The notes beneath the pieces are model-generated. The model saw only the letters and a list, made by a program, of their open reading frames with translations, did no database searches and had not been told where the DNA came from. A DNA stretch of 64,000 nucleotides from Psammoneis japonica (Eukaryota). This document shows positions 1 to 64,000 of the stretch, piece after piece (position 1 is the stretch's first letter; each line of letters opens with the position of its first letter). Made by a program: the position numbers and the translations under genes. Location of the stretch: NCBI GenBank assembly GCA_008632985.1, contig QPGO01000027.1, forward strand, positions 434,001 to 498,000, in the 5' to 3' direction.

Positions 1-3000
1 TGTAGACATGCAAGGACAAAATCTACTTGTGAGTGCCATCCATGCATGATGGAGATGCAGGAACAACCAAGCCATGGTCCAGCACAGAGCAGGGGCACAA
101 GTCTGGTCACAGCACTTTCTTTTAATTTGCTCACAATGTCCACCAAGGGTCAGATGACTCTTCCACTCACAGACCTTGGGTGCATGGATTAAGCACTTGT
201 GCTTTGTTGACCAAACTGTGGGCAAGATGATCTTGTTGTCAGGGACATTTGATTTCTCACAAATCTCCCTGTGCTCACAAGCAGTGTGGTCTTGGATTTC
301 CTTGACCACAGCCTCCTTGAATTGAGGAGCATCTGGTTGCTTCATGGCTTGATGCACACACATGGTGTCAGGGTTGGCTGATGCTTTCATTAAGTGTGAG
401 ATTGGGTCATCAAGATTGGCTTGAAATTCCTGTTTTGAGCACATGTTCTGATCCAGTGCATTGAACTTGACTTTGCATGAGACAAATTTGGCCTGGCATT
501 GCAACTCTGATTCAATCACACATTGCATCAGCTGAACTCTTGCATTCAGAAGAATGTGTTGTTCACAGTGCTGGTGGAGGTTCTGGCTTGGGAATGTCCA
601 ACTTGTTCCCTCATTCATTGTGGCCATTGCACCTTCCTCATTTTCAGCCATCTCCTCTTGAACAGTTGCTTGCTTGGGCACATCAGCAGGTTCAGCCTCA
701 TGGCAAATTTTGGTTGCAATTTGCATGGTCCTGATGTGTGCTGGTGTTTTGGTCTTCTCATCAAGTTGTGATTCTTGAACCTTTGAGTCTTGGACAAAGT
801 GGCAGATTTTCTGCCAGCAGGACTCAGTCTCACACTGAGATTTGAGCATCTCAAACAAATCATCAAATCTCACATGATGCTGAGGTGAGACCATGACTGT
901 GTGAGGTTTGGCACCAAAGCAATGGAATGAGAGTGCTGCAGCACTGGTCCTTCAAGGTGCAGACCAACTCTTGAGCAGGAATCCCACTTGGGCATTGACT
1001 TGTTAGATTGCAATTTGTTGTCACTGAGAACACAGACTGGGCAAGCAAAATGATGAAAGTGCCAAATTTTTCATGGGTGCTTTAGCAAAAACTTGGTTGG
1101 AGAGAGTTGCTGTCCAATTGCCAGGATGCAGTCATGTGCAGTGCTTGTGTGTCAAAGAGCACGAGGCCACAGGGTGAGTTCTGCTGGTTTCAGCCATCAG
1201 CGTTTGGCATGAATGAGTTGGTTTCTTGCCAAATTTTGCAAGCTGCACATCCTCTTGTTCTCAGAAATCCCATTTTGAAATTGGGCATTGACTCCACAGA
1301 AGGAGATCAACTGATTTGTTTCTTCAATTGCAAAGAGGCATGCATGGTTGACAAAGCATCGGTTGTTGGCATGACAGTGACAAATGTGCACTTTGAGAGA
1401 ATGAGAGCATGCTTTGAACACGCACGCTTGGCTGCAACAGTCTCAGTTCCAGTCAAAGTTGTTTGCAAATGAACAAAAGAGAATCTGCTGCAGTTGTCAG
1501 TGAATGCAGCAGTGCAACAATGGTGTTTTGTGGTTGCCCAACCCTTCAATTGACAAACAAGGCATGTTGTTGTCACGTCCAGCTGATCCACCAACACACA
1601 CTGACTGGGCTCTGCAGCCTTGAACATTTTGCATTGCCCAGTGTCACACCTCACTTTCCAAGGTGCTTTTGTTGCTTTTCCAAGTCAACAAGCAGCACAT
1701 TGAGGGACATGACACTCTGCAAGGTGACAAGGTAAATCCTTGTTGCAAGCCACAGCTTGCGCGCACAAAAAGGGGAGATGACCAGCGCCAAAGTAAATTT
1801 TGTGTGATGGACTCATTGGCACAATTGGCTCATCATCTTCAATGACTGGCCTTTGACCCAAATCACAAGCAGAGAGGTTGAAATCTGCAGCATTGTTGTT
1901 GCACCATGAAGGTGTTGAATGATTGTCAGTGGCAGCTCCCTTGCTGTGGGCAGTTGCGTCACCAGGGACTTCATCAACAGGAGCAGTCATTGGACAGGAG
2001 GGTTGGTTGGCATGGTCTGAGACCCCATCGGGTGGAGGATCATGTGCATGAGCAACAACAGCATCAGCGCTGTTGTCATTGGGCAGAATCAGGTGTGCTT
2101 GGAGTGCACAAAAAACTTTGTCTTGACAACAGTCGCAGGTTTTGCACAGCACTCAAAGGGACTTGAAAGAAAGGGCAGAGCACAAGACACTGACATCGCT
2201 CTTGTTGAAAGGGGCCAACCATGTGAATTTCTGGTCCATCCACTCAAGCATGATGCAGTTGTTTGCAGCAATGACACAAGTCCCTTCATGGGCATGCTCT
2301 TGTGGCTTGAGAGCTTGAGCCAAGTGTTGTGGAGATGGGAGCCACATTGGGAGATCAAGGACATGAAATGCACCAGGGACATGCAAGGAGCAGATCTCTC
2401 CAAGGTCATCTTGCATGGTCCAACAAATGGCTGTTTTGCAGGAGGTCAACATGTTGCCCAAGATGCCTGCAATGTTTGTGGTGACCTTTGTTGGTGGTGA
2501 AATGAAATCAGACATCAAGTTTGTCAAGCAACAGGAGGCATGGTCGTCAATGCCAAGCAGGAATGAGTTGGCACTAAAGCTGTGGTCATTGTGGGTGGCA
2601 TGTGGATGTGTGTCAGTCACAGATGAGCATCCAAGGACAGGCTCGCAGGTGACATGCACCTCAACCATCAGGCTGTGCATGATGCGTGCACTGCATTTGT
2701 GACAAATGCAGCAATGGCAACAACCAGTGCCCCCTTTGCAGCAACTCTGAGGTTTTTCTCACACAAGGTTTGAGGCCAATGTCAAAGTAAAAAGGTCGGG
2801 CTGAGTCAGGCATGAGATCACATGCTCTGCTGATCACATTGACTGTGACGGGAGTTGCTTTCACAAGCATCAAGAAAGATCTTGACCCTTGGGATCACCA
2901 GCTTTGGTTCAACAGGAGTGTGCCAAGCCCATTTTCCTTCAAATTTCAGCTTTTCACCCTTCTTGCATTTGACAGCATTTGACTTCTTCTGGGATGTTCT

Positions 3001-3600
3001 GGCAGTGGAAGGTTTCTGTGAAGGTGACCCCTGCAATGACTTTTGGTCACACGAGTTCTTGAGCTTGTTGATTTTTTCACAAAGAGCCATGATCTGCTCT
3101 TGTTCACTGGTCAAGACATTTCATTTCTTGGAACTTCTTTTCAGCACAAATCATGAGTTGCTTGGAAGCAATGTCTTCTCCATCATTGCAGTCATTGTTG
3201 ATTTGTTTGGCACACTTGGTGAAGGCCTTTTCTCAGCACAGGCAGCATGTCCCGCACAAACTTGTTAAAAACCTTGATGTCATGCTTGGCAGTCTCTGCC
3301 ATGTGGACATCCAAGGCAGAGAGCTCCAAATGAACATGGGAAGTGACAGCAGCTGTGACACCTTGGGCTGCTGCCTTTCTCAACCAGCCCATCATTCTTG
3401 GTGGAGATTGCCACACTTTCATGGAGCAGATGGATCCCAGCTTCAAACTGAGTCCATGCATTGCCAGCCTCTGCCAACAGAAGTCTCATTGGAAGAGCCT
3501 CCAAGTCACTGCTCACTGCTTTGCATGGGACCGACGCTATCCTGGGCATGTTTCTCTTGCGTGCTGCTAAAAGCATTCCATGCACAGACATCTGCTGCAC
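1..3600 (-). mobile_element. Degenerate Ty1/Copia (CoDi-like) LTR retrotransposon remnant: gag, protease, integrase and start of RT; runs off the window start
   Basis: Minus-strand fragments in Copia order. Gag-like ~3600-2820 (AVTSHVHLELSALDVHM..DIKVFNKFV). Protease ~2680-2150 (SFLLGIDDHASCC...LPSPQHLAQ). Integrase ~1650-860 (CVLVDQL..QLKG..SRFSFVHLQ..ETVAAK; CHCHANNRCF; ISFCGVNAQFQNGISE). Pre-RT motif below 390 (ASANPDTMCVHQAMKQPDA.QFKEA). Many frameshifts and stops; no LTR identified. Confidence 0.9.
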
Positions 3601-4045
3601 CACAGAGGGTCAGCGAAGCTTAAAATGACGAATGGTGACCGTTTCACTCCGTCATGCCGCCCGTGTGTTCCCTCAGCATCTCAGCGATGAATTCCTGAAA
3701 ACGCATGACGAAATTCAATTTGTCTACCTACTTCTAGGTCAACACTTAAATGTTCTAACGAGAAGAGGAGCGGTACTCTCGTAAACCTTGCTATATACAA
3801 AACATCGATTACTGCAGGCTGCTTTCTATAGCAACAGCAAACCCGATTCTTCTTTTTTTCTATTTTTGGGTGGAGGGCCTCACACTAAGCGAACCTCCAC
3901 AATTTTGAATTTTTTCTTTTTGTTTTCTTCATTTAAATACAGGGCAGCCGACAACATTTGGCGCTCTTCAACATACATTTATACCCGCAACCTCTAAAAA
4001 ATCATCCTCGACGAAACCCGTGTGCATGCAGAGGGCCTGCAGGTC

Positions 4046-5974
4046 TTAGGTCCGAGGTGGTGGTGGAGGAGGCGGAGGGACGCGACGAGCCTGCGCCGGT
4101 GGAGGACCCTTTGGTGGGGGCGCCTTTGGTGGAGGAGGACGCGTTTTAGGTGGTGGCGGCCGACGAGCATTCGGATTGCCAGTAGGCTTCGGTGGCGCGG
4201 CGCGAGGTACTTGAGTCGAGCCCTTGTTCAAATTCGCACCACCTGCAGCCACCACTCGCCTGTTTGGAACAGAAGGCAGCTGACCGGCACGTTGCTTGAC
4301 CTTCTCCTCGTGCTTCGCCCTAGCTTCCAATTCGTGAACACTGTCAACGCCAAGTTTCATGTTTAGCTTGTTGGCAGGTTTCACAATGGGATTCTCGAAA
4401 AAGTACTCGGCATCCAAAGCCTGCTCAGTTGCCCATCGCTTCTTTGGATTGAGGACCATCAGATTCTGAATCAAATCTTTCGCGTGCTCCGTCATCCAGG
4501 CAGGGTACGGGAGTTGGGCCTTGAGCGCGTCGCGAATCCTGTTGGGGAACCGCGTGTCTTTCGGACCGGGCTCAAAGTTCTTCCAGAGGGGGCAGCACTC
4601 GTTAATGTCAGGCCAATCTTCAACGGTTGGATGTCCACAGGTTCTAAAGATAAGATCAAGCTGTCCGGCTTCGTCCCTACTCTTCAGGAATCCAGATCTG
4701 CGAAACATCTCAGCGATAATGCATCCACAGCTCCACATGTCGATCTTTGGAGTGTAGGCCTTGCATCCGAGGAGCAATTCCGGTGGGCGATACCACAACG
4801 TAATGACGCGATTCGTCAATCGACTCATTGAACTGTTCCAGCTGCGCGCCAGCCCCCAATCCGCAATCTTGAGCTCTCCCTTGCGGTTGATCAAAAGATT
4901 CGACGACTTCAAGTCGCGATGAATGACTTTGTTCTTGTGCATGTAGTGCACACCACTGAGAAGCTGCTGCGACCACGACTTAATATGGTCTTGGCTGAAC
5001 CGGACCTCCGGCGTTTCGAGGATTCCCGTAAGGTCAAACTCAAGGTATTCGAATACCATAAAGACGTTCCTTGGGATTTCGCCTTGCTCTCCTTGCTCTT
5101 TGTTGTGGGGAGATATATCACCGCGCACGGACAAAAGAGTAGGAAAACATTGTAAGTTTCAAGGTAACAACATGCAAATAACAGGATACGAATTTCCGCG
5201 AGCAACAAGCAGGAACGCATACGACGGCGCGACAAACCCAAAAGGAATACGAAACGACCCAACCCCTCCAATCAACACTTTTGAAGACGTCTCTATCACT
5301 GTAAGGGGTTCATACGAGTTCACGCGAATTGCTTCACAACCAGCAGCGCAACACTGCAAACAAAAGCAAGTTAGCTGCCTGCACGGCAGGAGTAACGCAC
5401 CCTTGGAAGTAACAATCTCCTTCAGCTGCACAATGTTTGGATGGTGGAGAGCCTTTAGAATCTTCACTTCCCTGATTGCAGTGATTGGAAAACCATTTTC
5501 TTCTTGTTCCGTGTTGATTCGCTTTAATGCAACAACATCTCCAGACTGCTGGTCGGAAGCAAGAAAGACACTCCTTCAACGCGCAACACCGAAAAGGCGT
5601 CAGATGCAAGGTATACTTCAAATTGAAATCACCCACAAAGGAGGGGAAACCTACCCATAAGTTCCTTGCCCCACCTTCTTCTCGCGTTTGTACACAGAAA
5701 AATCACGGAGTAAGGTGGGAGCCGCAATCGAAATGGAGGGTCGGCGCTGCCTTCGTTGAGGAGGCGCGTGAGGCAACACTGTGCTGGTGTCGTGAGCACG
5801 TTTTGCGCCCGCGACACCAGTTCGAGCCTGTGGAGGTGGCCCAGGAGGGGGTGGGGGTTTAGGCCTTCCTGCAGGTGGCGGTGGTCTTCCGCCACTACGC
5901 GGGGGAGGAGGAGGAGGGGGCTTTCCCGGTGGTGGGCCGGGAGGGGGTGGGGGTCGAACCATTGCTGACGCCAT
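4046..5974 (-). CDS. CDKC: Cyclin-dependent kinase C (CDK9/12-like, PITAIRE) with Pro-rich termini; 3 exons (~5974-5655, 5573-5401, 5097-4046)
   Basis: Spliced product contains GQGTYGSV, VALK, GFPITAIRE, HRDLKSSN, DWGLAR and VITLWYRPPELLLG. GT-AG introns keep frame. Start codon uncertain (5974 or 5962). Confidence 0.92.
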
Positions 5975-6970
5975 GCCGCTTTCGAGAGAGATGGCCGAAG
6001 ACGACGTCTTTGCCGGCAATGAAATCTTTAATGTGTAAGAAAGTTAAAGGAACTGCGCGTGCTCGATCTCACAGCAAAACAGATCCAAAACCACGTTTGA
6101 ACAACCTCCAAGAATAACAATCACTTGTCCCAGATGATCCCTTTCGCTAGCGTCAACTCCAAAAGGAGCAAAAGACTCCGTCGAGTCTGCCCTGATAAGT
6201 CCTCTAGTTCAATCAAACTGGAACAAGAGGCGCAAAGAAAGAAACGCAAAGAGTGTCAGAGACAAGAAGTACCGGTAGGGGACGAAACGACTCGAGTGTT
6301 GTGTCGTGCATATTTTTTGCTGCAGCAGCAACAGTCGACGGCCAGACAAAGTTGGGCATGCTTTGTATGCGTCCTACTAAAACACGTAGAAATCTACGTA
6401 GAGAACCGCAGCGAAACTCGACCAATCACGTCTCGCGTAGCGGCCACGTAGGGCCCTACTAGATACAACGCGCACACCGTGACCATGACGACCGACTTGC
6501 TGTTCACGAAAACGCTTCGCTGCTTTTAACTCAATCACGTACCAAATGCTTCAAATCGATAATAGAAAGGACGGGGCACCGTGTTTATGCCCGGAAAGGG
6601 TAAGGTAGGGGGGGGAGAAGAGCAACAAGACAAGGGACCGGCGAGAGCAACGTCTCGCTGGGACAAGTGAGTGAGTCGGACGACGATGACCGGAACGATT
6701 TCGAGCTCGACACGTCAGCACGACTATCGCCGGACTACCTGCAATAATTGATTTATTTATGGATACAATGTCATTGCATGTCCATGAATTTGTTATTATA
6801 TAACGATGATAATAATAATACTTTTCGCGGAAAATCATTTGTGGAATAAGGAATCTCCCGGTGCAAAAAATTCAAACATCGACAAGCAACAAAAAATTTG
6901 ACCATGAGGATTGAGCGGTTTGCGGCGTTGACGTTCCTTCATTGCAGCTGATTGTGTCGGAGAACTTGTC

Positions 6971-8511
6971 ATGATTACGAAAACTTTACTTACAACGTGT
7001 AGATGTCACCTTCGGGTTCATGGCGCAGGTAGAAGCCTTCAGCGATCGACAACATTCAGACGTTCTCCGTGTTGCGAGTCGTCACATCTTTCATTCATTT
7101 CTCCCCGATGCTTTTCGCAGATACCAGAAAATCGTCGTAAAGAAACGCTATCTGATGTTAGCTATTGTAGTGAGATGGCCCCACATATTCGGAGTTGCTT
7201 GAATCAACGCGACGAAAAAGCGACAGAGCTAAGCACTAGAGACACGGGGTTCACCGTGGCAATCCTCGGATCGGGAGCCTCTACTCCAAGTACTACTCGA
7301 AACACGAGTGCTACGGTCCTTCGGTTGGGAGGAATGTCGTTCTTATTTGATGCTGGAGAAGGTATACAGCTCCAAATGGCATTTTCAAAGCTTGGGATTG
7401 GACAAATACAAAAGATTTTCATTTCTCATTTGCACGGGGATCACTTGTTTGGGCTGCCCGGCCTATTGCTACAGTTGAGAACTGTGTTTGCATCCAAACA
7501 TGCACCGAAAGTTGATATTTATGGCCCCCCTGGATTGCATACCTATATTTGTGCCAATTTGGCTCTTGCGTGCTCGGCCTTTGCTGGATTCAACGTGGTA
7601 GTTCACGAACTAGTTGGCGGCGCCGCAGAAGGAGGACCCAAGGGCGGAAAATGGGGGGGAAACAAAAGGCAAAAGAATATTTTCCTAGACTCTTATCCGG
7701 AAATTTCGAATCGATGGCTCACGAAACGCAGAATTGAGCGGAATGCTGATGGAACGTGGACAATCGAGAACCACCGGATCTGTCTGCGCCTCGGGATGGA
7801 GAAAGTTTTGTCGAGTCCAACAATGTAAACGCTAGTTCACGCCGACGCTTGTATATTTCTGCAGCTGAAGTTACCCACTTGCCCGGTGTTCAAACTTTTG
7901 GATTTGTCGTCAAAGAGCTTGAGCCTCCACGAAAGATTGATCCAGAAAAGGCTACCCTGCTGGGTGTGAAGCCAGGTCCAAAGTACAAACTACTAAAACA
8001 TGGATTTCCGGTAATGAGTGACGACAACTCGCAAAAGATTCAACCAGAGAGTGTTCTATTGGACGCGACTACAAAAGCAAGAAAGTTTGCTCTCATTGGA
8101 GATAATTGTGGTGTATCACCAGCAATGGCAAGCTTGTGTCAGAATGCAGATGTTCTTGTCCACGAGGCGACCGTCTCTGGTGCGAACGTTTCGGTAAGTC
8201 GTACTCACGTGATATTGTAATCCACAATGGATACATATTCATTTCTTTAGCTTGTGTTGGCTGTGTAGGAGATTGTTGCTCGGGGACACTCATCTGCAGA
8301 AATGGCTGGTGCCTTTGCAAAGTCGGTGAACGCTAAAGTACTGTTGTTAAATCACCTTTCTGCTAGTATCAGCAGCACGGAAGAAGTGGAGCTAATCGAG
8401 CAAGTGAAGTCAACCAATGACGGCGTCAGTCGAATTGTTGCGTCTCAAGACTTCATGGAAGTAATTGTTCCTCGATTGGGATTCGGGTTCGATGCGAAGT
8501 CGAATAATTGA
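6971..8511 (+). CDS. Ribonuclease Z (metallo-beta-lactamase fold) with an organellar-type N-terminal extension
   Basis: Motifs ILGSGASTP, FDAGEG, SHLHGDHLFG, GD, HEAT, GHS and LNHLS. Intron ~8194-8268. A frame change near 7756-7835 is either a 1-bp indel or a weak-donor 80-nt intron. Confidence 0.88.
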
Positions 8512-8600
8512 TGAAGAGATCGGCTACCCTGAAAAAGTTCATTATTAATATAGCAACATAGAGTAGTTTGTGAAAAAATCGGAGAGATGTCTGAATCCGT

Positions 8601-10270
8601 TTAGGACGTCTTCTGTTTTTCTGGCTGCTTCAAAAAGCTACAAACTGTGTAGAACACCAAACCGATTGCAAAACCAATCGTTGGACTGGTGCACGCCGTC
8701 GACAGAGCTGTTCCCCACCCAACAATAAAGTCATATCCTTTCATTTTCATCAAATCCTTTGGCATGACAACACTCATAACGACAGCACTGAGAATCACAG
8801 CGCTCAAAGCCGCTTTCGGAGTCGGACTCATAATGCTCATGTAAGGCAACAGGTAAATCCAAAATATCGCTGTCACAAGGCATGCCATTTGCGATGTGGT
8901 CCCAGTCATGCGCGAAACCAAGGAACGTGACATGCTCCCACTGACAGGTGCCGACCCGACAGCACCAGCCACTCCGCATGAAACTCCTTGTGCAATGAGT
9001 TCCCGTCTGGCTGACCAAGGAATGTTGTCTTCCACCTCAAACACTGAAATTGTTCCCATGATTGACAGGAAGTTGACACCGGCAAATAAAGTCGCAGAGA
9101 TAAATAGCATTACCCATGAATTTCCAAAACGTTCCACAATTGGTACATCCGTGAAAAGACTCTTGACGTCGAGAAACTCCACCGGAAGAGTAATCCTGCC
9201 GCCAAAGAATGATACTCCAGCATCGGGATCAATCGCGGGTATTTCGCCCACAATACCACCATTGTATTCGTAGTTCATACTGTAGAGGGTTGCAGCTGCG
9301 GTTGCAATGATAACTTCTGTCCCCGGTGGGCACACCTTGGGGAGAATTTTCTTTCCATTCATCACAAAAGCTGTGCAAAGAGCGAATACAAGAGTAGGCG
9401 CGAATGCCCACAGCTGTGGATGGGTTATCGCGTACAACGTGTTCGAAACGTTTACTGCCCCGGTAGCCGCAGGAAAGTTCGATTTCACCATTTGAACAAA
9501 GTCTCCGACCGCGGAATCAGCGACGACTGCTTTGAGTTCCTTTGCGCCACCAGCAAAGAGACCATTGGGAACAGCATTCACAAACACTCCACAGGCAGTG
9601 CCCCACTAAAAAGTGAGCAAGCGAGGATGAGCTTCATAAGAACTTCCAAACCTTCCTTTGTGCAATGCATTCGAACGTTTGTCGTACCTTGAACCCCCGT
9701 CGCACCGGCTGCGGAACACTTTGTGCAAGCTTACCAAAGCCCGTAAATGCCAAGATGATGGATGCTAGACCAATGTACATAGTATAGGCAGACACAAGCT
9801 TCACGTATTCTTCTTCACCATGCTCGCTCAAGAACGATTCGCCGTCCAAATCAGACTTCGCCATTAGTGCGGTAATACTTGTCACACCACTGTTCATAAA
9901 GGGCGACCCGGTGAAAAGCCCCCAGGCAAATAGCGAGGGACCAGCCGTTGACAAGCCACGGGCTCCCGCATATCCGACCATCTCAGCATACGCAATCAGC
10001 TGTGGGACAGATGTGGCTGCCATGATGGCCCCAGATATAACATCCCGTACCGGGCTGAAGTAACGTGGAAACAGCAGCAAGGTTTGTGTTGTAGTATGCA
10101 TGCACGGTAGGAAAGGATGATAATCTGCAAACTAGTATAACTTACTTGAACTTTGGAGGTGGCATGTTTTAAAACGCTCTTGACGTCGCAATAAGTTGAT
10201 CTTCCTGTCCACAAAGCTCCTCCGCTGAGATTGATGGAGTCATAAAAGTCATACAATAATGGTCTCCTCT
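8601..10270 (-). CDS. SLC26/SulP family anion (sulfate/bicarbonate) transporter, multi-exon
   Basis: DVISGAIMAATSVPQLIAYA, RELIAQG and GSMSRS motifs plus many TM segments. Introns at about 10145-10057 and 9687-9606. 5' end not resolved. Confidence 0.85.
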
Positions 10271-10667
10271 GTCAACAAAAGAGGGCAAAAAAGGGAAAAA
10301 TGTGAGCGCCGCGTAGTGCCACGTGGATGGTAGAAAACGAGTGAGTGTCGTGAGCAGTCGTGCGCCAAAAAAAGCTCTTTTTGTCCCATAATAATTTAAC
10401 TATCAATATTAAAAAAAATTCGTTTAAGAATACGTATTATACTATAGATGTTGCATACTCCAAAATAATAATTAGTATTAAGTCATAAATATTCAATTAT
10501 TTGTGATGGCGACGAGTTCATTTTTTGTGGACCGTTGATTGCGTTGATCGTGGAAAAAGTATCTACATACATCCCAGCTGGCACAAGCTTCAAAGGGAAG
10601 AGGTGTCGTTTAGCTAGAACACTCGTCTTGGTTCAGTTTGAAGGTTTCCTTACCCGCAATAGTTCGA

Positions 10668-11398
10668 TGGAGAATTTATGCCTCTGGAGTTGTGGTGGAG
10701 GACGGGGCAGTGACACTTTAGATGAAGTGGACCGAGCGCGAGCCGCAGCCGTAGCGCATGGTGGAGGACGAGGCAGTGACACTTCAGATGCAGTGGACCG
10801 AGCCCGAGCCGCAGCCGCAGCGCAGCTTGAATCAGATCGTTGTGATCGTGGTTGGATACATCATGACAGCAATAGTGACGAATCGTTTCTATCTTCTTCG
10901 GAAGAAAGTAGTGAGACTGACTCCTCGTATGAATCTCACGGTTTGTCGAGGAAGGATTTGGACCTTGTCGTCGACGAGTTTAGGCATGTCCCTAAAAGCG
11001 GAGCGTCTGATGTTTCCGAGGGGCAAATCTCCAACGATGACTTGACTCTTGTTCGGGAAGAACTGCAGACGATGGGGGTAGAAGTTGATAGCTTGCAACC
11101 ACATGGCGAACCCAGAAAGGAAACAACGAGAGCGCTTTCTTCCCCTCGTCGAAGCTCGAGGAAGAAAATGGCGCTTCAGAGAGAAATGCAGCAAGATGCC
11201 AGAGAACAAACGTACACTGCTGCACACGTGAGCTATGTACACAATGAAAGCCGACCAACTTCTGATTCCAAACAAGGTCAGAAACTGCGCGTGTCAGAAG
11301 CGGACTTAAATCTCGTCTACAAAGACTTGATAAAACATGGAATGTCGCCAGAAGCCATGAATGACGGAAATGGGTCAGCGTGCTCCCAGAGAAAGTGA
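10668..11398 (+). CDS. Hypothetical low-complexity protein
   Basis: Uninterrupted ORF with normal dinucleotide composition, an internal 22-aa duplication and a recurring DL.LV..E/D motif. No recognised domain. Confidence 0.55.
10693..10823 (+). repeat. Two tandem 66-bp coding repeats (GGGRGSDTxDxVDRARAAAxA)
   Basis: Near-identical units start at 10693 and 10759. Confidence 0.9.
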
Positions 11399-12678
11399 TT
11401 GATAGAGAAATGTCGTATTCGGGCATGGATCTAGGGGGGGGGGTTGGTAGTTTGATTGAAAATGAAACTGGGGATTCTACAGAATGTGAGAGATTCAAGA
11501 TGCGGCCATCAAGAATCCTCTTCACATTTAAAAACGAAGGATATTGCGTGGGATGACGGACTTGAATCCTTGCGCAAAGTGATGACGACGTTTTGGAGGC
11601 CTTGCGTACGCTACGCGAGTGTGTCTTAGACAGATGCATCGACAAACAAAAAACTTGGTCCGTGGTGAAAAACACAACAAAGAATTCAGGAGAAAATGCT
11701 AGACAGTTTCGGCGTTGTTTGGAAAGAAGAAAGTGAGAAGAAGAGAAACTACAGTATAATGATATTTAGGTAAACGCATTGGGGGGCAACAATAGGAAAA
11801 CTTCTACCTTGACCTGCGCAAAACCAATGATGGTCGGATCGTACGCAAATCCTCTCGTACATTGTCAAAATTTCAGAACACGGTAGTGCAGAATAGTATT
11901 CAATGGCCAATAGTGTTCACTTGACCTTCCCTTCCTTGGAGGGCCAAGGACAGTTCAGCACATGGTTGCATTAGACGATGGGTAGTCACAAATTAATATT
12001 GCCTGGAAAAATCTTCTGACACAAAGAAGTCGAAGCGAACGGCATTCGAGATCGGGAGAAGTCCGAGATACGCATAGTAAGAATCAATCTGACTCTAGAC
12101 TAGTCTAGTGTGCACCAACAAGGTGTCCTTTGGAAGAGTTCCTTCATTCTTATGCTCGTAGAAAGCACGTCTGAGACGAATGGTAACATTTCATCATCTA
12201 GAATCGTATCCTCAAACAGCAAAAGAGAATTGAATCCATAAAATGGATGAGCCTCGTAGGATCACAAAGGTAAGGATCATCCGTATTGGTGCGGCAAGGA
12301 AAACGCATGGGCCATTAAAAGTTCTCCTGGATGTTTGTCCTTCTCTGCTTCTTGGTATAAGGCTCGAAGATCTTCTCGTAGAGGTCAAATAAACACGGGC
12401 TCAAGGATTCTTCTTCGCCACTGGCGGGCTCCATCTGACGAAGCAATACGGATCTTTTCGCAGTGGAAATACATCTCCTTTTCGGAAGCAGCGTTCTCGC
12501 CCAATAGAGTTTTGCCCGTTAAGTTAAGAAAAATCTCCTTTATCTGGCACACGATCTCCCAGAAACTTGCAATCAGTCTTTGCTTGATTTCTTGTATGGA
12601 CTTAAGTTTGTAGACGAGTGTCAGACCTGGGTCTCCTCCTCGGACTTGTTGTCGATGAGCTTAACATCCACGGAAAAT

Positions 12679-13140
12679 TTATGGGTTACAACGACTCCCT
12701 CCATACAGCTTGTCATACCTTTGTCTTACTTGCAAAGGGGATTTGTTGGGTATTAGTGCCGCTACTCGCTCTTCCCATTCGGGCTCGTTGCCGTCCGCAG
12801 CGTCCTCGCCTTCTCTTGGGAGATGCACTGCCAACAGGGTATCAAACAAAACAGTCTCCTCCATACTCCACTCATTGCTTACTGACGTATCGTTGAAAGA
12901 TTCCATAGCATCATCTTTTACGTGCTCAACACCACTTTCGTCGCAGAGAGTAGCCAGATACCGGAAAGCATACCGTTGCGTTTTCTCCTCGCTCCAAGAA
13001 AGTTCCTTAGCCATGGAGGACCACTCGCGACCCGTCGTTCCTTCGCCGTATCTTTCGAGACAAGCAACAAAGCGAGCATGGTCTTCGGGCGTGATTGTAT
13101 CATCGACCTGGTCATTCGACCGAGAAGCAGGCTCCGACAT
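12679..13140 (-). CDS. Small protein with two MYB/SANT-like domains
   Basis: ITPEDHARFVACLERYG...W..MAKEL and WSMEETVLFD...WEERVAALIPNKSPLQVRQRY match SANT/MYB helix patterns. Confidence 0.7.
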   Translation of the reverse strand: MSEPASRSNDQVDDTITPEDHARFVACLERYGEGTTGREWSSMAKELSWSEEKTQRYAFRYLATLCDESGVEHVKDDAMESFNDTSVSNEWSMEETVLFDTLLAVHLPREGEDAADGNEPEWEERVAALIPNKSPLQVRQRYDKLYGGSRCNP

Positions 13141-13299
13141 GGTCCCAGTTGTTATTACTGTTGCTCTTGGCGGTGGGCAGTGGGCAGTGGTGCAAGAAAC
13201 AGTACGACGTACGACGCGTGGACGCTTGCGCCCAAAATCTAACGGCCCCTCCCCCCACCAGCTCCAAAGCGGAGCAGAGGCCACTGTCATCCTACTCTC

Positions 13300-13376
13300 A
13301 TTGTTGTGCATGCATCGGAAAGTCTTCCTGCCACTCTTAAAATGATGGATGCACCTGTCTCACCCCTGGTGGTGGC

Positions 13377-13407
<31 letters not shown>

Positions 13408-15530
13408 CTCTTCTGCCGTGTGTTGTTTCTCCCACAGCTCTCGTGAAAATGGCACTCAAGCCACCAAAGCTCAACAATGACAAAAGAGAGTGTGCAAACT
13501 TTGGCATCTCTTGCCCCAGTGTCCTTGATCAGGGTGAGCTCAACACAAGGATCTTTCCCAGTCTGAGCTTGTTGTGGTGTAAAGTTGGCGTGCACAAAGA
13601 GGCACCCATCGGATGATGCAGGAACTGGGGGAAAGCAATGCCTTTTGAGCTTGTCACATGTTGCTGGATTCTTTCCATTGATTTGATGACATCAAAATTT
13701 GCACAAAAGTTTTTGAAAGCAAAGGACATGCATTTGTGGGCTTGTCCTGACAAAGTTGCAACTTGGCTGTGCACTCCACTTTCTCGTTTGTTGCTGGTGC
13801 CTCTGTCTGCAACATCATGTGCCTTCCCATGTGGTTTGCCAAGATTGTTGGTTCATGGCTGCATGTGGGGTGTTGTTGACATTGTCAATGAAGCACCAAA
13901 GCTTGAATTCAACAAGGGTGGTCCTGGTTTCTGCCCCACCCCCCAAGCAAGCAGGTGGAAATTGCAAACGATTTTGAGGACAAGAAGGAGTGAGGATGCT
14001 GGATTCTCCAATGTTGTTGGCATGGCAGCAACAGATGGAAGGCCAGCTTGGACAACCCCCCCCCCCAGTCAAAGCAGCAAGTGCAAAGAGATGTGCTGCT
14101 GCAAGGAGTCTTTCCACTGTGTTTGAAAGGACAAGCATGGCACAACTCTTCTGGCGGCTGACATGTGGACATGAAACCAGGCTTTGACCAGCCTCCACAA
14201 AGCTGCCTGACCATTCCTCCTCAGACTGCTTTGCTTTGGTCCATTCTGGTTGTTTGCCAGGGTCAACTGAGAATGGTGATGCCCCTGTTGTGAAGGGCAA
14301 GACATTGGCTGGCAATGCAGCCTTTGTCAAGGCTTCATTCATGGCTGCTCCTTTTTTGGGTCAGGCCTTCTTGTGGCGGTGTGAAGGATGCCTGCAATTT
14401 CCATTCATCTTCACTTGGTGACATGATTGAGAGAACCTTGGGGTCCTTGTCTGTTGCTGGGTGCTTCTTTGCTCATCCTCTCTCATGGTTTCTGTTTCAA
14501 GGGTGCCTGCTCTCATTTTGGCTCTGATGAGGCTGCAGCCCACTTCTGGACTGCACAGATGAAGATGCTGGCAAGAACATGCCAACCACCACAAAAGATG
14601 CTGGGACAGGCACCAGCTCTTGTGTGCTTTGAGCTCAAGCCAATGGCAAAATGGGTGTTGGGGCACCTCCTGCCACCCCAGCTGACCTTGACAAGCACAG
14701 CTGTCCATTGAATGGGGGGGGAATCACTTGTCATCAGCCAAGAGTGCAGCTGGCTGAGTGGGCCCCAGTGGATGATGTGGTTGACCACATTGATGGCGAC
14801 CTGAGTCTCTGACACCCTTGTCATGCCAGAAAGTGCAGGCAATGTCCCAAAGCTGAAATTGACCTTGCCACATCAGCTTTTAGAATGTGTGGCCAAAAGC
14901 AACCTTGCCGCATTTTGCAATGATTGAATTTGGGGTGTGTGGCCCAAAGTGACCTGATGGCATTCTTGCACTCATGCAGTGCAAGTGATCTCCCAGTTCT
15001 TGTGCCATTTGCCTTAGAAAGTGAGGCCTGGTTTGCCCTTGTGGTGTTGTGGCACTCACTTCTTGTGGAGAGTGTGCGACGGGAAGTGAGACCTTGCGGC
15101 GCGGCATCGTTCGCTCAAAGAATGTGAAGCAGTGTTGCAGCATTCTCAACATGAGGCAACAAAGTCCTTGGAAGAGTTGCAAGTTTGTTGAAGCAGATGT
15201 TTCACTTGCCACTGTGGCATTGGTTTCACTGGCTTCCTTTTCCTCATGCGCTCCCTCTGGCTCAACACTCAACCAGCGCGCTCAAGAATTGCCCATCTTG
15301 CTCGAGGTCTCAAGGCTGGCACAACCTCCCCTCTCTCAGTCACTTGACGTGACTCCTGTGTCACTCCTTGTGGGCTTGCCAGATGCAAGGAGTGTGTCGC
15401 CAGCTGGGGAGTGGAAGGTGCTCGACGTTGCCTCGTTCTCCAATTCACGCCTCAGTGACCAACACGTCAGGGAGTCTCGCGACAGATTGACAGACCGCAC
15501 TGTTTCTTCGATGATTTTCGTTCGTCCTTC
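13300..15530. other. TpA/CpG-depleted degenerate domain (unidentified repeat or gene remnant), with a (CT)n microsatellite at ~13377-13404
   Basis: Only a handful of TA dinucleotides in ~2.2 kb and Cys/His-rich broken ORFs. Family not recognised. Confidence 0.6.
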
Positions 15531-15716
15531 TTCCGTATCAGCCTGTCATACAACGAGCAACGACAACACACACACACACACAACACACAACACTGCTGCG
15601 AAGACACAGGCTAATACTGTACTCTAAGACGAGAGCTTCATCACCCATCCTGCAGTACTTGTAACGAACTATGGTTCTTGTATGCTCCCATACTAAAATT
15701 GAAAAACCATCGGGAA

Positions 15717-17363
15717 ATGGAGGAATCCAAGGAGTTCGACGACCTTGAATTAGACGAGAAGTCTGGGAGCGAGGGGTCACAGGCAAGCGATGAAGGAACA
15801 CAGAAAGTGAAAGCACAGAAAAGAGCGAAGCAAGCGCCTCTGCATCAACACTACGTAGTCCCTTTGTCGTTTCTCGTAGATGCTGTGAGATCGGACAACT
15901 TCATCAAAACAAAGAGGACGCGCACCCCTTTTGGAGACAATCTTGAGGCCTACGTGCGCCCGTGCTATGAAGACTTTCTGCGACTAATTCTCCAGAAAAG
16001 AAAAGTGTGCGTCGACAAGCTAAAGAAGAATCATCGGCGTAAGCGATCAACACTTTTCGTCATCCGCGGCTCTTCTGGGATTGGTAAATCAACTTTTCTT
16101 GCCTATTTAATCGGTCGTACTCGCTCGGGTAAACGCTTTTCTAATGTTGCTATATTCTACGGATCCAAAAGCTCCAAGACGATCACGGGCGATCCGATTC
16201 TATCCGAAACGAAATGCTACGTTATGCTGAATGGCGAAACTGTCGTTGAGGGGAAATATGGTGATGTAGGCAGCCAAGTGGAGAAATATGTGCCCAATAT
16301 CGACCTCATTATCATGGATGGATGTTCCATGCCCCTTGAGTTGACCCAGTTCACTGGCGTTTTGGTTGTCGCTGGGTCACCGAGCTTGTACGTGAAGAAT
16401 CTCATCGATTCCATTATTGATCATTATTTGTTGACAATGCCTCCGTTGCTTGACAAAGAGGCACTGGAGATAGGCGACATGCTAGGAGTGGAAGAATCAG
16501 TTGTACGAGAGAATTTGGAGAGCATGTCAGGAATTACTCGCTATCTCTTCGAGCCTGGTCTTGCGAAACGAAAAGTAGAAGAGGCTGTCGAGGAGGTGAA
16601 CTCGTCATGCATCGCAAGGATGGTATCAATGCAGGCGTCGGACAGGGCCGAAAATCGTGTTATGGTTCATTCTCTTGTCCTATGGAAGATTGGCAGAGAT
16701 TTTACGGCCACCCCCAGCTTTGAGTTGGTTTCGCGCTACGCCGAAAGGTTAGTAGCCAAAAAGCTTTGTCTCGAGTCCGCGGCCAAGCTGAAAAGTGCAA
16801 TGCAGGATATGGCGCCACTCTCGGGGGCCGAAGGGTATGCAGGCGCTCTCTTTGAGGCGTTTGCTATCCGAACGATTCAAGCGGGATGCACTCTTGAAAT
16901 GCGCTCTCTGGAAGATGGAAGAACGGTCAAAACACTTTGTATCCCACCCTTCAGCTCAGATCCAGTTGTAGTTGAAAACAACGACTTGACAGAAAGCATT
17001 GTTCCTTACGACGATGTTCGCGTCTCCGATCCGGAGTCAGGGCAGTTTTCAACGCGTCTCCTATGGCCCACTACCACCAATTTTCCAACGTTTGATTGTT
17101 TCTACTTCCATACAACCGGCGAGGTATTTCCGCTCCAAATGACCATCACAAGGATCCACGACTTGAAGAATAGCGGTGCTGCAAAGACCAAACGCTACTT
17201 TGACGGGATGCTCAGAGCTCGTAAGCCCCCAAAATATCCGGCTGTGTTTGTTGTGCCGACGGACATAGCTGCAGGATTCATGAAGCAGAAGTTCACCGGA
17301 CAGGTTAGCAAAAAGAATGCAGACTTTGGACCTTATTTTGAACAATGGGTCATGGGAGTTTGA
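15717..17363 (+). CDS. Crinkler/RHS-like protein: P-loop NTPase plus C-terminal restriction-endonuclease-like domain
   Basis: Intronless intact ORF. YVRPCY motif, Walker A GSSGIGKST, Walker B-like LIIMDG, GALFE helix and PTTTNFPTFDCF...LQMT...H, typical of CR-NTPase/CR-REase proteins. Confidence 0.75.
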   Translation: MEESKEFDDLELDEKSGSEGSQASDEGTQKVKAQKRAKQAPLHQHYVVPLSFLVDAVRSDNFIKTKRTRTPFGDNLEAYVRPCYEDFLRLILQKRKVCVDKLKKNHRRKRSTLFVIRGSSGIGKSTFLAYLIGRTRSGKRFSNVAIFYGSKSSKTITGDPILSETKCYVMLNGETVVEGKYGDVGSQVEKYVPNIDLIIMDGCSMPLELTQFTGVLVVAGSPSLYVKNLIDSIIDHYLLTMPPLLDKEALEIGDMLGVEESVVRENLESMSGITRYLFEPGLAKRKVEEAVEEVNSSCIARMVSMQASDRAENRVMVHSLVLWKIGRDFTATPSFELVSRYAERLVAKKLCLESAAKLKSAMQDMAPLSGAEGYAGALFEAFAIRTIQAGCTLEMRSLEDGRTVKTLCIPPFSSDPVVVENNDLTESIVPYDDVRVSDPESGQFSTRLLWPTTTNFPTFDCFYFHTTGEVFPLQMTITRIHDLKNSGAAKTKRYFDGMLRARKPPKYPAVFVVPTDIAAGFMKQKFTGQVSKKNADFGPYFEQWVMGV

Positions 17364-17649
17364 GACATCCACCCTCTAGCGTGTCAATTGGGTGTTTGGC
17401 CTCTAGTGATAAGTAAGTAATCATGCTTTAATAGGGCTACTGGTTGACCCCTCCAACCTCTCCAATCGCAGAGGAGGAGCGTGCTAGCCACCACGACTTG
17501 CAGATCGTAGAGGGACTGTTTTTTGCGGAAACGCGGTCGACGAAGCGTGTGACGACCGGAGTGTTTTGTTTTCGGGAAACATTCTGGATGGAGATCCTGC
17601 GGTGTTTCTCGACACTGTTCAAAGACAACCATGCATTCTAGCACGTTGA

Positions 17650-19350
17650 TGAAGATGATGCTGTGTGCCCGTTTCTTGTTGTATGGCATCGCATTGCTCC
17701 TTCTACTCTCCTCTGACCTCAGGGATGCTTTGAACCAACCCACGCCCAAGAGCCATCATCGACCCCAACAATTGCAGTTCCTTTTGGATTGGGCAAAGGT
17801 TCAACATGGAGCCTGCATGCCCGACAGCATCAGCTGGACCAAGACATGGATCTGGTCTTTGTGGTGTCTCCCGATGTTTCATGTCCACCTCAACAGCAGA
17901 ACTGTCACCATCCCAGCGTGTTGGGTGGGAGCATCTCAGTGAGGCAGAGCATGCCATGGTGACCACCTCTCACAAGTTGAGATGAAACCCAGCCATGGAT
18001 TGATGGAGCACAACAAAGTGACTTGAGGACAACACTGAGGAAGATTGCCCAGAGCAAGAATTGGGGTGAATCATTGCAGCTCTGCCTGGATTGGAGAGAG
18101 ATGCACTCCCAAGAGGTCCTGACAATGCATCTTCTGCCAAATCTTGTTCTTTCTTTGACAATGGTGAAAAACTCCACGTCACACCAGTTGTCAAAAGATT
18201 GTCCAAAACAATGTCAGATGGACCAGTTGCTCTCCATGTTTTGCTTGTTGTTGTTGGTTCTAGAGAAATGCAGAAAGGGTGAATCTGGCAGTCTGTGGCA
18301 TCTTTGGCTTCAATCTTTGCCAAACACTTTCATCACTGGGCCATTCTGGGGTGAGTTGGAGCTGGAACATGTGAAACAAAACTCGTCACAGGTCCAGGGT
18401 CTGCAACACCTTGAAAAGCAGTTGGAAACACTCCAAGTCATGTTCAATGAAGTGATCACACCCACAGCATGCTGCAAGTCCAGCAGGCAATGTCAGCTGT
18501 TGCTTTGCACAAGACCCCGCGGCACATCTCACACAGTTCAAAAGGGTGTTCCTGCTTGTGCTGCTGCTTGCTTGGGGGACATGCTCAGCCACTGTGGCAG
18601 GAGAGCCAGTGGTGCTGCATGTCCCATGCAAGAGTCCTCTGATGAGACCTTGTCACCGCTGCATGTCACTTTCCACCCAACTTCCTTGGTGTGAGCTGTG
18701 GTGAACAAAGCTCCACTTCCCACTTCTTCTGTGATTTGGGCTCTGCAACACTGCAAGTCTGACCACACTTGCAGCACCAATTGCGCACAGCTTCTCCATG
18801 AATGACACAGCTCTTGCGATGGCAGGCTGGCATGGTTTTTGGCAATGTGTGCTGAGAGTGGTGGCATTTTAAATTGAGTGCATGGAGTGCTGATGCTCTT
18901 TTCCATGTCATGCTGAATGAAGGTGCAGGTGGCCATGAACCCCACAACAGATGTTTGTAAACCCTGGCTGATGATGGCAAGAGGCGGCAGAGATTCATCA
19001 GGGCTGCTGCTCAAATGTTTTGGAGAAGCTCTCATTTCTCACAGAGTCTGCCCTCATCATCTCTGGCACTGGTTGTTGGCCTCTCCCAGAAGAAAGAATG
19101 GGCAAGCATTTTCTTGCCATGCACTCCAATTGAGAGATGCTCCATCCCATGGCTTCATGGTGCATGTGCACAAGGAACATCCATCAGAAGCTGCTGTGGT
19201 GGCTTGAGCAGCCCCCGAAGCCATTTTGGAAACACTGCCCAAGGGGGGGGGTTGCAGCACCACTCTTGGCTCTCCTCGTACAATGTTCCTCAACAGCTCT
19301 GCAACATCTCAAGCCAGATTTTGCTTGCACTGCATCTGTGGGGCCATTGT
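17650..19350 (+). pseudogene. Degenerate SET-domain (Rubisco-LSMT-like) lysine methyltransferase gene
   Basis: Fragments QFLLDWAKVQHGA, LLVLEKCRKGESGSLWHLWLQSLPNTFITGPFWGELELEHV and a downstream ..GWHGF (expected YGF). Frameshifts and stops present. Confidence 0.6.
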
Positions 19351-20253
19351 TGCAGCTTGATTCTCACTCTGCCTTGTGTGGGGATGATGCCCTTGTTGTC
19401 CAAACATGAGCTGGCAAAAAGGAGAAAAGAAATTGACCCAGAGGCATGAGCTGACAATTGGGCCCAAGAAAGAAAAAGAAAAAAGTGGCTGTGCACATTA
19501 AATGGGCAATGCTGAGCTGTGTGTTTTTGTTCTTGAAACTTTTCTTGCTGTGCTGGAGCTTGTTGCTCTGCAGCTGTTGACTGTTGCCATTTTCTGTTTC
19601 CAGTGGGAGCATGTTGTTGGCTTGGAGTGGCAGTTTTCATCCTTGGCTGCATGGTTGCATGTCATTTGTTGCTTCATCATGTGTCAAGCTGTTTGGGAGA
19701 ACACTTGCACTGAGCAAAAAACCAAATGATTTGTTTGCTCTTTGCTTGCAGATGCAGAGCTCTTGCAAAAACATGGTGATGGGTCAAAGCACAATCATGT
19801 GTGTCTGACTTTTGCAGTTGTGCAAGGAAGATCATTTTCACAATGTTGCTTGCCAGCTGCAGTGCATGGCCAGATGGATCAGAGTTGTTTGACCATTTTT
19901 GAAAATTGTTTGCATGATGTGGCCAAAAGAAAATGTCTGAATGCCACCTCACCCATTGAAGCTGTGTGCAGGCCACAACCAAAAAGACAACTCATGGTTT
20001 GGCTGATGACATTGGTTGTTGGACCAGCTTCGTCTGGTGGGGCAACAATCTGACATTGTGCGCAAACACGCACATGACAATCTTGCCCACAATGCCAAAA
20101 TTTTTTGCATTCAATGCCAAAATTCTTACACGGTGTGCAAGAAATCTCACTTCTGATGTAAATTTTTTTGTCATGCATTGCAAGAAAATTCAAATGTGAT
20201 GACCATGCAGATGATGTTCCCAACTTTTTGAAGTGCAACACTCTGCCGCTTTT

Positions 20254-23200
20254 CACCGTGTGACAAATTACCTCACGACCAGTCCCCAATTTACGTTGCA
20301 TTCAAAATGTGCTTTAAATGCAACAAGCACAGGCATGACATTCCCGACTTTTTTCAGAGTGACACTGTGTCACTTTTCGCTGTTTGACATTTTGGCACTC
20401 CAGTCAACGAATGATTCACACTCCATTTTAGTTGTCACTGCCACAGTGAGTTGAATTTCCTGGTTAATTTTGCTGCTGTCATCACATGCTGGTGGCTGCA
20501 TGCCAGCAAATGTTGCTGTCATGCCTCCTCCCATGTGCTCGTGCAATCCTCAGCTGCTTCCGTGGGTTGTCATTCACTCTGCCTCCTCGAGAACCCATTC
20601 GTGTTGAAGCACTGTTGTCAGTTGCTGCTGCTCCTGGAGTCTCTTCCTCTGAGTCCCCCTGTTCATTGTTCTTTCCTGTGGCCTCCTCCTTGCTGTTGCT
20701 CCAATCAGTTTTCGGAGCAGCCCACCCCCTCATGCCACCCTTCTTTTCTTCTTTCTTTTCTTGCCGCACGCACTCTCTGATTTCTGTCTGAAGGTGCTGT
20801 GCATCAACTCTGCTGTGTTTTGTTCTCTCCTCTGCCACTGCATCATAGAGTTTGTTGTGTTGGTCGAATCCCGTCCTTGAACCATCCTTGATTTTGCCTG
20901 GCCCCTTTCCCCTGAAAAGTGCACTTTGGGGGCACGGGCTGTGTCGGCTCTTGTGGCACCTCTCCTTCCTTGTTGAATTGCTCTTTGATCTCCACCACAG
21001 CTGCCGCCATCTTTGTGGCAGTTGTCGTGCATTGGCCTTGCAAAAGCTTCCGCACTTGTTGTCAGCCAATTGCTGACACCTTGGTTGTCCACTGTCTTGA
21101 AGTGCTCCATTCCAGCCGCAATGGAGCAGCAATTTTCCAAGAACCAGCAGTGCATTTGTGGCAATGCCCTGCCCTTTTGATGTCTTTGATGCTTTGCATT
21201 CCTTCACATCCAGCCATCTCCAAGCAAGAGCCAATGGGTGAGAACACCGTTCCATGTCATCCATGCGTTGCCTGAGTTGCACTTGCCAACCATCTTCTTT
21301 CTAAAAACCTCCTGCCTGTTGTTTCTTCTCCTGTCTGGTCTTTTCCTCACTTTCTTTTTGTTTTCTTCCCACCAAACTGCGCAGTCACTCATGTCAACGT
21401 TGAGGTGTTTGCAAACCTTTTTCTGCATTTTGCTGCCAAAAGCCAGCTCAATCTTGTTGTGCATCACAAACTTTGTCTTTGGGCACACAGCTGCTGCAAT
21501 GCAGTCAGTCATCTGGTCATCCATAAACTTCCTTTTTGCTGCCTCTGAGCTGAGGAGCAACATTCCCACAATCTCCACATTGTGAGATCCTGTCTCTGCT
21601 GTGTCATGTGTGCCAACTGCAATGAAGAACACAATCTGTGTCAGCATGCAAACCCGTTTGTGCATCAGTGCTGTTCTTGCCACAATGCATGCACCTGATG
21701 AATTGCTTCACACCAACATGTTTGCCCGCCCTTTTTCACGTGTTGTGGCGTCAAAATTTCTCCCACAGAATCGAACCCCGATCTAGGGTGCACCTGCCAT
21801 CATGCCTGTTTGCCCTTCTTAATTTCGCTCTTTCTCTTTGAATGCAAAATTTTTCAAATGTGTCATTGTCACACACACATCAATGCATTTTGCACTCCAT
21901 TTGAATGGCGTGTTTTGCCGTTTGCCACTCCACAACATGTGTTCCCTCAAGATTTCATGAATTTCTTGAAGCTCCGTGCCACTGCATCTCATTGCATGCC
22001 AGATTTTTTGCTTTTGCAGCCGGCTTGCAACATGAACTGCCAGCCCTTGCTTTGCCGTCTGGGTCCCCATGCTGCACAGCAGTTGCCAAAATCTAAATTT
22101 TGTAAATGGGGCAATGGCCCAGGCATTCCTCCCCAGGAAATGTGCAGCATCTTCAAATGAAACAGTTGCAGCATGTGTTTGTGTGTCCTTTGTTTTGTGC
22201 AATGAACAACATCCAAAACTGCATCTTCTTTGGTGACCATGTTTCACCGCAACACACAAACTGTTTCTCTCAGCTCAGTTGCCAGTTTGCACCCTCTCCT
22301 TGCCACCACATCTGTTCCCACCTTCTGTGTCATCTTTGTGCTCCACCTTTCACTCAGCGTCTTGTCTCCCTCCCCTTCCGATGGGACTTGATTGCAAAAA
22401 TGACAAAATCTCTCGGCAACGTGTGCATTTCCAACCCAGTCAGTGCATCAGCAAGAGGATCTTGACACACAAGAAGGTCTCTTCTGATGGATTGTCTCCT
22501 GCTGACACAAATCATTCATTCCGGACTCTTGACATGGATGGATTTCTCAACACACTTCCCGCTGGCCAAGCTTTGGTCATTTGGCCAAGAGCGCTGCATT
22601 GCCACTCAACGGTTTGCACTGACTCACATCTGTCATCTGCGCTGAGGGAGGCAGCAGAGAGGAGTTGTCATCACAGACAGCCACACAAAGAAGATGGGCT
22701 GGTGCTGGGAGAAAATCTCTAATCTGCAAAAGAAAGCACCTTCATGTCACAGACAGGTTGGAAAAGCACTCACGTGCGGGCATGAAGGGTGGTTCTTCAG
22801 TTGGTTCTTGTGTGGAGGGACTGTTGATGAAATCCCTGGACATGTCAGCAGAGTTTTGCTCTCACTTGGACCGTTTTGGTTGGTCAAATTCTTGCCATTC
22901 ATTGCTGTTTCGTGCCAATGCCACTGAAGAAAATCTGAGAACCAAAGACAGCAAATTGGGTGCTGCCATTGAAACAACATCAGACAATCCAAGTGGCTGT
23001 GACAGAACATTTTCAAGCAAAACTCCTGAAGCCCAACATTTTCCAGCAGCAGCTGGAGACACATGCTGCGATGAACCCCTCTTTTCCAATCAAGCTCAGT
23101 TGGACAACCATGATTTTGGAAGTTTCAAAAGCTCAGCAGATGAGGCAGAAATCTCTGCCACAGCAGATGCAAATGTCAACAATGGTGTGCTTCTCATTGG

Positions 23201-24994
23201 CACGGTGTTTGGTGACAAAACAACTGACACAAACACCCAGGAATGCACAGACACAGCACATTGTCAGGCACTGGTTGATGCTGGTTTCAATGTCTGCACT
23301 GTTGACCACCGTGATGCAGACACTCGAAATCCAAATCACATGAATGCCGACGTCCGTGCTCTTTCTCGTTCTGACACTTGGACAGCAAATGAATGTGCCC
23401 ACAACTCCATGTTGATGGATGCAGTGACCTTGCCAAAGTGGTGCTTCAATGACAGCATCGTGACAAATTCCTTTTTCAGTCAATCCTTGACACAATTCCG
23501 TCAAAAGCTGTTGGACATTGGCAATGTTTTTCTGCCTGTCAACGTGCAGACAGCTGAGTGTCTTTACAAAAACTGGCCTGTGGTTGGTGAAGTCTGGATT
23601 GTCAGACATGTGTGCTGTGATCAGTGGGAGGAAAAGCCCCTTTTCCATCCCTTGGCAGTTGTGCAACTGGACAATTGTGGAACGGAAGGAAATGTGTGTC
23701 ACCACAGCAATGATTTTGGAGTTACGTTGTTGGAGGTTAGCTTGTCTTTGTGTGCTCTGTTTTGTTCTCAGTTGCTGTTTGCCAGTTCTGACCACTTCTC
23801 CATGCTTTCAACTGCTTGTCATTCATTTCTTTCCAGATGAAGGGGTTGGTTTCTGAGACCAACATGAATCAGGATCAATGTCAAGATTGGAGAGATCTGC
23901 AAAAAAGGGGTCATTGAACAAATCCTGCAGTTGAAGGGAAAAGTCGCACACAGGGATGCCAGGAGAAAGCTCCTGGGGCGGGTTGTTTTTGAATTGGTCA
24001 ACAATGGACACAGGCTCAAGGGGGATTTGCATCAGCACCGGAGCGACAATGCTGGGCAACATCAGCTTGAGCTTCAACATGAAAGTTTGAGAAGAAGGAA
24101 TTTGTTGGGTCACAGACAACCCACCACTCTTGAGAACTCTTGAACAGTTCTCAGAAGTTCATCAGCTGCACTGATTGGGTTGCAAACTTTGGGCACCACA
24201 AGGTCCTTGTCAGCGGAGAGGTGCCCCACTTGATCCAGTGTGTCAAAAGAGCCTGATTCAGCAAACAGGGTGGCAGCCCCTGGGGAGTCCAAAGCGGATT
24301 CACCACAATGAAATGGATTGGAAACAAATTCTTTGTTGTCAGGGAACTGGCACTCTGAAACATCATCAGGTTGGGGCACAACGGCATGGGAACACAGCGC
24401 AGCTCTGGTTCAGATGAAACTGCACAATGGGATTGCAAAGGCCGGGGATTGAGTTGAGTGTGACCTTGTGGAGTTGGCCCGGTGTTGGCGTGGGACCCAG
24501 CAGTTGCAACAAATTCAATTGGAGGAGAGCCGAGGGCAGAAGAGGCAGCAACGTCCCCCGGTTCTTTGGATTCTCCCATTTGCGAGTGTCCACCATGAGC
24601 ATTGCCTGATTGATGGGAAGAAATGGCACAAAGGCTTTGAGAAAAGGAGAGTTTGCAGGGAAGATGAGTTCTTGGGTGGTGCTGAAGACCAGTTGGGAGG
24701 AAACGTTTGCCACACATGGGACAATCATTTCCAATGGTGAAAGGGGGCACCATTGTTCATGTGGAAAAATTGAGATGAGAACAAGTGGGGCAAGGCCCGT
24801 GGCAAAAACGACACGTGGCAGGTGACAAGATTGTGTTGGACAAGTCAACTGACATGTCAGCGTGCAACATTGTGCCTTGATTCAATGCACAACATCAGTT
24901 GTCTGCACACCAGCATGTGGTGCTTGAATCAAACAATTGACACCACAAGACAAATCTGACTGACCGCAGTGACGGAAATTTTGTCACGCTGGTG
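20254..24994 (-). mobile_element. Degenerate DNA transposon, Plavaka/CACTA-like (tentative)
   Basis: Minus-strand C2H2-like start (CPMCGKRF..LQHH, ~24730) and transposase-like VCDFSLQLQDLFNDPFFADLSNL (~23950). Accessory ORF remnant 21683-20480 (KTKF..WWEENKKKV..RRNN; SNWLTTSAEAFA..DN). Imperfect inverted ends CACCGTGTGACAAATTACCTCAC (20254) and revcomp CACCAGCGTGACAAAATTTCCGTCAC (24994). No TSD seen. Confidence 0.45.
22665..23840 (+). pseudogene. 391-aa degenerate ORF inside the putative DNA transposon (cargo gene remnant, unknown function)
   Basis: C-terminal half looks like a globular alpha/beta protein (VLLIGTVF, GFNVCTVD, MLMD...P, GNVFLP) but has a single Tyr and many Cys/His, the domain-wide mutation signature. 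Confidence 0.4.
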
Positions 24995-27745
24995 CACATC
25001 TCAGATTGTTGCCCCCCCCCCCCCCCCCCCCCCCCGACGTTCTTGGGGCAAACTGGCTTGTGCTCTGACAGGCATCAGAGACCACAGAAGACAATGGTTG
25101 TGAAGCTGTTCTTTGAGCACAGCCTCTTCAACATCTGTGCTCATTTCTTTGGGCCATCAAATGCTGCCACACAATGTGGCTCAATGCCTGCATGTTTTCA
25201 CCTTGCTGGCTGAGTTGACAGGCAAGGGGGGTGCTTCATTTGGAGTGAAGCCTGCCAGAAAGCTTTTGTTGAGATGAAGTCAGCCATGTCAAGCATGATC
25301 CTTCTCCAATGTCTCAACTGCAATCTCCTGTTTCACATGTTTGCTGGTCAATCTGACTGCCAGATGTGCATGGCTCTGTCATTCAGGATGACAAGCTGGT
25401 TGCTTGTTGGTCCAAGAAATTGTTGGTGGTGCAGCACAGCTGCTCCACCATGGAAGAAAGAAGAGCTGCTTGTTGTTGTCATCTGCTTCAAGGATCTACA
25501 CACCACACCACTTGGCAGAGACATTGCTGCTCACACTGATCCCAGAAATCTCACTTTTTGAACTTTGAGTGCTCAGCGAGTCTTCAGGTGGCATTTTTTC
25601 CTGGAAAATTTTGCTCCACAGCTTTTTTGTGTGAAGACAAGGGCAACTCACTGACCGCTTTTTTCATTTTCCACATGTGGATCTGCCTTCAGAGTGGAAA
25701 AGTCTGGGGCCAAACAGCAAGCACAAGGGCCACCCAGATGGTCAGCCTCAAAAGTTGCATGCTTCCAAATTGATGAAGGAAGAGCAAGATGATGACCCAG
25801 GTTTTGTCACTGGCACTTTTGTGGATGAACCTGCACTGAGTTCAATGCTTTGTCTTCTGTTCTTGATGAGCCAGAGTTGTTTGAAGGTTTCTTGAGGCAT
25901 CAAAGCTTGGGGAGAAAATGCCAAATCAAGTGGAGATTTGTGATTGCAGGAGCTTTAAATTCAAGCACTGCTGGCAGCTGAGCCACTGGCAAAAGCAGCA
26001 GAGCCCTTGTTGGAACTTTGTTGTCAAAATCATGAGTGCTTGTCCTTTGATTTGTTGTCATCAGCTGACTCAATCTGCCTGGAGCTTGGAAAATTTGTGC
26101 CCCAACTGATTTGTTGTCTGATGTCTTGTCACATGGCACCATCATGTTCTGGGGCATTGTGGAGTTGTTTGTGCCATCATGAAAACATCTGGGCTGAACT
26201 CACCAGCGCACTGCCCCAATGGTCCATTGGTGTCTTGGGCTGAACAAGTTGCAGCTGATTTGGTTGGGGACATGAAGGGCAGCGATTTGGTGTCATGACC
26301 TGGAATTTGATGTGCTCACTTGTGTTGACACAGTGACCAGTTCAACACAACTTTCACAAATTGGTGACAGCAAAACATTGCAACACGTTGCTGACAAGTG
26401 CTGCAATCCTTGGTTGTCTTTCTGTCCAAGACTGAGTTGCTGCACTCTTGACAATGGCAACACCACGTTTGTTGGCAACGTTGTTGGCTGAGAGTTTTGT
26501 TTGCTGTTGAGTCAAGTGGTGGGTGCTGTGGATGCATCAAATGGTGTGCTGCACTCATTGCTGACCCACCTGACAATCTTCAACAGGCAAAAATGAATTT
26601 GAGGACAATGCTTTGGCTGCTGCCTCACATGCCTTGCATTGTCCTTTCTCAAGGGCTGTGCAGGAATCTTTTCAGGCCCACACCAGCATTTCAACATGAC
26701 GCAATTTTTGGCCCATCAGCAGGAGCTGTCTGTGATTCAAGCCAACCACCAAGCATTGACTACAACTTGCACCGTCTGGCTTTGAAACAAGGTCTCGTGC
26801 TCCTCTCACTCTTTCGCCTCCGCCGCGCCACCAACAGCTTTGCCTGCAGGGCATGGCTGGTTATACAGTCGCATCGAACCAAAACGTGCGCGATCAACTA
26901 GCTCTATCCCCGGCCACCTTCATACAGTAACTGCGCACCATAAACTCTAGGGTTGTAAGAGTGCTTATACTTAGCTTCTGCTCTATAATTTTCAATCTGC
27001 TAAGTCTATCATCTTCAACTCTTCAAGGTGATCGCCACCCTACTGTACACTCTGCTCAGATAAGTTCTTAGCCAGAGCCAGCAACACTCTCCTTCAGAAA
27101 AGTTCCTTTGTGGCTCATCAAGAAGTCGGATGAATGCCGTTTTTATCAAAGAGTGGATTACTCGATGCAGATTCGGGTCATTCAAGATTGCACACAGGCG
27201 TGCGTGGCAAAAGGCAAGTCTTGGGCAAAATGAATTGTCCAATGTAGTACTCTCATCACTAACGTCTCTTGAGGAAAGCTCTTACGTGTGCTAATGACTA
27301 GGGACCAATTCTCTCCAGATCAACAGTCATGTCTGCTGGATCAAACCCCACAGCAGGTCGCAGTTTCTCGCCTTGGCTTGGACCATAGAGTGCTAGAGCT
27401 TGGCACCTAGTAGATAGAGAGCATGCCGAGTGACGCATTGCATCATGGAGACAAAAGTCACTAGCCCCATTGACGTTGACTTGGCCAGTCTGTGGCAACT
27501 GGCACGTCGTCTCCTTATTCCGACGTGTATTCCAACCGTCATTGTAGTCCATCTTGTCAAAATGTTGCGTTGTTCCAGTAGCCGCTCCATGTTAGAGTGA
27601 TTGCAAAAGGCACTGCGACAACCACTGGTATCGAACGGAGGCGGAACAACAGAACGAAGGCGTGCTGTGCGTGTAAGAACAGTGCAAGGAGGGTACCGTC
27701 CGGCACCTACATGCGGAGGCGGAGTTGCAGCTTACCTTGAGATTG

Positions 27746-28879
27746 CTACCGATCGTCAAAGGAGGCGCCAACAAACACCAATCCATGAGGAGGGACAGGC
27801 TTTGCACACACTGACCGGTCTCGTTCTACAATTATGTCCAAAAGCCGATCAAGCCCTTGTTTGTCAAGAACTTCTCTCAACGCTGTTGCAACAAGGATTC
27901 TGATCATGCGTCTCAGAAATCGATCACCAACTAATTGTATGCAAAGCGCTCTTGCTTCATTTCGTGTGACAATTGCGGCGCGTGCGTAGTGTAAGGTGCA
28001 CAATGTCGACTGCGGTGTCGTTTTTCCATACGACATGCCATAGAAATCTAACTCCAATCCTTCTAGACGTTGCAACATGCCATTCAAGACTGAAATGTCG
28101 CTTTCCGAAAGAATTGATACCTCCCCAAGGTCAAGAACGTAGGCATATGCCCGATTGAGAGCAGCAAATGTTGGGTGGAAATCTTGCGACACTCGAGATA
28201 CTCGTAAAATTCGAAGCGATCCATTCTCGACAATTGGCATTTTTGCCATGTGATGCATTATATCCTGTGGTTCCAGGTTTGTGTTGCGAGTGCGAAACCG
28301 ACAAACCTGACCAATGGCATGTACTCCTGCGTCAGTACGCCCACACACGCGTAAGGTTACCTTTCTTCCTTGGTTCAAATGCTCCAACCACTCTTGCATA
28401 GTCTGTTCGACTGAAGGAAGAGACTTGTTTCTTGGTTGTTTCTGCCACCCACAAAAGTCTGAGCCGCGATAGGCGAAATCAATTCTGAAGTTTTGTTCTC
28501 GAGAATAAGGAAACGAGGTATTGCTTAGAGTTGACGTTGTCTGAACTAATCTATTAGGGTCGAATAATGAAGCAAAAAGAGATTCGTAATTATTCGGAAT
28601 CGACAACGATCGATCCATACCGAAGCTTGGATCCTCTCGCTTCAGAAGCGGCGTGCACATCACATCCGATTCTGTGTCGAGTACAGCATCTATGATTTTA
28701 TGGACTGTTTTGAAGCTGTCTTTGCCACCCCACAATTTGTGTGCTTGAAGCTCATGCTTGATACGATAATTCTCACTATACGCGCTAATCAAGCAGGAAT
28801 ACGAACCGACCCATCCCAAAACACCATGCTTTAGCCACGATGTGAGGAAGAACACACCGATCAGGAGTGGTGTCGTCAT
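27746..28879 (-). CDS. tRNA pseudouridine synthase, TruA/Pus1 family, with N-terminal targeting peptide
   Basis: YRGSDFCGWQKQ, CGRTDAGVHA (catalytic Asp), FHPTF, RAYAY, FLRRMIR and PPHGL motifs. Confidence 0.92.
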   Translation of the reverse strand: MTTPLLIGVFFLTSWLKHGVLGWVGSYSCLISAYSENYRIKHELQAHKLWGGKDSFKTVHKIIDAVLDTESDVMCTPLLKREDPSFGMDRSLSIPNNYESLFASLFDPNRLVQTTSTLSNTSFPYSREQNFRIDFAYRGSDFCGWQKQPRNKSLPSVEQTMQEWLEHLNQGRKVTLRVCGRTDAGVHAIGQVCRFRTRNTNLEPQDIMHHMAKMPIVENGSLRILRVSRVSQDFHPTFAALNRAYAYVLDLGEVSILSESDISVLNGMLQRLEGLELDFYGMSYGKTTPQSTLCTLHYARAAIVTRNEARALCIQLVGDRFLRRMIRILVATALREVLDKQGLDRLLDIIVERDRSVCAKPVPPHGLVFVGASFDDR

Positions 28880-29365
28880 AATCGATTTTAAATTGTTTTG
28901 GCATTCACCAACGCTATAATTCAACCAAAAGAGGCATTCCTAACTCAACTTCGTAACAAACTAGTTGACATGGTAGATCGATCGTGCTTGGGAACGGCGA
29001 CGGCGGCGGGAGATCTTTTGTCACATCATGGTGATCGCACCGAGATAATGCTGGATTCCACTTGTCTCTACTACTAGAAAACCATGTACATTTCTACGTA
29101 CACAAAAAAGCCATATTGAATTTCAGACCTCGTAGACCTCGTATCGAATAATGTTGTTTGGCGATACGGCGGCGATTGAAGCGAAGCTTAGGCTACCATG
29201 GCAGCCCTCCATGGTTAGAAACTGGTTAAGGAGGGTAAGGATAAGTAATCCACAGTTACTTTTGCTCCAAATAATGACAGCCGGTCACGTATTGTGACGG
29301 AAGAGTTTCGCGCTTCACCATATTTTTTAGCTATTATATAACCTGATGTCGCTCCCTCTGTCAGA

Positions 29366-29437
29366 TCCGAGATAGTATAGTGGCTAGTATCCCCGCCTGT
29401 CACGCGGGAGACCGGGGTTCGATTCCCCGTCTCGGAG
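29366..29437 (+). tRNA. tRNA-Asp (GUC)
   Basis: Acceptor stem TCCGAGA/TCTCGGA, anticodon arm CCCGC-CTGTCAC-GCGGG, T-arm GGTTCGATTCC, followed by a T-rich Pol III terminator. Confidence 0.97.
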
Positions 29438-29539
29438 TTTCTTTTGGTTGGGTTGTTTCCTTTTGTTTTGCATTATTTGTGTGGTCCAATTTTCTCTTTG
29501 AAGAGTTTAATTTTTTCTCCCGCCTAGAAACCATGGCCG

Positions 29540-32500
29540 CTGGACGCTGGGGCAGAAGAACCTTGCAGCATGCAGAGACGCTCACTGGGTTTTTTTATGA
29601 TTGTTTCTGAAGAACTTGCCAGTCGTCCCAAAAGAGTTTGTGGGTGCATGTGTTGCGCCTGGCAAGGAATCGCCACAGGCATGTTTCACAAATGACAGGG
29701 AGGGGTGGCCACGGGCTGGAATTTTGAGGAGGGCCAACCAAGCACAGCTGGCTTGCACCAAGAAGCAGAAGAACTTTGTTGCACGCAGAAAGGCTCTCTG
29801 GGATTTTTCTTTGACGCCTGTTTCTGGAGAGAGGCTTGCTGGACCCCCAAAAGCACCCTGGCTTGCCACCAGAGATGGCCCAGAGCACTGACTCTCTCTC
29901 TGTTTTGCACATGATGTGGGGGGTGGGCACTGCCAGCCACTGAGAACAGCTTCAAGAAAAACCCCTGGCCACATTGTTTGCAAAAATGGCAGGGCCCAAA
30001 CACACCCCAGCAAGAGCCGGCTGCAACCTCACATCAGTCAAGCCAAGTTGCCTGCCAGAAGTCTTGCAGTTTGACCATCTCATCCTCAGCTGCATCTCTC
30101 ATGTTCTTGAAATGCCATTTGTCATTTGAGCGGAACTTTTCTGTTGTTGTTTGAATGCCCTGCTGCACACAAAATGGTTTTTGTGTGGGGCACACCAGTG
30201 TGTTGCCCCCCCCCCCCCCTTTTGTGTGTGTGTGGGCACAACTGAAGCAAAGTCATGTGTTTGTCACCAGTGGAAGCAATGGGCAACAGTGCATTGTGCA
30301 TGGCCAGCTTTGGAGCATTCACAGCTGCGCAGCAGCTCAGCAAAAGCTTGTGATGCACTGGCTTGTTTTTCTGTTTCTGCTCAAAGAGAGCTCTGCCAGC
30401 TTCCTTTGCTGCATGCATTCCACAATCTGCCATGGTGCAAGGATCAAAACCAAAAAAGGAAAAATGGTGGTGGGAGTGCCACACACAAAAACAAAAAGAA
30501 AAAAACCGCGCAGCTCTCTGTGCCAGCCACAACACCTCCTTCTCTTGGGCTGGAGTTGTGAAAATTGAGGCATGCCGCGCAAGAAGTTGAAGCACTGAAA
30601 AAGGAAGTTTCACAGCAATCACAAAAATGGTGCACAAAGTGACCCAACACATGACAACTCATCTTGGTCAAGTTGGAACACTTGTCCCTTTTTGCTGCTG
30701 ACCATCTGAGGTGTGTTTTCACTTTTGGACAAAAATTTCACAAGGTTTTCTGCACATTTCTGTGTGTGTCACATGAATTTGGCACCAACCAAGTGTGCAC
30801 AAAGTGTGCACTGAGTGTCAGCAGGCCGGCACCATGACCCACGAGAACAGTTCTCTGAGTGCAGTTGGATCACATGGCTGAGCACCATGACATCTTGCCA
30901 ACAGGCACAGCAGATCCACAATTTCAAATGATGGGTGTCAACAAATGACAGTTGTGCTGCTGCTTTGATGTGGCTGCACAACATCTGGATTGCAACAATT
31001 TTTTCTGCATCTCACACAGATGTCTGATGGGTCTGGAATGTGAGCAAAAGCAACCACCATGCCTGAACCTCACCAGCCAAAGACATGGGTGGGTTGTTTC
31101 CTTTTGTTTTCACATCTGTCTGGTTTGATTTTCTCTTGTTTGGCAGGATGAAAATTTTCTCCCACCATGTTTGACATGCACCAACTTTTGCTTGACAAGC
31201 AAGTGCAGATGTGTTTTGTGAACAACAGGGCAGGAGACAGTGCTGCACATGACAAAAGCTGCTGGCTGGTGCTTTGTGAGGGCACAGCCAAGTGCTTGGC
31301 CAGAAACTTGGGCTGCTGGAAGCTGGGGCACCAGAAGAACCTGGCACACAGAGAGATTCTGGGGGTCATCTGATCACTGTTTTTGGAGAACTTGCCACAG
31401 ACCAAAAACAGCTGCATGTGTGACAGCCACACACCCCAGCCAGCTCTCTGTTTGTCTTCTGTCTTTTGTGTGTGTCATTTGGTGTGTGTCTCAGCTGAGT
31501 CAGACTGTGCATCATGGACAATGGACCGGCACTTTTTAGACAGTTGACATGATCTCTTTGAGATGTTTTCTTGCTCTTTCTTGCCAGCGCACATGTCATC
31601 TGCTGGTGCTGCTGCACCCAGATTGCATGAAAAGCTTCTCAGCAACATTGCCACAGGTTGTGGCCTTGTTGGGTCATTGTTCTTCTGCCTTGCAGATCCC
31701 ATTGTGATGATTTGTTTGGTGTTTTTGTGAGCTGAGCAAGACTGCTGCCATTTTTTGACCCTTGCGGTGTTTTTTTTTTTCTTTGCAGCACATCAAACTT
31801 TGACTTTGCTGTTTTGATGCTTGTTGTGTGCACTTTGCTGAAGACTCCCAGGACCCTGCACCTTGAGCAACCCTTTGACTTTTCTGTCACCAAAACAACA
31901 AGTGCAGTTGCAGAAGACAACTCTTTTTGCATCCTCTGTGAGCTCTTCATGTTGCATGAAAAGTGCAAACAATTGTCATTTGAAGTTGGCTGGGTGCAAC
32001 AAAAGAAATGGCAAAACATTTTCTGGCCATTTTCTCAGCACTTCAAAAAAACAAAAGCAGGCCCAGGGAAAGAGTCAATGAAAAGTTGGGGGAAAGTTTG
32101 TCAGATTTGCAAATGACCTCCGCATGTGCACTTGTCACCTGGGCATTTCTCACAGAGGGTAAAAACATGTGACACCTGGGCTCTGTGACAAGCCACTTCT
32201 GTTTTTGTGTGCAGTGTGCTCGAGACAAAGGGCTGTCGACACTCTTCGCCACAGCTCCTGCTCCAACTTCACCCTGCTGATGCTCCCCACTCCACCCTTG
32301 ACCTCTGCTTCCTCTCCATGATGCCAGTCTGCCTTTGTGCCTTCTCACTCACATCGACCTGTGGCTGCCCTTTGGTGGTCAGCCACACGCCCCTGCTGCA
32401 GAAACACCAACGCCCATTCCCTTGCAGATCAGCTTGCCCGATGTGCCCTGAAACTTGACAAATCACTTGCCTTTGCCGTCCACCAAACTGCCAACGTTTC

Positions 32501-32750
32501 CATTCTGCCTCTGTGGCAACTTTGTGATCTCCCCATTCTATCTATCTACAGCATCTTACCAGTGGACATTTGTCACCCCACCCCGCACCCACACCGTCTG
32601 CTGTTCGTTCTGTCCCAAACAGTCACCTTGCAGAAAAATCAAGGAAGACGACTCGAAGCGCTCTGTTGTCGTTGATGTGTGCTGTGTCCTGTGTCATCGT
32701 TGCAACATCTGTTTCCTGGGCTGAAGTGTTTGTGTGCGTGTATGATTGCG
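29540..32750. other. TpA/CpG-depleted degenerate domain (unidentified)
   Basis: Near absence of TA over ~3.2 kb, with broken Cys/His-rich ORFs on the minus strand. Confidence 0.6.
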
Positions 32751-32793
32751 ACCAAGAGTCCATGGCAGGGAACAATTGAACCACTCAAGAGCC

Positions 32794-34014
32794 ATGATTA
32801 GTCAACGCCGTCGTCGACTGCAGCGGCCTATCAAGTCGAGTACAAATGCGGCATCTTCCGAAAGAAGAGGCAAGCCCGGGTCGCTTTGTCGCTTTGTTTG
32901 GAAATGTGTCGCTTCCTATGCCATTGTCTTTAGCTCCGTGGCGCTGGTTATATTCCTGAAACCAATCATGTTGAACAGCTTTGACATAGAACCCCTCAAA
33001 CCAGCGAGTCAGCAAGTCCACCCTCTCCAAGAGCCACCCACAGAGGCTCATCCTCATGGCGGTGCCAGAGATGAACGAGGCAAGCTAGGATACATTCATG
33101 ATGCAACTTTCTTTCATTCCCATCCAGTAGATACGGTTCCCAAGTGTCAACAGAGCCCGGGGTTGGGTACAGAGGGTAGCATGGATGCTTACAAGGCGCT
33201 CAAGAAGATTGTCGTGTCTCCGACAAACGAGTCCGGCAAGAAATTGCTCTGCATGGTGTACACACATGCGAATCGGCATGAATTTTTGCAAGTCATTCGG
33301 GAAACATGGGGTCAGAGGTGTGACGGCTTTATGGCTGCGTCCAATGCAACGGACCCACAGGTCGGAGCTGTCGATTTGACCCATTTGGGCCCGGAAGCAT
33401 ACATCAACATGTGGCAAAAAGTTCGAAGTATGTGGGCTTATGCACACGACCACTATCTGGATGACTATGACTATTTTCACATTGGTGGAGATGACATGTT
33501 TGTGATTCCCGAAAATCTGAAGAGCTACAGTGAGACACTCGATGACACAAAGCCAATCTACATGGGTGGCCCCATTGCCAACCTCCTCGGAAGGCCTCGA
33601 AAGAGATATTGTGGTGGTGGCTCTGGTTACACATTGAACCGTGCCGCTCTCTCATTGTTTGTTAAGGAACTCTTGCCAACATGCCGTCACAATGCCACCT
33701 CGCCCGGTGAAGATTACGCCATGGCCATTTGTTTCTATCAAAAGAACATCGAATGCCAAGACACGTCGGATCCTGCGTTTCGCTATCATGCGCAGGATGC
33801 ACTGTATCAATCGACATGGAGCTTTAAAGAGAGTCCACACAACATTATGCAGTCCAAGCTAAAGGATTTTCATGGTATGGACCCGCAAGACGGTCTGGAT
33901 GGAGTGTCTGTCAGTAGCATTAGTTTCCATTTGAAACAAATGCGCGCAGAGGAATCGTTCTTGACTTTAGATCGAATGCGAAGGTATTATGCTATTATAT
34001 ATGGCTCTTGCTGA
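32794..34014 (+). CDS. Glycosyltransferase family 31 (core-1 beta-1,3-galactosyltransferase/Fringe-like), type II membrane protein
   Basis: N-terminal TM helix plus LLCMVYT, TWGQRCDGF, MWQKVRSMW, YFHIGGDD, GGGSGYTLNR, EDYAM and SISFH motifs. Confidence 0.88.
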   Translation: MISQRRRRLQRPIKSSTNAASSERRGKPGSLCRFVWKCVASYAIVFSSVALVIFLKPIMLNSFDIEPLKPASQQVHPLQEPPTEAHPHGGARDERGKLGYIHDATFFHSHPVDTVPKCQQSPGLGTEGSMDAYKALKKIVVSPTNESGKKLLCMVYTHANRHEFLQVIRETWGQRCDGFMAASNATDPQVGAVDLTHLGPEAYINMWQKVRSMWAYAHDHYLDDYDYFHIGGDDMFVIPENLKSYSETLDDTKPIYMGGPIANLLGRPRKRYCGGGSGYTLNRAALSLFVKELLPTCRHNATSPGEDYAMAICFYQKNIECQDTSDPAFRYHAQDALYQSTWSFKESPHNIMQSKLKDFHGMDPQDGLDGVSVSSISFHLKQMRAEESFLTLDRMRRYYAIIYGSC

Positions 34015-34564
34015 GAAAAAAGGACACTCATTGCGACTTTCCCACGAGAGAGACGAAATTCGAAAACTCAAGAGTATCAAACAGATGGGAGCGGGGCAAG
34101 ATAAGAATATGAAACAAAACGGTAACACTACGAGGAGGCGACGAGTTTGTGTCTTTTTGAGCTGAAACGGGCAAATCGAGGTCGTCTGAATGCGATATCA
34201 TTCCGGAGCAACTAACTATCTGAAGGATTTCGCATGCGATCGAGCACACGTAAGTTTCCTCTCTCTAGTAGTCGTCACCCTTGGTTGCACATTGCTTTAC
34301 ACTCTGGTTTGAACTACTTTATCGGCGACGGACTACGTTGGAGTAGAGACCATTATCGAGTGTCTGCTAGGCCCACAGCACAATAGGCGCGACGATACTT
34401 ACACTACCCAAGTTTTGTTCATTTCTCTTTCCACAACTCATCGCGAAACACATCCCTCAGAGTTCTCAGAAACACATAGCACTCTAGGAATTCTCACTTG
34501 GTCACGTTGAACGAGAAATAGGATCAAAAGCACTCACAATAATCAAACAGAGGCATGCGATGGT

Positions 34565-35572
34565 TCACCTCGTACGCATTGAAACACAGGCTTGACGTCG
34601 CTCAATCCTCGCTTCATCCGATAAGAGCTTCGTCAGGGCCTCTACAATACCAACGGCGTCTGGTGGGAGCGGGCTCTTCTTCCATTCGAGAAGCGACTTG
34701 ATATCTTGCATGCGGCACCGAAGTGATGTCGACGTGTGGGTGCCATTTGCAGTCTGCTTCGCTTCCAAAACCCAATCAGCGACCTTGAGGACGATCGTGA
34801 GGGCGGATTCTTCATCAAACTTAGACGGCGAGAACGTCGTTTCATACCACTCCTTCTGCTTCAAGAGCTGCGCCGTGTTGTTTGTCGCGCGAATCATCTT
34901 CTCATCATGGGCGACCCTTGCAAGAACTTGTGTGATGAGGGCGCTAGTGGAGTGTTAAGCAACAAGACCGAATACAGATTGTTAGATAGACAATACACAC
35001 ACACACACACGATATTCTCCACGGTCAAACGAATCAAAAGAATACTGCACTTACTCTGTCGAAGCATCATGGCGGGTGCTCTTGCGTTTCTGTTCCTTTT
35101 TGTCCTTTTTCTTCCTTTTCTTGTTTCGTTTTGCCGTCGTCGTTGCGGCTCTACTGGGTCGGGTGGTATCCTCGGTCGCGTCCGTTGGATTCGAAGCAAT
35201 GGAGTTATCTTCCGAATCCGGGTTTGGATTTGCTTCCACCATGCCGCTTGTCGGATGTGGAGTTACTGCCAAGGGCGCGGGGAGCGGCTCACGCGGTGTC
35301 TTGAGGTCAGAATTGTTCTTGAAGGGACGTTGGTTTTCCTTGTTTAAGTCTCGGTCTACGATTCGCTGTATGAAGCGGTATATCCTGATCCACGGGATTT
35401 TGGCGGTGATGCCAAACACATGCTGTCCTTCCTCTTCGCTGACAACGAGGACATCGCCTATCCTTTCACACTCTTGCTCCACAAAGTTGACTTTGTATCT
35501 CGCAAGACCAAGGTGATCCAGTAGGAGCGAGGGCGAGGACGCGGCGGTAATATGATCCGGAAGCGGCTCCAT
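34565..35572 (-). CDS. Hypothetical protein with N-terminal SAM-like domain; 2 exons (35572-35055, 34943-34565)
   Basis: LLDHLGLARYKVNFVEQEC..IGDVL...GI resembles a SAM domain. Lys-rich NLS-like stretch. A GTAAGT..CTAG intron joins the frames. Confidence 0.6.
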
Positions 35573-36163
35573 GGTGCTTGTGTTCGACCGCTGTGTGTTG
35601 TGTGTGATGTGGAGTCCAAGTCAAATGGAAGCTCTGTAGGGAATCGTGTAGAACCATACCAGGATGTGGTCCGTACCAATGCACCGTAGAAACCACGTAG
35701 ACGGGCCCCGGCGGGCTATTTGAATCGAAAATCGCAGCAAATCAAACTTGAAAATGATGTGTACGAGTTATACGAGCAGCGGAGTGGTGCCGAAAGCGTG
35801 GTAATGTATGCAATGGAGTGTTGTTTGCGAGCATGTAATCTGAAGCGGTCAAGACAATAAGAAAAATGCAGCATGAGACAAGTGGCAAGCAGCGAAACAT
35901 AACGCCGAGAGACAAAGCCTATCTGTTGCATAGGACGGTTCTTTGCCAAAACACACTCAACACTACTTACCGAGCACAATCAAAAAGAGAGACACAAGCC
36001 GCTTGCTGTGGAGTGCTGTACGCGGACAGGACACACTGTACTGGAGCCATCGCATAAGTGACTGTAGTTCTTGTAGGAAAATGTTCTCTGAAAACAAATC
36101 GACCAGAAAAAACATCCGTATCAAGATGTTGTAGAATGATGTAGTAGCACCGCGTTTGCTCAG

Positions 36164-36761
36164 CTAGTCACTTTGTTTCATAATTTCTTGGTAAGCATCG
36201 GACAGAATCGACTCTTGCGAATTGTAAATCTTAGCACCATCAATCCCGTTCATGGCCTCGTCCAGAGTCAACCACCGCATGGCAATAATCTCGGGTCGTC
36301 CGGCAAAATATCCCGAGTCAATCTTGACCACCCGATCAATATCAAACACAATGTCATCAGCTGCCGCAGTCCACTCCTGCAGAAAAATGTTGAGAGTCTT
36401 TTTGCTAGTGCTCCCAACAAGAGTGGCAATAGGAGAAAGCTCCGTCAATGCAGAGGAACCCGTCTCTTCTAGAAATTCTCGCAAGGCAGTTTCGTGAGGA
36501 GTCTCATTCACTTCTGGCATGCCCTTGAAGACGGTCCAGAAATTACCTGGCGGAAAAATGAAACAATAATGAGTAAGAGTGTTTGCTAAGACTGTGACTT
36601 GCTCTGCTGTTGTCGCGGTGAGTTGCTGCTCGTTTCCAAGCCCACCCGAAAAACAGAAACAACGTCTCACACACACCTTGTGGTATCTTGCCGAGCAGAA
36701 ACTTGATGCCCTCTTCACCTTTTCGGAAAAGCAAGACCCCGTAGGAGGTTGGACGAGCCAT
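36164..36761 (-). CDS. Nudix hydrolase (Ap4A hydrolase-like); 2 exons
   Basis: SYGVLLF..KFLLG in exon 1 and Nudix box KGMPEVNETPHETALREFLEETG in exon 2. Intron about 36676-36548. Confidence 0.85.
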
Positions 36762-37928
36762 GATAGTCTACAGTAAGCAGAAAGTGCCTGGATGGTCACT
36801 CCTACCAGGTACATACAGCACACACAAACAGGCTGGTTTCGTTTGCTGTACCCGATCTCGAGCGAATCACCACAATGACAAGCAAAAGAACGCTAGCAGC
36901 CTCTCTCAGACTTGCATCCTCTTCCTCATCCTTTCTGATTGTTTTGAATTTCGGCGCGATGCTGACAGGGATGTGATGGCTGCTGGCTGGCTGGCGAATT
37001 GGCATGGATTTGAAAAATAAAAAATGGAAGCGTCAAAACATGAGACTTCGGTCAACGAGGAAGCACGGCATTTGGAGCGTTTCAAGACCCAATTCTCGAT
37101 ACAAAACAGGAAATGTCTTCTACGATAATATATTTCGGTTATCTTATGTAGAAATGGCGGGAAATTTCAAACAGGTAACAAGACTTGAACTTCAAATCTG
37201 ACACTCCTCCTAAATGCAAAAAGGCTACCTTATTCTGTGAAGAATCAGCTCATAAGGATGTTTTGGTCTTGTCGACGTCTTTTTTGAAATTTTTCATTTA
37301 CGCCAGCCAGCGTATTGATATATTAGGATATGCAATATGTGAACAGGAAGCACAGGGAAGGTGATGATTTTTTTACGGGATTGGGCCCTAATATATATTT
37401 AAACAACAAAGAAAAGGATTGAATTATTTCGAAAATATTAGCCTTCCAACGGATCAACTACACATAAAATTTTATATAAAGTTTAGTATCGCTTGATTAG
37501 GAATTTTCAATTTTTGATCTTGTTCAGGGGGGTGTTCGGTTCAATAACACGAATATTCGGCCATCCATCCGAGGTGCGATCCAAGTAAGAATTGTGCAAT
37601 CCCCTTCACTTTTCCAACATTGTCGTCAATCGCCTAGTGTTGTGTAAATACCAGAGGTAAGGCGACCATGAGAAACACTCGAAAGATTCGGCTTACCGAG
37701 ATGGGCTTGTTGAACTGCAATGAAGCACGTAAAGAAGTGGCGGCAATCTCGGCGTGGTTGTCTGTTGAGCTGACATCTTGTTTACAAGAACAATGACTCA
37801 CCTCCAATTTGAATCTTGTGTATATAACCCAGGTCGCCTGAGACACCTCATCCCTGTTCGAGACATTCGAATAAACTCAGGCAGCGACTCAATCCAATAA
37901 GTGAATACGTGCTTTGTGGTATCGAGCA

Positions 37929-40198
37929 ATGAGAGTGTTGGTAGTTTCGATCGCCGCCTTGCTTTCAGGCAATTTCGCCTCTGCCGATGACACGCGACAG
38001 CTGACTCGCGTGCTCAAGAGTCGGATTTTAGGATGCTGTGTTGATTGTGTCTGCGATCAAGCGGGAATGACCAATTACTGCGCGTGTGATTGCAGTGGAT
38101 GTAAAGGAGGGAAGGGTTACAGTTCAAGCAGTAGCAGTAGCAGCAAGAGCAAAGGCGGCAAGAAGGGAAGTGGAAGTGGCAGTAGCAGTAAAAGCAAAGG
38201 TGGTAAGAAGGGAAGCAGCAGCAGCAAAAGCAGCAGCAGCTCACCTCCACCACCACCTCCGCCGACGCCACCTCCTCCTCCCCCACCGACGCCGCCGCCT
38301 CCTCCTTCACCGCCTCCTCCTCCTCCTCCACCGCCTCCTCCTCCTCCTCCTCCGCCGCCTAAACCGTCCAGCTCCAGTTCAAGCTCTTCCAGTTCATCGA
38401 GCTCGTCCGGTTCATCGAGCTCGTCTTCACCAAGCTCGTCCAGTTCATCGAGCTCGTCCAGTTCATCGAGCTCGTCCGGTTCATCGAGCCCATCCGGTTC
38501 ATCGAGCCCATCCGGTTCATCGAGCCCATCCAGTTCATCGAGTTCGTCCGGTTCATCGAGCTCGTCCGGTTCATCGAGCTCGTCCNNNNNNNNNNNNNNN
38601 NNNNNNNNNNNNNNNNNNNNNNNNNNNNNNNNNNNNNNNNNNNNNNNNNNNNNNNNNNNNNNNNNNNNNNNNNNNNNNNNNNNNNNNNNNNNNNNNNNNN
38701 NNNNNNNNNNNNNNNNNNNNNNNNNNNNNNNNNNNNNNNNNNNNNNNGCAAGTCGTCCACGGGCGGTGGCAGTACTGGCAAGTCGTCCACGGGCGGTGGA
38801 AGTACTGGCAAGTCGTCCACTGGCGGTGGAAGTACTGGCAAGTCGTCCACGGGCGGTGGAAGTACTGGCAAGTCGTCCACGGGCGGTGGAAGTACTGGCA
38901 AGTCGTCCACGGGCGGTGGCAGTACTGGCAAGTCGTCCACTGGCGGTGGCAGTACTGGCAAGTCGTCCACTGGCGGTGGAAGTACTGGCAAGTCGTCCAC
39001 GGGCGGTGGAAGTACTGGCAAGTCGTCCACGGGCGGTGGAAGTACTGGCAAGTCGTCCACTGGCGGTGGCAGTACTGGCAAGTCGTCCACTGGCGGTGGC
39101 AGTACTGGCAAGTCGTCCACTGGCGGTGGAAGTACTGGCAAGTCGTCCACTGGCGGTGGCAGTACTGGCAAGTCGTCCACGGGCGGTGGAAGTACTGGCA
39201 AGTCGTCCACGGGCGGTGGCAGTACTGGCAAGTCGTCTAGCAAGTCGTCCACAGGCGGTGGAAGCTCCAGCAGCAGCAGTGACGACCCAGCAACAGCTCC
39301 AGGTCCGCCGTCTCCATCGTCTAGTTCCAGTTCGTCGAGCTCCAGTTCGAGCGATTGTCCACCTACGAGCTCTAGTAGTTCAAGCAGCAAGTCTAGTAGC
39401 AGCCCAGGCGTGTCTCCCGAACCGCCAACCCCGCCGGCACCCACTCCACCGGCGCCAACCCCGCCGTCACCACCCCCGCCTCCGCCTCCTCCTCCCCCGC
39501 CGTCACTACCACCACCACCACCACCGCCGCCACCGGCGCCAACCCCACCGGCTCCTACGCCACCCGCACCGAAGCCAACGAAACCATCAAAGTCATCGTC
39601 AGGACCAAGCGAGAGCTCCGGTTCAAGCACTTCGTCCGGGTCAAAGTCTAGCGAATCGTCAGAATCGCCAGGAATGTCTCCTCCGATGCCAACTCCGCCA
39701 AGTCCATCGAAGCCAGCATCGTCGGCTAGCTCTGGAAGCTCTCCTGCGAAGAGTCCATCTTCTGGAAGCAGCACGTCGCCTGCAATGCCGTCTGCAAGTA
39801 GTGGCGGGATGTCATCTGGCAGCAGCGCGTCACCTGCAAGCAGTGGCGGGATGTCTTCTGGCAGTAGCGCGTCACCTGCAAGCAGTGGCGGGATGCCGTC
39901 TGGCAGCAGCGCATCACCTGCAAGTAGTGGCGGGATGCCGTCTGGCAGCAGCGCATCACCTGCAAGTAGTGGCGGGATGCCGTCTGGCAGCAGCGCATCA
40001 CCTGCAAGTAGTGGTGGGAAGCCGTCTGGCAGCAGCGCGTCACCTGCAAGCAGTGGCGGGATGCCGTCTGGAAGTGGTGGGAAGCCATCTGGAAGTGGTG
40101 GGAAGCCGTCTGGAGGCAGTGCTGGCTCCGGCTCTTCAGCCAAGAGCCCGTCTTATTCTGGAACCCGAGGATCAAAAAACTCAAGATCAATGCATTGA
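37929..40198 (+). CDS. Secreted silaffin/cell-wall-like Ser/Gly/Pro/Lys-rich repeat protein (spans an assembly gap)
   Basis: Signal peptide MRVLVVSIAALLSGNFASA, then RQL/RVL/RIL motifs, a Cys cluster, KGGK/KSKGGKK motifs, poly-Pro and poly-Ser. After the gap, the frame starting at 38750 reads (GKSSTGGGST)n and stays open to the stop at 40198. Confidence 0.8.
38586..38747. other. Assembly gap (N run) within coding tandem repeats
   Basis: 162 Ns between an 18-bp-unit Ser-rich array and a 30-bp-unit array. Confidence 0.99.
38748..39237 (+). repeat. 30-bp coding tandem array, ~16 visible units (GKSSTGGGST)
   Basis: Unit GGCAAGTCGTCCAC(G/T)GGCGGTGG(C/A)AGTACT; both variable positions are synonymous in this frame. 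Confidence 0.95.
39794..40070 (+). repeat. 42-bp coding tandem array, ~6.5 units (ASSGGMPSGSSASP)
   Basis: Repeat visible directly in DNA and translation. Confidence 0.9.
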
Positions 40199-40579
40199 AC
40201 GAGTTCAAGTAGAAGGTAGTGGCTCGTGTTTCTGAGCCACTCTGATTTATATAATTTTCTGTGTATACGACTATTGGAAGGAATGCGACGGGTGCAAGAT
40301 TATTTGTGCTGTTTACCGTCGTTATTATAGACCTTTTCAGGATGTATTGCGTAATTGTTTTCTTAAAGTTTGCCATTGACACTGAATTCTAGACTATGGT
40401 TGTGGTGGTTTCTGTATCGCTACAGTACACTGCGCCACTCTAACGTAAAAACAATGGATTACAAAAGTGCCATAGCAGCAGTAATTGATCATTACTTTTA
40501 GTAACGATGGAAGTCGTTGCTCGGACGTCGACGCAGTCAGGTTCTTCAGGCGTCGCGTACAGGACAAACCACGTCAGGT

Positions 40580-41695
40580 TTAGTTAAACCATCCTGCAAC
40601 ATTCTCTAGCACGTTTTCGACGCCCTTTTCCATATCACCGAGATCAATAGCTTGATAAGCATCTCGGCATGCCTCGGGCGAAGGGCGCTCCGATTGTGAC
40701 ATGACTGGTTTGGGTTGCCCAACCTTTGGCTTTCTCGCCATTGTCCATTCGTTAGGAAACGCTCGATACAAGAGGCATCCTGGTGCCTCTTCCTGGGGAG
40801 CAGCAGATAGATGGAACACTGGTTCAAACTCTTGAAGAAATAACTTTTCGGTTTCATCTGTTCCGAAATTTTCAATCTTGGCGAGGCGGGCATTAAGAAT
40901 GATAACACAAGTTTCCATGCCCACCTGCCGGCACACCTTCTCCACCTGAATCAACTCCTTAGGACCTGGAGCAACGAAAAGGGCAAGCTCCGTGCCCTCG
41001 GGGAGCTGGAAGGGCCCTGACGCAGATGACACATCATCAACCTCGGCAGCCATTTTGGCCGCAAAGCCCATGGGTTTTTTCTTCTTCTTTGAGCTACCCA
41101 TTCCTCGCCACCCGCGCCCTTATTCTTCCGTTTTCTCCCAAGCGACAAGACACGGCAAGAGGCCGAAGCATCATTCTTCCATTTCTTAAGGGCGTCTCCG
41201 AGGCCTCGTCGTCGTTAAAAACTACCGCAAGATGCTCTCCACCTAAAGGCTGGAACATCTCTACAAAGAGCCTCGCCAGTTCCCTATCCGACTTTTCAAG
41301 CATATCTCTAGTCACGCCCTCGTTTTCTTCGCTTTCCCTGCTCCTCCCATCATTGCCTTTCGCTTCTTTTTCTTGCCCACGTCCTTCTCGACACCAAACT
41401 TTGTCCCCACTGGCATTTCAATGTCCATTCGAGAGATTCGTTTTCCCAAGGCCTCCTGGACTGCAGCACGACATTTGGATACAGCGTCCTTTACATCTCG
41501 TGGAAGCTCTTGTTGTTGACTGCCGCCACCAAACGAAATCATTTCAAGAGGAGCGGTAGTTCTTGTACATTGTCGGAGGGAAGATTTCGTATTCGAAACA
41601 AATGCACCTCTTGCACAAGAAGCACTCCAAAGCAAAGAGCAAACTAGCAATGCTCTACTGGTATATTTTGTGCGATACCCATTTCCTACTGACAT
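40580..41695 (-). CDS. Plastid-targeted DUF1995 (LPA3-like) protein; three apparent 1-bp frameshifts
   Basis: Presequence CARG-AFV plus SRMDIEMP, SDRELARLF, IILNARL, FEPVFHL and LYRAFPNEW motifs, spread over shifted frames between ~41340 and ~41100. Confidence 0.7.
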
Positions 41696-42242
41696 GGTGT
41701 TTTGTCGTAGTATTTATGGCAAATTTTGAACTGATTCAATGCTGATACCTTTGTTCGCCGATGGATGAGAGGCAAGATGATCAATGATCACTGATCATGA
41801 TCGGGTGATGGAGGTGTGATCGCGTGATCGCGCGGGCGGCGATCTTCAACTTCTTTGCTTCAACGTGAATCATCATCACAACAACATTATTACCATATGT
41901 ATGTAGGGCTACTCTCTAGCTAGAGAGGGCCCTACAAGATACTGTATCTAGCCCTACCGTACCCACAACCTCTAATGAAATGTATGGATAGTCGGATTTG
42001 GCGTCAAACCCCTGCGATAACAGATGTCGACAGGAGTAGACATTAAAACGACAGCATTAGTGGAATCAGTGGAACTGCATGATGATTCACACGCTTTTCT
42101 TAGTTTTTGTTTGGTATTTCACATGATATCTCCTAAGTACGCTAGAAATAAGAGTTCTCCGGATTCATCGCAACAAAAACAAAGCCACACTCTAAGGGAC
42201 CTCTTGCAATAGTTCTCTAGATGTATTTTACTGGAGTTGGTG

Positions 42243-43360
42243 TCACCCATACTGCTTCTGAATGTATTCAATTATAGCTTGCGATTCAAACAAAGAAACA
42301 CCCGTGTTTTCATCGTAAAGGTATGGAACTTGAAAACGACCCGTTTCTTGTTTTAGCGTTTGTCGGTTTGGACTACCTCTTGGACATGAAATTTGTGTAT
42401 GCGGGATTTCCAACGCACACAACTCCTCTCGTACCAATTTGCAAAAGGGACTACCTTCGTAGGCCCAAAATATCACGGGCTGATTTGTCGGCGGTGGATT
42501 GGACGGTTTCGCAGTCCCGCCTTTTCCCGCCCGTGCCAACAAACCCAACCCAGCTGTCAATGCTGTCACACCAGGAGTTGACAATGTCCATGGCACCTTG
42601 CCGGATCCATACGTTTTAAACAGATATTCCACGATAGCATCAGATTCAAACATTTCAATACCAGTGTTGGGATCACGCAAAAAAGGAAAGGTCGCACGCC
42701 TTCCGTATTGTTCTTTAATGTCTCGTCGATATCTAGCTCCATCTTTAGGACACGGACAAAAGGTAACTGAAAGTGACAACATGGACACCGCCTCACGAAC
42801 CTTGCGACAAAAAGGACAAGCTTCAAATTCATAAATCACAATTGGCTCCCGCTGTAGCCGACGATTCAAATTTTGTTGCGCAAAGGACGTTTCCGAGATT
42901 TGATACTTGTCAATCGCAGCAATGGTGTATTTTGAGTCATCCCTCTCTGTGATGGAAACCCCGTATCCATCGGCAAACACGCCACTGCCAAAACGAAAGA
43001 CAGCCTTATCAACGAAAACAACTGAATGAGCACAGACACTTTCTAAATTACCTGTGACTGCCTGATTTGCAAAACGAAACTTACCGGTATTGATGCCGTG
43101 AATAGCGCTGGCAAATCTTGAGGTCGAGCATAAAATGTTTTCGGTTCGAGTCTGCTTGTCATGTTTAATTCTTTCAGCACTGCAGCGCCATCTTTTTCAT
43201 CATCTTGTGGCGCAGGCGGCGCAAAGGGGTTGGATTTTGAAATTTCATCCAAAATGCTTCCAAAAGGGAATTTGGAAGCCGCAAAGCCGTGACTAGGGGT
43301 CGCTTCAAAGACGAGTGCTAGCAACGCTGCGAAACGAGATGCAGAAATAATCATGGTCAT
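42243..43360 (-). CDS. Plastid protein with two GST-N/glutaredoxin-like domains; 2 exons
   Basis: YEFEACPFCRKVRE..FPFLRDPNTG..MFESDAI and YEGSPFCKLVRE..QVPYLYD..LFESQAI. Signal peptide with SHG-F cleavage motif. Confidence 0.88.
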
Positions 43361-43645
43361 GGTCGACGCCTATGGGGTTGACGACAAAAAATCAAAAAGA
43401 AAAAATGGCGGGAACACGTCATGGAATACGGAATCAAAGACTGCAATTCGATCATGCCTGTGACGTCACGAGTTGCGAGATTGATAGATAGATAGATTCG
43501 TGACCACATAATCGTTTGCACGTCACACACGTTGAAACGATGGATGATGGTGCGTGCTCATTTTTTTTTTGAGCGGGTCGACAAAAACAACAACAACGAC
43601 TTGAACCAATCTTTGTTGTTTTGATACGCCGCCATTTTTCAGTCC

Positions 43646-45286
43646 ATGTGGTGGAAACGTCTGATTGTTCCAGTAAATTATCGATCAGCAACTGCTTTTG
43701 TTCCAATGAGAATCCGTGGGTTTGATTTAGCGGGTAGCGGTGGTGGAGCGATTGCCGTGAATAAAAAGAGCTATTCGTCGTCGGTTCCAGTGGTGGCCTC
43801 GAGCACAAATCATCGGGAATTTAGTCAACGTGGATTGGATGCTGTCGAGTTGCTGCCGATTTACTTGGCTGATGCACGAAAAGTCGAACGATACTGCCCT
43901 AAAACGTGTCCGGAGGGTGCGTTGCAATTGAGTGTTGCGGAGAATCAAATGTTGGAAAATGTCTTGGTGCCGGCACTATCCAAGTTTTCATCACGTGCTC
44001 CAGCGTTTGAGGCCTCGTTAATTTACTATCAGCCTACTCAGGGACGTTTGGAATTTCGACAAGCTATGGCAAACTATTTACAGCGAACTCTGAAACTAAA
44101 CAAACTGAATGTGGACGGACTTGTCGTTGGCGCCGGGTGCAATGCCGTCTTGGAGAATTTATGTTTTTGTTTGGCATCCCATGGTGATGCCGTATTGATT
44201 CCTACTCCGTATTATGCGGCTTTTGAATTTGATTTGGTTGCAAGAGCTGGTACGTAAAAAAAAAAAAGCGACGCAGGAAAGCATGCTTGATCGAGTCAAT
44301 CTCGCCCTTCTCCTTTCACAATCTAACACAAGTCTGCAATTTCCTCGTTTGTTTCGTCTGGATCAGGTCTCTCCATTCAACCCGTTACAACATTTGACCA
44401 CCACTCGGGAATAGAAATATCTTCATCCTTGCCTGTTCCTGCGGAAGCCTATTATCCAAACAAATCCTCCTTGGACGCTGCGTTTGAAAAATCACGCAAT
44501 GCCGGACACGAACCGCGCGTGTTGCTCCTGAGTCATCCAAATAACCCACTGGGAATATCCTATCCACCCCATGTGATTCAAGAATGCATTGATTGGTGTC
44601 GAGAACGGGAGGTACATCTTGTGAGCGATGAAATCTATGCCGGTAGCGTCTACCGCAACAAGGGTGATTCTTTTACCAGCACATTGAAATTAGCGTCACA
44701 AGAAACACCCACGGGGGAGGAGGGATTGGGATTGGGTCCCTACATTCACTTGGTGTATGCGCTGTCCAAGGATTTTGCGTTGTCGGGGTTGCGTGTGGGT
44801 GCTTGCTATACCGAGAATCAATCCATTCTCCTTCCCATGCAAAAGCTCAATGATTTGTGTCAAATATCATCACAGACACAAACACTGGTGGAGCGCATGC
44901 TTGATACTCGTGAAGGGGACGAGTATTGGACGGACGCAACCTTGCGTCAGTCTCATGACTTGATTCGTACAAGATGTGATGAGCTTCAATCTTGCTTAAA
45001 GGAATGCGGTATTCCGTACTTGCAAGCTGATTCTGGTTTGTTTGTATGGATGGATTTCCGAGAGTTCTTACCAAAGAACGATTCGAATGACATTCAAGCC
45101 ATGGAACGTGCACTGTATCTGGAACTTATGAATGACTTTGGATTGCTCTTTACTCCTGGCCTCAGTATGAAGAATGAGTTTGCTGGCTTCTTTCGGTGTG
45201 TCTTCACTGCCGCAACGGACGACGAATTTGAGCTTGGTATCGAGCGGGTTCGCAAGTTTGTGGCCGCCAAGAGAAATCTGAGTTAG
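43646..45286 (+). CDS. PLP-dependent class I/II aminotransferase, ACC-synthase-like; intron ~44249-44366
   Basis: LQLSVAEN, YYQPTQG, PTPYYAAF, HPNNPLG, SDEIYA, ALSKDFALSGLRVG (PLP lysine), GLFVWMD and GFFRCVF motifs. Confidence 0.9.
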
Positions 45287-45392
45287 CTAACGATAAATTT
45301 TAAAAACTGTAAAAGTTTCAAAACTGCAAATAGAGTCTAGTTATGCCTTGCTTCCCTTCGCTGATTTCTCTGTACGTTGCTCGCTCTCCTGT

Positions 45393-45982
45393 TTATCGCA
45401 ATTTCTTGGACAGCAAGTAGCAGTGTGGCGGATCGATTCTACGGTAATAGTTCTCAACCATGGGTCCCTTGACAAAGTCGAATTTCGTCGTGTAGAATCG
45501 AATAGCATCGGCATTGGATATTTGAACATGAAGCGCAATTTCTTCCACGTTTGCCAACTCCCCGTCCTTTTCTTTTTCGTAGTAATCCAAGACGGATTGT
45601 ATCAATTGCGCTCCAATACCTCGGCCTCGGTAGGCTGCCAAGACACCCAACGTCATTATATACAAACGACAGCGCTGCGGGTCTTCTTTAATGATTGGTT
45701 CCACTCGAGTGCACACGGCTCCCACCACAAAGTCGTTGCAATAGGCAAATTTGTTCAAACCAACATTGCTGCTTGCTGCGACGTGCTGATAAAACATGTC
45801 GTTGTAGCTTACGGGGAAACAAGCAGTATTGACCTTTCGTAGCTATGAAAGAGAGAGAGAGAGAGAGATCGTAATGGTAAGTGACGATACGACAAACACG
45901 ATACCTGCTCAACAACTTCTCCTACCTGCTCAACATTGTCTGCGGTTATCCCGCCAAATTCAACCTTTATCTGCTTTGGCAT
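45393..45982 (-). CDS. NAA50: N-alpha-acetyltransferase 50 (NatE catalytic subunit); exons 45982-45926 and 45842-45393
   Basis: NVEQLRKVN..CFPVSY, LYIMTLGVLAAYRGRGIG, LHVQISN..AI.FY and ENYYRRIDPP motifs. Confidence 0.9.
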
Positions 45983-46889
45983 TTTCTCTTAGTCTACTGA
46001 CCCTACGTGTGAATTATGAACAAGGTCTCTTCTTTAGACGCTTTGCCGCTATTTGAGAAGCGAGGCGAGCATTGGTTGAGAAAACTGATGCTCTTCATGT
46101 TGAACGACGGCTTCCCGTTCGATCTTTTGCGGCTCTATCGCGACGCTATCCTCTCGACATGCTGCGGGGGACGGACAGATGTTTTGGTCCATGCTGCTTC
46201 GCTTCGTTCGTTCGTTCGTTCGTTCGTTCGCTTCTCACTTCGATTGCGGCCGGCGGAACCAGCCCCATGCCAAGGCTTCCTCCTTCACAGTTCACAGGCA
46301 GCCCCCCCTTTGACATGCTCTCTCCTGCCTCAACCCCAACAAGACCCATCCCACAACCTCGAGCTTGCCTCCCGCGTGCGCTTTCTCAACATGCCGAAGG
46401 TTTCTTCTTCCCCTGCTCTCATCTGTCTGCACCCAAAACCTCTTCTGCCACCTTGCTTCAACACTGGCATCTGACTTGGTCCATCATCCTTTGCCACTTC
46501 CTTGGCTGCCCTCATGAAGTCTGCAACACTTTCCAGACTCCACTGCCACCCACGCCATGCCCATCAACAGCACACTGCCCCCACCCTTGACAACATGCTT
46601 CCTCTGATGTCCCAGCCTCCCTGTCTTCTCCTCTCAATGCTGACAAGCCTTCTGCTGTGCCCCCTTTCTTGCCGGCCAAGTTCCCTGCAGCTGGCTCACT
46701 TCTGACACCTGTGCCATTGCTGCTCAATGCAAGCACCCATCCTTCCACTTGCATCACCAGCTCTCTGACTGCCCCTGCAGCCATGTGTCACACCCTTGTT
46801 GCCTGCGTGGCAATCATGCTTTTTCTTGTTGCAAGAAGTGCACAGCCACAAGCCCAAGCTTTGCTTCTGGTGGCCTGTCTCTGCAAGAA

Positions 46890-47165
46890 TGACAGGATTT
46901 GAACAGGGTTTGGGTGCGCGTGAAATGTCGCACGCTGTTTAGTTTGCCGCGCACAGTTTTGTGTGCTTCAGTTCCACGCGTTCGCGCGCGATGCAGTTTG
47001 CTTTCGAGCCACAAGGCTCACAAGAACAATGACAGCAGCCCGATTGCACCGACTTCCATGTCTTTCGGCTCCTGCAACGGTCTCTGAGCAGAAACTCATC
47101 TGCCATTTAGACAGCAGCAAGGAGTTGTTGTTTGAATTCTTGCCATTTGCCTTCAATTTCTGCCA
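46890..47165 (+). repeat. 5' LTR (276 bp)
   Basis: Direct repeat of 49987-50261. Confidence 0.95.
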
Positions 47166-48930
47166 GATTAACAGTCTTGCTCATTGTCAACCCATTGAGC
47201 AACCGCCATCGTCGTCCTTGATTTACCGACGACGCTTTCAATTCTGCGTGGACCTCCGTGTGTGTTCTACGTACATCGGCAAGTCTACGCGCATTCAATG
47301 CCAGGCATCGGCAGGAAGTTAACGTCGCCGTCAAGTCTCCTCACCGCTGGATGTCTGGATTGATCGCACCACCTTTCATCGGTGAAGACATGCATTCAAC
47401 GGTCACATCCAAGTCTGTCCTTGATCCTCATCCCTTGACACACCCATTCAACGGTTAACGGTCAAGAACCCCACATGTTCAAGGATCTTCGTCGCTGAAG
47501 ACATGTGTGTGTGCACATCTTCACGGCCAAGAACTTGCACCCACTCTTTGGACTGCGGCTTTGCTGCCACTCTACAAGCACACCGAGTCCATTGCACCTG
47601 ATCCACCCCAGACCACTGGTGCTCTGCAGTTCCACCAGGTCCACGAGGACGACTGTGAGAGCAAGCAGCCATGATTGCAGCCCACGTTGGGGCGAGGGTG
47701 TTTTTCCCGCGTTTGTTCGTTCGTCCACAGTGCCTGACGCCTGCGTCAACTGGCCAGCCTGATCGGGAAATCCAACCGATGTAAAATGAGAATGGTTCGG
47801 GGGTCTTGTCCACCTCTGGTCAGCTTGCCTGCAGGGGTTTACAACCCACTGCTCCGCTCGCAAGCAACCCAAAGCGCCGCCAGCTGCGGGTTCGGACGTG
47901 CCGGCACAACTCTGCGGACCGGATGGGAAGTTTGGCACTCAACAACGAACGGGATGGCACAGCCCGGCGACTTCTGATTTTAAGACAGTCCAAGATTTCA
48001 AGTCAAGTCCAGCTCAAGTCAAGTCTTTTTCAAGCCAAGTTCCAAGTCAAAACTCCGAGTCAAGATCGCGCTCTAGATTGGATCCTGTCTTTTGTTTCTA
48101 CTGCACCGTCCTCCATCATGGTTCTCATGTGACAGCAACAAACCGAAAGCTTCAAATGCATTCTAGGCACTGTGCTCAATCAAGATTATGACAGCCCTCT
48201 TCGTTCTGCCCTGTCCATCAATGGGATTGAATCGTGCGAGGAATTGTTCACGTTCTTACCCACCCAAATTGACGCCCTCACTTACAGAGACGGCGCCAAT
48301 GCAGTGCCTTTGCCATGGACCCACAGAAACCTCCTGGCAGCTTTGATCAGCTTCTACTTTGTCAAAGTTTGCAATGGTGACGATGTGACCAATGAACCCC
48401 AGTTGCTCACACCGGATGAATTTCGCAACTGCCGCCTTGGTCCAGACTGCTTGACCTCTCTAGCCACTGGCGCAGCACCCTTTGCACCTGTGCCGAGTCC
48501 CTTGCCATCCAAACCAGGTGAACCCAGTGCCATTTTGACACCAGCCTTGCACTGTGCCACCACTCAGGTGTCCCCCAGAAGTGGTGTCAGTCGCGCCCCG
48601 CATGTCTTGACCAACCCGCCTGCAAGCAACCTCGGCCCAGTGCAGGATTGCAGCCCTTGCACAGGCCCGCACTTCGAGACCAGTTGGGACACTCCACCCA
48701 TGGCTTCCAAAGCTGCAGTCTTTGCACCCCGCAAACCACGTGCTGCCAACCTCCACGTGTCAACCACTGTCGCCCTTCACAGTCTTCGTTTGGGAAGTGA
48801 TGGAGATGACAACTTGCTTCTCGCATCTCCTGATGGGGAGCCTCCTTTTCCTGTCATTGAATCTGTTCACAACAGCTCAACCGGTTCATCAGATGGGGAG
48901 TTCAGGACATCCAAGCAGCTTTGTTGTCTT

Positions 48931-49440
48931 TGGATGCCTCAAGTCTTGCACCTTGAGACTGGGCCTCCTGATTGGATGCCTCAAGTCTCGTGCCTCGAGA
49001 CTGGGCCTCCTGATTGGATGCCCCAAGTGTCGCACATCAAGACTGGGCCTCCTGATCGGATGCCCCAAGTCTCGTGCCTTGAGACCAGGCCTCCCAACTG
49101 GACTCTCCATGTCTCGTGCCTCAAGACCGGGCCTCCAAATCGGATCCTCCACATCTCATGCCTCAAGACTCGGCCTCCGGATTGGATCCCTCAAGTCTTG
49201 CGCCACGAGACTCGGCCTCCTGATTGGATCCCCCAAGTCTCGCACCTCAAGACTTGGCCTCCTGATTGGATCCCCGAAGACTCGTGTCACAAGACTGGCA
49301 AGTCCTTTTGGATCCCAGAAGTCTTGCAGCACGGGACTGGTTGCCCCAATCAGACATCTGCAGCCTTGCACCACAAGATGTCTTGCTCCAATCCGATCCC
49401 CGAAGGCTTGCACCTTGAGACTCGCTTCTCCAATTGGATC
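48931..49440 (+). repeat. 42-bp tandem array (~12 progressively diverged units) inside the LTR element
   Basis: Unit TGGATGCCTCAAGTCTCGTGCCTCGAGACTGGGCCTCCTGAT, translating as WMPQVSCLETGPPD. Confidence 0.9.
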
Positions 49441-49986
49441 AGTCTCTCAGGAGATGCAGCTGAGCTTGCAATCGGATTGGTGGAACACAAGACCACCGCT
49501 TGTGCCTTTGAACTCATGCTTGCTCTGTTCCCCAAGTCGTGCAAACGCCATGCCACCCTGCACGAGCACTGCTCTGTTTTTCTGGCAGCAGCCCAGTGTG
49601 GCAACCGTCCCAAGAACCAACAGACGGCCATCAGTCTTTATGACCTTCGCTCAGGAAGTGAAGGCGATGTCAACTTGTTTGCATTGTCCTGCAATGTTGC
49701 CCCACCGTTCAACATTGTCAACCAGACCAAGCTTTGCTCCTTCCATTGCAAGTGCGGATGTGGAATCCCACAAGATCCCAAGTGTGCCTTGAGCTTTGAA
49801 AAGCACAACGGCATCTACAATTGGGGAGACGCAGCTCTTCTCAAGATGACCCACTTGGAGAATGCAACGTTGCTCTTGGATCTTGATCCTTTCTTGTCTC
49901 CTCATGTTTTGGTGCTTTGACTCCAAAGTTCTTCAGTCAATCCGAAGTCGAATCTGTTTCTGTGACTCCTCAAGCAAACTGGGGAG

Positions 49987-50261
49987 TGACAGGATTTGAA
50001 CAGGATTTGGGTGCGCGTGAAATGTGCACACTGTTTAGTTTGCCGCACACAGTTTTGTGTGCTTTAGTTCTGCGCGTTCACGCGTGATGCAGTTTGCTTT
50101 CGAGCCACAAGGCTCACAAGAATGACAACAGCAGCCCGACCATGCCGACTTCCACGTCTTTCGGCTCCTGTGACGGTCTCTGAGCGGAGACTCATCTGCC
50201 ATTTAGACAGCAGCAAGGAGTCATTGTTTGAATTCTTGCCATTTGCCTTCAATTTCTGTCA
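49987..50261 (+). repeat. 3' LTR (275 bp)
   Basis: Terminal inverted TGACAG...CTGTCA; direct repeat of the 5' LTR. Confidence 0.95.
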
Positions 50262-51162
50262 AAGAATGCCATCTTGCTCACCATCTCCCACACTCCAGGG
50301 CTCCTTGCCAAGCCACATCACTTGCCCACCAGCGACATCTGTCTCAAGCCTGCCACCCTCTTGCCCTCTTGATCCCTCCTCCACTTTGCTGGTGTTTGGC
50401 ACCTCTCTGTTCCCCCCCGCCCCCCTCTGTCTGCCCCTTCACACCACCCCTGTGTTGCTGCTGACATCACCACATCCCAAGCTCCTCACTGCCATCCTCC
50501 TGGTCTGCCTGCCCCCCCTCTGCTTCTGTCACAATTGAGGTGTGCCACTTCAGCTGCAGTGCGAGGTTGCCAAAGTTGGCTTTTCTCTGCCTTTCTGGGC
50601 TGTTCTTGACACCCACCCCGTGTCACCAAGTCTCTCAACAATTGTGGCATCTTCCTCCTTCCCTTCACTGTCAATCATTGGGGCCGTCTTTGCTTCTTTT
50701 TCACTGCATCTTTTTTGGATCTTCGCTTTCTGCCACCTGTTCTGAGCCCAAGCCCTCCCTGGCCCTCTCCATCAGACCCTCTCAGCAAGAACCCTCTGGC
50801 TGGTTTCCCCACCTCCTCCTTCCATCTGCCAATTTTGCCTGGGATCAACTCACCAATGACTGCTTCAGCAACACACACCAGCCCTGCTCGCCCCCTTCTC
50901 ATTGGTCGACTCAAACCTTGGTGATGTCGCGCACCTGGCAGATGGATGGCACACAGACAAAGACACAAATAATAATGCCGCATGTTTCGCGTCATTCGGT
51001 GCGAAACAAGCGAAAATGAGATTCCATGATGAGACAACAGACAACGGCACATCTTCTCGTCAATCCTGAGGACTTGAGCATCATCCGTTCATCTCATCCA
51101 CACCAGTTACAATAGGAACTGCCTTCTGAGAATCAGGATATTTGTTTTTTGTTGAGAGAATT

Positions 51163-51897
51163 ATGAAAATGCCGAATCAACACCGAGCCGCGTTGTTCAT
51201 CGTTTTGTCCGCTTTCCCGATGATTTGTCGCGGTTTTGTAACAGCTCCACCTCATCGAACAAGGCACACTAGTATGAGTAGGTCTCAATGGAGAATAGCT
51301 GCAGAAAAAGATGAAAACGAAACGACTGGTGATCCGCTTCGTGCTGCCACGGGGATTCGTCCATCCTTGCACCCGACCACAATCAACGCCATCGACAAGG
51401 CCCTCAAAGCACGGGCTGCCGGTGACGAGTCTCTGGTTGTTTCTCAAGACGTACAACCCTTGAATGTAGCCCTGGCGGCTGGAAAGATTGCAGCTACGGC
51501 TATCGAACAACGACAATTGACGAGTCAAAAGGACGGCATGACGCTGACACCCGAAGAGGGACAAACCATTGCAGGACGTGTTGTAGGAGTCGTCATGAGG
51601 CTCGAGGAGTTGGAGCGACAGTTGTGGGAAAAAGTCTCCAAGGTTGGATGGATTAAAAAGTACGGAGAATGGAATACCTTTGGTGTGCTAAAAGATGAAC
51701 CGAATGCAGAAAAGAACGACCTTGATGACAGAATCAAGGACGATCCTCTCTTTTCCATGAGTCGAGCGGAATGTTTGTTGGCAATCTTTCTCCACACGGT
51801 TGAGATTCCACAAATGGAAAAGATTGGCCAAACTCTTCCCGGCGGCAGCGCGATCGATTTTATCGACGAAGATCGACGTGATGTCTTGCTGAATTGA
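51163..51897 (+). CDS. Hypothetical protein, probably plastid-targeted
   Basis: Signal peptide ending ICRG-FV followed by a basic/hydroxylated transit-like stretch; intact ORF. Confidence 0.7.
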   Translation: MKMPNQHRAALFIVLSAFPMICRGFVTAPPHRTRHTSMSRSQWRIAAEKDENETTGDPLRAATGIRPSLHPTTINAIDKALKARAAGDESLVVSQDVQPLNVALAAGKIAATAIEQRQLTSQKDGMTLTPEEGQTIAGRVVGVVMRLEELERQLWEKVSKVGWIKKYGEWNTFGVLKDEPNAEKNDLDDRIKDDPLFSMSRAECLLAIFLHTVEIPQMEKIGQTLPGGSAIDFIDEDRRDVLLN

Positions 51898-52179
51898 GTC
51901 CAAAAGCTCTCACCGAAACCGAGTATTCAATTTCTAAATTCAGAATACATACCTTACGGTAAAGCATCAAACATATGAGTTGATTTCGCTAATAAGAATA
52001 AGTTATAAGTGTGCCATCGCTTTCAGAAAGGGCGGTATTTCCGGGGAATCTTCTTCTTTGCGAGTTTCGTAAGTACCGACGTTCAGGAGAATTCTTTCGT
52101 GCCGAAGAGTTTGAGGAAACAGCTGTGAAAATCACTTCTGGCTCTTTTTTACGACCGAGAATCATTTCTGGTTCACGTT

Positions 52180-53553
52180 TCACTGAAACTGCTCCATACT
52201 TCCTTCCAGAATACGACTGACACGCGATCCACTCGCCCTCAACAAGGGCACAACCACAGGCGCCTCGGCTTCGCTTTGGACCCGTTTCATCGGAACTTGC
52301 AAATTGTTTGCCGACGAGTCGTCGTTCCAACCTGAACCCCAATAATGCGATCCCAACTTGACAAGAGACGAACGCACCTGCAACAAGGAACTGTCATCAT
52401 CGTCGTCCATTTTGACTTGCCCCTTCTTCTTTACAGACGGCATTGCAGCGGCTTGCTTGTCATCAATCTCCACCACGGTACGACCAAGACGAGCCGATTT
52501 GTCGTCTTGTGGAAAGGGAGGCAAAAAGGAGGGCACATATTTTGGTCGCTTTTTCGCCGAGGAAAGTTCCAGTGGGACCTTTTCTTGCTTGTCCTTGGCT
52601 TCGGCGGGTTTCTCCTCGGCGTCTTTTTCTTCTTCTTCTTCTTGGATCCTAGCACGCTTTGTTGGTGGTCCGTCCGCTTCATCACCGGGCGCTTCTTCAA
52701 GCGGTCGCTTGGGTGTCGCCGTCTTGGCTCCGACTTCTCCCCATGGAGTAGTAAACAAGTCATCTGATAGAGACTCCAATTCACGAGCTGCCTCTTCCTC
52801 TGCCTGCTTGGCTAAATTCTCCTCCCCGTCGCCCTCCTTTTGTGCTGTTCCTCCGTGCAGCGATTGAACCACAGTGTTTGGTAGCCTGTGCGGATTGGCA
52901 CACTTTGGCGAGGCAACCGGAAACGGCGGTACTTCATCCATATAAGGTGCATTCCATCCAGCCTTTTTAGCCTTTTTCGCAGCCTCATGATTCGTTCGAT
53001 CCGGCATCATCTTTTTCCCCTGTCCCAATTGCTGCGCTTCCGGTTCGGCATTTTGGTTAGCTCCTTGCTTGTCGGGTGCTTTGCTCCAATCGGGACCAAA
53101 ACAAAATTCCGCCAATTCCTGCCATCCACCTTGTTGTGGCAACGACCGTCTCGACACACTACTTGCAGTGTCTTCGTCATTGACTTGCTGATGCAACTGC
53201 ATCACGGTGGGCGCAGAGCAAGCTCTGTTTGCTGCAAAAGCGTCCAATACATTTACATGGGCCGACGATCGTCCAGAACTCTCCACAGTGGCCGATAAAT
53301 TTCTTCCAAACTGTTGCATACAAGTTACAGCATATTATTTTTCAAGTCAGAGATTGATGCATAATACACGAGACGAAGAAGCACGACTCTGTAACATAAG
53401 AAATCTCACCCGTTCCAAGTACGTCAAGAGCACGTCTCCCAAAGTATCTAGCGCTTCCTCACTCACAAAGTCAATACCCAGGTGCAATGCGGCTCTTGCT
53501 ACTGACCGCTTGGCCACTTCATGGCAATAGTCAACGTCCTGGGTGCTGCTCAT
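52180..53553 (-). CDS. Bromodomain-associated (BTP) histone-fold protein, TAF8/TAF3-like; exons 53553-53410 and 53310-52180
   Basis: VAKRSVARAALHLG..EEALDTLGDVL..YLE..G......E.SGR...N..D histone-fold pattern and PKYVPSFLPPFP motif. Confidence 0.75.
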
Positions 53554-53720
53554 GGTGGGCAACAGCGGCAGCGATATTATTTGTGTGCGGTGCGTTCAGG
53601 TCGGAGGGAGGTCAAAGCGGTCGACGGCCAGTAGTTCACCAACCCGGATTTTTGCTGTTCCGTCAGATTTCAGATTTTGGCGCCGACATCACCCTGCCAT
53701 TGAAGGTTACTAACATCAAC

Positions 53721-54770
53721 ATGACGTTGAAAATCCTACTCTTAGTAGCGTTTCCTTTTACGTCTTTATCGTTTGGAGTTTTGCCTTTGCGTTCACTTAA
53801 AAGTGACAGGGTGGCTTCTTGTTTTGCAAAGAAAACCGACAATGATGTCGATCCCGAAGACTCGGCGGCAGAAAACGTCATGGATTCAGCACGGCGAAAC
53901 GTATTGATTCAGTTGCCATTGGCGACATCTGCAGCAGCATGGGTTAGCCACGTTCCCTCTGTTTGGGCTGCGGATACGACTTTTGGTTCCACATCAGAAC
54001 ATCCCGTGGCCATTCTTGGCGGTGGAGGACGAACCGGCATGGAGGTTGCCAAAACGCTTGCTCAGCAAGGTATCTACGCCGTCACAATGACACGCAGCGG
54101 CAGAAATCCGTTTCAAGTCGTCAAGCTGCCAGAAGACATCAAGCCATATGTTATTCATTATGAAGGACTGGTGAACGTGTGTCAGGCTGAAAATTTATTG
54201 CAAGCATTGCAATCGGTTCAGCCGTCAGCTATTGTTTTCTGCGCTTCTGCAAGCAAACAGGGTGGGAACGCCTTTGAGGTGGATGATGTCGGGGTAGGAA
54301 ACGCGGCCGAGGTGGCTCGTGATTTAAATTCTCGTTTCATTCTGGTATCCGCCTTGGCGGTGGACCGACCAGACTCGAAAAGCTACAAAATTACAAACAC
54401 TCTTGGAGGGAATTTGGACGGAATCATGGACGCCAAACGGCAGGGAGAAGAAAAGGTGCGGTCCGCAATGGCAAAAACAAAGGACTATGTCATTGTAAGA
54501 CCAGGTCCTTTGCTCAATGGAAAGAGTCTCAAGGGTGCTGCCGATATCGAGCTGAATCAGGGTGATGAAGTTGGAGGTGGTATTTCAAGAGAAGAATTAG
54601 CGGGTGTCGTTGTGGGGGCGCTCCAAAGCGGAAAGCGTGGAGCAACGGTGGAGGCCTATCGAAAGAGCACAGCCACGAAATTACAACCAGAATTCAATCT
54701 GCCAAGTGGGCGAGAATCTACGTCTGATACCTACGTTGGTTTGTTCGATCATATCAAAGAAGGGATATAG
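53721..54770 (+). CDS. Atypical SDR / NAD(P)-binding Rossmann protein with plastid and probable thylakoid-lumen presequence
   Basis: ILGGGGRTG, FILVSAL, AKRQGE, YVIVRPG and ISREELA motifs. Signal peptide (SLS-F) and an RR..hydrophobic..VWA-A segment. Confidence 0.85.
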   Translation: MTLKILLLVAFPFTSLSFGVLPLRSLKSDRVASCFAKKTDNDVDPEDSAAENVMDSARRNVLIQLPLATSAAAWVSHVPSVWAADTTFGSTSEHPVAILGGGGRTGMEVAKTLAQQGIYAVTMTRSGRNPFQVVKLPEDIKPYVIHYEGLVNVCQAENLLQALQSVQPSAIVFCASASKQGGNAFEVDDVGVGNAAEVARDLNSRFILVSALAVDRPDSKSYKITNTLGGNLDGIMDAKRQGEEKVRSAMAKTKDYVIVRPGPLLNGKSLKGAADIELNQGDEVGGGISREELAGVVVGALQSGKRGATVEAYRKSTATKLQPEFNLPSGRESTSDTYVGLFDHIKEGI

Positions 54771-55578
54771 GATATAATGAGGCATCGCCTTGCTAGCTAC
54801 AGCACCATACAGCCGCCCCACAATAACGATCCCGCCGTACGTGGGTCAGTGTGAGATATGTCAAAAGCCGCAATCTGTCTCACCAGGCACTACAGGCACT
54901 AGTAATGAAGTAGAACAACTGTTCTTGAATGATGCAAGCTAAACCCCGTCTATCTACAATCTACACCGACGAGAAATCGGATTGGTCAACCTTGCCAATC
55001 AATCCATTGCTCATTAGCCTCTTTACATTGCTGATAAGCATTTGAGTTGACTCGCTGTGTCAAGTGTGAACTTTTGCGTTACAGCACACTCGCAGTCGAA
55101 AGGTTCCTTGTTCCTTTCCCTCTCTCTTTCACTTTTCAGAGAATCCAATGACAGATTTCGATTTTGGCGGGAAAATGTGAGACGAGAAAGGCGGATGATC
55201 TCAACGGCAATAAAACCTCCAGTCATAAAATTATCTATAATTGACATACGTATGTAAATAGGCATAAGTATTGATAAGTAACGAAATTTTCGCATGTCAC
55301 GCAATTACGATGAAAAATAGTCGACAGATCTTCAAAGCTGTACATACACAAATTTATGAGTATCAAGAGTTTTCACCTCTCAACGGATGCGCCGCACGAC
55401 TCTCTCTTCATTTTTTCATTTTGTTCGCCTGCTCTCCCTGTTTTGCGCCTAACTTCTCACTGCCACCAACTCTAATAACGGCAAGCAAACTGAAGTGAGC
55501 GGCTAAACGACTCTCTCTTATTCGTCAGAAAAAAATTGTGTACTGGACGAAGGAGAGGGAGTCAGTTACCTGTGAACT

Positions 55579-58056
55579 ATGGACCCCTCCAAGCCAGAGG
55601 GGTCAGATGAAACCATGTCTATGGGCTCCAACGAAATGCATCTTTTCGGAAAAGCCTCAGTGCCTTCTCCATTGGCATTGGAGACGTCGGCTTCATCAAA
55701 TTCCGACGGTGTATCCCGCGACCCCCCTTCGCCACCGATTGCAAACAGCTTTGAGAAGTTCGAGGCATCCGTAGGAGACGCTCCTGATCTCGTTCATGGG
55801 AGATCGACGGAAGAGACTCATCCGTCGGCAGAAAAGAAGGGCGGCTACGTCTCGCCACCTTCATATTTGCATAACTTGGTCAACGGAGAACCCTTCTCGA
55901 ATGGATTGCCACCGCCACCGATATTGCTCGATACTCGGATCGGGTCAGAAAATTCAGCGTTTAGCAGCGTATCCGGGGGCGGTATGCTGCGTCCCATGCC
56001 TTCGACACTCTCTTTTTCGGACCGATCCGCGTCGCCTTCTTCTTTGCATGACGAGGAACAACAACAACAACCGACTGTTACTCCTTCACCAAATTCGTCT
56101 CGTGAAAACGTGGAACATGAAATCCACATGGTCAGCACAGAAGTAAAACCAGAAGCATACCAAGAGGACAGTCCAGCAGAGCCGCCTGCCGAACCCGTAG
56201 TGAAAACAAGTCCACAGCGGAGGCTTCAACTATTTGAGAGAGCATCGCGATTGGCCATCCGAAATCGAAAGAAGAAGGCAATGTCGAAATCGACTCCAAA
56301 ACTAGAGGTAGAAGAGGTCGTGGGTCAGCAACAACCGAGTTTTGTTTCCGAGTCAGAAGAGGTTGGGGATCAACAGCCGAGTTACATGTCGAGTTTTCTT
56401 TCCGGGTCGGAAGTGTCCGAAACACAAGAAGTTGTAGATCAGCAGCCCACTCTTGTTTCGAGCTTTGTTTCGGAGCAAGGCTCACCGTCGTCTACAGGCA
56501 ACGACAAGGGTGTAGCGGAAGTGGAGCCCCTCCCTGCTCTTCTCCAGCCCGCATCGCCTCCGCCACCCTCATCCCCTGTCGCGGAGGCAGCCCCCGTTTC
56601 TCCTCACGAGGCTCAAACTGTAATGGTGACAGTCACCAGCAGAAACCCTCCCCTCCCTCCGTCCCAGCCCGAGGCGGACGAAGAGAAACATAACATGCCG
56701 CAAGCGAGTCATGCTAGGCCCCCTGCAGCTCCGTTTCAGAACGTTGAGGCTGCCCCGCCGGCCGTCAAGGCAAAGTACGCTCGAGCGTCTCCGTTGGCTC
56801 GCATGCGGTCAGACCGTGCACAGGAGGCGGCAGCCATGTCCCCGGAAGCAATTGCAGAGGCGGAAGCAGCTGCAGCCAAGGCAGCCAAACTTTTTGAGAA
56901 GCAACAAAAAACAGAGGAGGAGATTGTAGCCGAGACGCACCGAAGATGGAGGCGCAGTCTCCAGAAAGCGAAACGAAAACAAAGGAAACGCCGGGATGGA
57001 GGGGATCGGGGAACCCTCCCTCAAGTTGCAAAGGTAGCTTGTGACACGGACCTCAAGCTACTTTCTTTGATCAAGTACGAGTTTCAGAATTTGCTAACCA
57101 GCGGGTGCGGTAGAATGGAGGATATTATGTCTCTTGATTCTTTTGACGATGATGACTACTCGATGGTTAGCGAAGAAACTTATTCTTCGTACGAAGACGA
57201 AACTGAAGCTGATGAGGATGAAGACCGAAGGGAGAGAAATCGATGGCAGCAAGAGAGGCGTAACCGAGAGAGCAGGTCTAGCCACGTCGTACGCGAGGTC
57301 GAGCTCGACCAACGGAAGCGGTCGGTAGACAATCCTTTCGATGGACTTACGGACTCTGTATTTTCCTCGGAAGCGCTACCTCCACCTGAACAGAGACCAG
57401 AGAGCAGGAATTCCGCTGTCAAAAATGCGGACGTTGACATCAACGATAAGAATTTCATTACAGCGTTCATCCATGTGAGTCTCACTCTCTGTTTCATGGC
57501 TTCCACCGCCGCCTTCCGCTCTCACACATTTTTCAATTTCAAACAACAGGAAGCATCCCACGAGGGCATGACGTTCATTTGGCACAAGGAGGCAAAATCC
57601 AGCCTTTCGTTGACTCAGCCATTAACTGTCCAGCTCTGCTTAAAGCTTGGGCACAGCGGCTCCGACGGCAGACTTGTTGGGCCGCGGTTGACTTGGAGTG
57701 ATTGCAGTATTGATCTCTTTGATATCCAATCGGTGGAGAAGTCGTCTGCGGTGCAAATGCAGAATTATCCCTTTGCAATTCCTGGGAACAGCTTCTTTGT
57801 GAGGAAGAACGATGGCAAAGACTACGCCTTTGAGGCTTCTAACGACGAGGAAGCTCGTCGCTTTATTCATGGCTTGAGATGGTTGGTCGCGAGGCTTGCA
57901 TTCAACCTCATCATCGGGAACAGAGACGTGAGTTGCGAGCTGATTTCCTTATTTGAAGAGAACGGGCAGCTTACGGAGACTGAAGAAACAAAGGCGATGA
58001 ACGACGTGACCAACCATCTCGTGAAGAAAATTGCCTTCCACTCCATGGAGCTGTAG
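55579..58056 (+). CDS. Large, mostly disordered protein with a C-terminal PH-like domain; probable intron 57475-57549
   Basis: Long ORF; C-terminus IDLFDIQSV...SFFV......YAFEA......F..GLRWLVARL fits a PH fold. Confidence 0.7.
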   Translation: MDPSKPEGSDETMSMGSNEMHLFGKASVPSPLALETSASSNSDGVSRDPPSPPIANSFEKFEASVGDAPDLVHGRSTEETHPSAEKKGGYVSPPSYLHNLVNGEPFSNGLPPPPILLDTRIGSENSAFSSVSGGGMLRPMPSTLSFSDRSASPSSLHDEEQQQQPTVTPSPNSSRENVEHEIHMVSTEVKPEAYQEDSPAEPPAEPVVKTSPQRRLQLFERASRLAIRNRKKKAMSKSTPKLEVEEVVGQQQPSFVSESEEVGDQQPSYMSSFLSGSEVSETQEVVDQQPTLVSSFVSEQGSPSSTGNDKGVAEVEPLPALLQPASPPPPSSPVAEAAPVSPHEAQTVMVTVTSRNPPLPPSQPEADEEKHNMPQASHARPPAAPFQNVEAAPPAVKAKYARASPLARMRSDRAQEAAAMSPEAIAEAEAAAAKAAKLFEKQQKTEEEIVAETHRRWRRSLQKAKRKQRKRRDGGDRGTLPQVAKVACDTDLKLLSLIKYEFQNLLTSGCGRMEDIMSLDSFDDDDYSMVSEETYSSYEDETEADEDEDRRERNRWQQERRNRESRSSHVVREVELDQRKRSVDNPFDGLTDSVFSSEALPPPEQRPESRNSAVKNADVDINDKNFITAFIHVSLTLCFMASTAAFRSHTFFNFKQQEASHEGMTFIWHKEAKSSLSLTQPLTVQLCLKLGHSGSDGRLVGPRLTWSDCSIDLFDIQSVEKSSAVQMQNYPFAIPGNSFFVRKNDGKDYAFEASNDEEARRFIHGLRWLVARLAFNLIIGNRDVSCELISLFEENGQLTETEETKAMNDVTNHLVKKIAFHSMEL

Positions 58057-58246
58057 GGACTTCCTATCAATGTGGTGGCAGGGATTTTGGACATTGTAGC
58101 ATGTGTCTTCTCGGTTAACTCGAAACGAGTTGCACGTGTCAGTTTGTGGTTGCAATATAATGGCCGGGAACGCTGTTAATATTGTCGTTAATACTTTTTA
58201 TAAGAAACGAGGTTACAACTACTATTATGCTCTCCGTCCTGTGGTA

Positions 58247-59686
58247 TTATTCTTTGGAACAGTCGACGGATTCTCCGCGTTCTAGCTTCTTTTCCAATTC
58301 AATTAATTTGCCAACGCCTTGAATAATAATGTTGATGAGCTCCACCTCGTTCTTACCAAGCCGTTCTGTGTTGCAGATATCAAAGATTCCAGTGTATCGT
58401 TGGTCCGACCCTCCATGAGCACCGTAAGCCTGAAGTCGAAGCCGCTTTACCAAATCTCGAAAACCTGGATCCCTTCCCAATCGCACGAGTTTGACAAAGA
58501 CGTGGACCCGAAGCCCGGTACCCAAGTTTGTTGGACACGCGTTCAAAAACCCTAAGTTATCATCATAACTGAACAGATATCCGCGTCGTTGGAGGGAACG
58601 ATCAACCTGCTGCACTGCCTTTGATACTGCGGTAAACACATTCTTGATATCGCCTCCCTTACTCATGCTCATGATTCGAATGTGATCCTCAGCATTGCAC
58701 CATAGCATCATATCGGGAGTTTGGTCATAGTCATCCACATTGCAAAAGACACCTCTCCCATCAGGCCAGTCTCGCCCAAAGCCGGCCTCGATCGCCCATT
58801 CATCCGGATCAAAGAACAAGATGTGGCGTTGAATTAAATCTTCGTGTTCACGGTTCGACATGTCCCACAAAGACTTGTATTTTCCATTTCCTAGCCACGG
58901 GTCATCCTTCCAATCCTCCACGCATGATTTCACCAAGTTCTCCACCTTGCGTCGATCGCTTCGGGATAAGGATGGCCCAAAAGCAAAGCCTTCAATGGAT
59001 CTCGATGCTCGAATACGAGTGTACAGAATGTGCTCTCCTGTTGGATCTGGCCGTTGCGACAAGACGAATTCCGGATTCAGGTTCGTCGTGTGTCGCTGCA
59101 ATCGCGGATTGAATCGCTTCTTCTCTTCGAAGCTTAGGTTGGTTTTGTGATAATCATCAATTATGGGATACAAAAGTGGCGAAAAGAGCTTGTAGCATTC
59201 AGCATCACCCGCATACAAGCCAACTCCACGAGGAGGATGCCGTCCCAGTGGAAGTGTAACACCTGCACGAATCATATCTTCCAACGTAACACCCGATGAC
59301 GTTTTCAGGTGGCGCAAACGCTTGAATAAATCAGGTGTCAGGTGTTTCCGGAGGAGTGCCGACCCATGACGAGTGAGGTTGGGAAAGTCGTCTTCGTCTT
59401 CTTCAGTATCACTTGCTTCTTCCACATTTGCAGAATCTTCGCATTTCGTTTTTAATATTTGAAATGGAGAAAGCATATTATTAAGACTCGGCCAAATGAT
59501 GAAGGTATTCGGGTTAGACGTCGATTCATCGCTCCTACTATCCGGCAGCGTCGGCGGTAGATTTTTGCATCGCCGGTTTCCTACGTTTCCTCGAGACGAT
59601 TCAAGAGGTGAAAATATGAACAGTGATGTGGAAACAGAGGCTCCAACAGTAACCTTCAACACCCGCAGCAAAGCTTGCGACGCCAT
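58247..59686 (-). CDS. ATP:guanido phosphotransferase (arginine/creatine kinase family) with N-terminal extension
   Basis: LLRKHLT, GLYAGDAECY..F, RIRASRS, WPDGRG, WCNAEDHIRIMSM, CPTNLGTG and DICN..RLG..E motifs. Confidence 0.92.
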   Translation of the reverse strand: MASQALLRVLKVTVGASVSTSLFIFSPLESSRGNVGNRRCKNLPPTLPDSRSDESTSNPNTFIIWPSLNNMLSPFQILKTKCEDSANVEEASDTEEDEDDFPNLTRHGSALLRKHLTPDLFKRLRHLKTSSGVTLEDMIRAGVTLPLGRHPPRGVGLYAGDAECYKLFSPLLYPIIDDYHKTNLSFEEKKRFNPRLQRHTTNLNPEFVLSQRPDPTGEHILYTRIRASRSIEGFAFGPSLSRSDRRKVENLVKSCVEDWKDDPWLGNGKYKSLWDMSNREHEDLIQRHILFFDPDEWAIEAGFGRDWPDGRGVFCNVDDYDQTPDMMLWCNAEDHIRIMSMSKGGDIKNVFTAVSKAVQQVDRSLQRRGYLFSYDDNLGFLNACPTNLGTGLRVHVFVKLVRLGRDPGFRDLVKRLRLQAYGAHGGSDQRYTGIFDICNTERLGKNEVELINIIIQGVGKLIELEKKLERGESVDCSKE

Positions 59687-60440
59687 GGTCGATTTAGTTG
59701 AATTTGGTCACTGAGGATAGGAGCACTGAGCTCGGTCGATCGACCGTCGACGGTCGATCATCTGGATCGGCCGGCGGCGCGAGGCGGACGAATGAAGTGA
59801 TTTCCAAGAGCTCGTAGCTCGAACACCGGAGAATCATCATGACAACTCGGACTACGGAAATGTCTATTAAGACACAATTGACACTGCTTCATTTCTCTCT
59901 TCTAAATAAATTACGTTAAGTACTTAATATTTGTATACTAACTGGACATGCAAAGAGACAAAAGAAAATGTCAATATAAATATTACTCAAATAAAGGGTT
60001 CCCTAAGTAAGATAACGGGTATTCGCATAAAGTTATCAAATGTCTTTTAATCAACAATAATAATCAACCTTAACAACCATATATGTCCTGTAATCCGTTG
60101 CTTATGTCGCCCTCACAATTTCGACATTTTCAAGTTTCAGCGGAATGCTTGATGGACACGATGAGACAGAGCTGATCACACATCAATCTACTGTCGCGTG
60201 CAATTGCAAGACAAAATTGCCTGAGCACCTTTTGTCGCTACCCACGGTAGTCTATAGTCAGCATTATCAAAGCCGACACTTCTTGCGACGAGAGGAAGAT
60301 AACCATTTTCGTTCCTCCTTTACGTCGAACGGAGGAGAGATTTGCCAGCCGGAAAAAGTGACAAAAATGCTCCGTACTGGTCGAATTGTTCTTGGTTTCA
60401 ATTGTTCCATTTTGACGTACAAGGCATAAAAAGGTTGAGT

Positions 60441-61202
60441 ATGAACATCGCTATCGAATTCAACAACTATGGTACAGCCTTTCATGGAGTTGGAAAAAGA
60501 ACGGAAGCATGTGTCATGTTCCAAGCAGCTCTAGAGGTCATGACGATTCTTTCTAAATACAACGGAGAGGAAGAGATCTCCTCCCGTATCGACGAGATTA
60601 TGAAGAACAGATTTGTCCAAGAAGCCATGGGTTTGCTGCAAACACCGTATCAAGATGAAAGAACCAACGAATCATGCATGGCTACACCAACTCAGCATGA
60701 CGAACACCAAGGCTCTCCAACGACGTTGCAATCTCCCGATTGTCCTTTCATTTTCAGAAGGCCGTTCAAGATGAAACTAGCGTGTCTCATCAAGAAAAGC
60801 AACTCAGACACGTTCAAGCTGGTGGTCTCGGCCGTAATTCTATACAACACGGCTTTGATGGGCCACATCAAGTGGCTCGAAGGACCGCTTTCTTTCCGAG
60901 CAATCCAGTCTGCTCTCAGGTTCTACCAAATGGCGTGTGACATTGTGGAGCAGGAGCAACTAGAAGGGTACTTATTCCACGTACATCTAGCGCTTCTCAA
61001 TAACATCGCCCAAATCAACTTTCTTCTCGGCAACTATGACCTTTCCAAAACATACATGGAAGAGTTGCGAAGGGAAATATCAGTCCATTGCGAACGATCC
61101 GCCAGCTCCTTTTCGACATTCTCCAACGAGAATGTGGTGTTACAGGAGTTTTTATTGAATGTTGTCTTGCTGAAGTCACCATCACTAGCAGCGGCAGCGT
61201 AG
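60441..61202 (+). CDS. Helical/TPR-like protein of a family commonly expanded in diatoms
   Basis: FNNYG..., SAVILYNTAL..H, ALRFYQMA, ALLNN.AQI and terminal AAAA pattern. Confidence 0.7.
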   Translation: MNIAIEFNNYGTAFHGVGKRTEACVMFQAALEVMTILSKYNGEEEISSRIDEIMKNRFVQEAMGLLQTPYQDERTNESCMATPTQHDEHQGSPTTLQSPDCPFIFRRPFKMKLACLIKKSNSDTFKLVVSAVILYNTALMGHIKWLEGPLSFRAIQSALRFYQMACDIVEQEQLEGYLFHVHLALLNNIAQINFLLGNYDLSKTYMEELRREISVHCERSASSFSTFSNENVVLQEFLLNVVLLKSPSLAAAA

Positions 61203-61336
61203 CTAAACCGATCGGGGAAGTAAATTACATCTTCGATATTAAATGTAAGTTTCATATATTAGATTCTAAAAAATGGAGTTCGACTATTCTAATACATCTT
61301 TAAAGAGATGTTTCAATATACGAGTAGTCTTGTCTA

Positions 61337-62589
61337 CTAGATGCTCTCCCAGCAATCCTTTTGAGCACCCCACACTTTCTCGGCAGACTCAACAAAGCCC
61401 TTCTCCTCACTTGGAGTAAGAGGCAAGTCAACGACACGACGGACGCCGTTGTAGCCCAAGAGGCAAGGAAGACTGAGAAAAACATCGTGCTTGATACCAA
61501 AGGATTCCCGAACGCAGGTGGAAAGGGGAACAATCGATCGCGTATCGTTCAAGACAATGTTCGCAATGTACGCTGCAGTCAGTCCGACGGACCAGTTGGT
61601 GTATCCCTTGCGCTTGATGACATCCCCGGCGGAATTGACAACCTCAGCGTGCATCGCCTTGTGTATATCTTGAGGTTCTTCTCCCGATGGAATCATTTGC
61701 AACCCACCGATACGCACAGAACTCCATGCCGCAACCGAAGAATCGCCGTGCTCACCAATGATGTAGCCGTGAACGGACTTGGCATCGATTCTGACGGCCT
61801 TGCCAATCAAAGAACGGAGACGGCTTGAATCCAAACAGGTACCACTACCAAAGATACGACCTGGTGGAATAGATGGACCAGCAATCTTGGCGGCCACTAG
61901 ATTTCACAAAACGGTAAGCAGTAAATTTTTCAGCCGAGAGAACCAACGACATGCATCAAAAGATATCTCTGACAATCGACTTACCAGCCGTCATGATGTC
62001 ACACGGGTTCGAGACAATGCAAATCGGCGCATCCGGAGAAAATTCCAGTACCTTGGGGATGCTGAAGCATAGGTTTCAGATTATCAAAAACAGAACCTTG
62101 AGCCTAGAAATGTGACACCAATAAAAAAGAATCTTCTGGAAGTACTTACATGGATTTCATGATTTTAACATTGCGTTCCAACAACGAAAGACGGGATTCT
62201 CCAACTCGCTGGGCGACACCAGCGGTAACAATGACAAGGTGAGAATCCTGCGTAATACCATAGTCAGTGCTGGCCAAGATTCTGACAGTCTTGTGAAAGG
62301 CCGACCCCTGACGCAAATCCTTGGCCTCGCCCTCGAGCTTTTCCCCATTCATATCCACGAGCGCAATCGCACCAGCCGTTTCTTGATTCAAAATGGAAAA
62401 TGCAATAGCCATACCCACTTGACCACAACCGATAATTGAAACCTTTTTGTGCGTCGACTTGTGCTTCGGATCCGTGTGTTTCACAGGCGCTACATCGGCT
62501 GAATAAGGACGAGGATTACGTGCTTCGGAGGAATCGGCGGTCTTTTCGACGTATTCCTGCAACGCCTCCTCAAAGCTGACTTCATGCAT
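61337..62589 (-). CDS. LDH: L-lactate dehydrogenase; exons 62589-62150, 62061-61985 and 61896-61337
   Basis: IIGCGQVG, VTAGVAQRVGESRL (Gln specificity residue), VSNPCD, GSGTCLDSSR, GEHGDS and KGYTNW motifs. Confidence 0.95.
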
Positions 62590-62997
62590 GATTGCGATTA
62601 GGGAAGCTATTTCTCAACTGACACTTCGCAGATGCAGACACAAGATGCCGAAATCACAATCTTTCTCGTTCTCACGTGTTTTCTGAGCAAGAATCTCATT
62701 GTGACGAAGTCTTCGTCGTGCCTTTGGCGCGAAAATGAAGCTAACCCGGATGTAAAAAGGTGACGTAGCTTGACCAATCGCATCTGTCCGCCGCCAGCCC
62801 GTACTAAGGTACGTACATCCGAGGAATTCTTCGTCCGCCCGCCGCCACCTCATTTTTTGGCGCGAAGTGCCCATCATCCGTCCATCATCGTGTTGAAGGT
62901 GGTGCGTTTCGCTACTAAGGTTACTGCAACTCTGGACACCTCAGACCCCACCCTTTGGGAACCTCTATATGTTCCGCCATATCCTTATTGCTTCATA

Positions 62998-64000
62998 ATG
63001 ATGAGTAGAACGTTTTTGGCTGCTTTGATGAGTGGTCTTCTGCTGCTTTCTCGAACGGAAAATGGGGATCAGCGTTTGTCCCAAGACCGCAAATAATGCA
63101 CCGACGCTTATTTTCAGCACCACCGAGTTGTCACAGCATGGTTGCAGGATTGGGGTGCGATTCTAACGTTCAAAAGGCGGGATGGAATCTATATGCCACT
63201 TCGACTCCAGAGGACACAGTAGGTCTTGAGGCACTGTCGTATGATTCAGAAGCAACCGATGACGAATCATCTGACGATTTTGATGAAGAAGAAAACGAGG
63301 AGCTAATAACTGAATTCAAACTATGGTCCAAGGCTGTAAAAAAGGCGATTAAAGTCTTGAAGAAGAAGCAGGCTTCATTACAATCCGAATGGACCAAGGC
63401 ACAAAATGTGGAGTCAACGAGTGCGCGAGCTCAACTCTTGGTGAACAATCTGTACCTTTTCACTTCACCCAGTGTCACCAGTGTTACTGTTCAAGACTGG
63501 GAAAACGATGGAAAGATGTTGAGCTGACATTGGACTCTCAGTACGAGTCTGCTTCGGCAGAAGCAGACGCACTCTTTGAGCAGGTGCGGAAACTTAAACG
63601 GGGATCACAAATTGTATCGAAACTGCTAGAGGAAGCATCCGATGCCCTGGAGCTCTTGACTGAAATTGAAATGGACTTGCTCGCATGTGAGACAGCCGAA
63701 GGAATTCACGAGGGAAGATTTCGTTTGATTCAAGATCGACTGGAACGAACGAGATCCACAACACAATTGAAATACCATCTTTCCAAGAACCAACTGCACA
63801 AAAGAAAAAGACGTCAAACTCTGTGGCCCGAAGAAGAGGGTATCACCTGATTCCAATGTTCGTAAGCTAACATCTCCGGGTGGGTGTCCGGTTTGGGTCG
63901 GTCGCAATCGACGTGGCAACGAGTACCTGTCCTTTCAAGTAGGACGAGGGCAGGATGTGTGGATGCACGCTCGTGGTTGTCCTGGAGCACATGTTATCGT
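62998..64000 (+). CDS. NFACT/FbpA(RqcH)-like protein with NFACT-R domain, plastid-type presequence; several apparent frameshifts; runs off the window
   Basis: VWVGRNRRGNEYLSF....DVWMHARGCPGAHV. Presequence GSAFVP appears after a frame correction near 63065; further shifts near 63513 and 63770-63845. Confidence 0.78.

Follow-up and report, generated by a model that had tools for sequence, protein, structure and literature searches.

Copies of a Ty1/Copia-type LTR retrotransposon in Psammoneis japonica almost certainly lose their TA dinucleotides after insertion, by transitions to TG or CA. Comparisons between sister LTRs and among genomic copies demonstrate, as far as DNA sequence can, the direction of this change, its timing after insertion, its occurrence on both strands and the independence of its hits. 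The analysis started from a window of 64,000 nt (assembly GCA_008632985.1, contig QPGO01000027.1, positions 434,001-498,000, + strand), whose coordinates are used throughout.

A short Ty1/Copia derivative within an older TA-free block

The window holds a Ty1/Copia-type element of 3,372 bp, flanked by the target duplication AAGAA and bounded by direct repeats that start with TG and end with CA. The family resembles the Ty1/Copia (CoDi) elements of diatoms in its RVT_2 domain, TG...CA LTRs, 5-bp target duplications and polypurine tract. Full-length copies measure about 7.1 kb, and one of them (L040) encodes an RVT_2-type reverse transcriptase (PF07727, E=6e-23); an integrase-like stretch upstream of it was read by eye only, with no Pfam score for integrase. 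The window copy lacks the reverse transcriptase; unlike the CoDi elements, it is a short, non-autonomous derivative whose interior has been replaced. Its parts and surroundings are as follows.

46260..46889, no strand: older TA-free block, left part (0 TA, CG O/E 0.16); the element landed inside this block
46885..46889, + strand: left target-site duplication AAGAA, matching the right copy in sequence
46890..47165, + strand: 5' LTR, 276 nt, TG...CA; 2 of 18 TA-class sites remaining
47166..47990, + strand: likely primer-binding site (a role suggested by position) and 5' leader
47990..48320, + strand: start of a gag-like frame; similarity to full-length copies stops near element position 1,425
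48320..49930, + strand: replacement interior with 42-bp tandem repeats, common to other short non-autonomous copies (L042, L047)
49976..49986, + strand: polypurine-tract-like stretch before the 3' LTR, by sequence; other 3' LTRs are preceded by the same ending
49987..50261, + strand: 3' LTR, 275 nt with a single 1-nt gap; TA retained at 3 of 18 TA-class sites
50262..50266, + strand: right target-site duplication AAGAA, matching the left copy in sequence
50262..50900, no strand: older TA-free block, right part (0 TA, CG O/E 0.14); composition is host-like again near 50,950

Compared with its sister, the 5' LTR carries 7 TA hits and 3 CG hits, and the 3' LTR carries 6 and 5. The leader has a TA O/E of 0.26 and a CG O/E of 0.86; its first ~350 nt belong to a stretch that is spared in some other copies, and the window copy is not spared there. 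In the replacement interior the values fall to 0.05 and 0.45, and a Pfam search with the frame spanning it gave no match. Elsewhere in the genome, the left part of the block is matched only twice, both times weakly and over a short stretch. Over its whole length the element retains 26 TA (O/E 0.14) and 153 CG (O/E 0.64), against 0 TA and 15 CG (O/E about 0.15) in 1,269 nt of flanks, whereas host genes and stretches within the window have a TA O/E of 0.43-0.58. The impression in the preliminary description that the insert keeps more TA and CG than the older DNA around it is thus borne out (p=5e-4 for TA, 7e-9 for CG).

Differences between the two LTRs of the window element

The two LTRs differ by 25 substitutions in 274 aligned columns, all of them transitions, and by the 1-nt gap. 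The preliminary description had listed seven sites with CA in one LTR and TG in the other, about six with CG versus CA/TG, one with TA versus CA and a few other changes. The recount gave the same seven doubles (46975/50071, 47027/50123, 47030/50126, 47045/50141, 47047/50143, 47075/50171 and 47126/50222), six CG singles (46934, 46951, 46984, 46989, 47059 and 47090), one TA-versus-CA single (46969/50065) and four other transitions (46908, 47044, 47093 and 47163). Nearly all of the divergence had been placed in pyrimidine-purine dinucleotides, in agreement with the 21 of 25 differences found in such columns (142 of 275, p=8e-4); all 21 also belong to the 80 of 275 columns that are TA/CG-class (p=2e-8).

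The doubles had been ascribed to independent hits on a TA or CG ancestor. Among 97 copies, six of the seven are TA sites (TA 15-33 times, CG 0-1) and the remaining one is a CG site (79 CG, 0 TA), so that the derivation of all CA/TG sites from CG fails and the ascription stands. The K2P distance of the pair is 0.101 over all columns and 0.021 outside TA/CG sites.

TA and CG sites across the family

The copies analysed are the best matches of three queries, out of about 950 LTR candidates. Among 65 candidate LTR pairs, 56 have exact 5-bp target duplications and four have one mismatch; the other five, with at least 2 mismatches, were dropped, leaving 60. These sister pairs differ in 926 columns (656 TA-class, 205 CG-class and 65 other), and 182 of their 184 doubles are at TA sites, whereas CG sites contributed 194 single hits (103 CA, 91 TG) and 1 double. 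In 147 LTR copies, TA-class sites read TA 952, TG 969, CA 706 and CG 6 times, and CG-class sites read CG 2875, CA 195, TG 152 and TA 0 times. At 234 TA-class sites of whole elements, single transitions numbered 8,825, against 24 cases of CG and 46 of other states. TA and CG, which the preliminary description had treated together, are unequal partners, TA loss being about 14 times faster than CG loss. Decay of 5mC, strand-symmetric and slow (hazard 0.093), explains the change of CG to CA/TG but cannot yield the TA class, with its faster rate and its doubles.

That only plain CpG decay is at work, the TA loss being a compositional or assembly artefact, has next to no chance of being correct. CG decay itself is real, and in the right flank the assembly and short-read contigs (one sample, perhaps the assembly's source) differ by two 1-nt indels. 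The contigs cross both element junctions without substitution; they are fragmented inside the LTRs, and most single LTR differences therefore rest on the assembly. However, CG occurs at TA-class sites in only 6 of 2,633 cases, and full-length copies have a median CG O/E of 0.88 while the median TA O/E is 0.19. The site classes alone refute a CpG-only origin.

Outgroup proteins gave the same polarity. Where 80% or more of the covering outgroup proteins (240 in use) have Tyr, which is the case in 26 columns, the family reads Cys in 649 cases, His in 272, Tyr in 318 and another residue in 104, two of the columns reading simply Phe or Trp. In the reverse direction, 20 conserved Cys/His columns gave Tyr in 0 of 1,030 cases. 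The 240 homologues themselves, a set that favours intact frames, are nearly all unaffected, 206 having no Cys/His at the Tyr columns and 3 having at least 2. The TA-loss signature was also present on independent metagenome contigs, in 3 of 49 metagenomic relatives without a close copy in this genome. As evidence from sequence, the site classes, the outgroup tyrosines and the metagenome contigs contradict an artefact origin.

Strand, context and rate of TA loss

In the sister pairs, TA sites yielded 313 TG and 333 CA, and the strand concordance of hits equalled the null (0.497 versus 0.497, p=0.48). Thus hits are not clustered by strand, although a processive deaminase might leave such clusters. 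We give hardly any credence to ADAR- or APOBEC-like editing of the element's RNA or cDNA in the course of retrotransposition. Since reverse transcription makes both LTRs from the same parts of the template, such edits would be common to both, whereas single LTRs are hit equally on both strands and the flanking DNA is stripped too; the opposite-strand doubles refute it as the main cause. Same-state pairs outnumber opposite ones (361 vs 182), indicating that some changes were inherited between copies, which this explanation would accommodate, and ADAR favours U 5' of the edited A, as mentioned in the accessible part of a preprint on Bigelowiella natans (bioRxiv 10.64898/2026.01.13.699255).

The 5' T is nearly strict, and a 3' pyrimidine is preferred twofold, with mean hazards of 1.04 for TAC, 1.04 for TAT, 0.61 for TAA and 0.53 for TAG (322 strand targets, p=1e-9). 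The TA hazard is 1.32 per step, versus 2-6 A-to-G changes per 1000 in other contexts, and per strand the TA rate exceeds that of other adenines some 200-fold. Polymerase eta has the motif WA, with AA as its second hot spot after TA. Error-prone synthesis by a polymerase of this type, recruited by the T:G mismatches of 5mC decay, would account for the domain that TA loss shares with CG decay (see below), and outside TA the A-to-G changes are twice the C-to-T changes (3.7 vs 1.85 per 1000). This origin is nevertheless very unlikely and is largely refuted by the flat rates at AAC, CAC and GAC (3.5, 5.1 and 4.6 per 1000); a secondary AA hot spot hinted at by the LTR columns was gone once the count included CA and GA sites from whole elements. 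That the 8,825 single transitions at TA sites are accompanied by just 46 other states also speaks against it, and TA hits far exceed the CG events meant to trigger repair.

A 5' end spared from both TA and CG loss

In 14 of the 60 copies (4 of 39 in the unbiased set), the first ~600 nt, comprising the 5' LTR and leader, are spared from TA and CG loss. These 14 copies carry 13 TA hits in the 5' LTR versus 119 in the 3' LTR, and have lost 4 of 559 CG at the 5' end versus 253 of 6003 in the body (p=3e-6). The contrast persists at element nt 400-620, outside every query (TA 52/266 vs 1548/2322; CG 0/153, p=0.003). In the 4 spared copies found without a TA-rich query, the CG sparing was not significant (3/160 vs 76/1749, p=0.15), nor did CG differ between the LTRs of 16 pairs found only via the 3' LTR (29 vs 36, p=0.46). 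Recent gene conversion overwriting the 5' end is unsupported, as private changes other than TA/CG are not reduced in the spared zone (7 seen, 9.7 expected, a comparison of low power). Shelter by neighbouring host DNA was rejected, 13 of the 14 spared copies having TA-poor upstream flanks. The spared zone common to TA and CG loss suggests that the process is tied to chromatin that is likely methylated, and the zone itself would be an unmethylated, still open promoter.

Sister LTRs can be strongly unequal, 5' LTRs with 0 hits standing beside 3' LTRs with 9-13 (p=2e-18). RIP of ascomycete fungi likewise hypermutates repeats by transitions in a dinucleotide context and cripples transposons, but it runs in the opposite direction, turning CA into TA; here TA was found in 0 of 4,549 cases at stable CA/TG LTR sites and 13 times in about 49,000 over whole elements. 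RIP hits duplicates via homology and does not predict that one of two identical LTRs is spared. We reject it on both counts.

The cumulative action proposed in the preliminary description fits the 53 copies compared, where TA loss correlates with CG loss (rho 0.78) and with private changes of other kinds (rho 0.55) and reaches a plateau near 80-90%; it may have come in repeated bursts instead of accumulating steadily. In copy L161, much CG (0.12) but little TA (0.42) has been lost, indicating that the two clocks can part. This separation would suit a process with the same chemistry that is aimed by repeat homology or small RNA in a RIP-like way, perhaps acting a single time in each sexual cycle; its link to CG decay would then lie in common targeting and not in dependence. 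So would the confinement to repeats and blocks, with TA retained in the host genes of the window, and the restriction of hypermutation to some lines in B. natans, according to the accessible part of the preprint. However, the LTR is the most repeated part, yet a 5' copy can be untouched beside a heavily hit, identical 3' sister, and homology alone therefore cannot tell the two apart. In addition, the flanking block has lost all its TA, although it is now almost single-copy. Overall, we regard such targeting as rather improbable.

Candidate mechanisms

We tentatively favour, at close to even credence, a host DNA adenine deaminase of the TadA/ADAT kind acting on silenced, CG-methylated chromatin. 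A Copia element would integrate, its chromatin would be silenced and CG-methylated, and the deaminase, restricted to such DNA, would convert the A of TpA to G on either strand, giving TG or CA. The chemistry would presumably be A to inosine, read as G, and the accompanying CG loss would be 5mC decay. Since conserved tyrosines are turned into Cys or His, the process may serve transposon defence. A change of the A and a change of the paired T are indistinguishable from sequence. Twenty-seven DNA-methylase matches were found in this genome, and deaminase profiles matched MafB19-deam 5 times and A_deamin 4 times at two loci. The deaminase matches, including those whose motifs mark them as putatively TadA/ADAT2-like, look like an ordinary housekeeping set, and none stood out. 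In P. tricornutum, CG methylation is DNMT5-dependent, lies in methylated transposons and marks transposon islands, young LTR-copia included (PMC9998398, accessible part). Engineered TadA editors prefer YA or YAY (bioRxiv 10.1101/2025.05.14.653640, accessible part); off TA, the 5' preference seen here does not resemble theirs, CA being not above AA or GA.

Alternatively, a symmetric TpA base mark on silenced DNA (methylated adenine or oxidised thymine) might decay or miscode to TG/CA, the mutation being a by-product of a second epigenetic mark. We consider this unlikely, but a serious contender. TA is palindromic like CG, hits are strand-symmetric and independent, TA and CG loss have a common domain, and the TA specificity is close to absolute. 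Against it, no TpA mark is known to us that leads to such changes, and a rate so far above that of CG decay is high for passive decay. Tet_JBP had no match in the genome, but the control genomes gave none either, so that its absence is not shown.

Comparison with Bigelowiella natans

The closest known system is the TpA hypermutation of integrated NCLDV and virophage DNA in B. natans, described by Mettrop et al. In the accessible part of their preprint, the TpA to TpG/CpA spectrum was measured de novo at a rate about 1000-fold above background, and an ADAT2-like deaminase is proposed, not shown, as the cause. Both systems change TpA to TpG/CpA almost only by transitions, on both strands and in foreign or selfish DNA only; by the features described there, the present loss consists almost only of transitions, is restricted to TpA, affects both strands and spares host genes (within the window), its rates being relative. 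In contrast to the present host, likely a diatom, B. natans is a chlorarachniophyte of another supergroup, and its target is integrated viral DNA instead of an LTR retrotransposon. Depletion reaches an O/E of 0.45 in the viral region there and is near completion here (0-0.2). The terms "LTR", "diatom" and "CpG" are absent from the main text, and the accessible part describes no domain shared with CG decay, spared promoter end or TAY preference.

In the literature searched, outside which most subscription journals lay, no diatom report of TpA loss in transposons was found, and this 2026 preprint was the one precedent for a natural A:T to G:C process at one dinucleotide in chromosomal DNA. It is conceivable, although we lean against so broad a statement, that an undescribed "reverse RIP" operates in diatoms and in other organisms with related Copia elements, in which adenine editing aimed at silent chromatin strips TA faster than methyl-CpG decay and leaves open promoters untouched, maybe shared with B. 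natans as an old eukaryotic defence. If an enzyme is responsible, it would be a candidate natural DNA adenine editor. The spared promoter end predicts a change in methylation and open chromatin at about nt 600-780 in those copies.

Consequences for dating and annotation

Sister LTRs act as a built-in clock and control, from which rate, context and domain can be read in one genome. Their mean K2P is 0.060 over all columns versus 0.0056 outside TA/CG sites, the whole-LTR divergence being about 11-fold that of unaffected columns. LTR dating would hence overestimate age, as the preliminary description had expected, by about tenfold in affected genomes when a genome-wide rate is applied. Because a spared 5' end can leave the two LTRs of an element unequally hit, the factor of overestimation varies. 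For diatoms, a recent survey takes the ages of LTR elements from sequence identity and the P. tricornutum rate (bioRxiv 10.1101/2025.10.24.684338, accessible part). As TAA and TAG stops and tyrosines disappear, dead repeats would also be prone to acquire spurious long reading frames.

Sister LTRs of a Copia element differ mainly at TA and CG sites

The preliminary description had reported that the sister LTRs of one element differ at seven CA/TG sites, about six CG sites, one TA site and a few others, almost always by transitions. The element comprises the following features.

46890–50261: LTR element, 3,372 bp, flanked on both sides by AAGAA
46890–47165: 5′ LTR
49987–50261: 3′ LTR, preceded by a purine tract

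Our recount agreed with these counts: across 275 columns the pair showed one gap and 25 substitutions, all transitions, namely seven doubles (CA in one LTR, TG in the other; 14 columns), six CG singles, one TA single and four others. TA- or CG-class columns, sorted by the states in other genomic copies, account for 80 of the 275 columns and hold 21 of the 25 differences (p = 2e-8).

The P. japonica assembly (91 Mb, 597 contigs) gave about 950 LTR candidates at first look. Full-length relatives of ~7.1 kb carry an RVT_2 reverse transcriptase, indicating that the family is Ty1/Copia; one matched the window copy only over ~1,420 nt at the start and ~330 nt at the end, and the interior of 42-bp repeats is common to other short copies. 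In this non-autonomous subfamily the interior is replaced by the tandem repeats (48320–49930 in the window; also loci L042 and L047). Its short copies show ~50% CG loss around element nt 1100–1400, likely inherited from an older founder.

The insert was said to retain more TA and CG than the DNA around it, which was borne out: the element has 26 TA (O/E 0.14) and a CG O/E of 0.64, versus no TA in 1,269 nt and a CG O/E of 0.15 in its flanks. Host stretches on either side of this block have TA O/E 0.43–0.58 and CG ~1. Short-read contigs from one sample spanned both junctions without substitution; in the right flank they differed by two 1-nt indels, and within the LTRs they were fragmented. Four further sharply bounded blocks (1–3500, 13500–15500, 17500–26500 and 29500–32500), with TA O/E mostly <0.15 and low CG, are separated by host-like composition. 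The named homologues of a neighbouring phosphagen kinase included many diatom proteins (~44–56% identity), and others from oomycetes and animals at lower identity. A low-complexity frame at 37905–40235 had no Pfam match; it contains nested tandem repeats of 9, 30 and 42 nt as well as an N-filled assembly gap.

The doubles descend mostly from TA

The pyrimidine-purine sites of 97 distinct LTR copies could be sorted into discrete classes. The doubles had been attributed to CG or TA ancestors, and the survey resolved this: at six of the seven, 15–33 other copies carry TA and 0–1 CG, and at the remaining one 79 copies carry CG and none TA. Whole elements were next retrieved; of 65 candidate LTR pairs, 60 had target duplications that agreed (56 exactly, 4 apart from a single mismatch) and were retained. 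Their doubles fell at TA sites 182 times and at a CG and a CA site once each, the CG case being the window element's own. The 926 differing columns were 656 TA-class, 205 CG-class and 65 other. Stable CA/TG sites showed TA in 0 of 4,549 observations, which rules out RIP.

Three observations agree that TA is lost to TG and CA. Of the states observed, TA alone can reach either CA or TG in a single step. The fewer slow changes a pair has, the more TA it retains (115, 79 and 48 sites kept in both sisters across thirds of the pairs). Finally, we took 26 columns in which Tyr occurs in at least 80% of the outgroup proteins covering them (240 used in all). Family copies read there as Cys (649), His (272), Tyr (318) or another residue (104); at 20 conserved Cys/His columns, Tyr occurred in 0 of 1,030.

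Mutational signature

Sister-pair TA hits were balanced (313 TG, 333 CA) and not clustered by strand within single LTRs (p = 0.48), which excludes editing of RNA or cDNA as their principal origin and points to numerous independent hits on chromosomal DNA. States at TA sites comprised 8,825 single transitions, with CG seen 24 times and other states 46 times, and TAC and TAT were hit at twice the rate of TAA and TAG. Outside TA, A>G (3.7 per 1000) exceeded C>T (1.85 per 1000); this A>G was also raised before C or T and was equal after A, C and G. Polymerase-eta errors have WA hot spots, which this equality does not fit. Engineered TadA editors, described in the accessible text as preferring YA or YAY, show a likeness, and only that, to the TAC/TAT bias, but CA is also among their targets, whereas we saw no preference for it.

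The 5′ end is spared in a subset of copies

In 14 of the 60 copies, TA loss in the first 620 nt was significantly below that in the remainder (Bonferroni), although 10 of these came from a third query that was itself a TA-rich 5′ end, so that 4/39 is the fairer frequency. The reverse pattern occurred in 0 of 60. The spared zone ends at ~nt 560–780, and in the 14 copies TA hits numbered 13 in the 5′ LTRs and 119 in the 3′ LTRs. CG was spared too: 4/559 lost in the spared ends versus 253/6003 elsewhere (p = 3e-6) and 30/679 in 17 age-matched copies (p = 3e-5). At nt 400–620, covered by no query, TA loss was 52/266 versus 1548/2322 and CG loss 0/153 (p = 0.003). CG sparing was not significant in the four unbiased copies alone (p = 0.15) or between the LTRs of 16 pairs found through the 3′ LTR alone (p = 0.46); in the latter, TA sparing was (70 vs 107, p = 0.007). 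Neither overwriting nor neighbouring host DNA accounts for the sparing, given that the spared end shows no deficit of other private changes and that the upstream flank is TA-poor in 13 of the 14 copies. The window copy is unspared (0.80 vs 0.82).

In P. tricornutum, the accessible text of one study reports CG methylation of transposon islands and of 75/85 long LTR-copia elements (PMC9998398). We infer that TA mutation would track the methylated, silent state and that a still-open promoter at the 5′ end would escape it. An adenine deaminase guided by chromatin is, tentatively, our leading candidate cause; targeting by homology or small RNA appears unlikely.

One copy, L114, had a relatively spared 3′ end (12/28 vs 78/101, p = 9e-4), with TA-rich DNA downstream. 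Upstream flanks had TA O/E <0.2 in 48 of 60 elements, so the elements sit mostly in already depleted DNA, through preference or survival. TA retention in the 3′ LTR climbed weakly with downstream-flank TA (rho 0.31, p = 0.018).

TA loss would inflate LTR ages dated with a genome-wide rate

Averaged over the bodies of 53 long copies, the hazard per step was 1.32 for TA and 0.093 for CG, with other private changes at ~0.004 per site; TA loss correlated at rho 0.78 with CG loss and at rho 0.55 with other changes. All these figures are approximate because they contain some inherited changes. TA loss plateaus near 80–90%. Mean sister K2P was 0.060 over all columns and 0.0056 outside TA/CG sites in the 60 pairs (window pair, 0.101 and 0.021), supporting the suspicion that LTR dating would be inflated: a genome-wide rate would overstate age roughly 5- to 11-fold, by a factor that is not constant. 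A diatom survey dated LTR elements from identity to consensus and a P. tricornutum rate, and its accessible text contains neither 'TpA' nor 'dinucleotide' (10.1101/2025.10.24.684338). In L161, a copy on contig C283, CG loss was high (0.12) and private changes many, yet TA loss was just 0.42; the two clocks diverge there.

Related processes in other organisms

Starting from one Cys/His-rich homologue, an affected protein and hence no basis for a frequency estimate, we examined 49 related metagenome loci. Three with Copia-like reverse transcriptase regions (L214, L219 and L179) had TA O/E 0.13–0.31 and CG near 0.75, with conserved Tyr columns read as Cys/His in 9/9, 8/8 and 7/16; the other 46 retained Tyr at nearly all columns (0–2 Cys/His). 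Among 40 candidates scored per locus, the best P. japonica matches of the three affected loci reached 71%, 67% (79% over one 95-nt piece) and 68–69%, so these three likely come from other organisms, in which the process would then also operate.

TpA hypermutation has been measured on integrated viral DNA in B. natans mutation-accumulation lines (10.64898/2026.01.13.699255). As far as the accessible part of that report goes, the spectrum is the same and all four features compared are present in P. japonica, here read from sequence alone. What sets the P. japonica process apart as a variant is its lineage, its LTR-retrotransposon target, the near-complete depletion, a domain common to TA and CG loss, and the sparing of a putative promoter. 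Our literature search found no diatom report of TpA hypermutation, and the accessible parts of PMC12344493 and PMC8147415 held nothing further on TpA. New here are the counts over 60 pairs, the joint sparing of CG, the tests of context and strand, and the cases from metagenomes.

Candidate genes

The genome encodes genes that we take, partly from motifs, to be TadA/ADAT2-like, dCMP-deaminase-like and ADAT1-like, and has 27 DNA-methylase matches; none of them singles itself out as the cause. After the chromatin-guided deaminase, a decaying base mark at TpA is a rather unlikely explanation, and those other than these two and homology or small-RNA targeting are very improbable. A genome search for Tet/JBP, run without a working positive control, gave no match. 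Several of the methylase matches lie on contigs C10, C297, C301 and C28. The 27 matches include clusters as well as frames broken by internal stops; the set may be expanded or partly dead. An identical dCMP-deaminase-like frame of 324 aa occurs on two contigs (L172 and L173, on C41 and C317), perhaps as alleles assembled twice.
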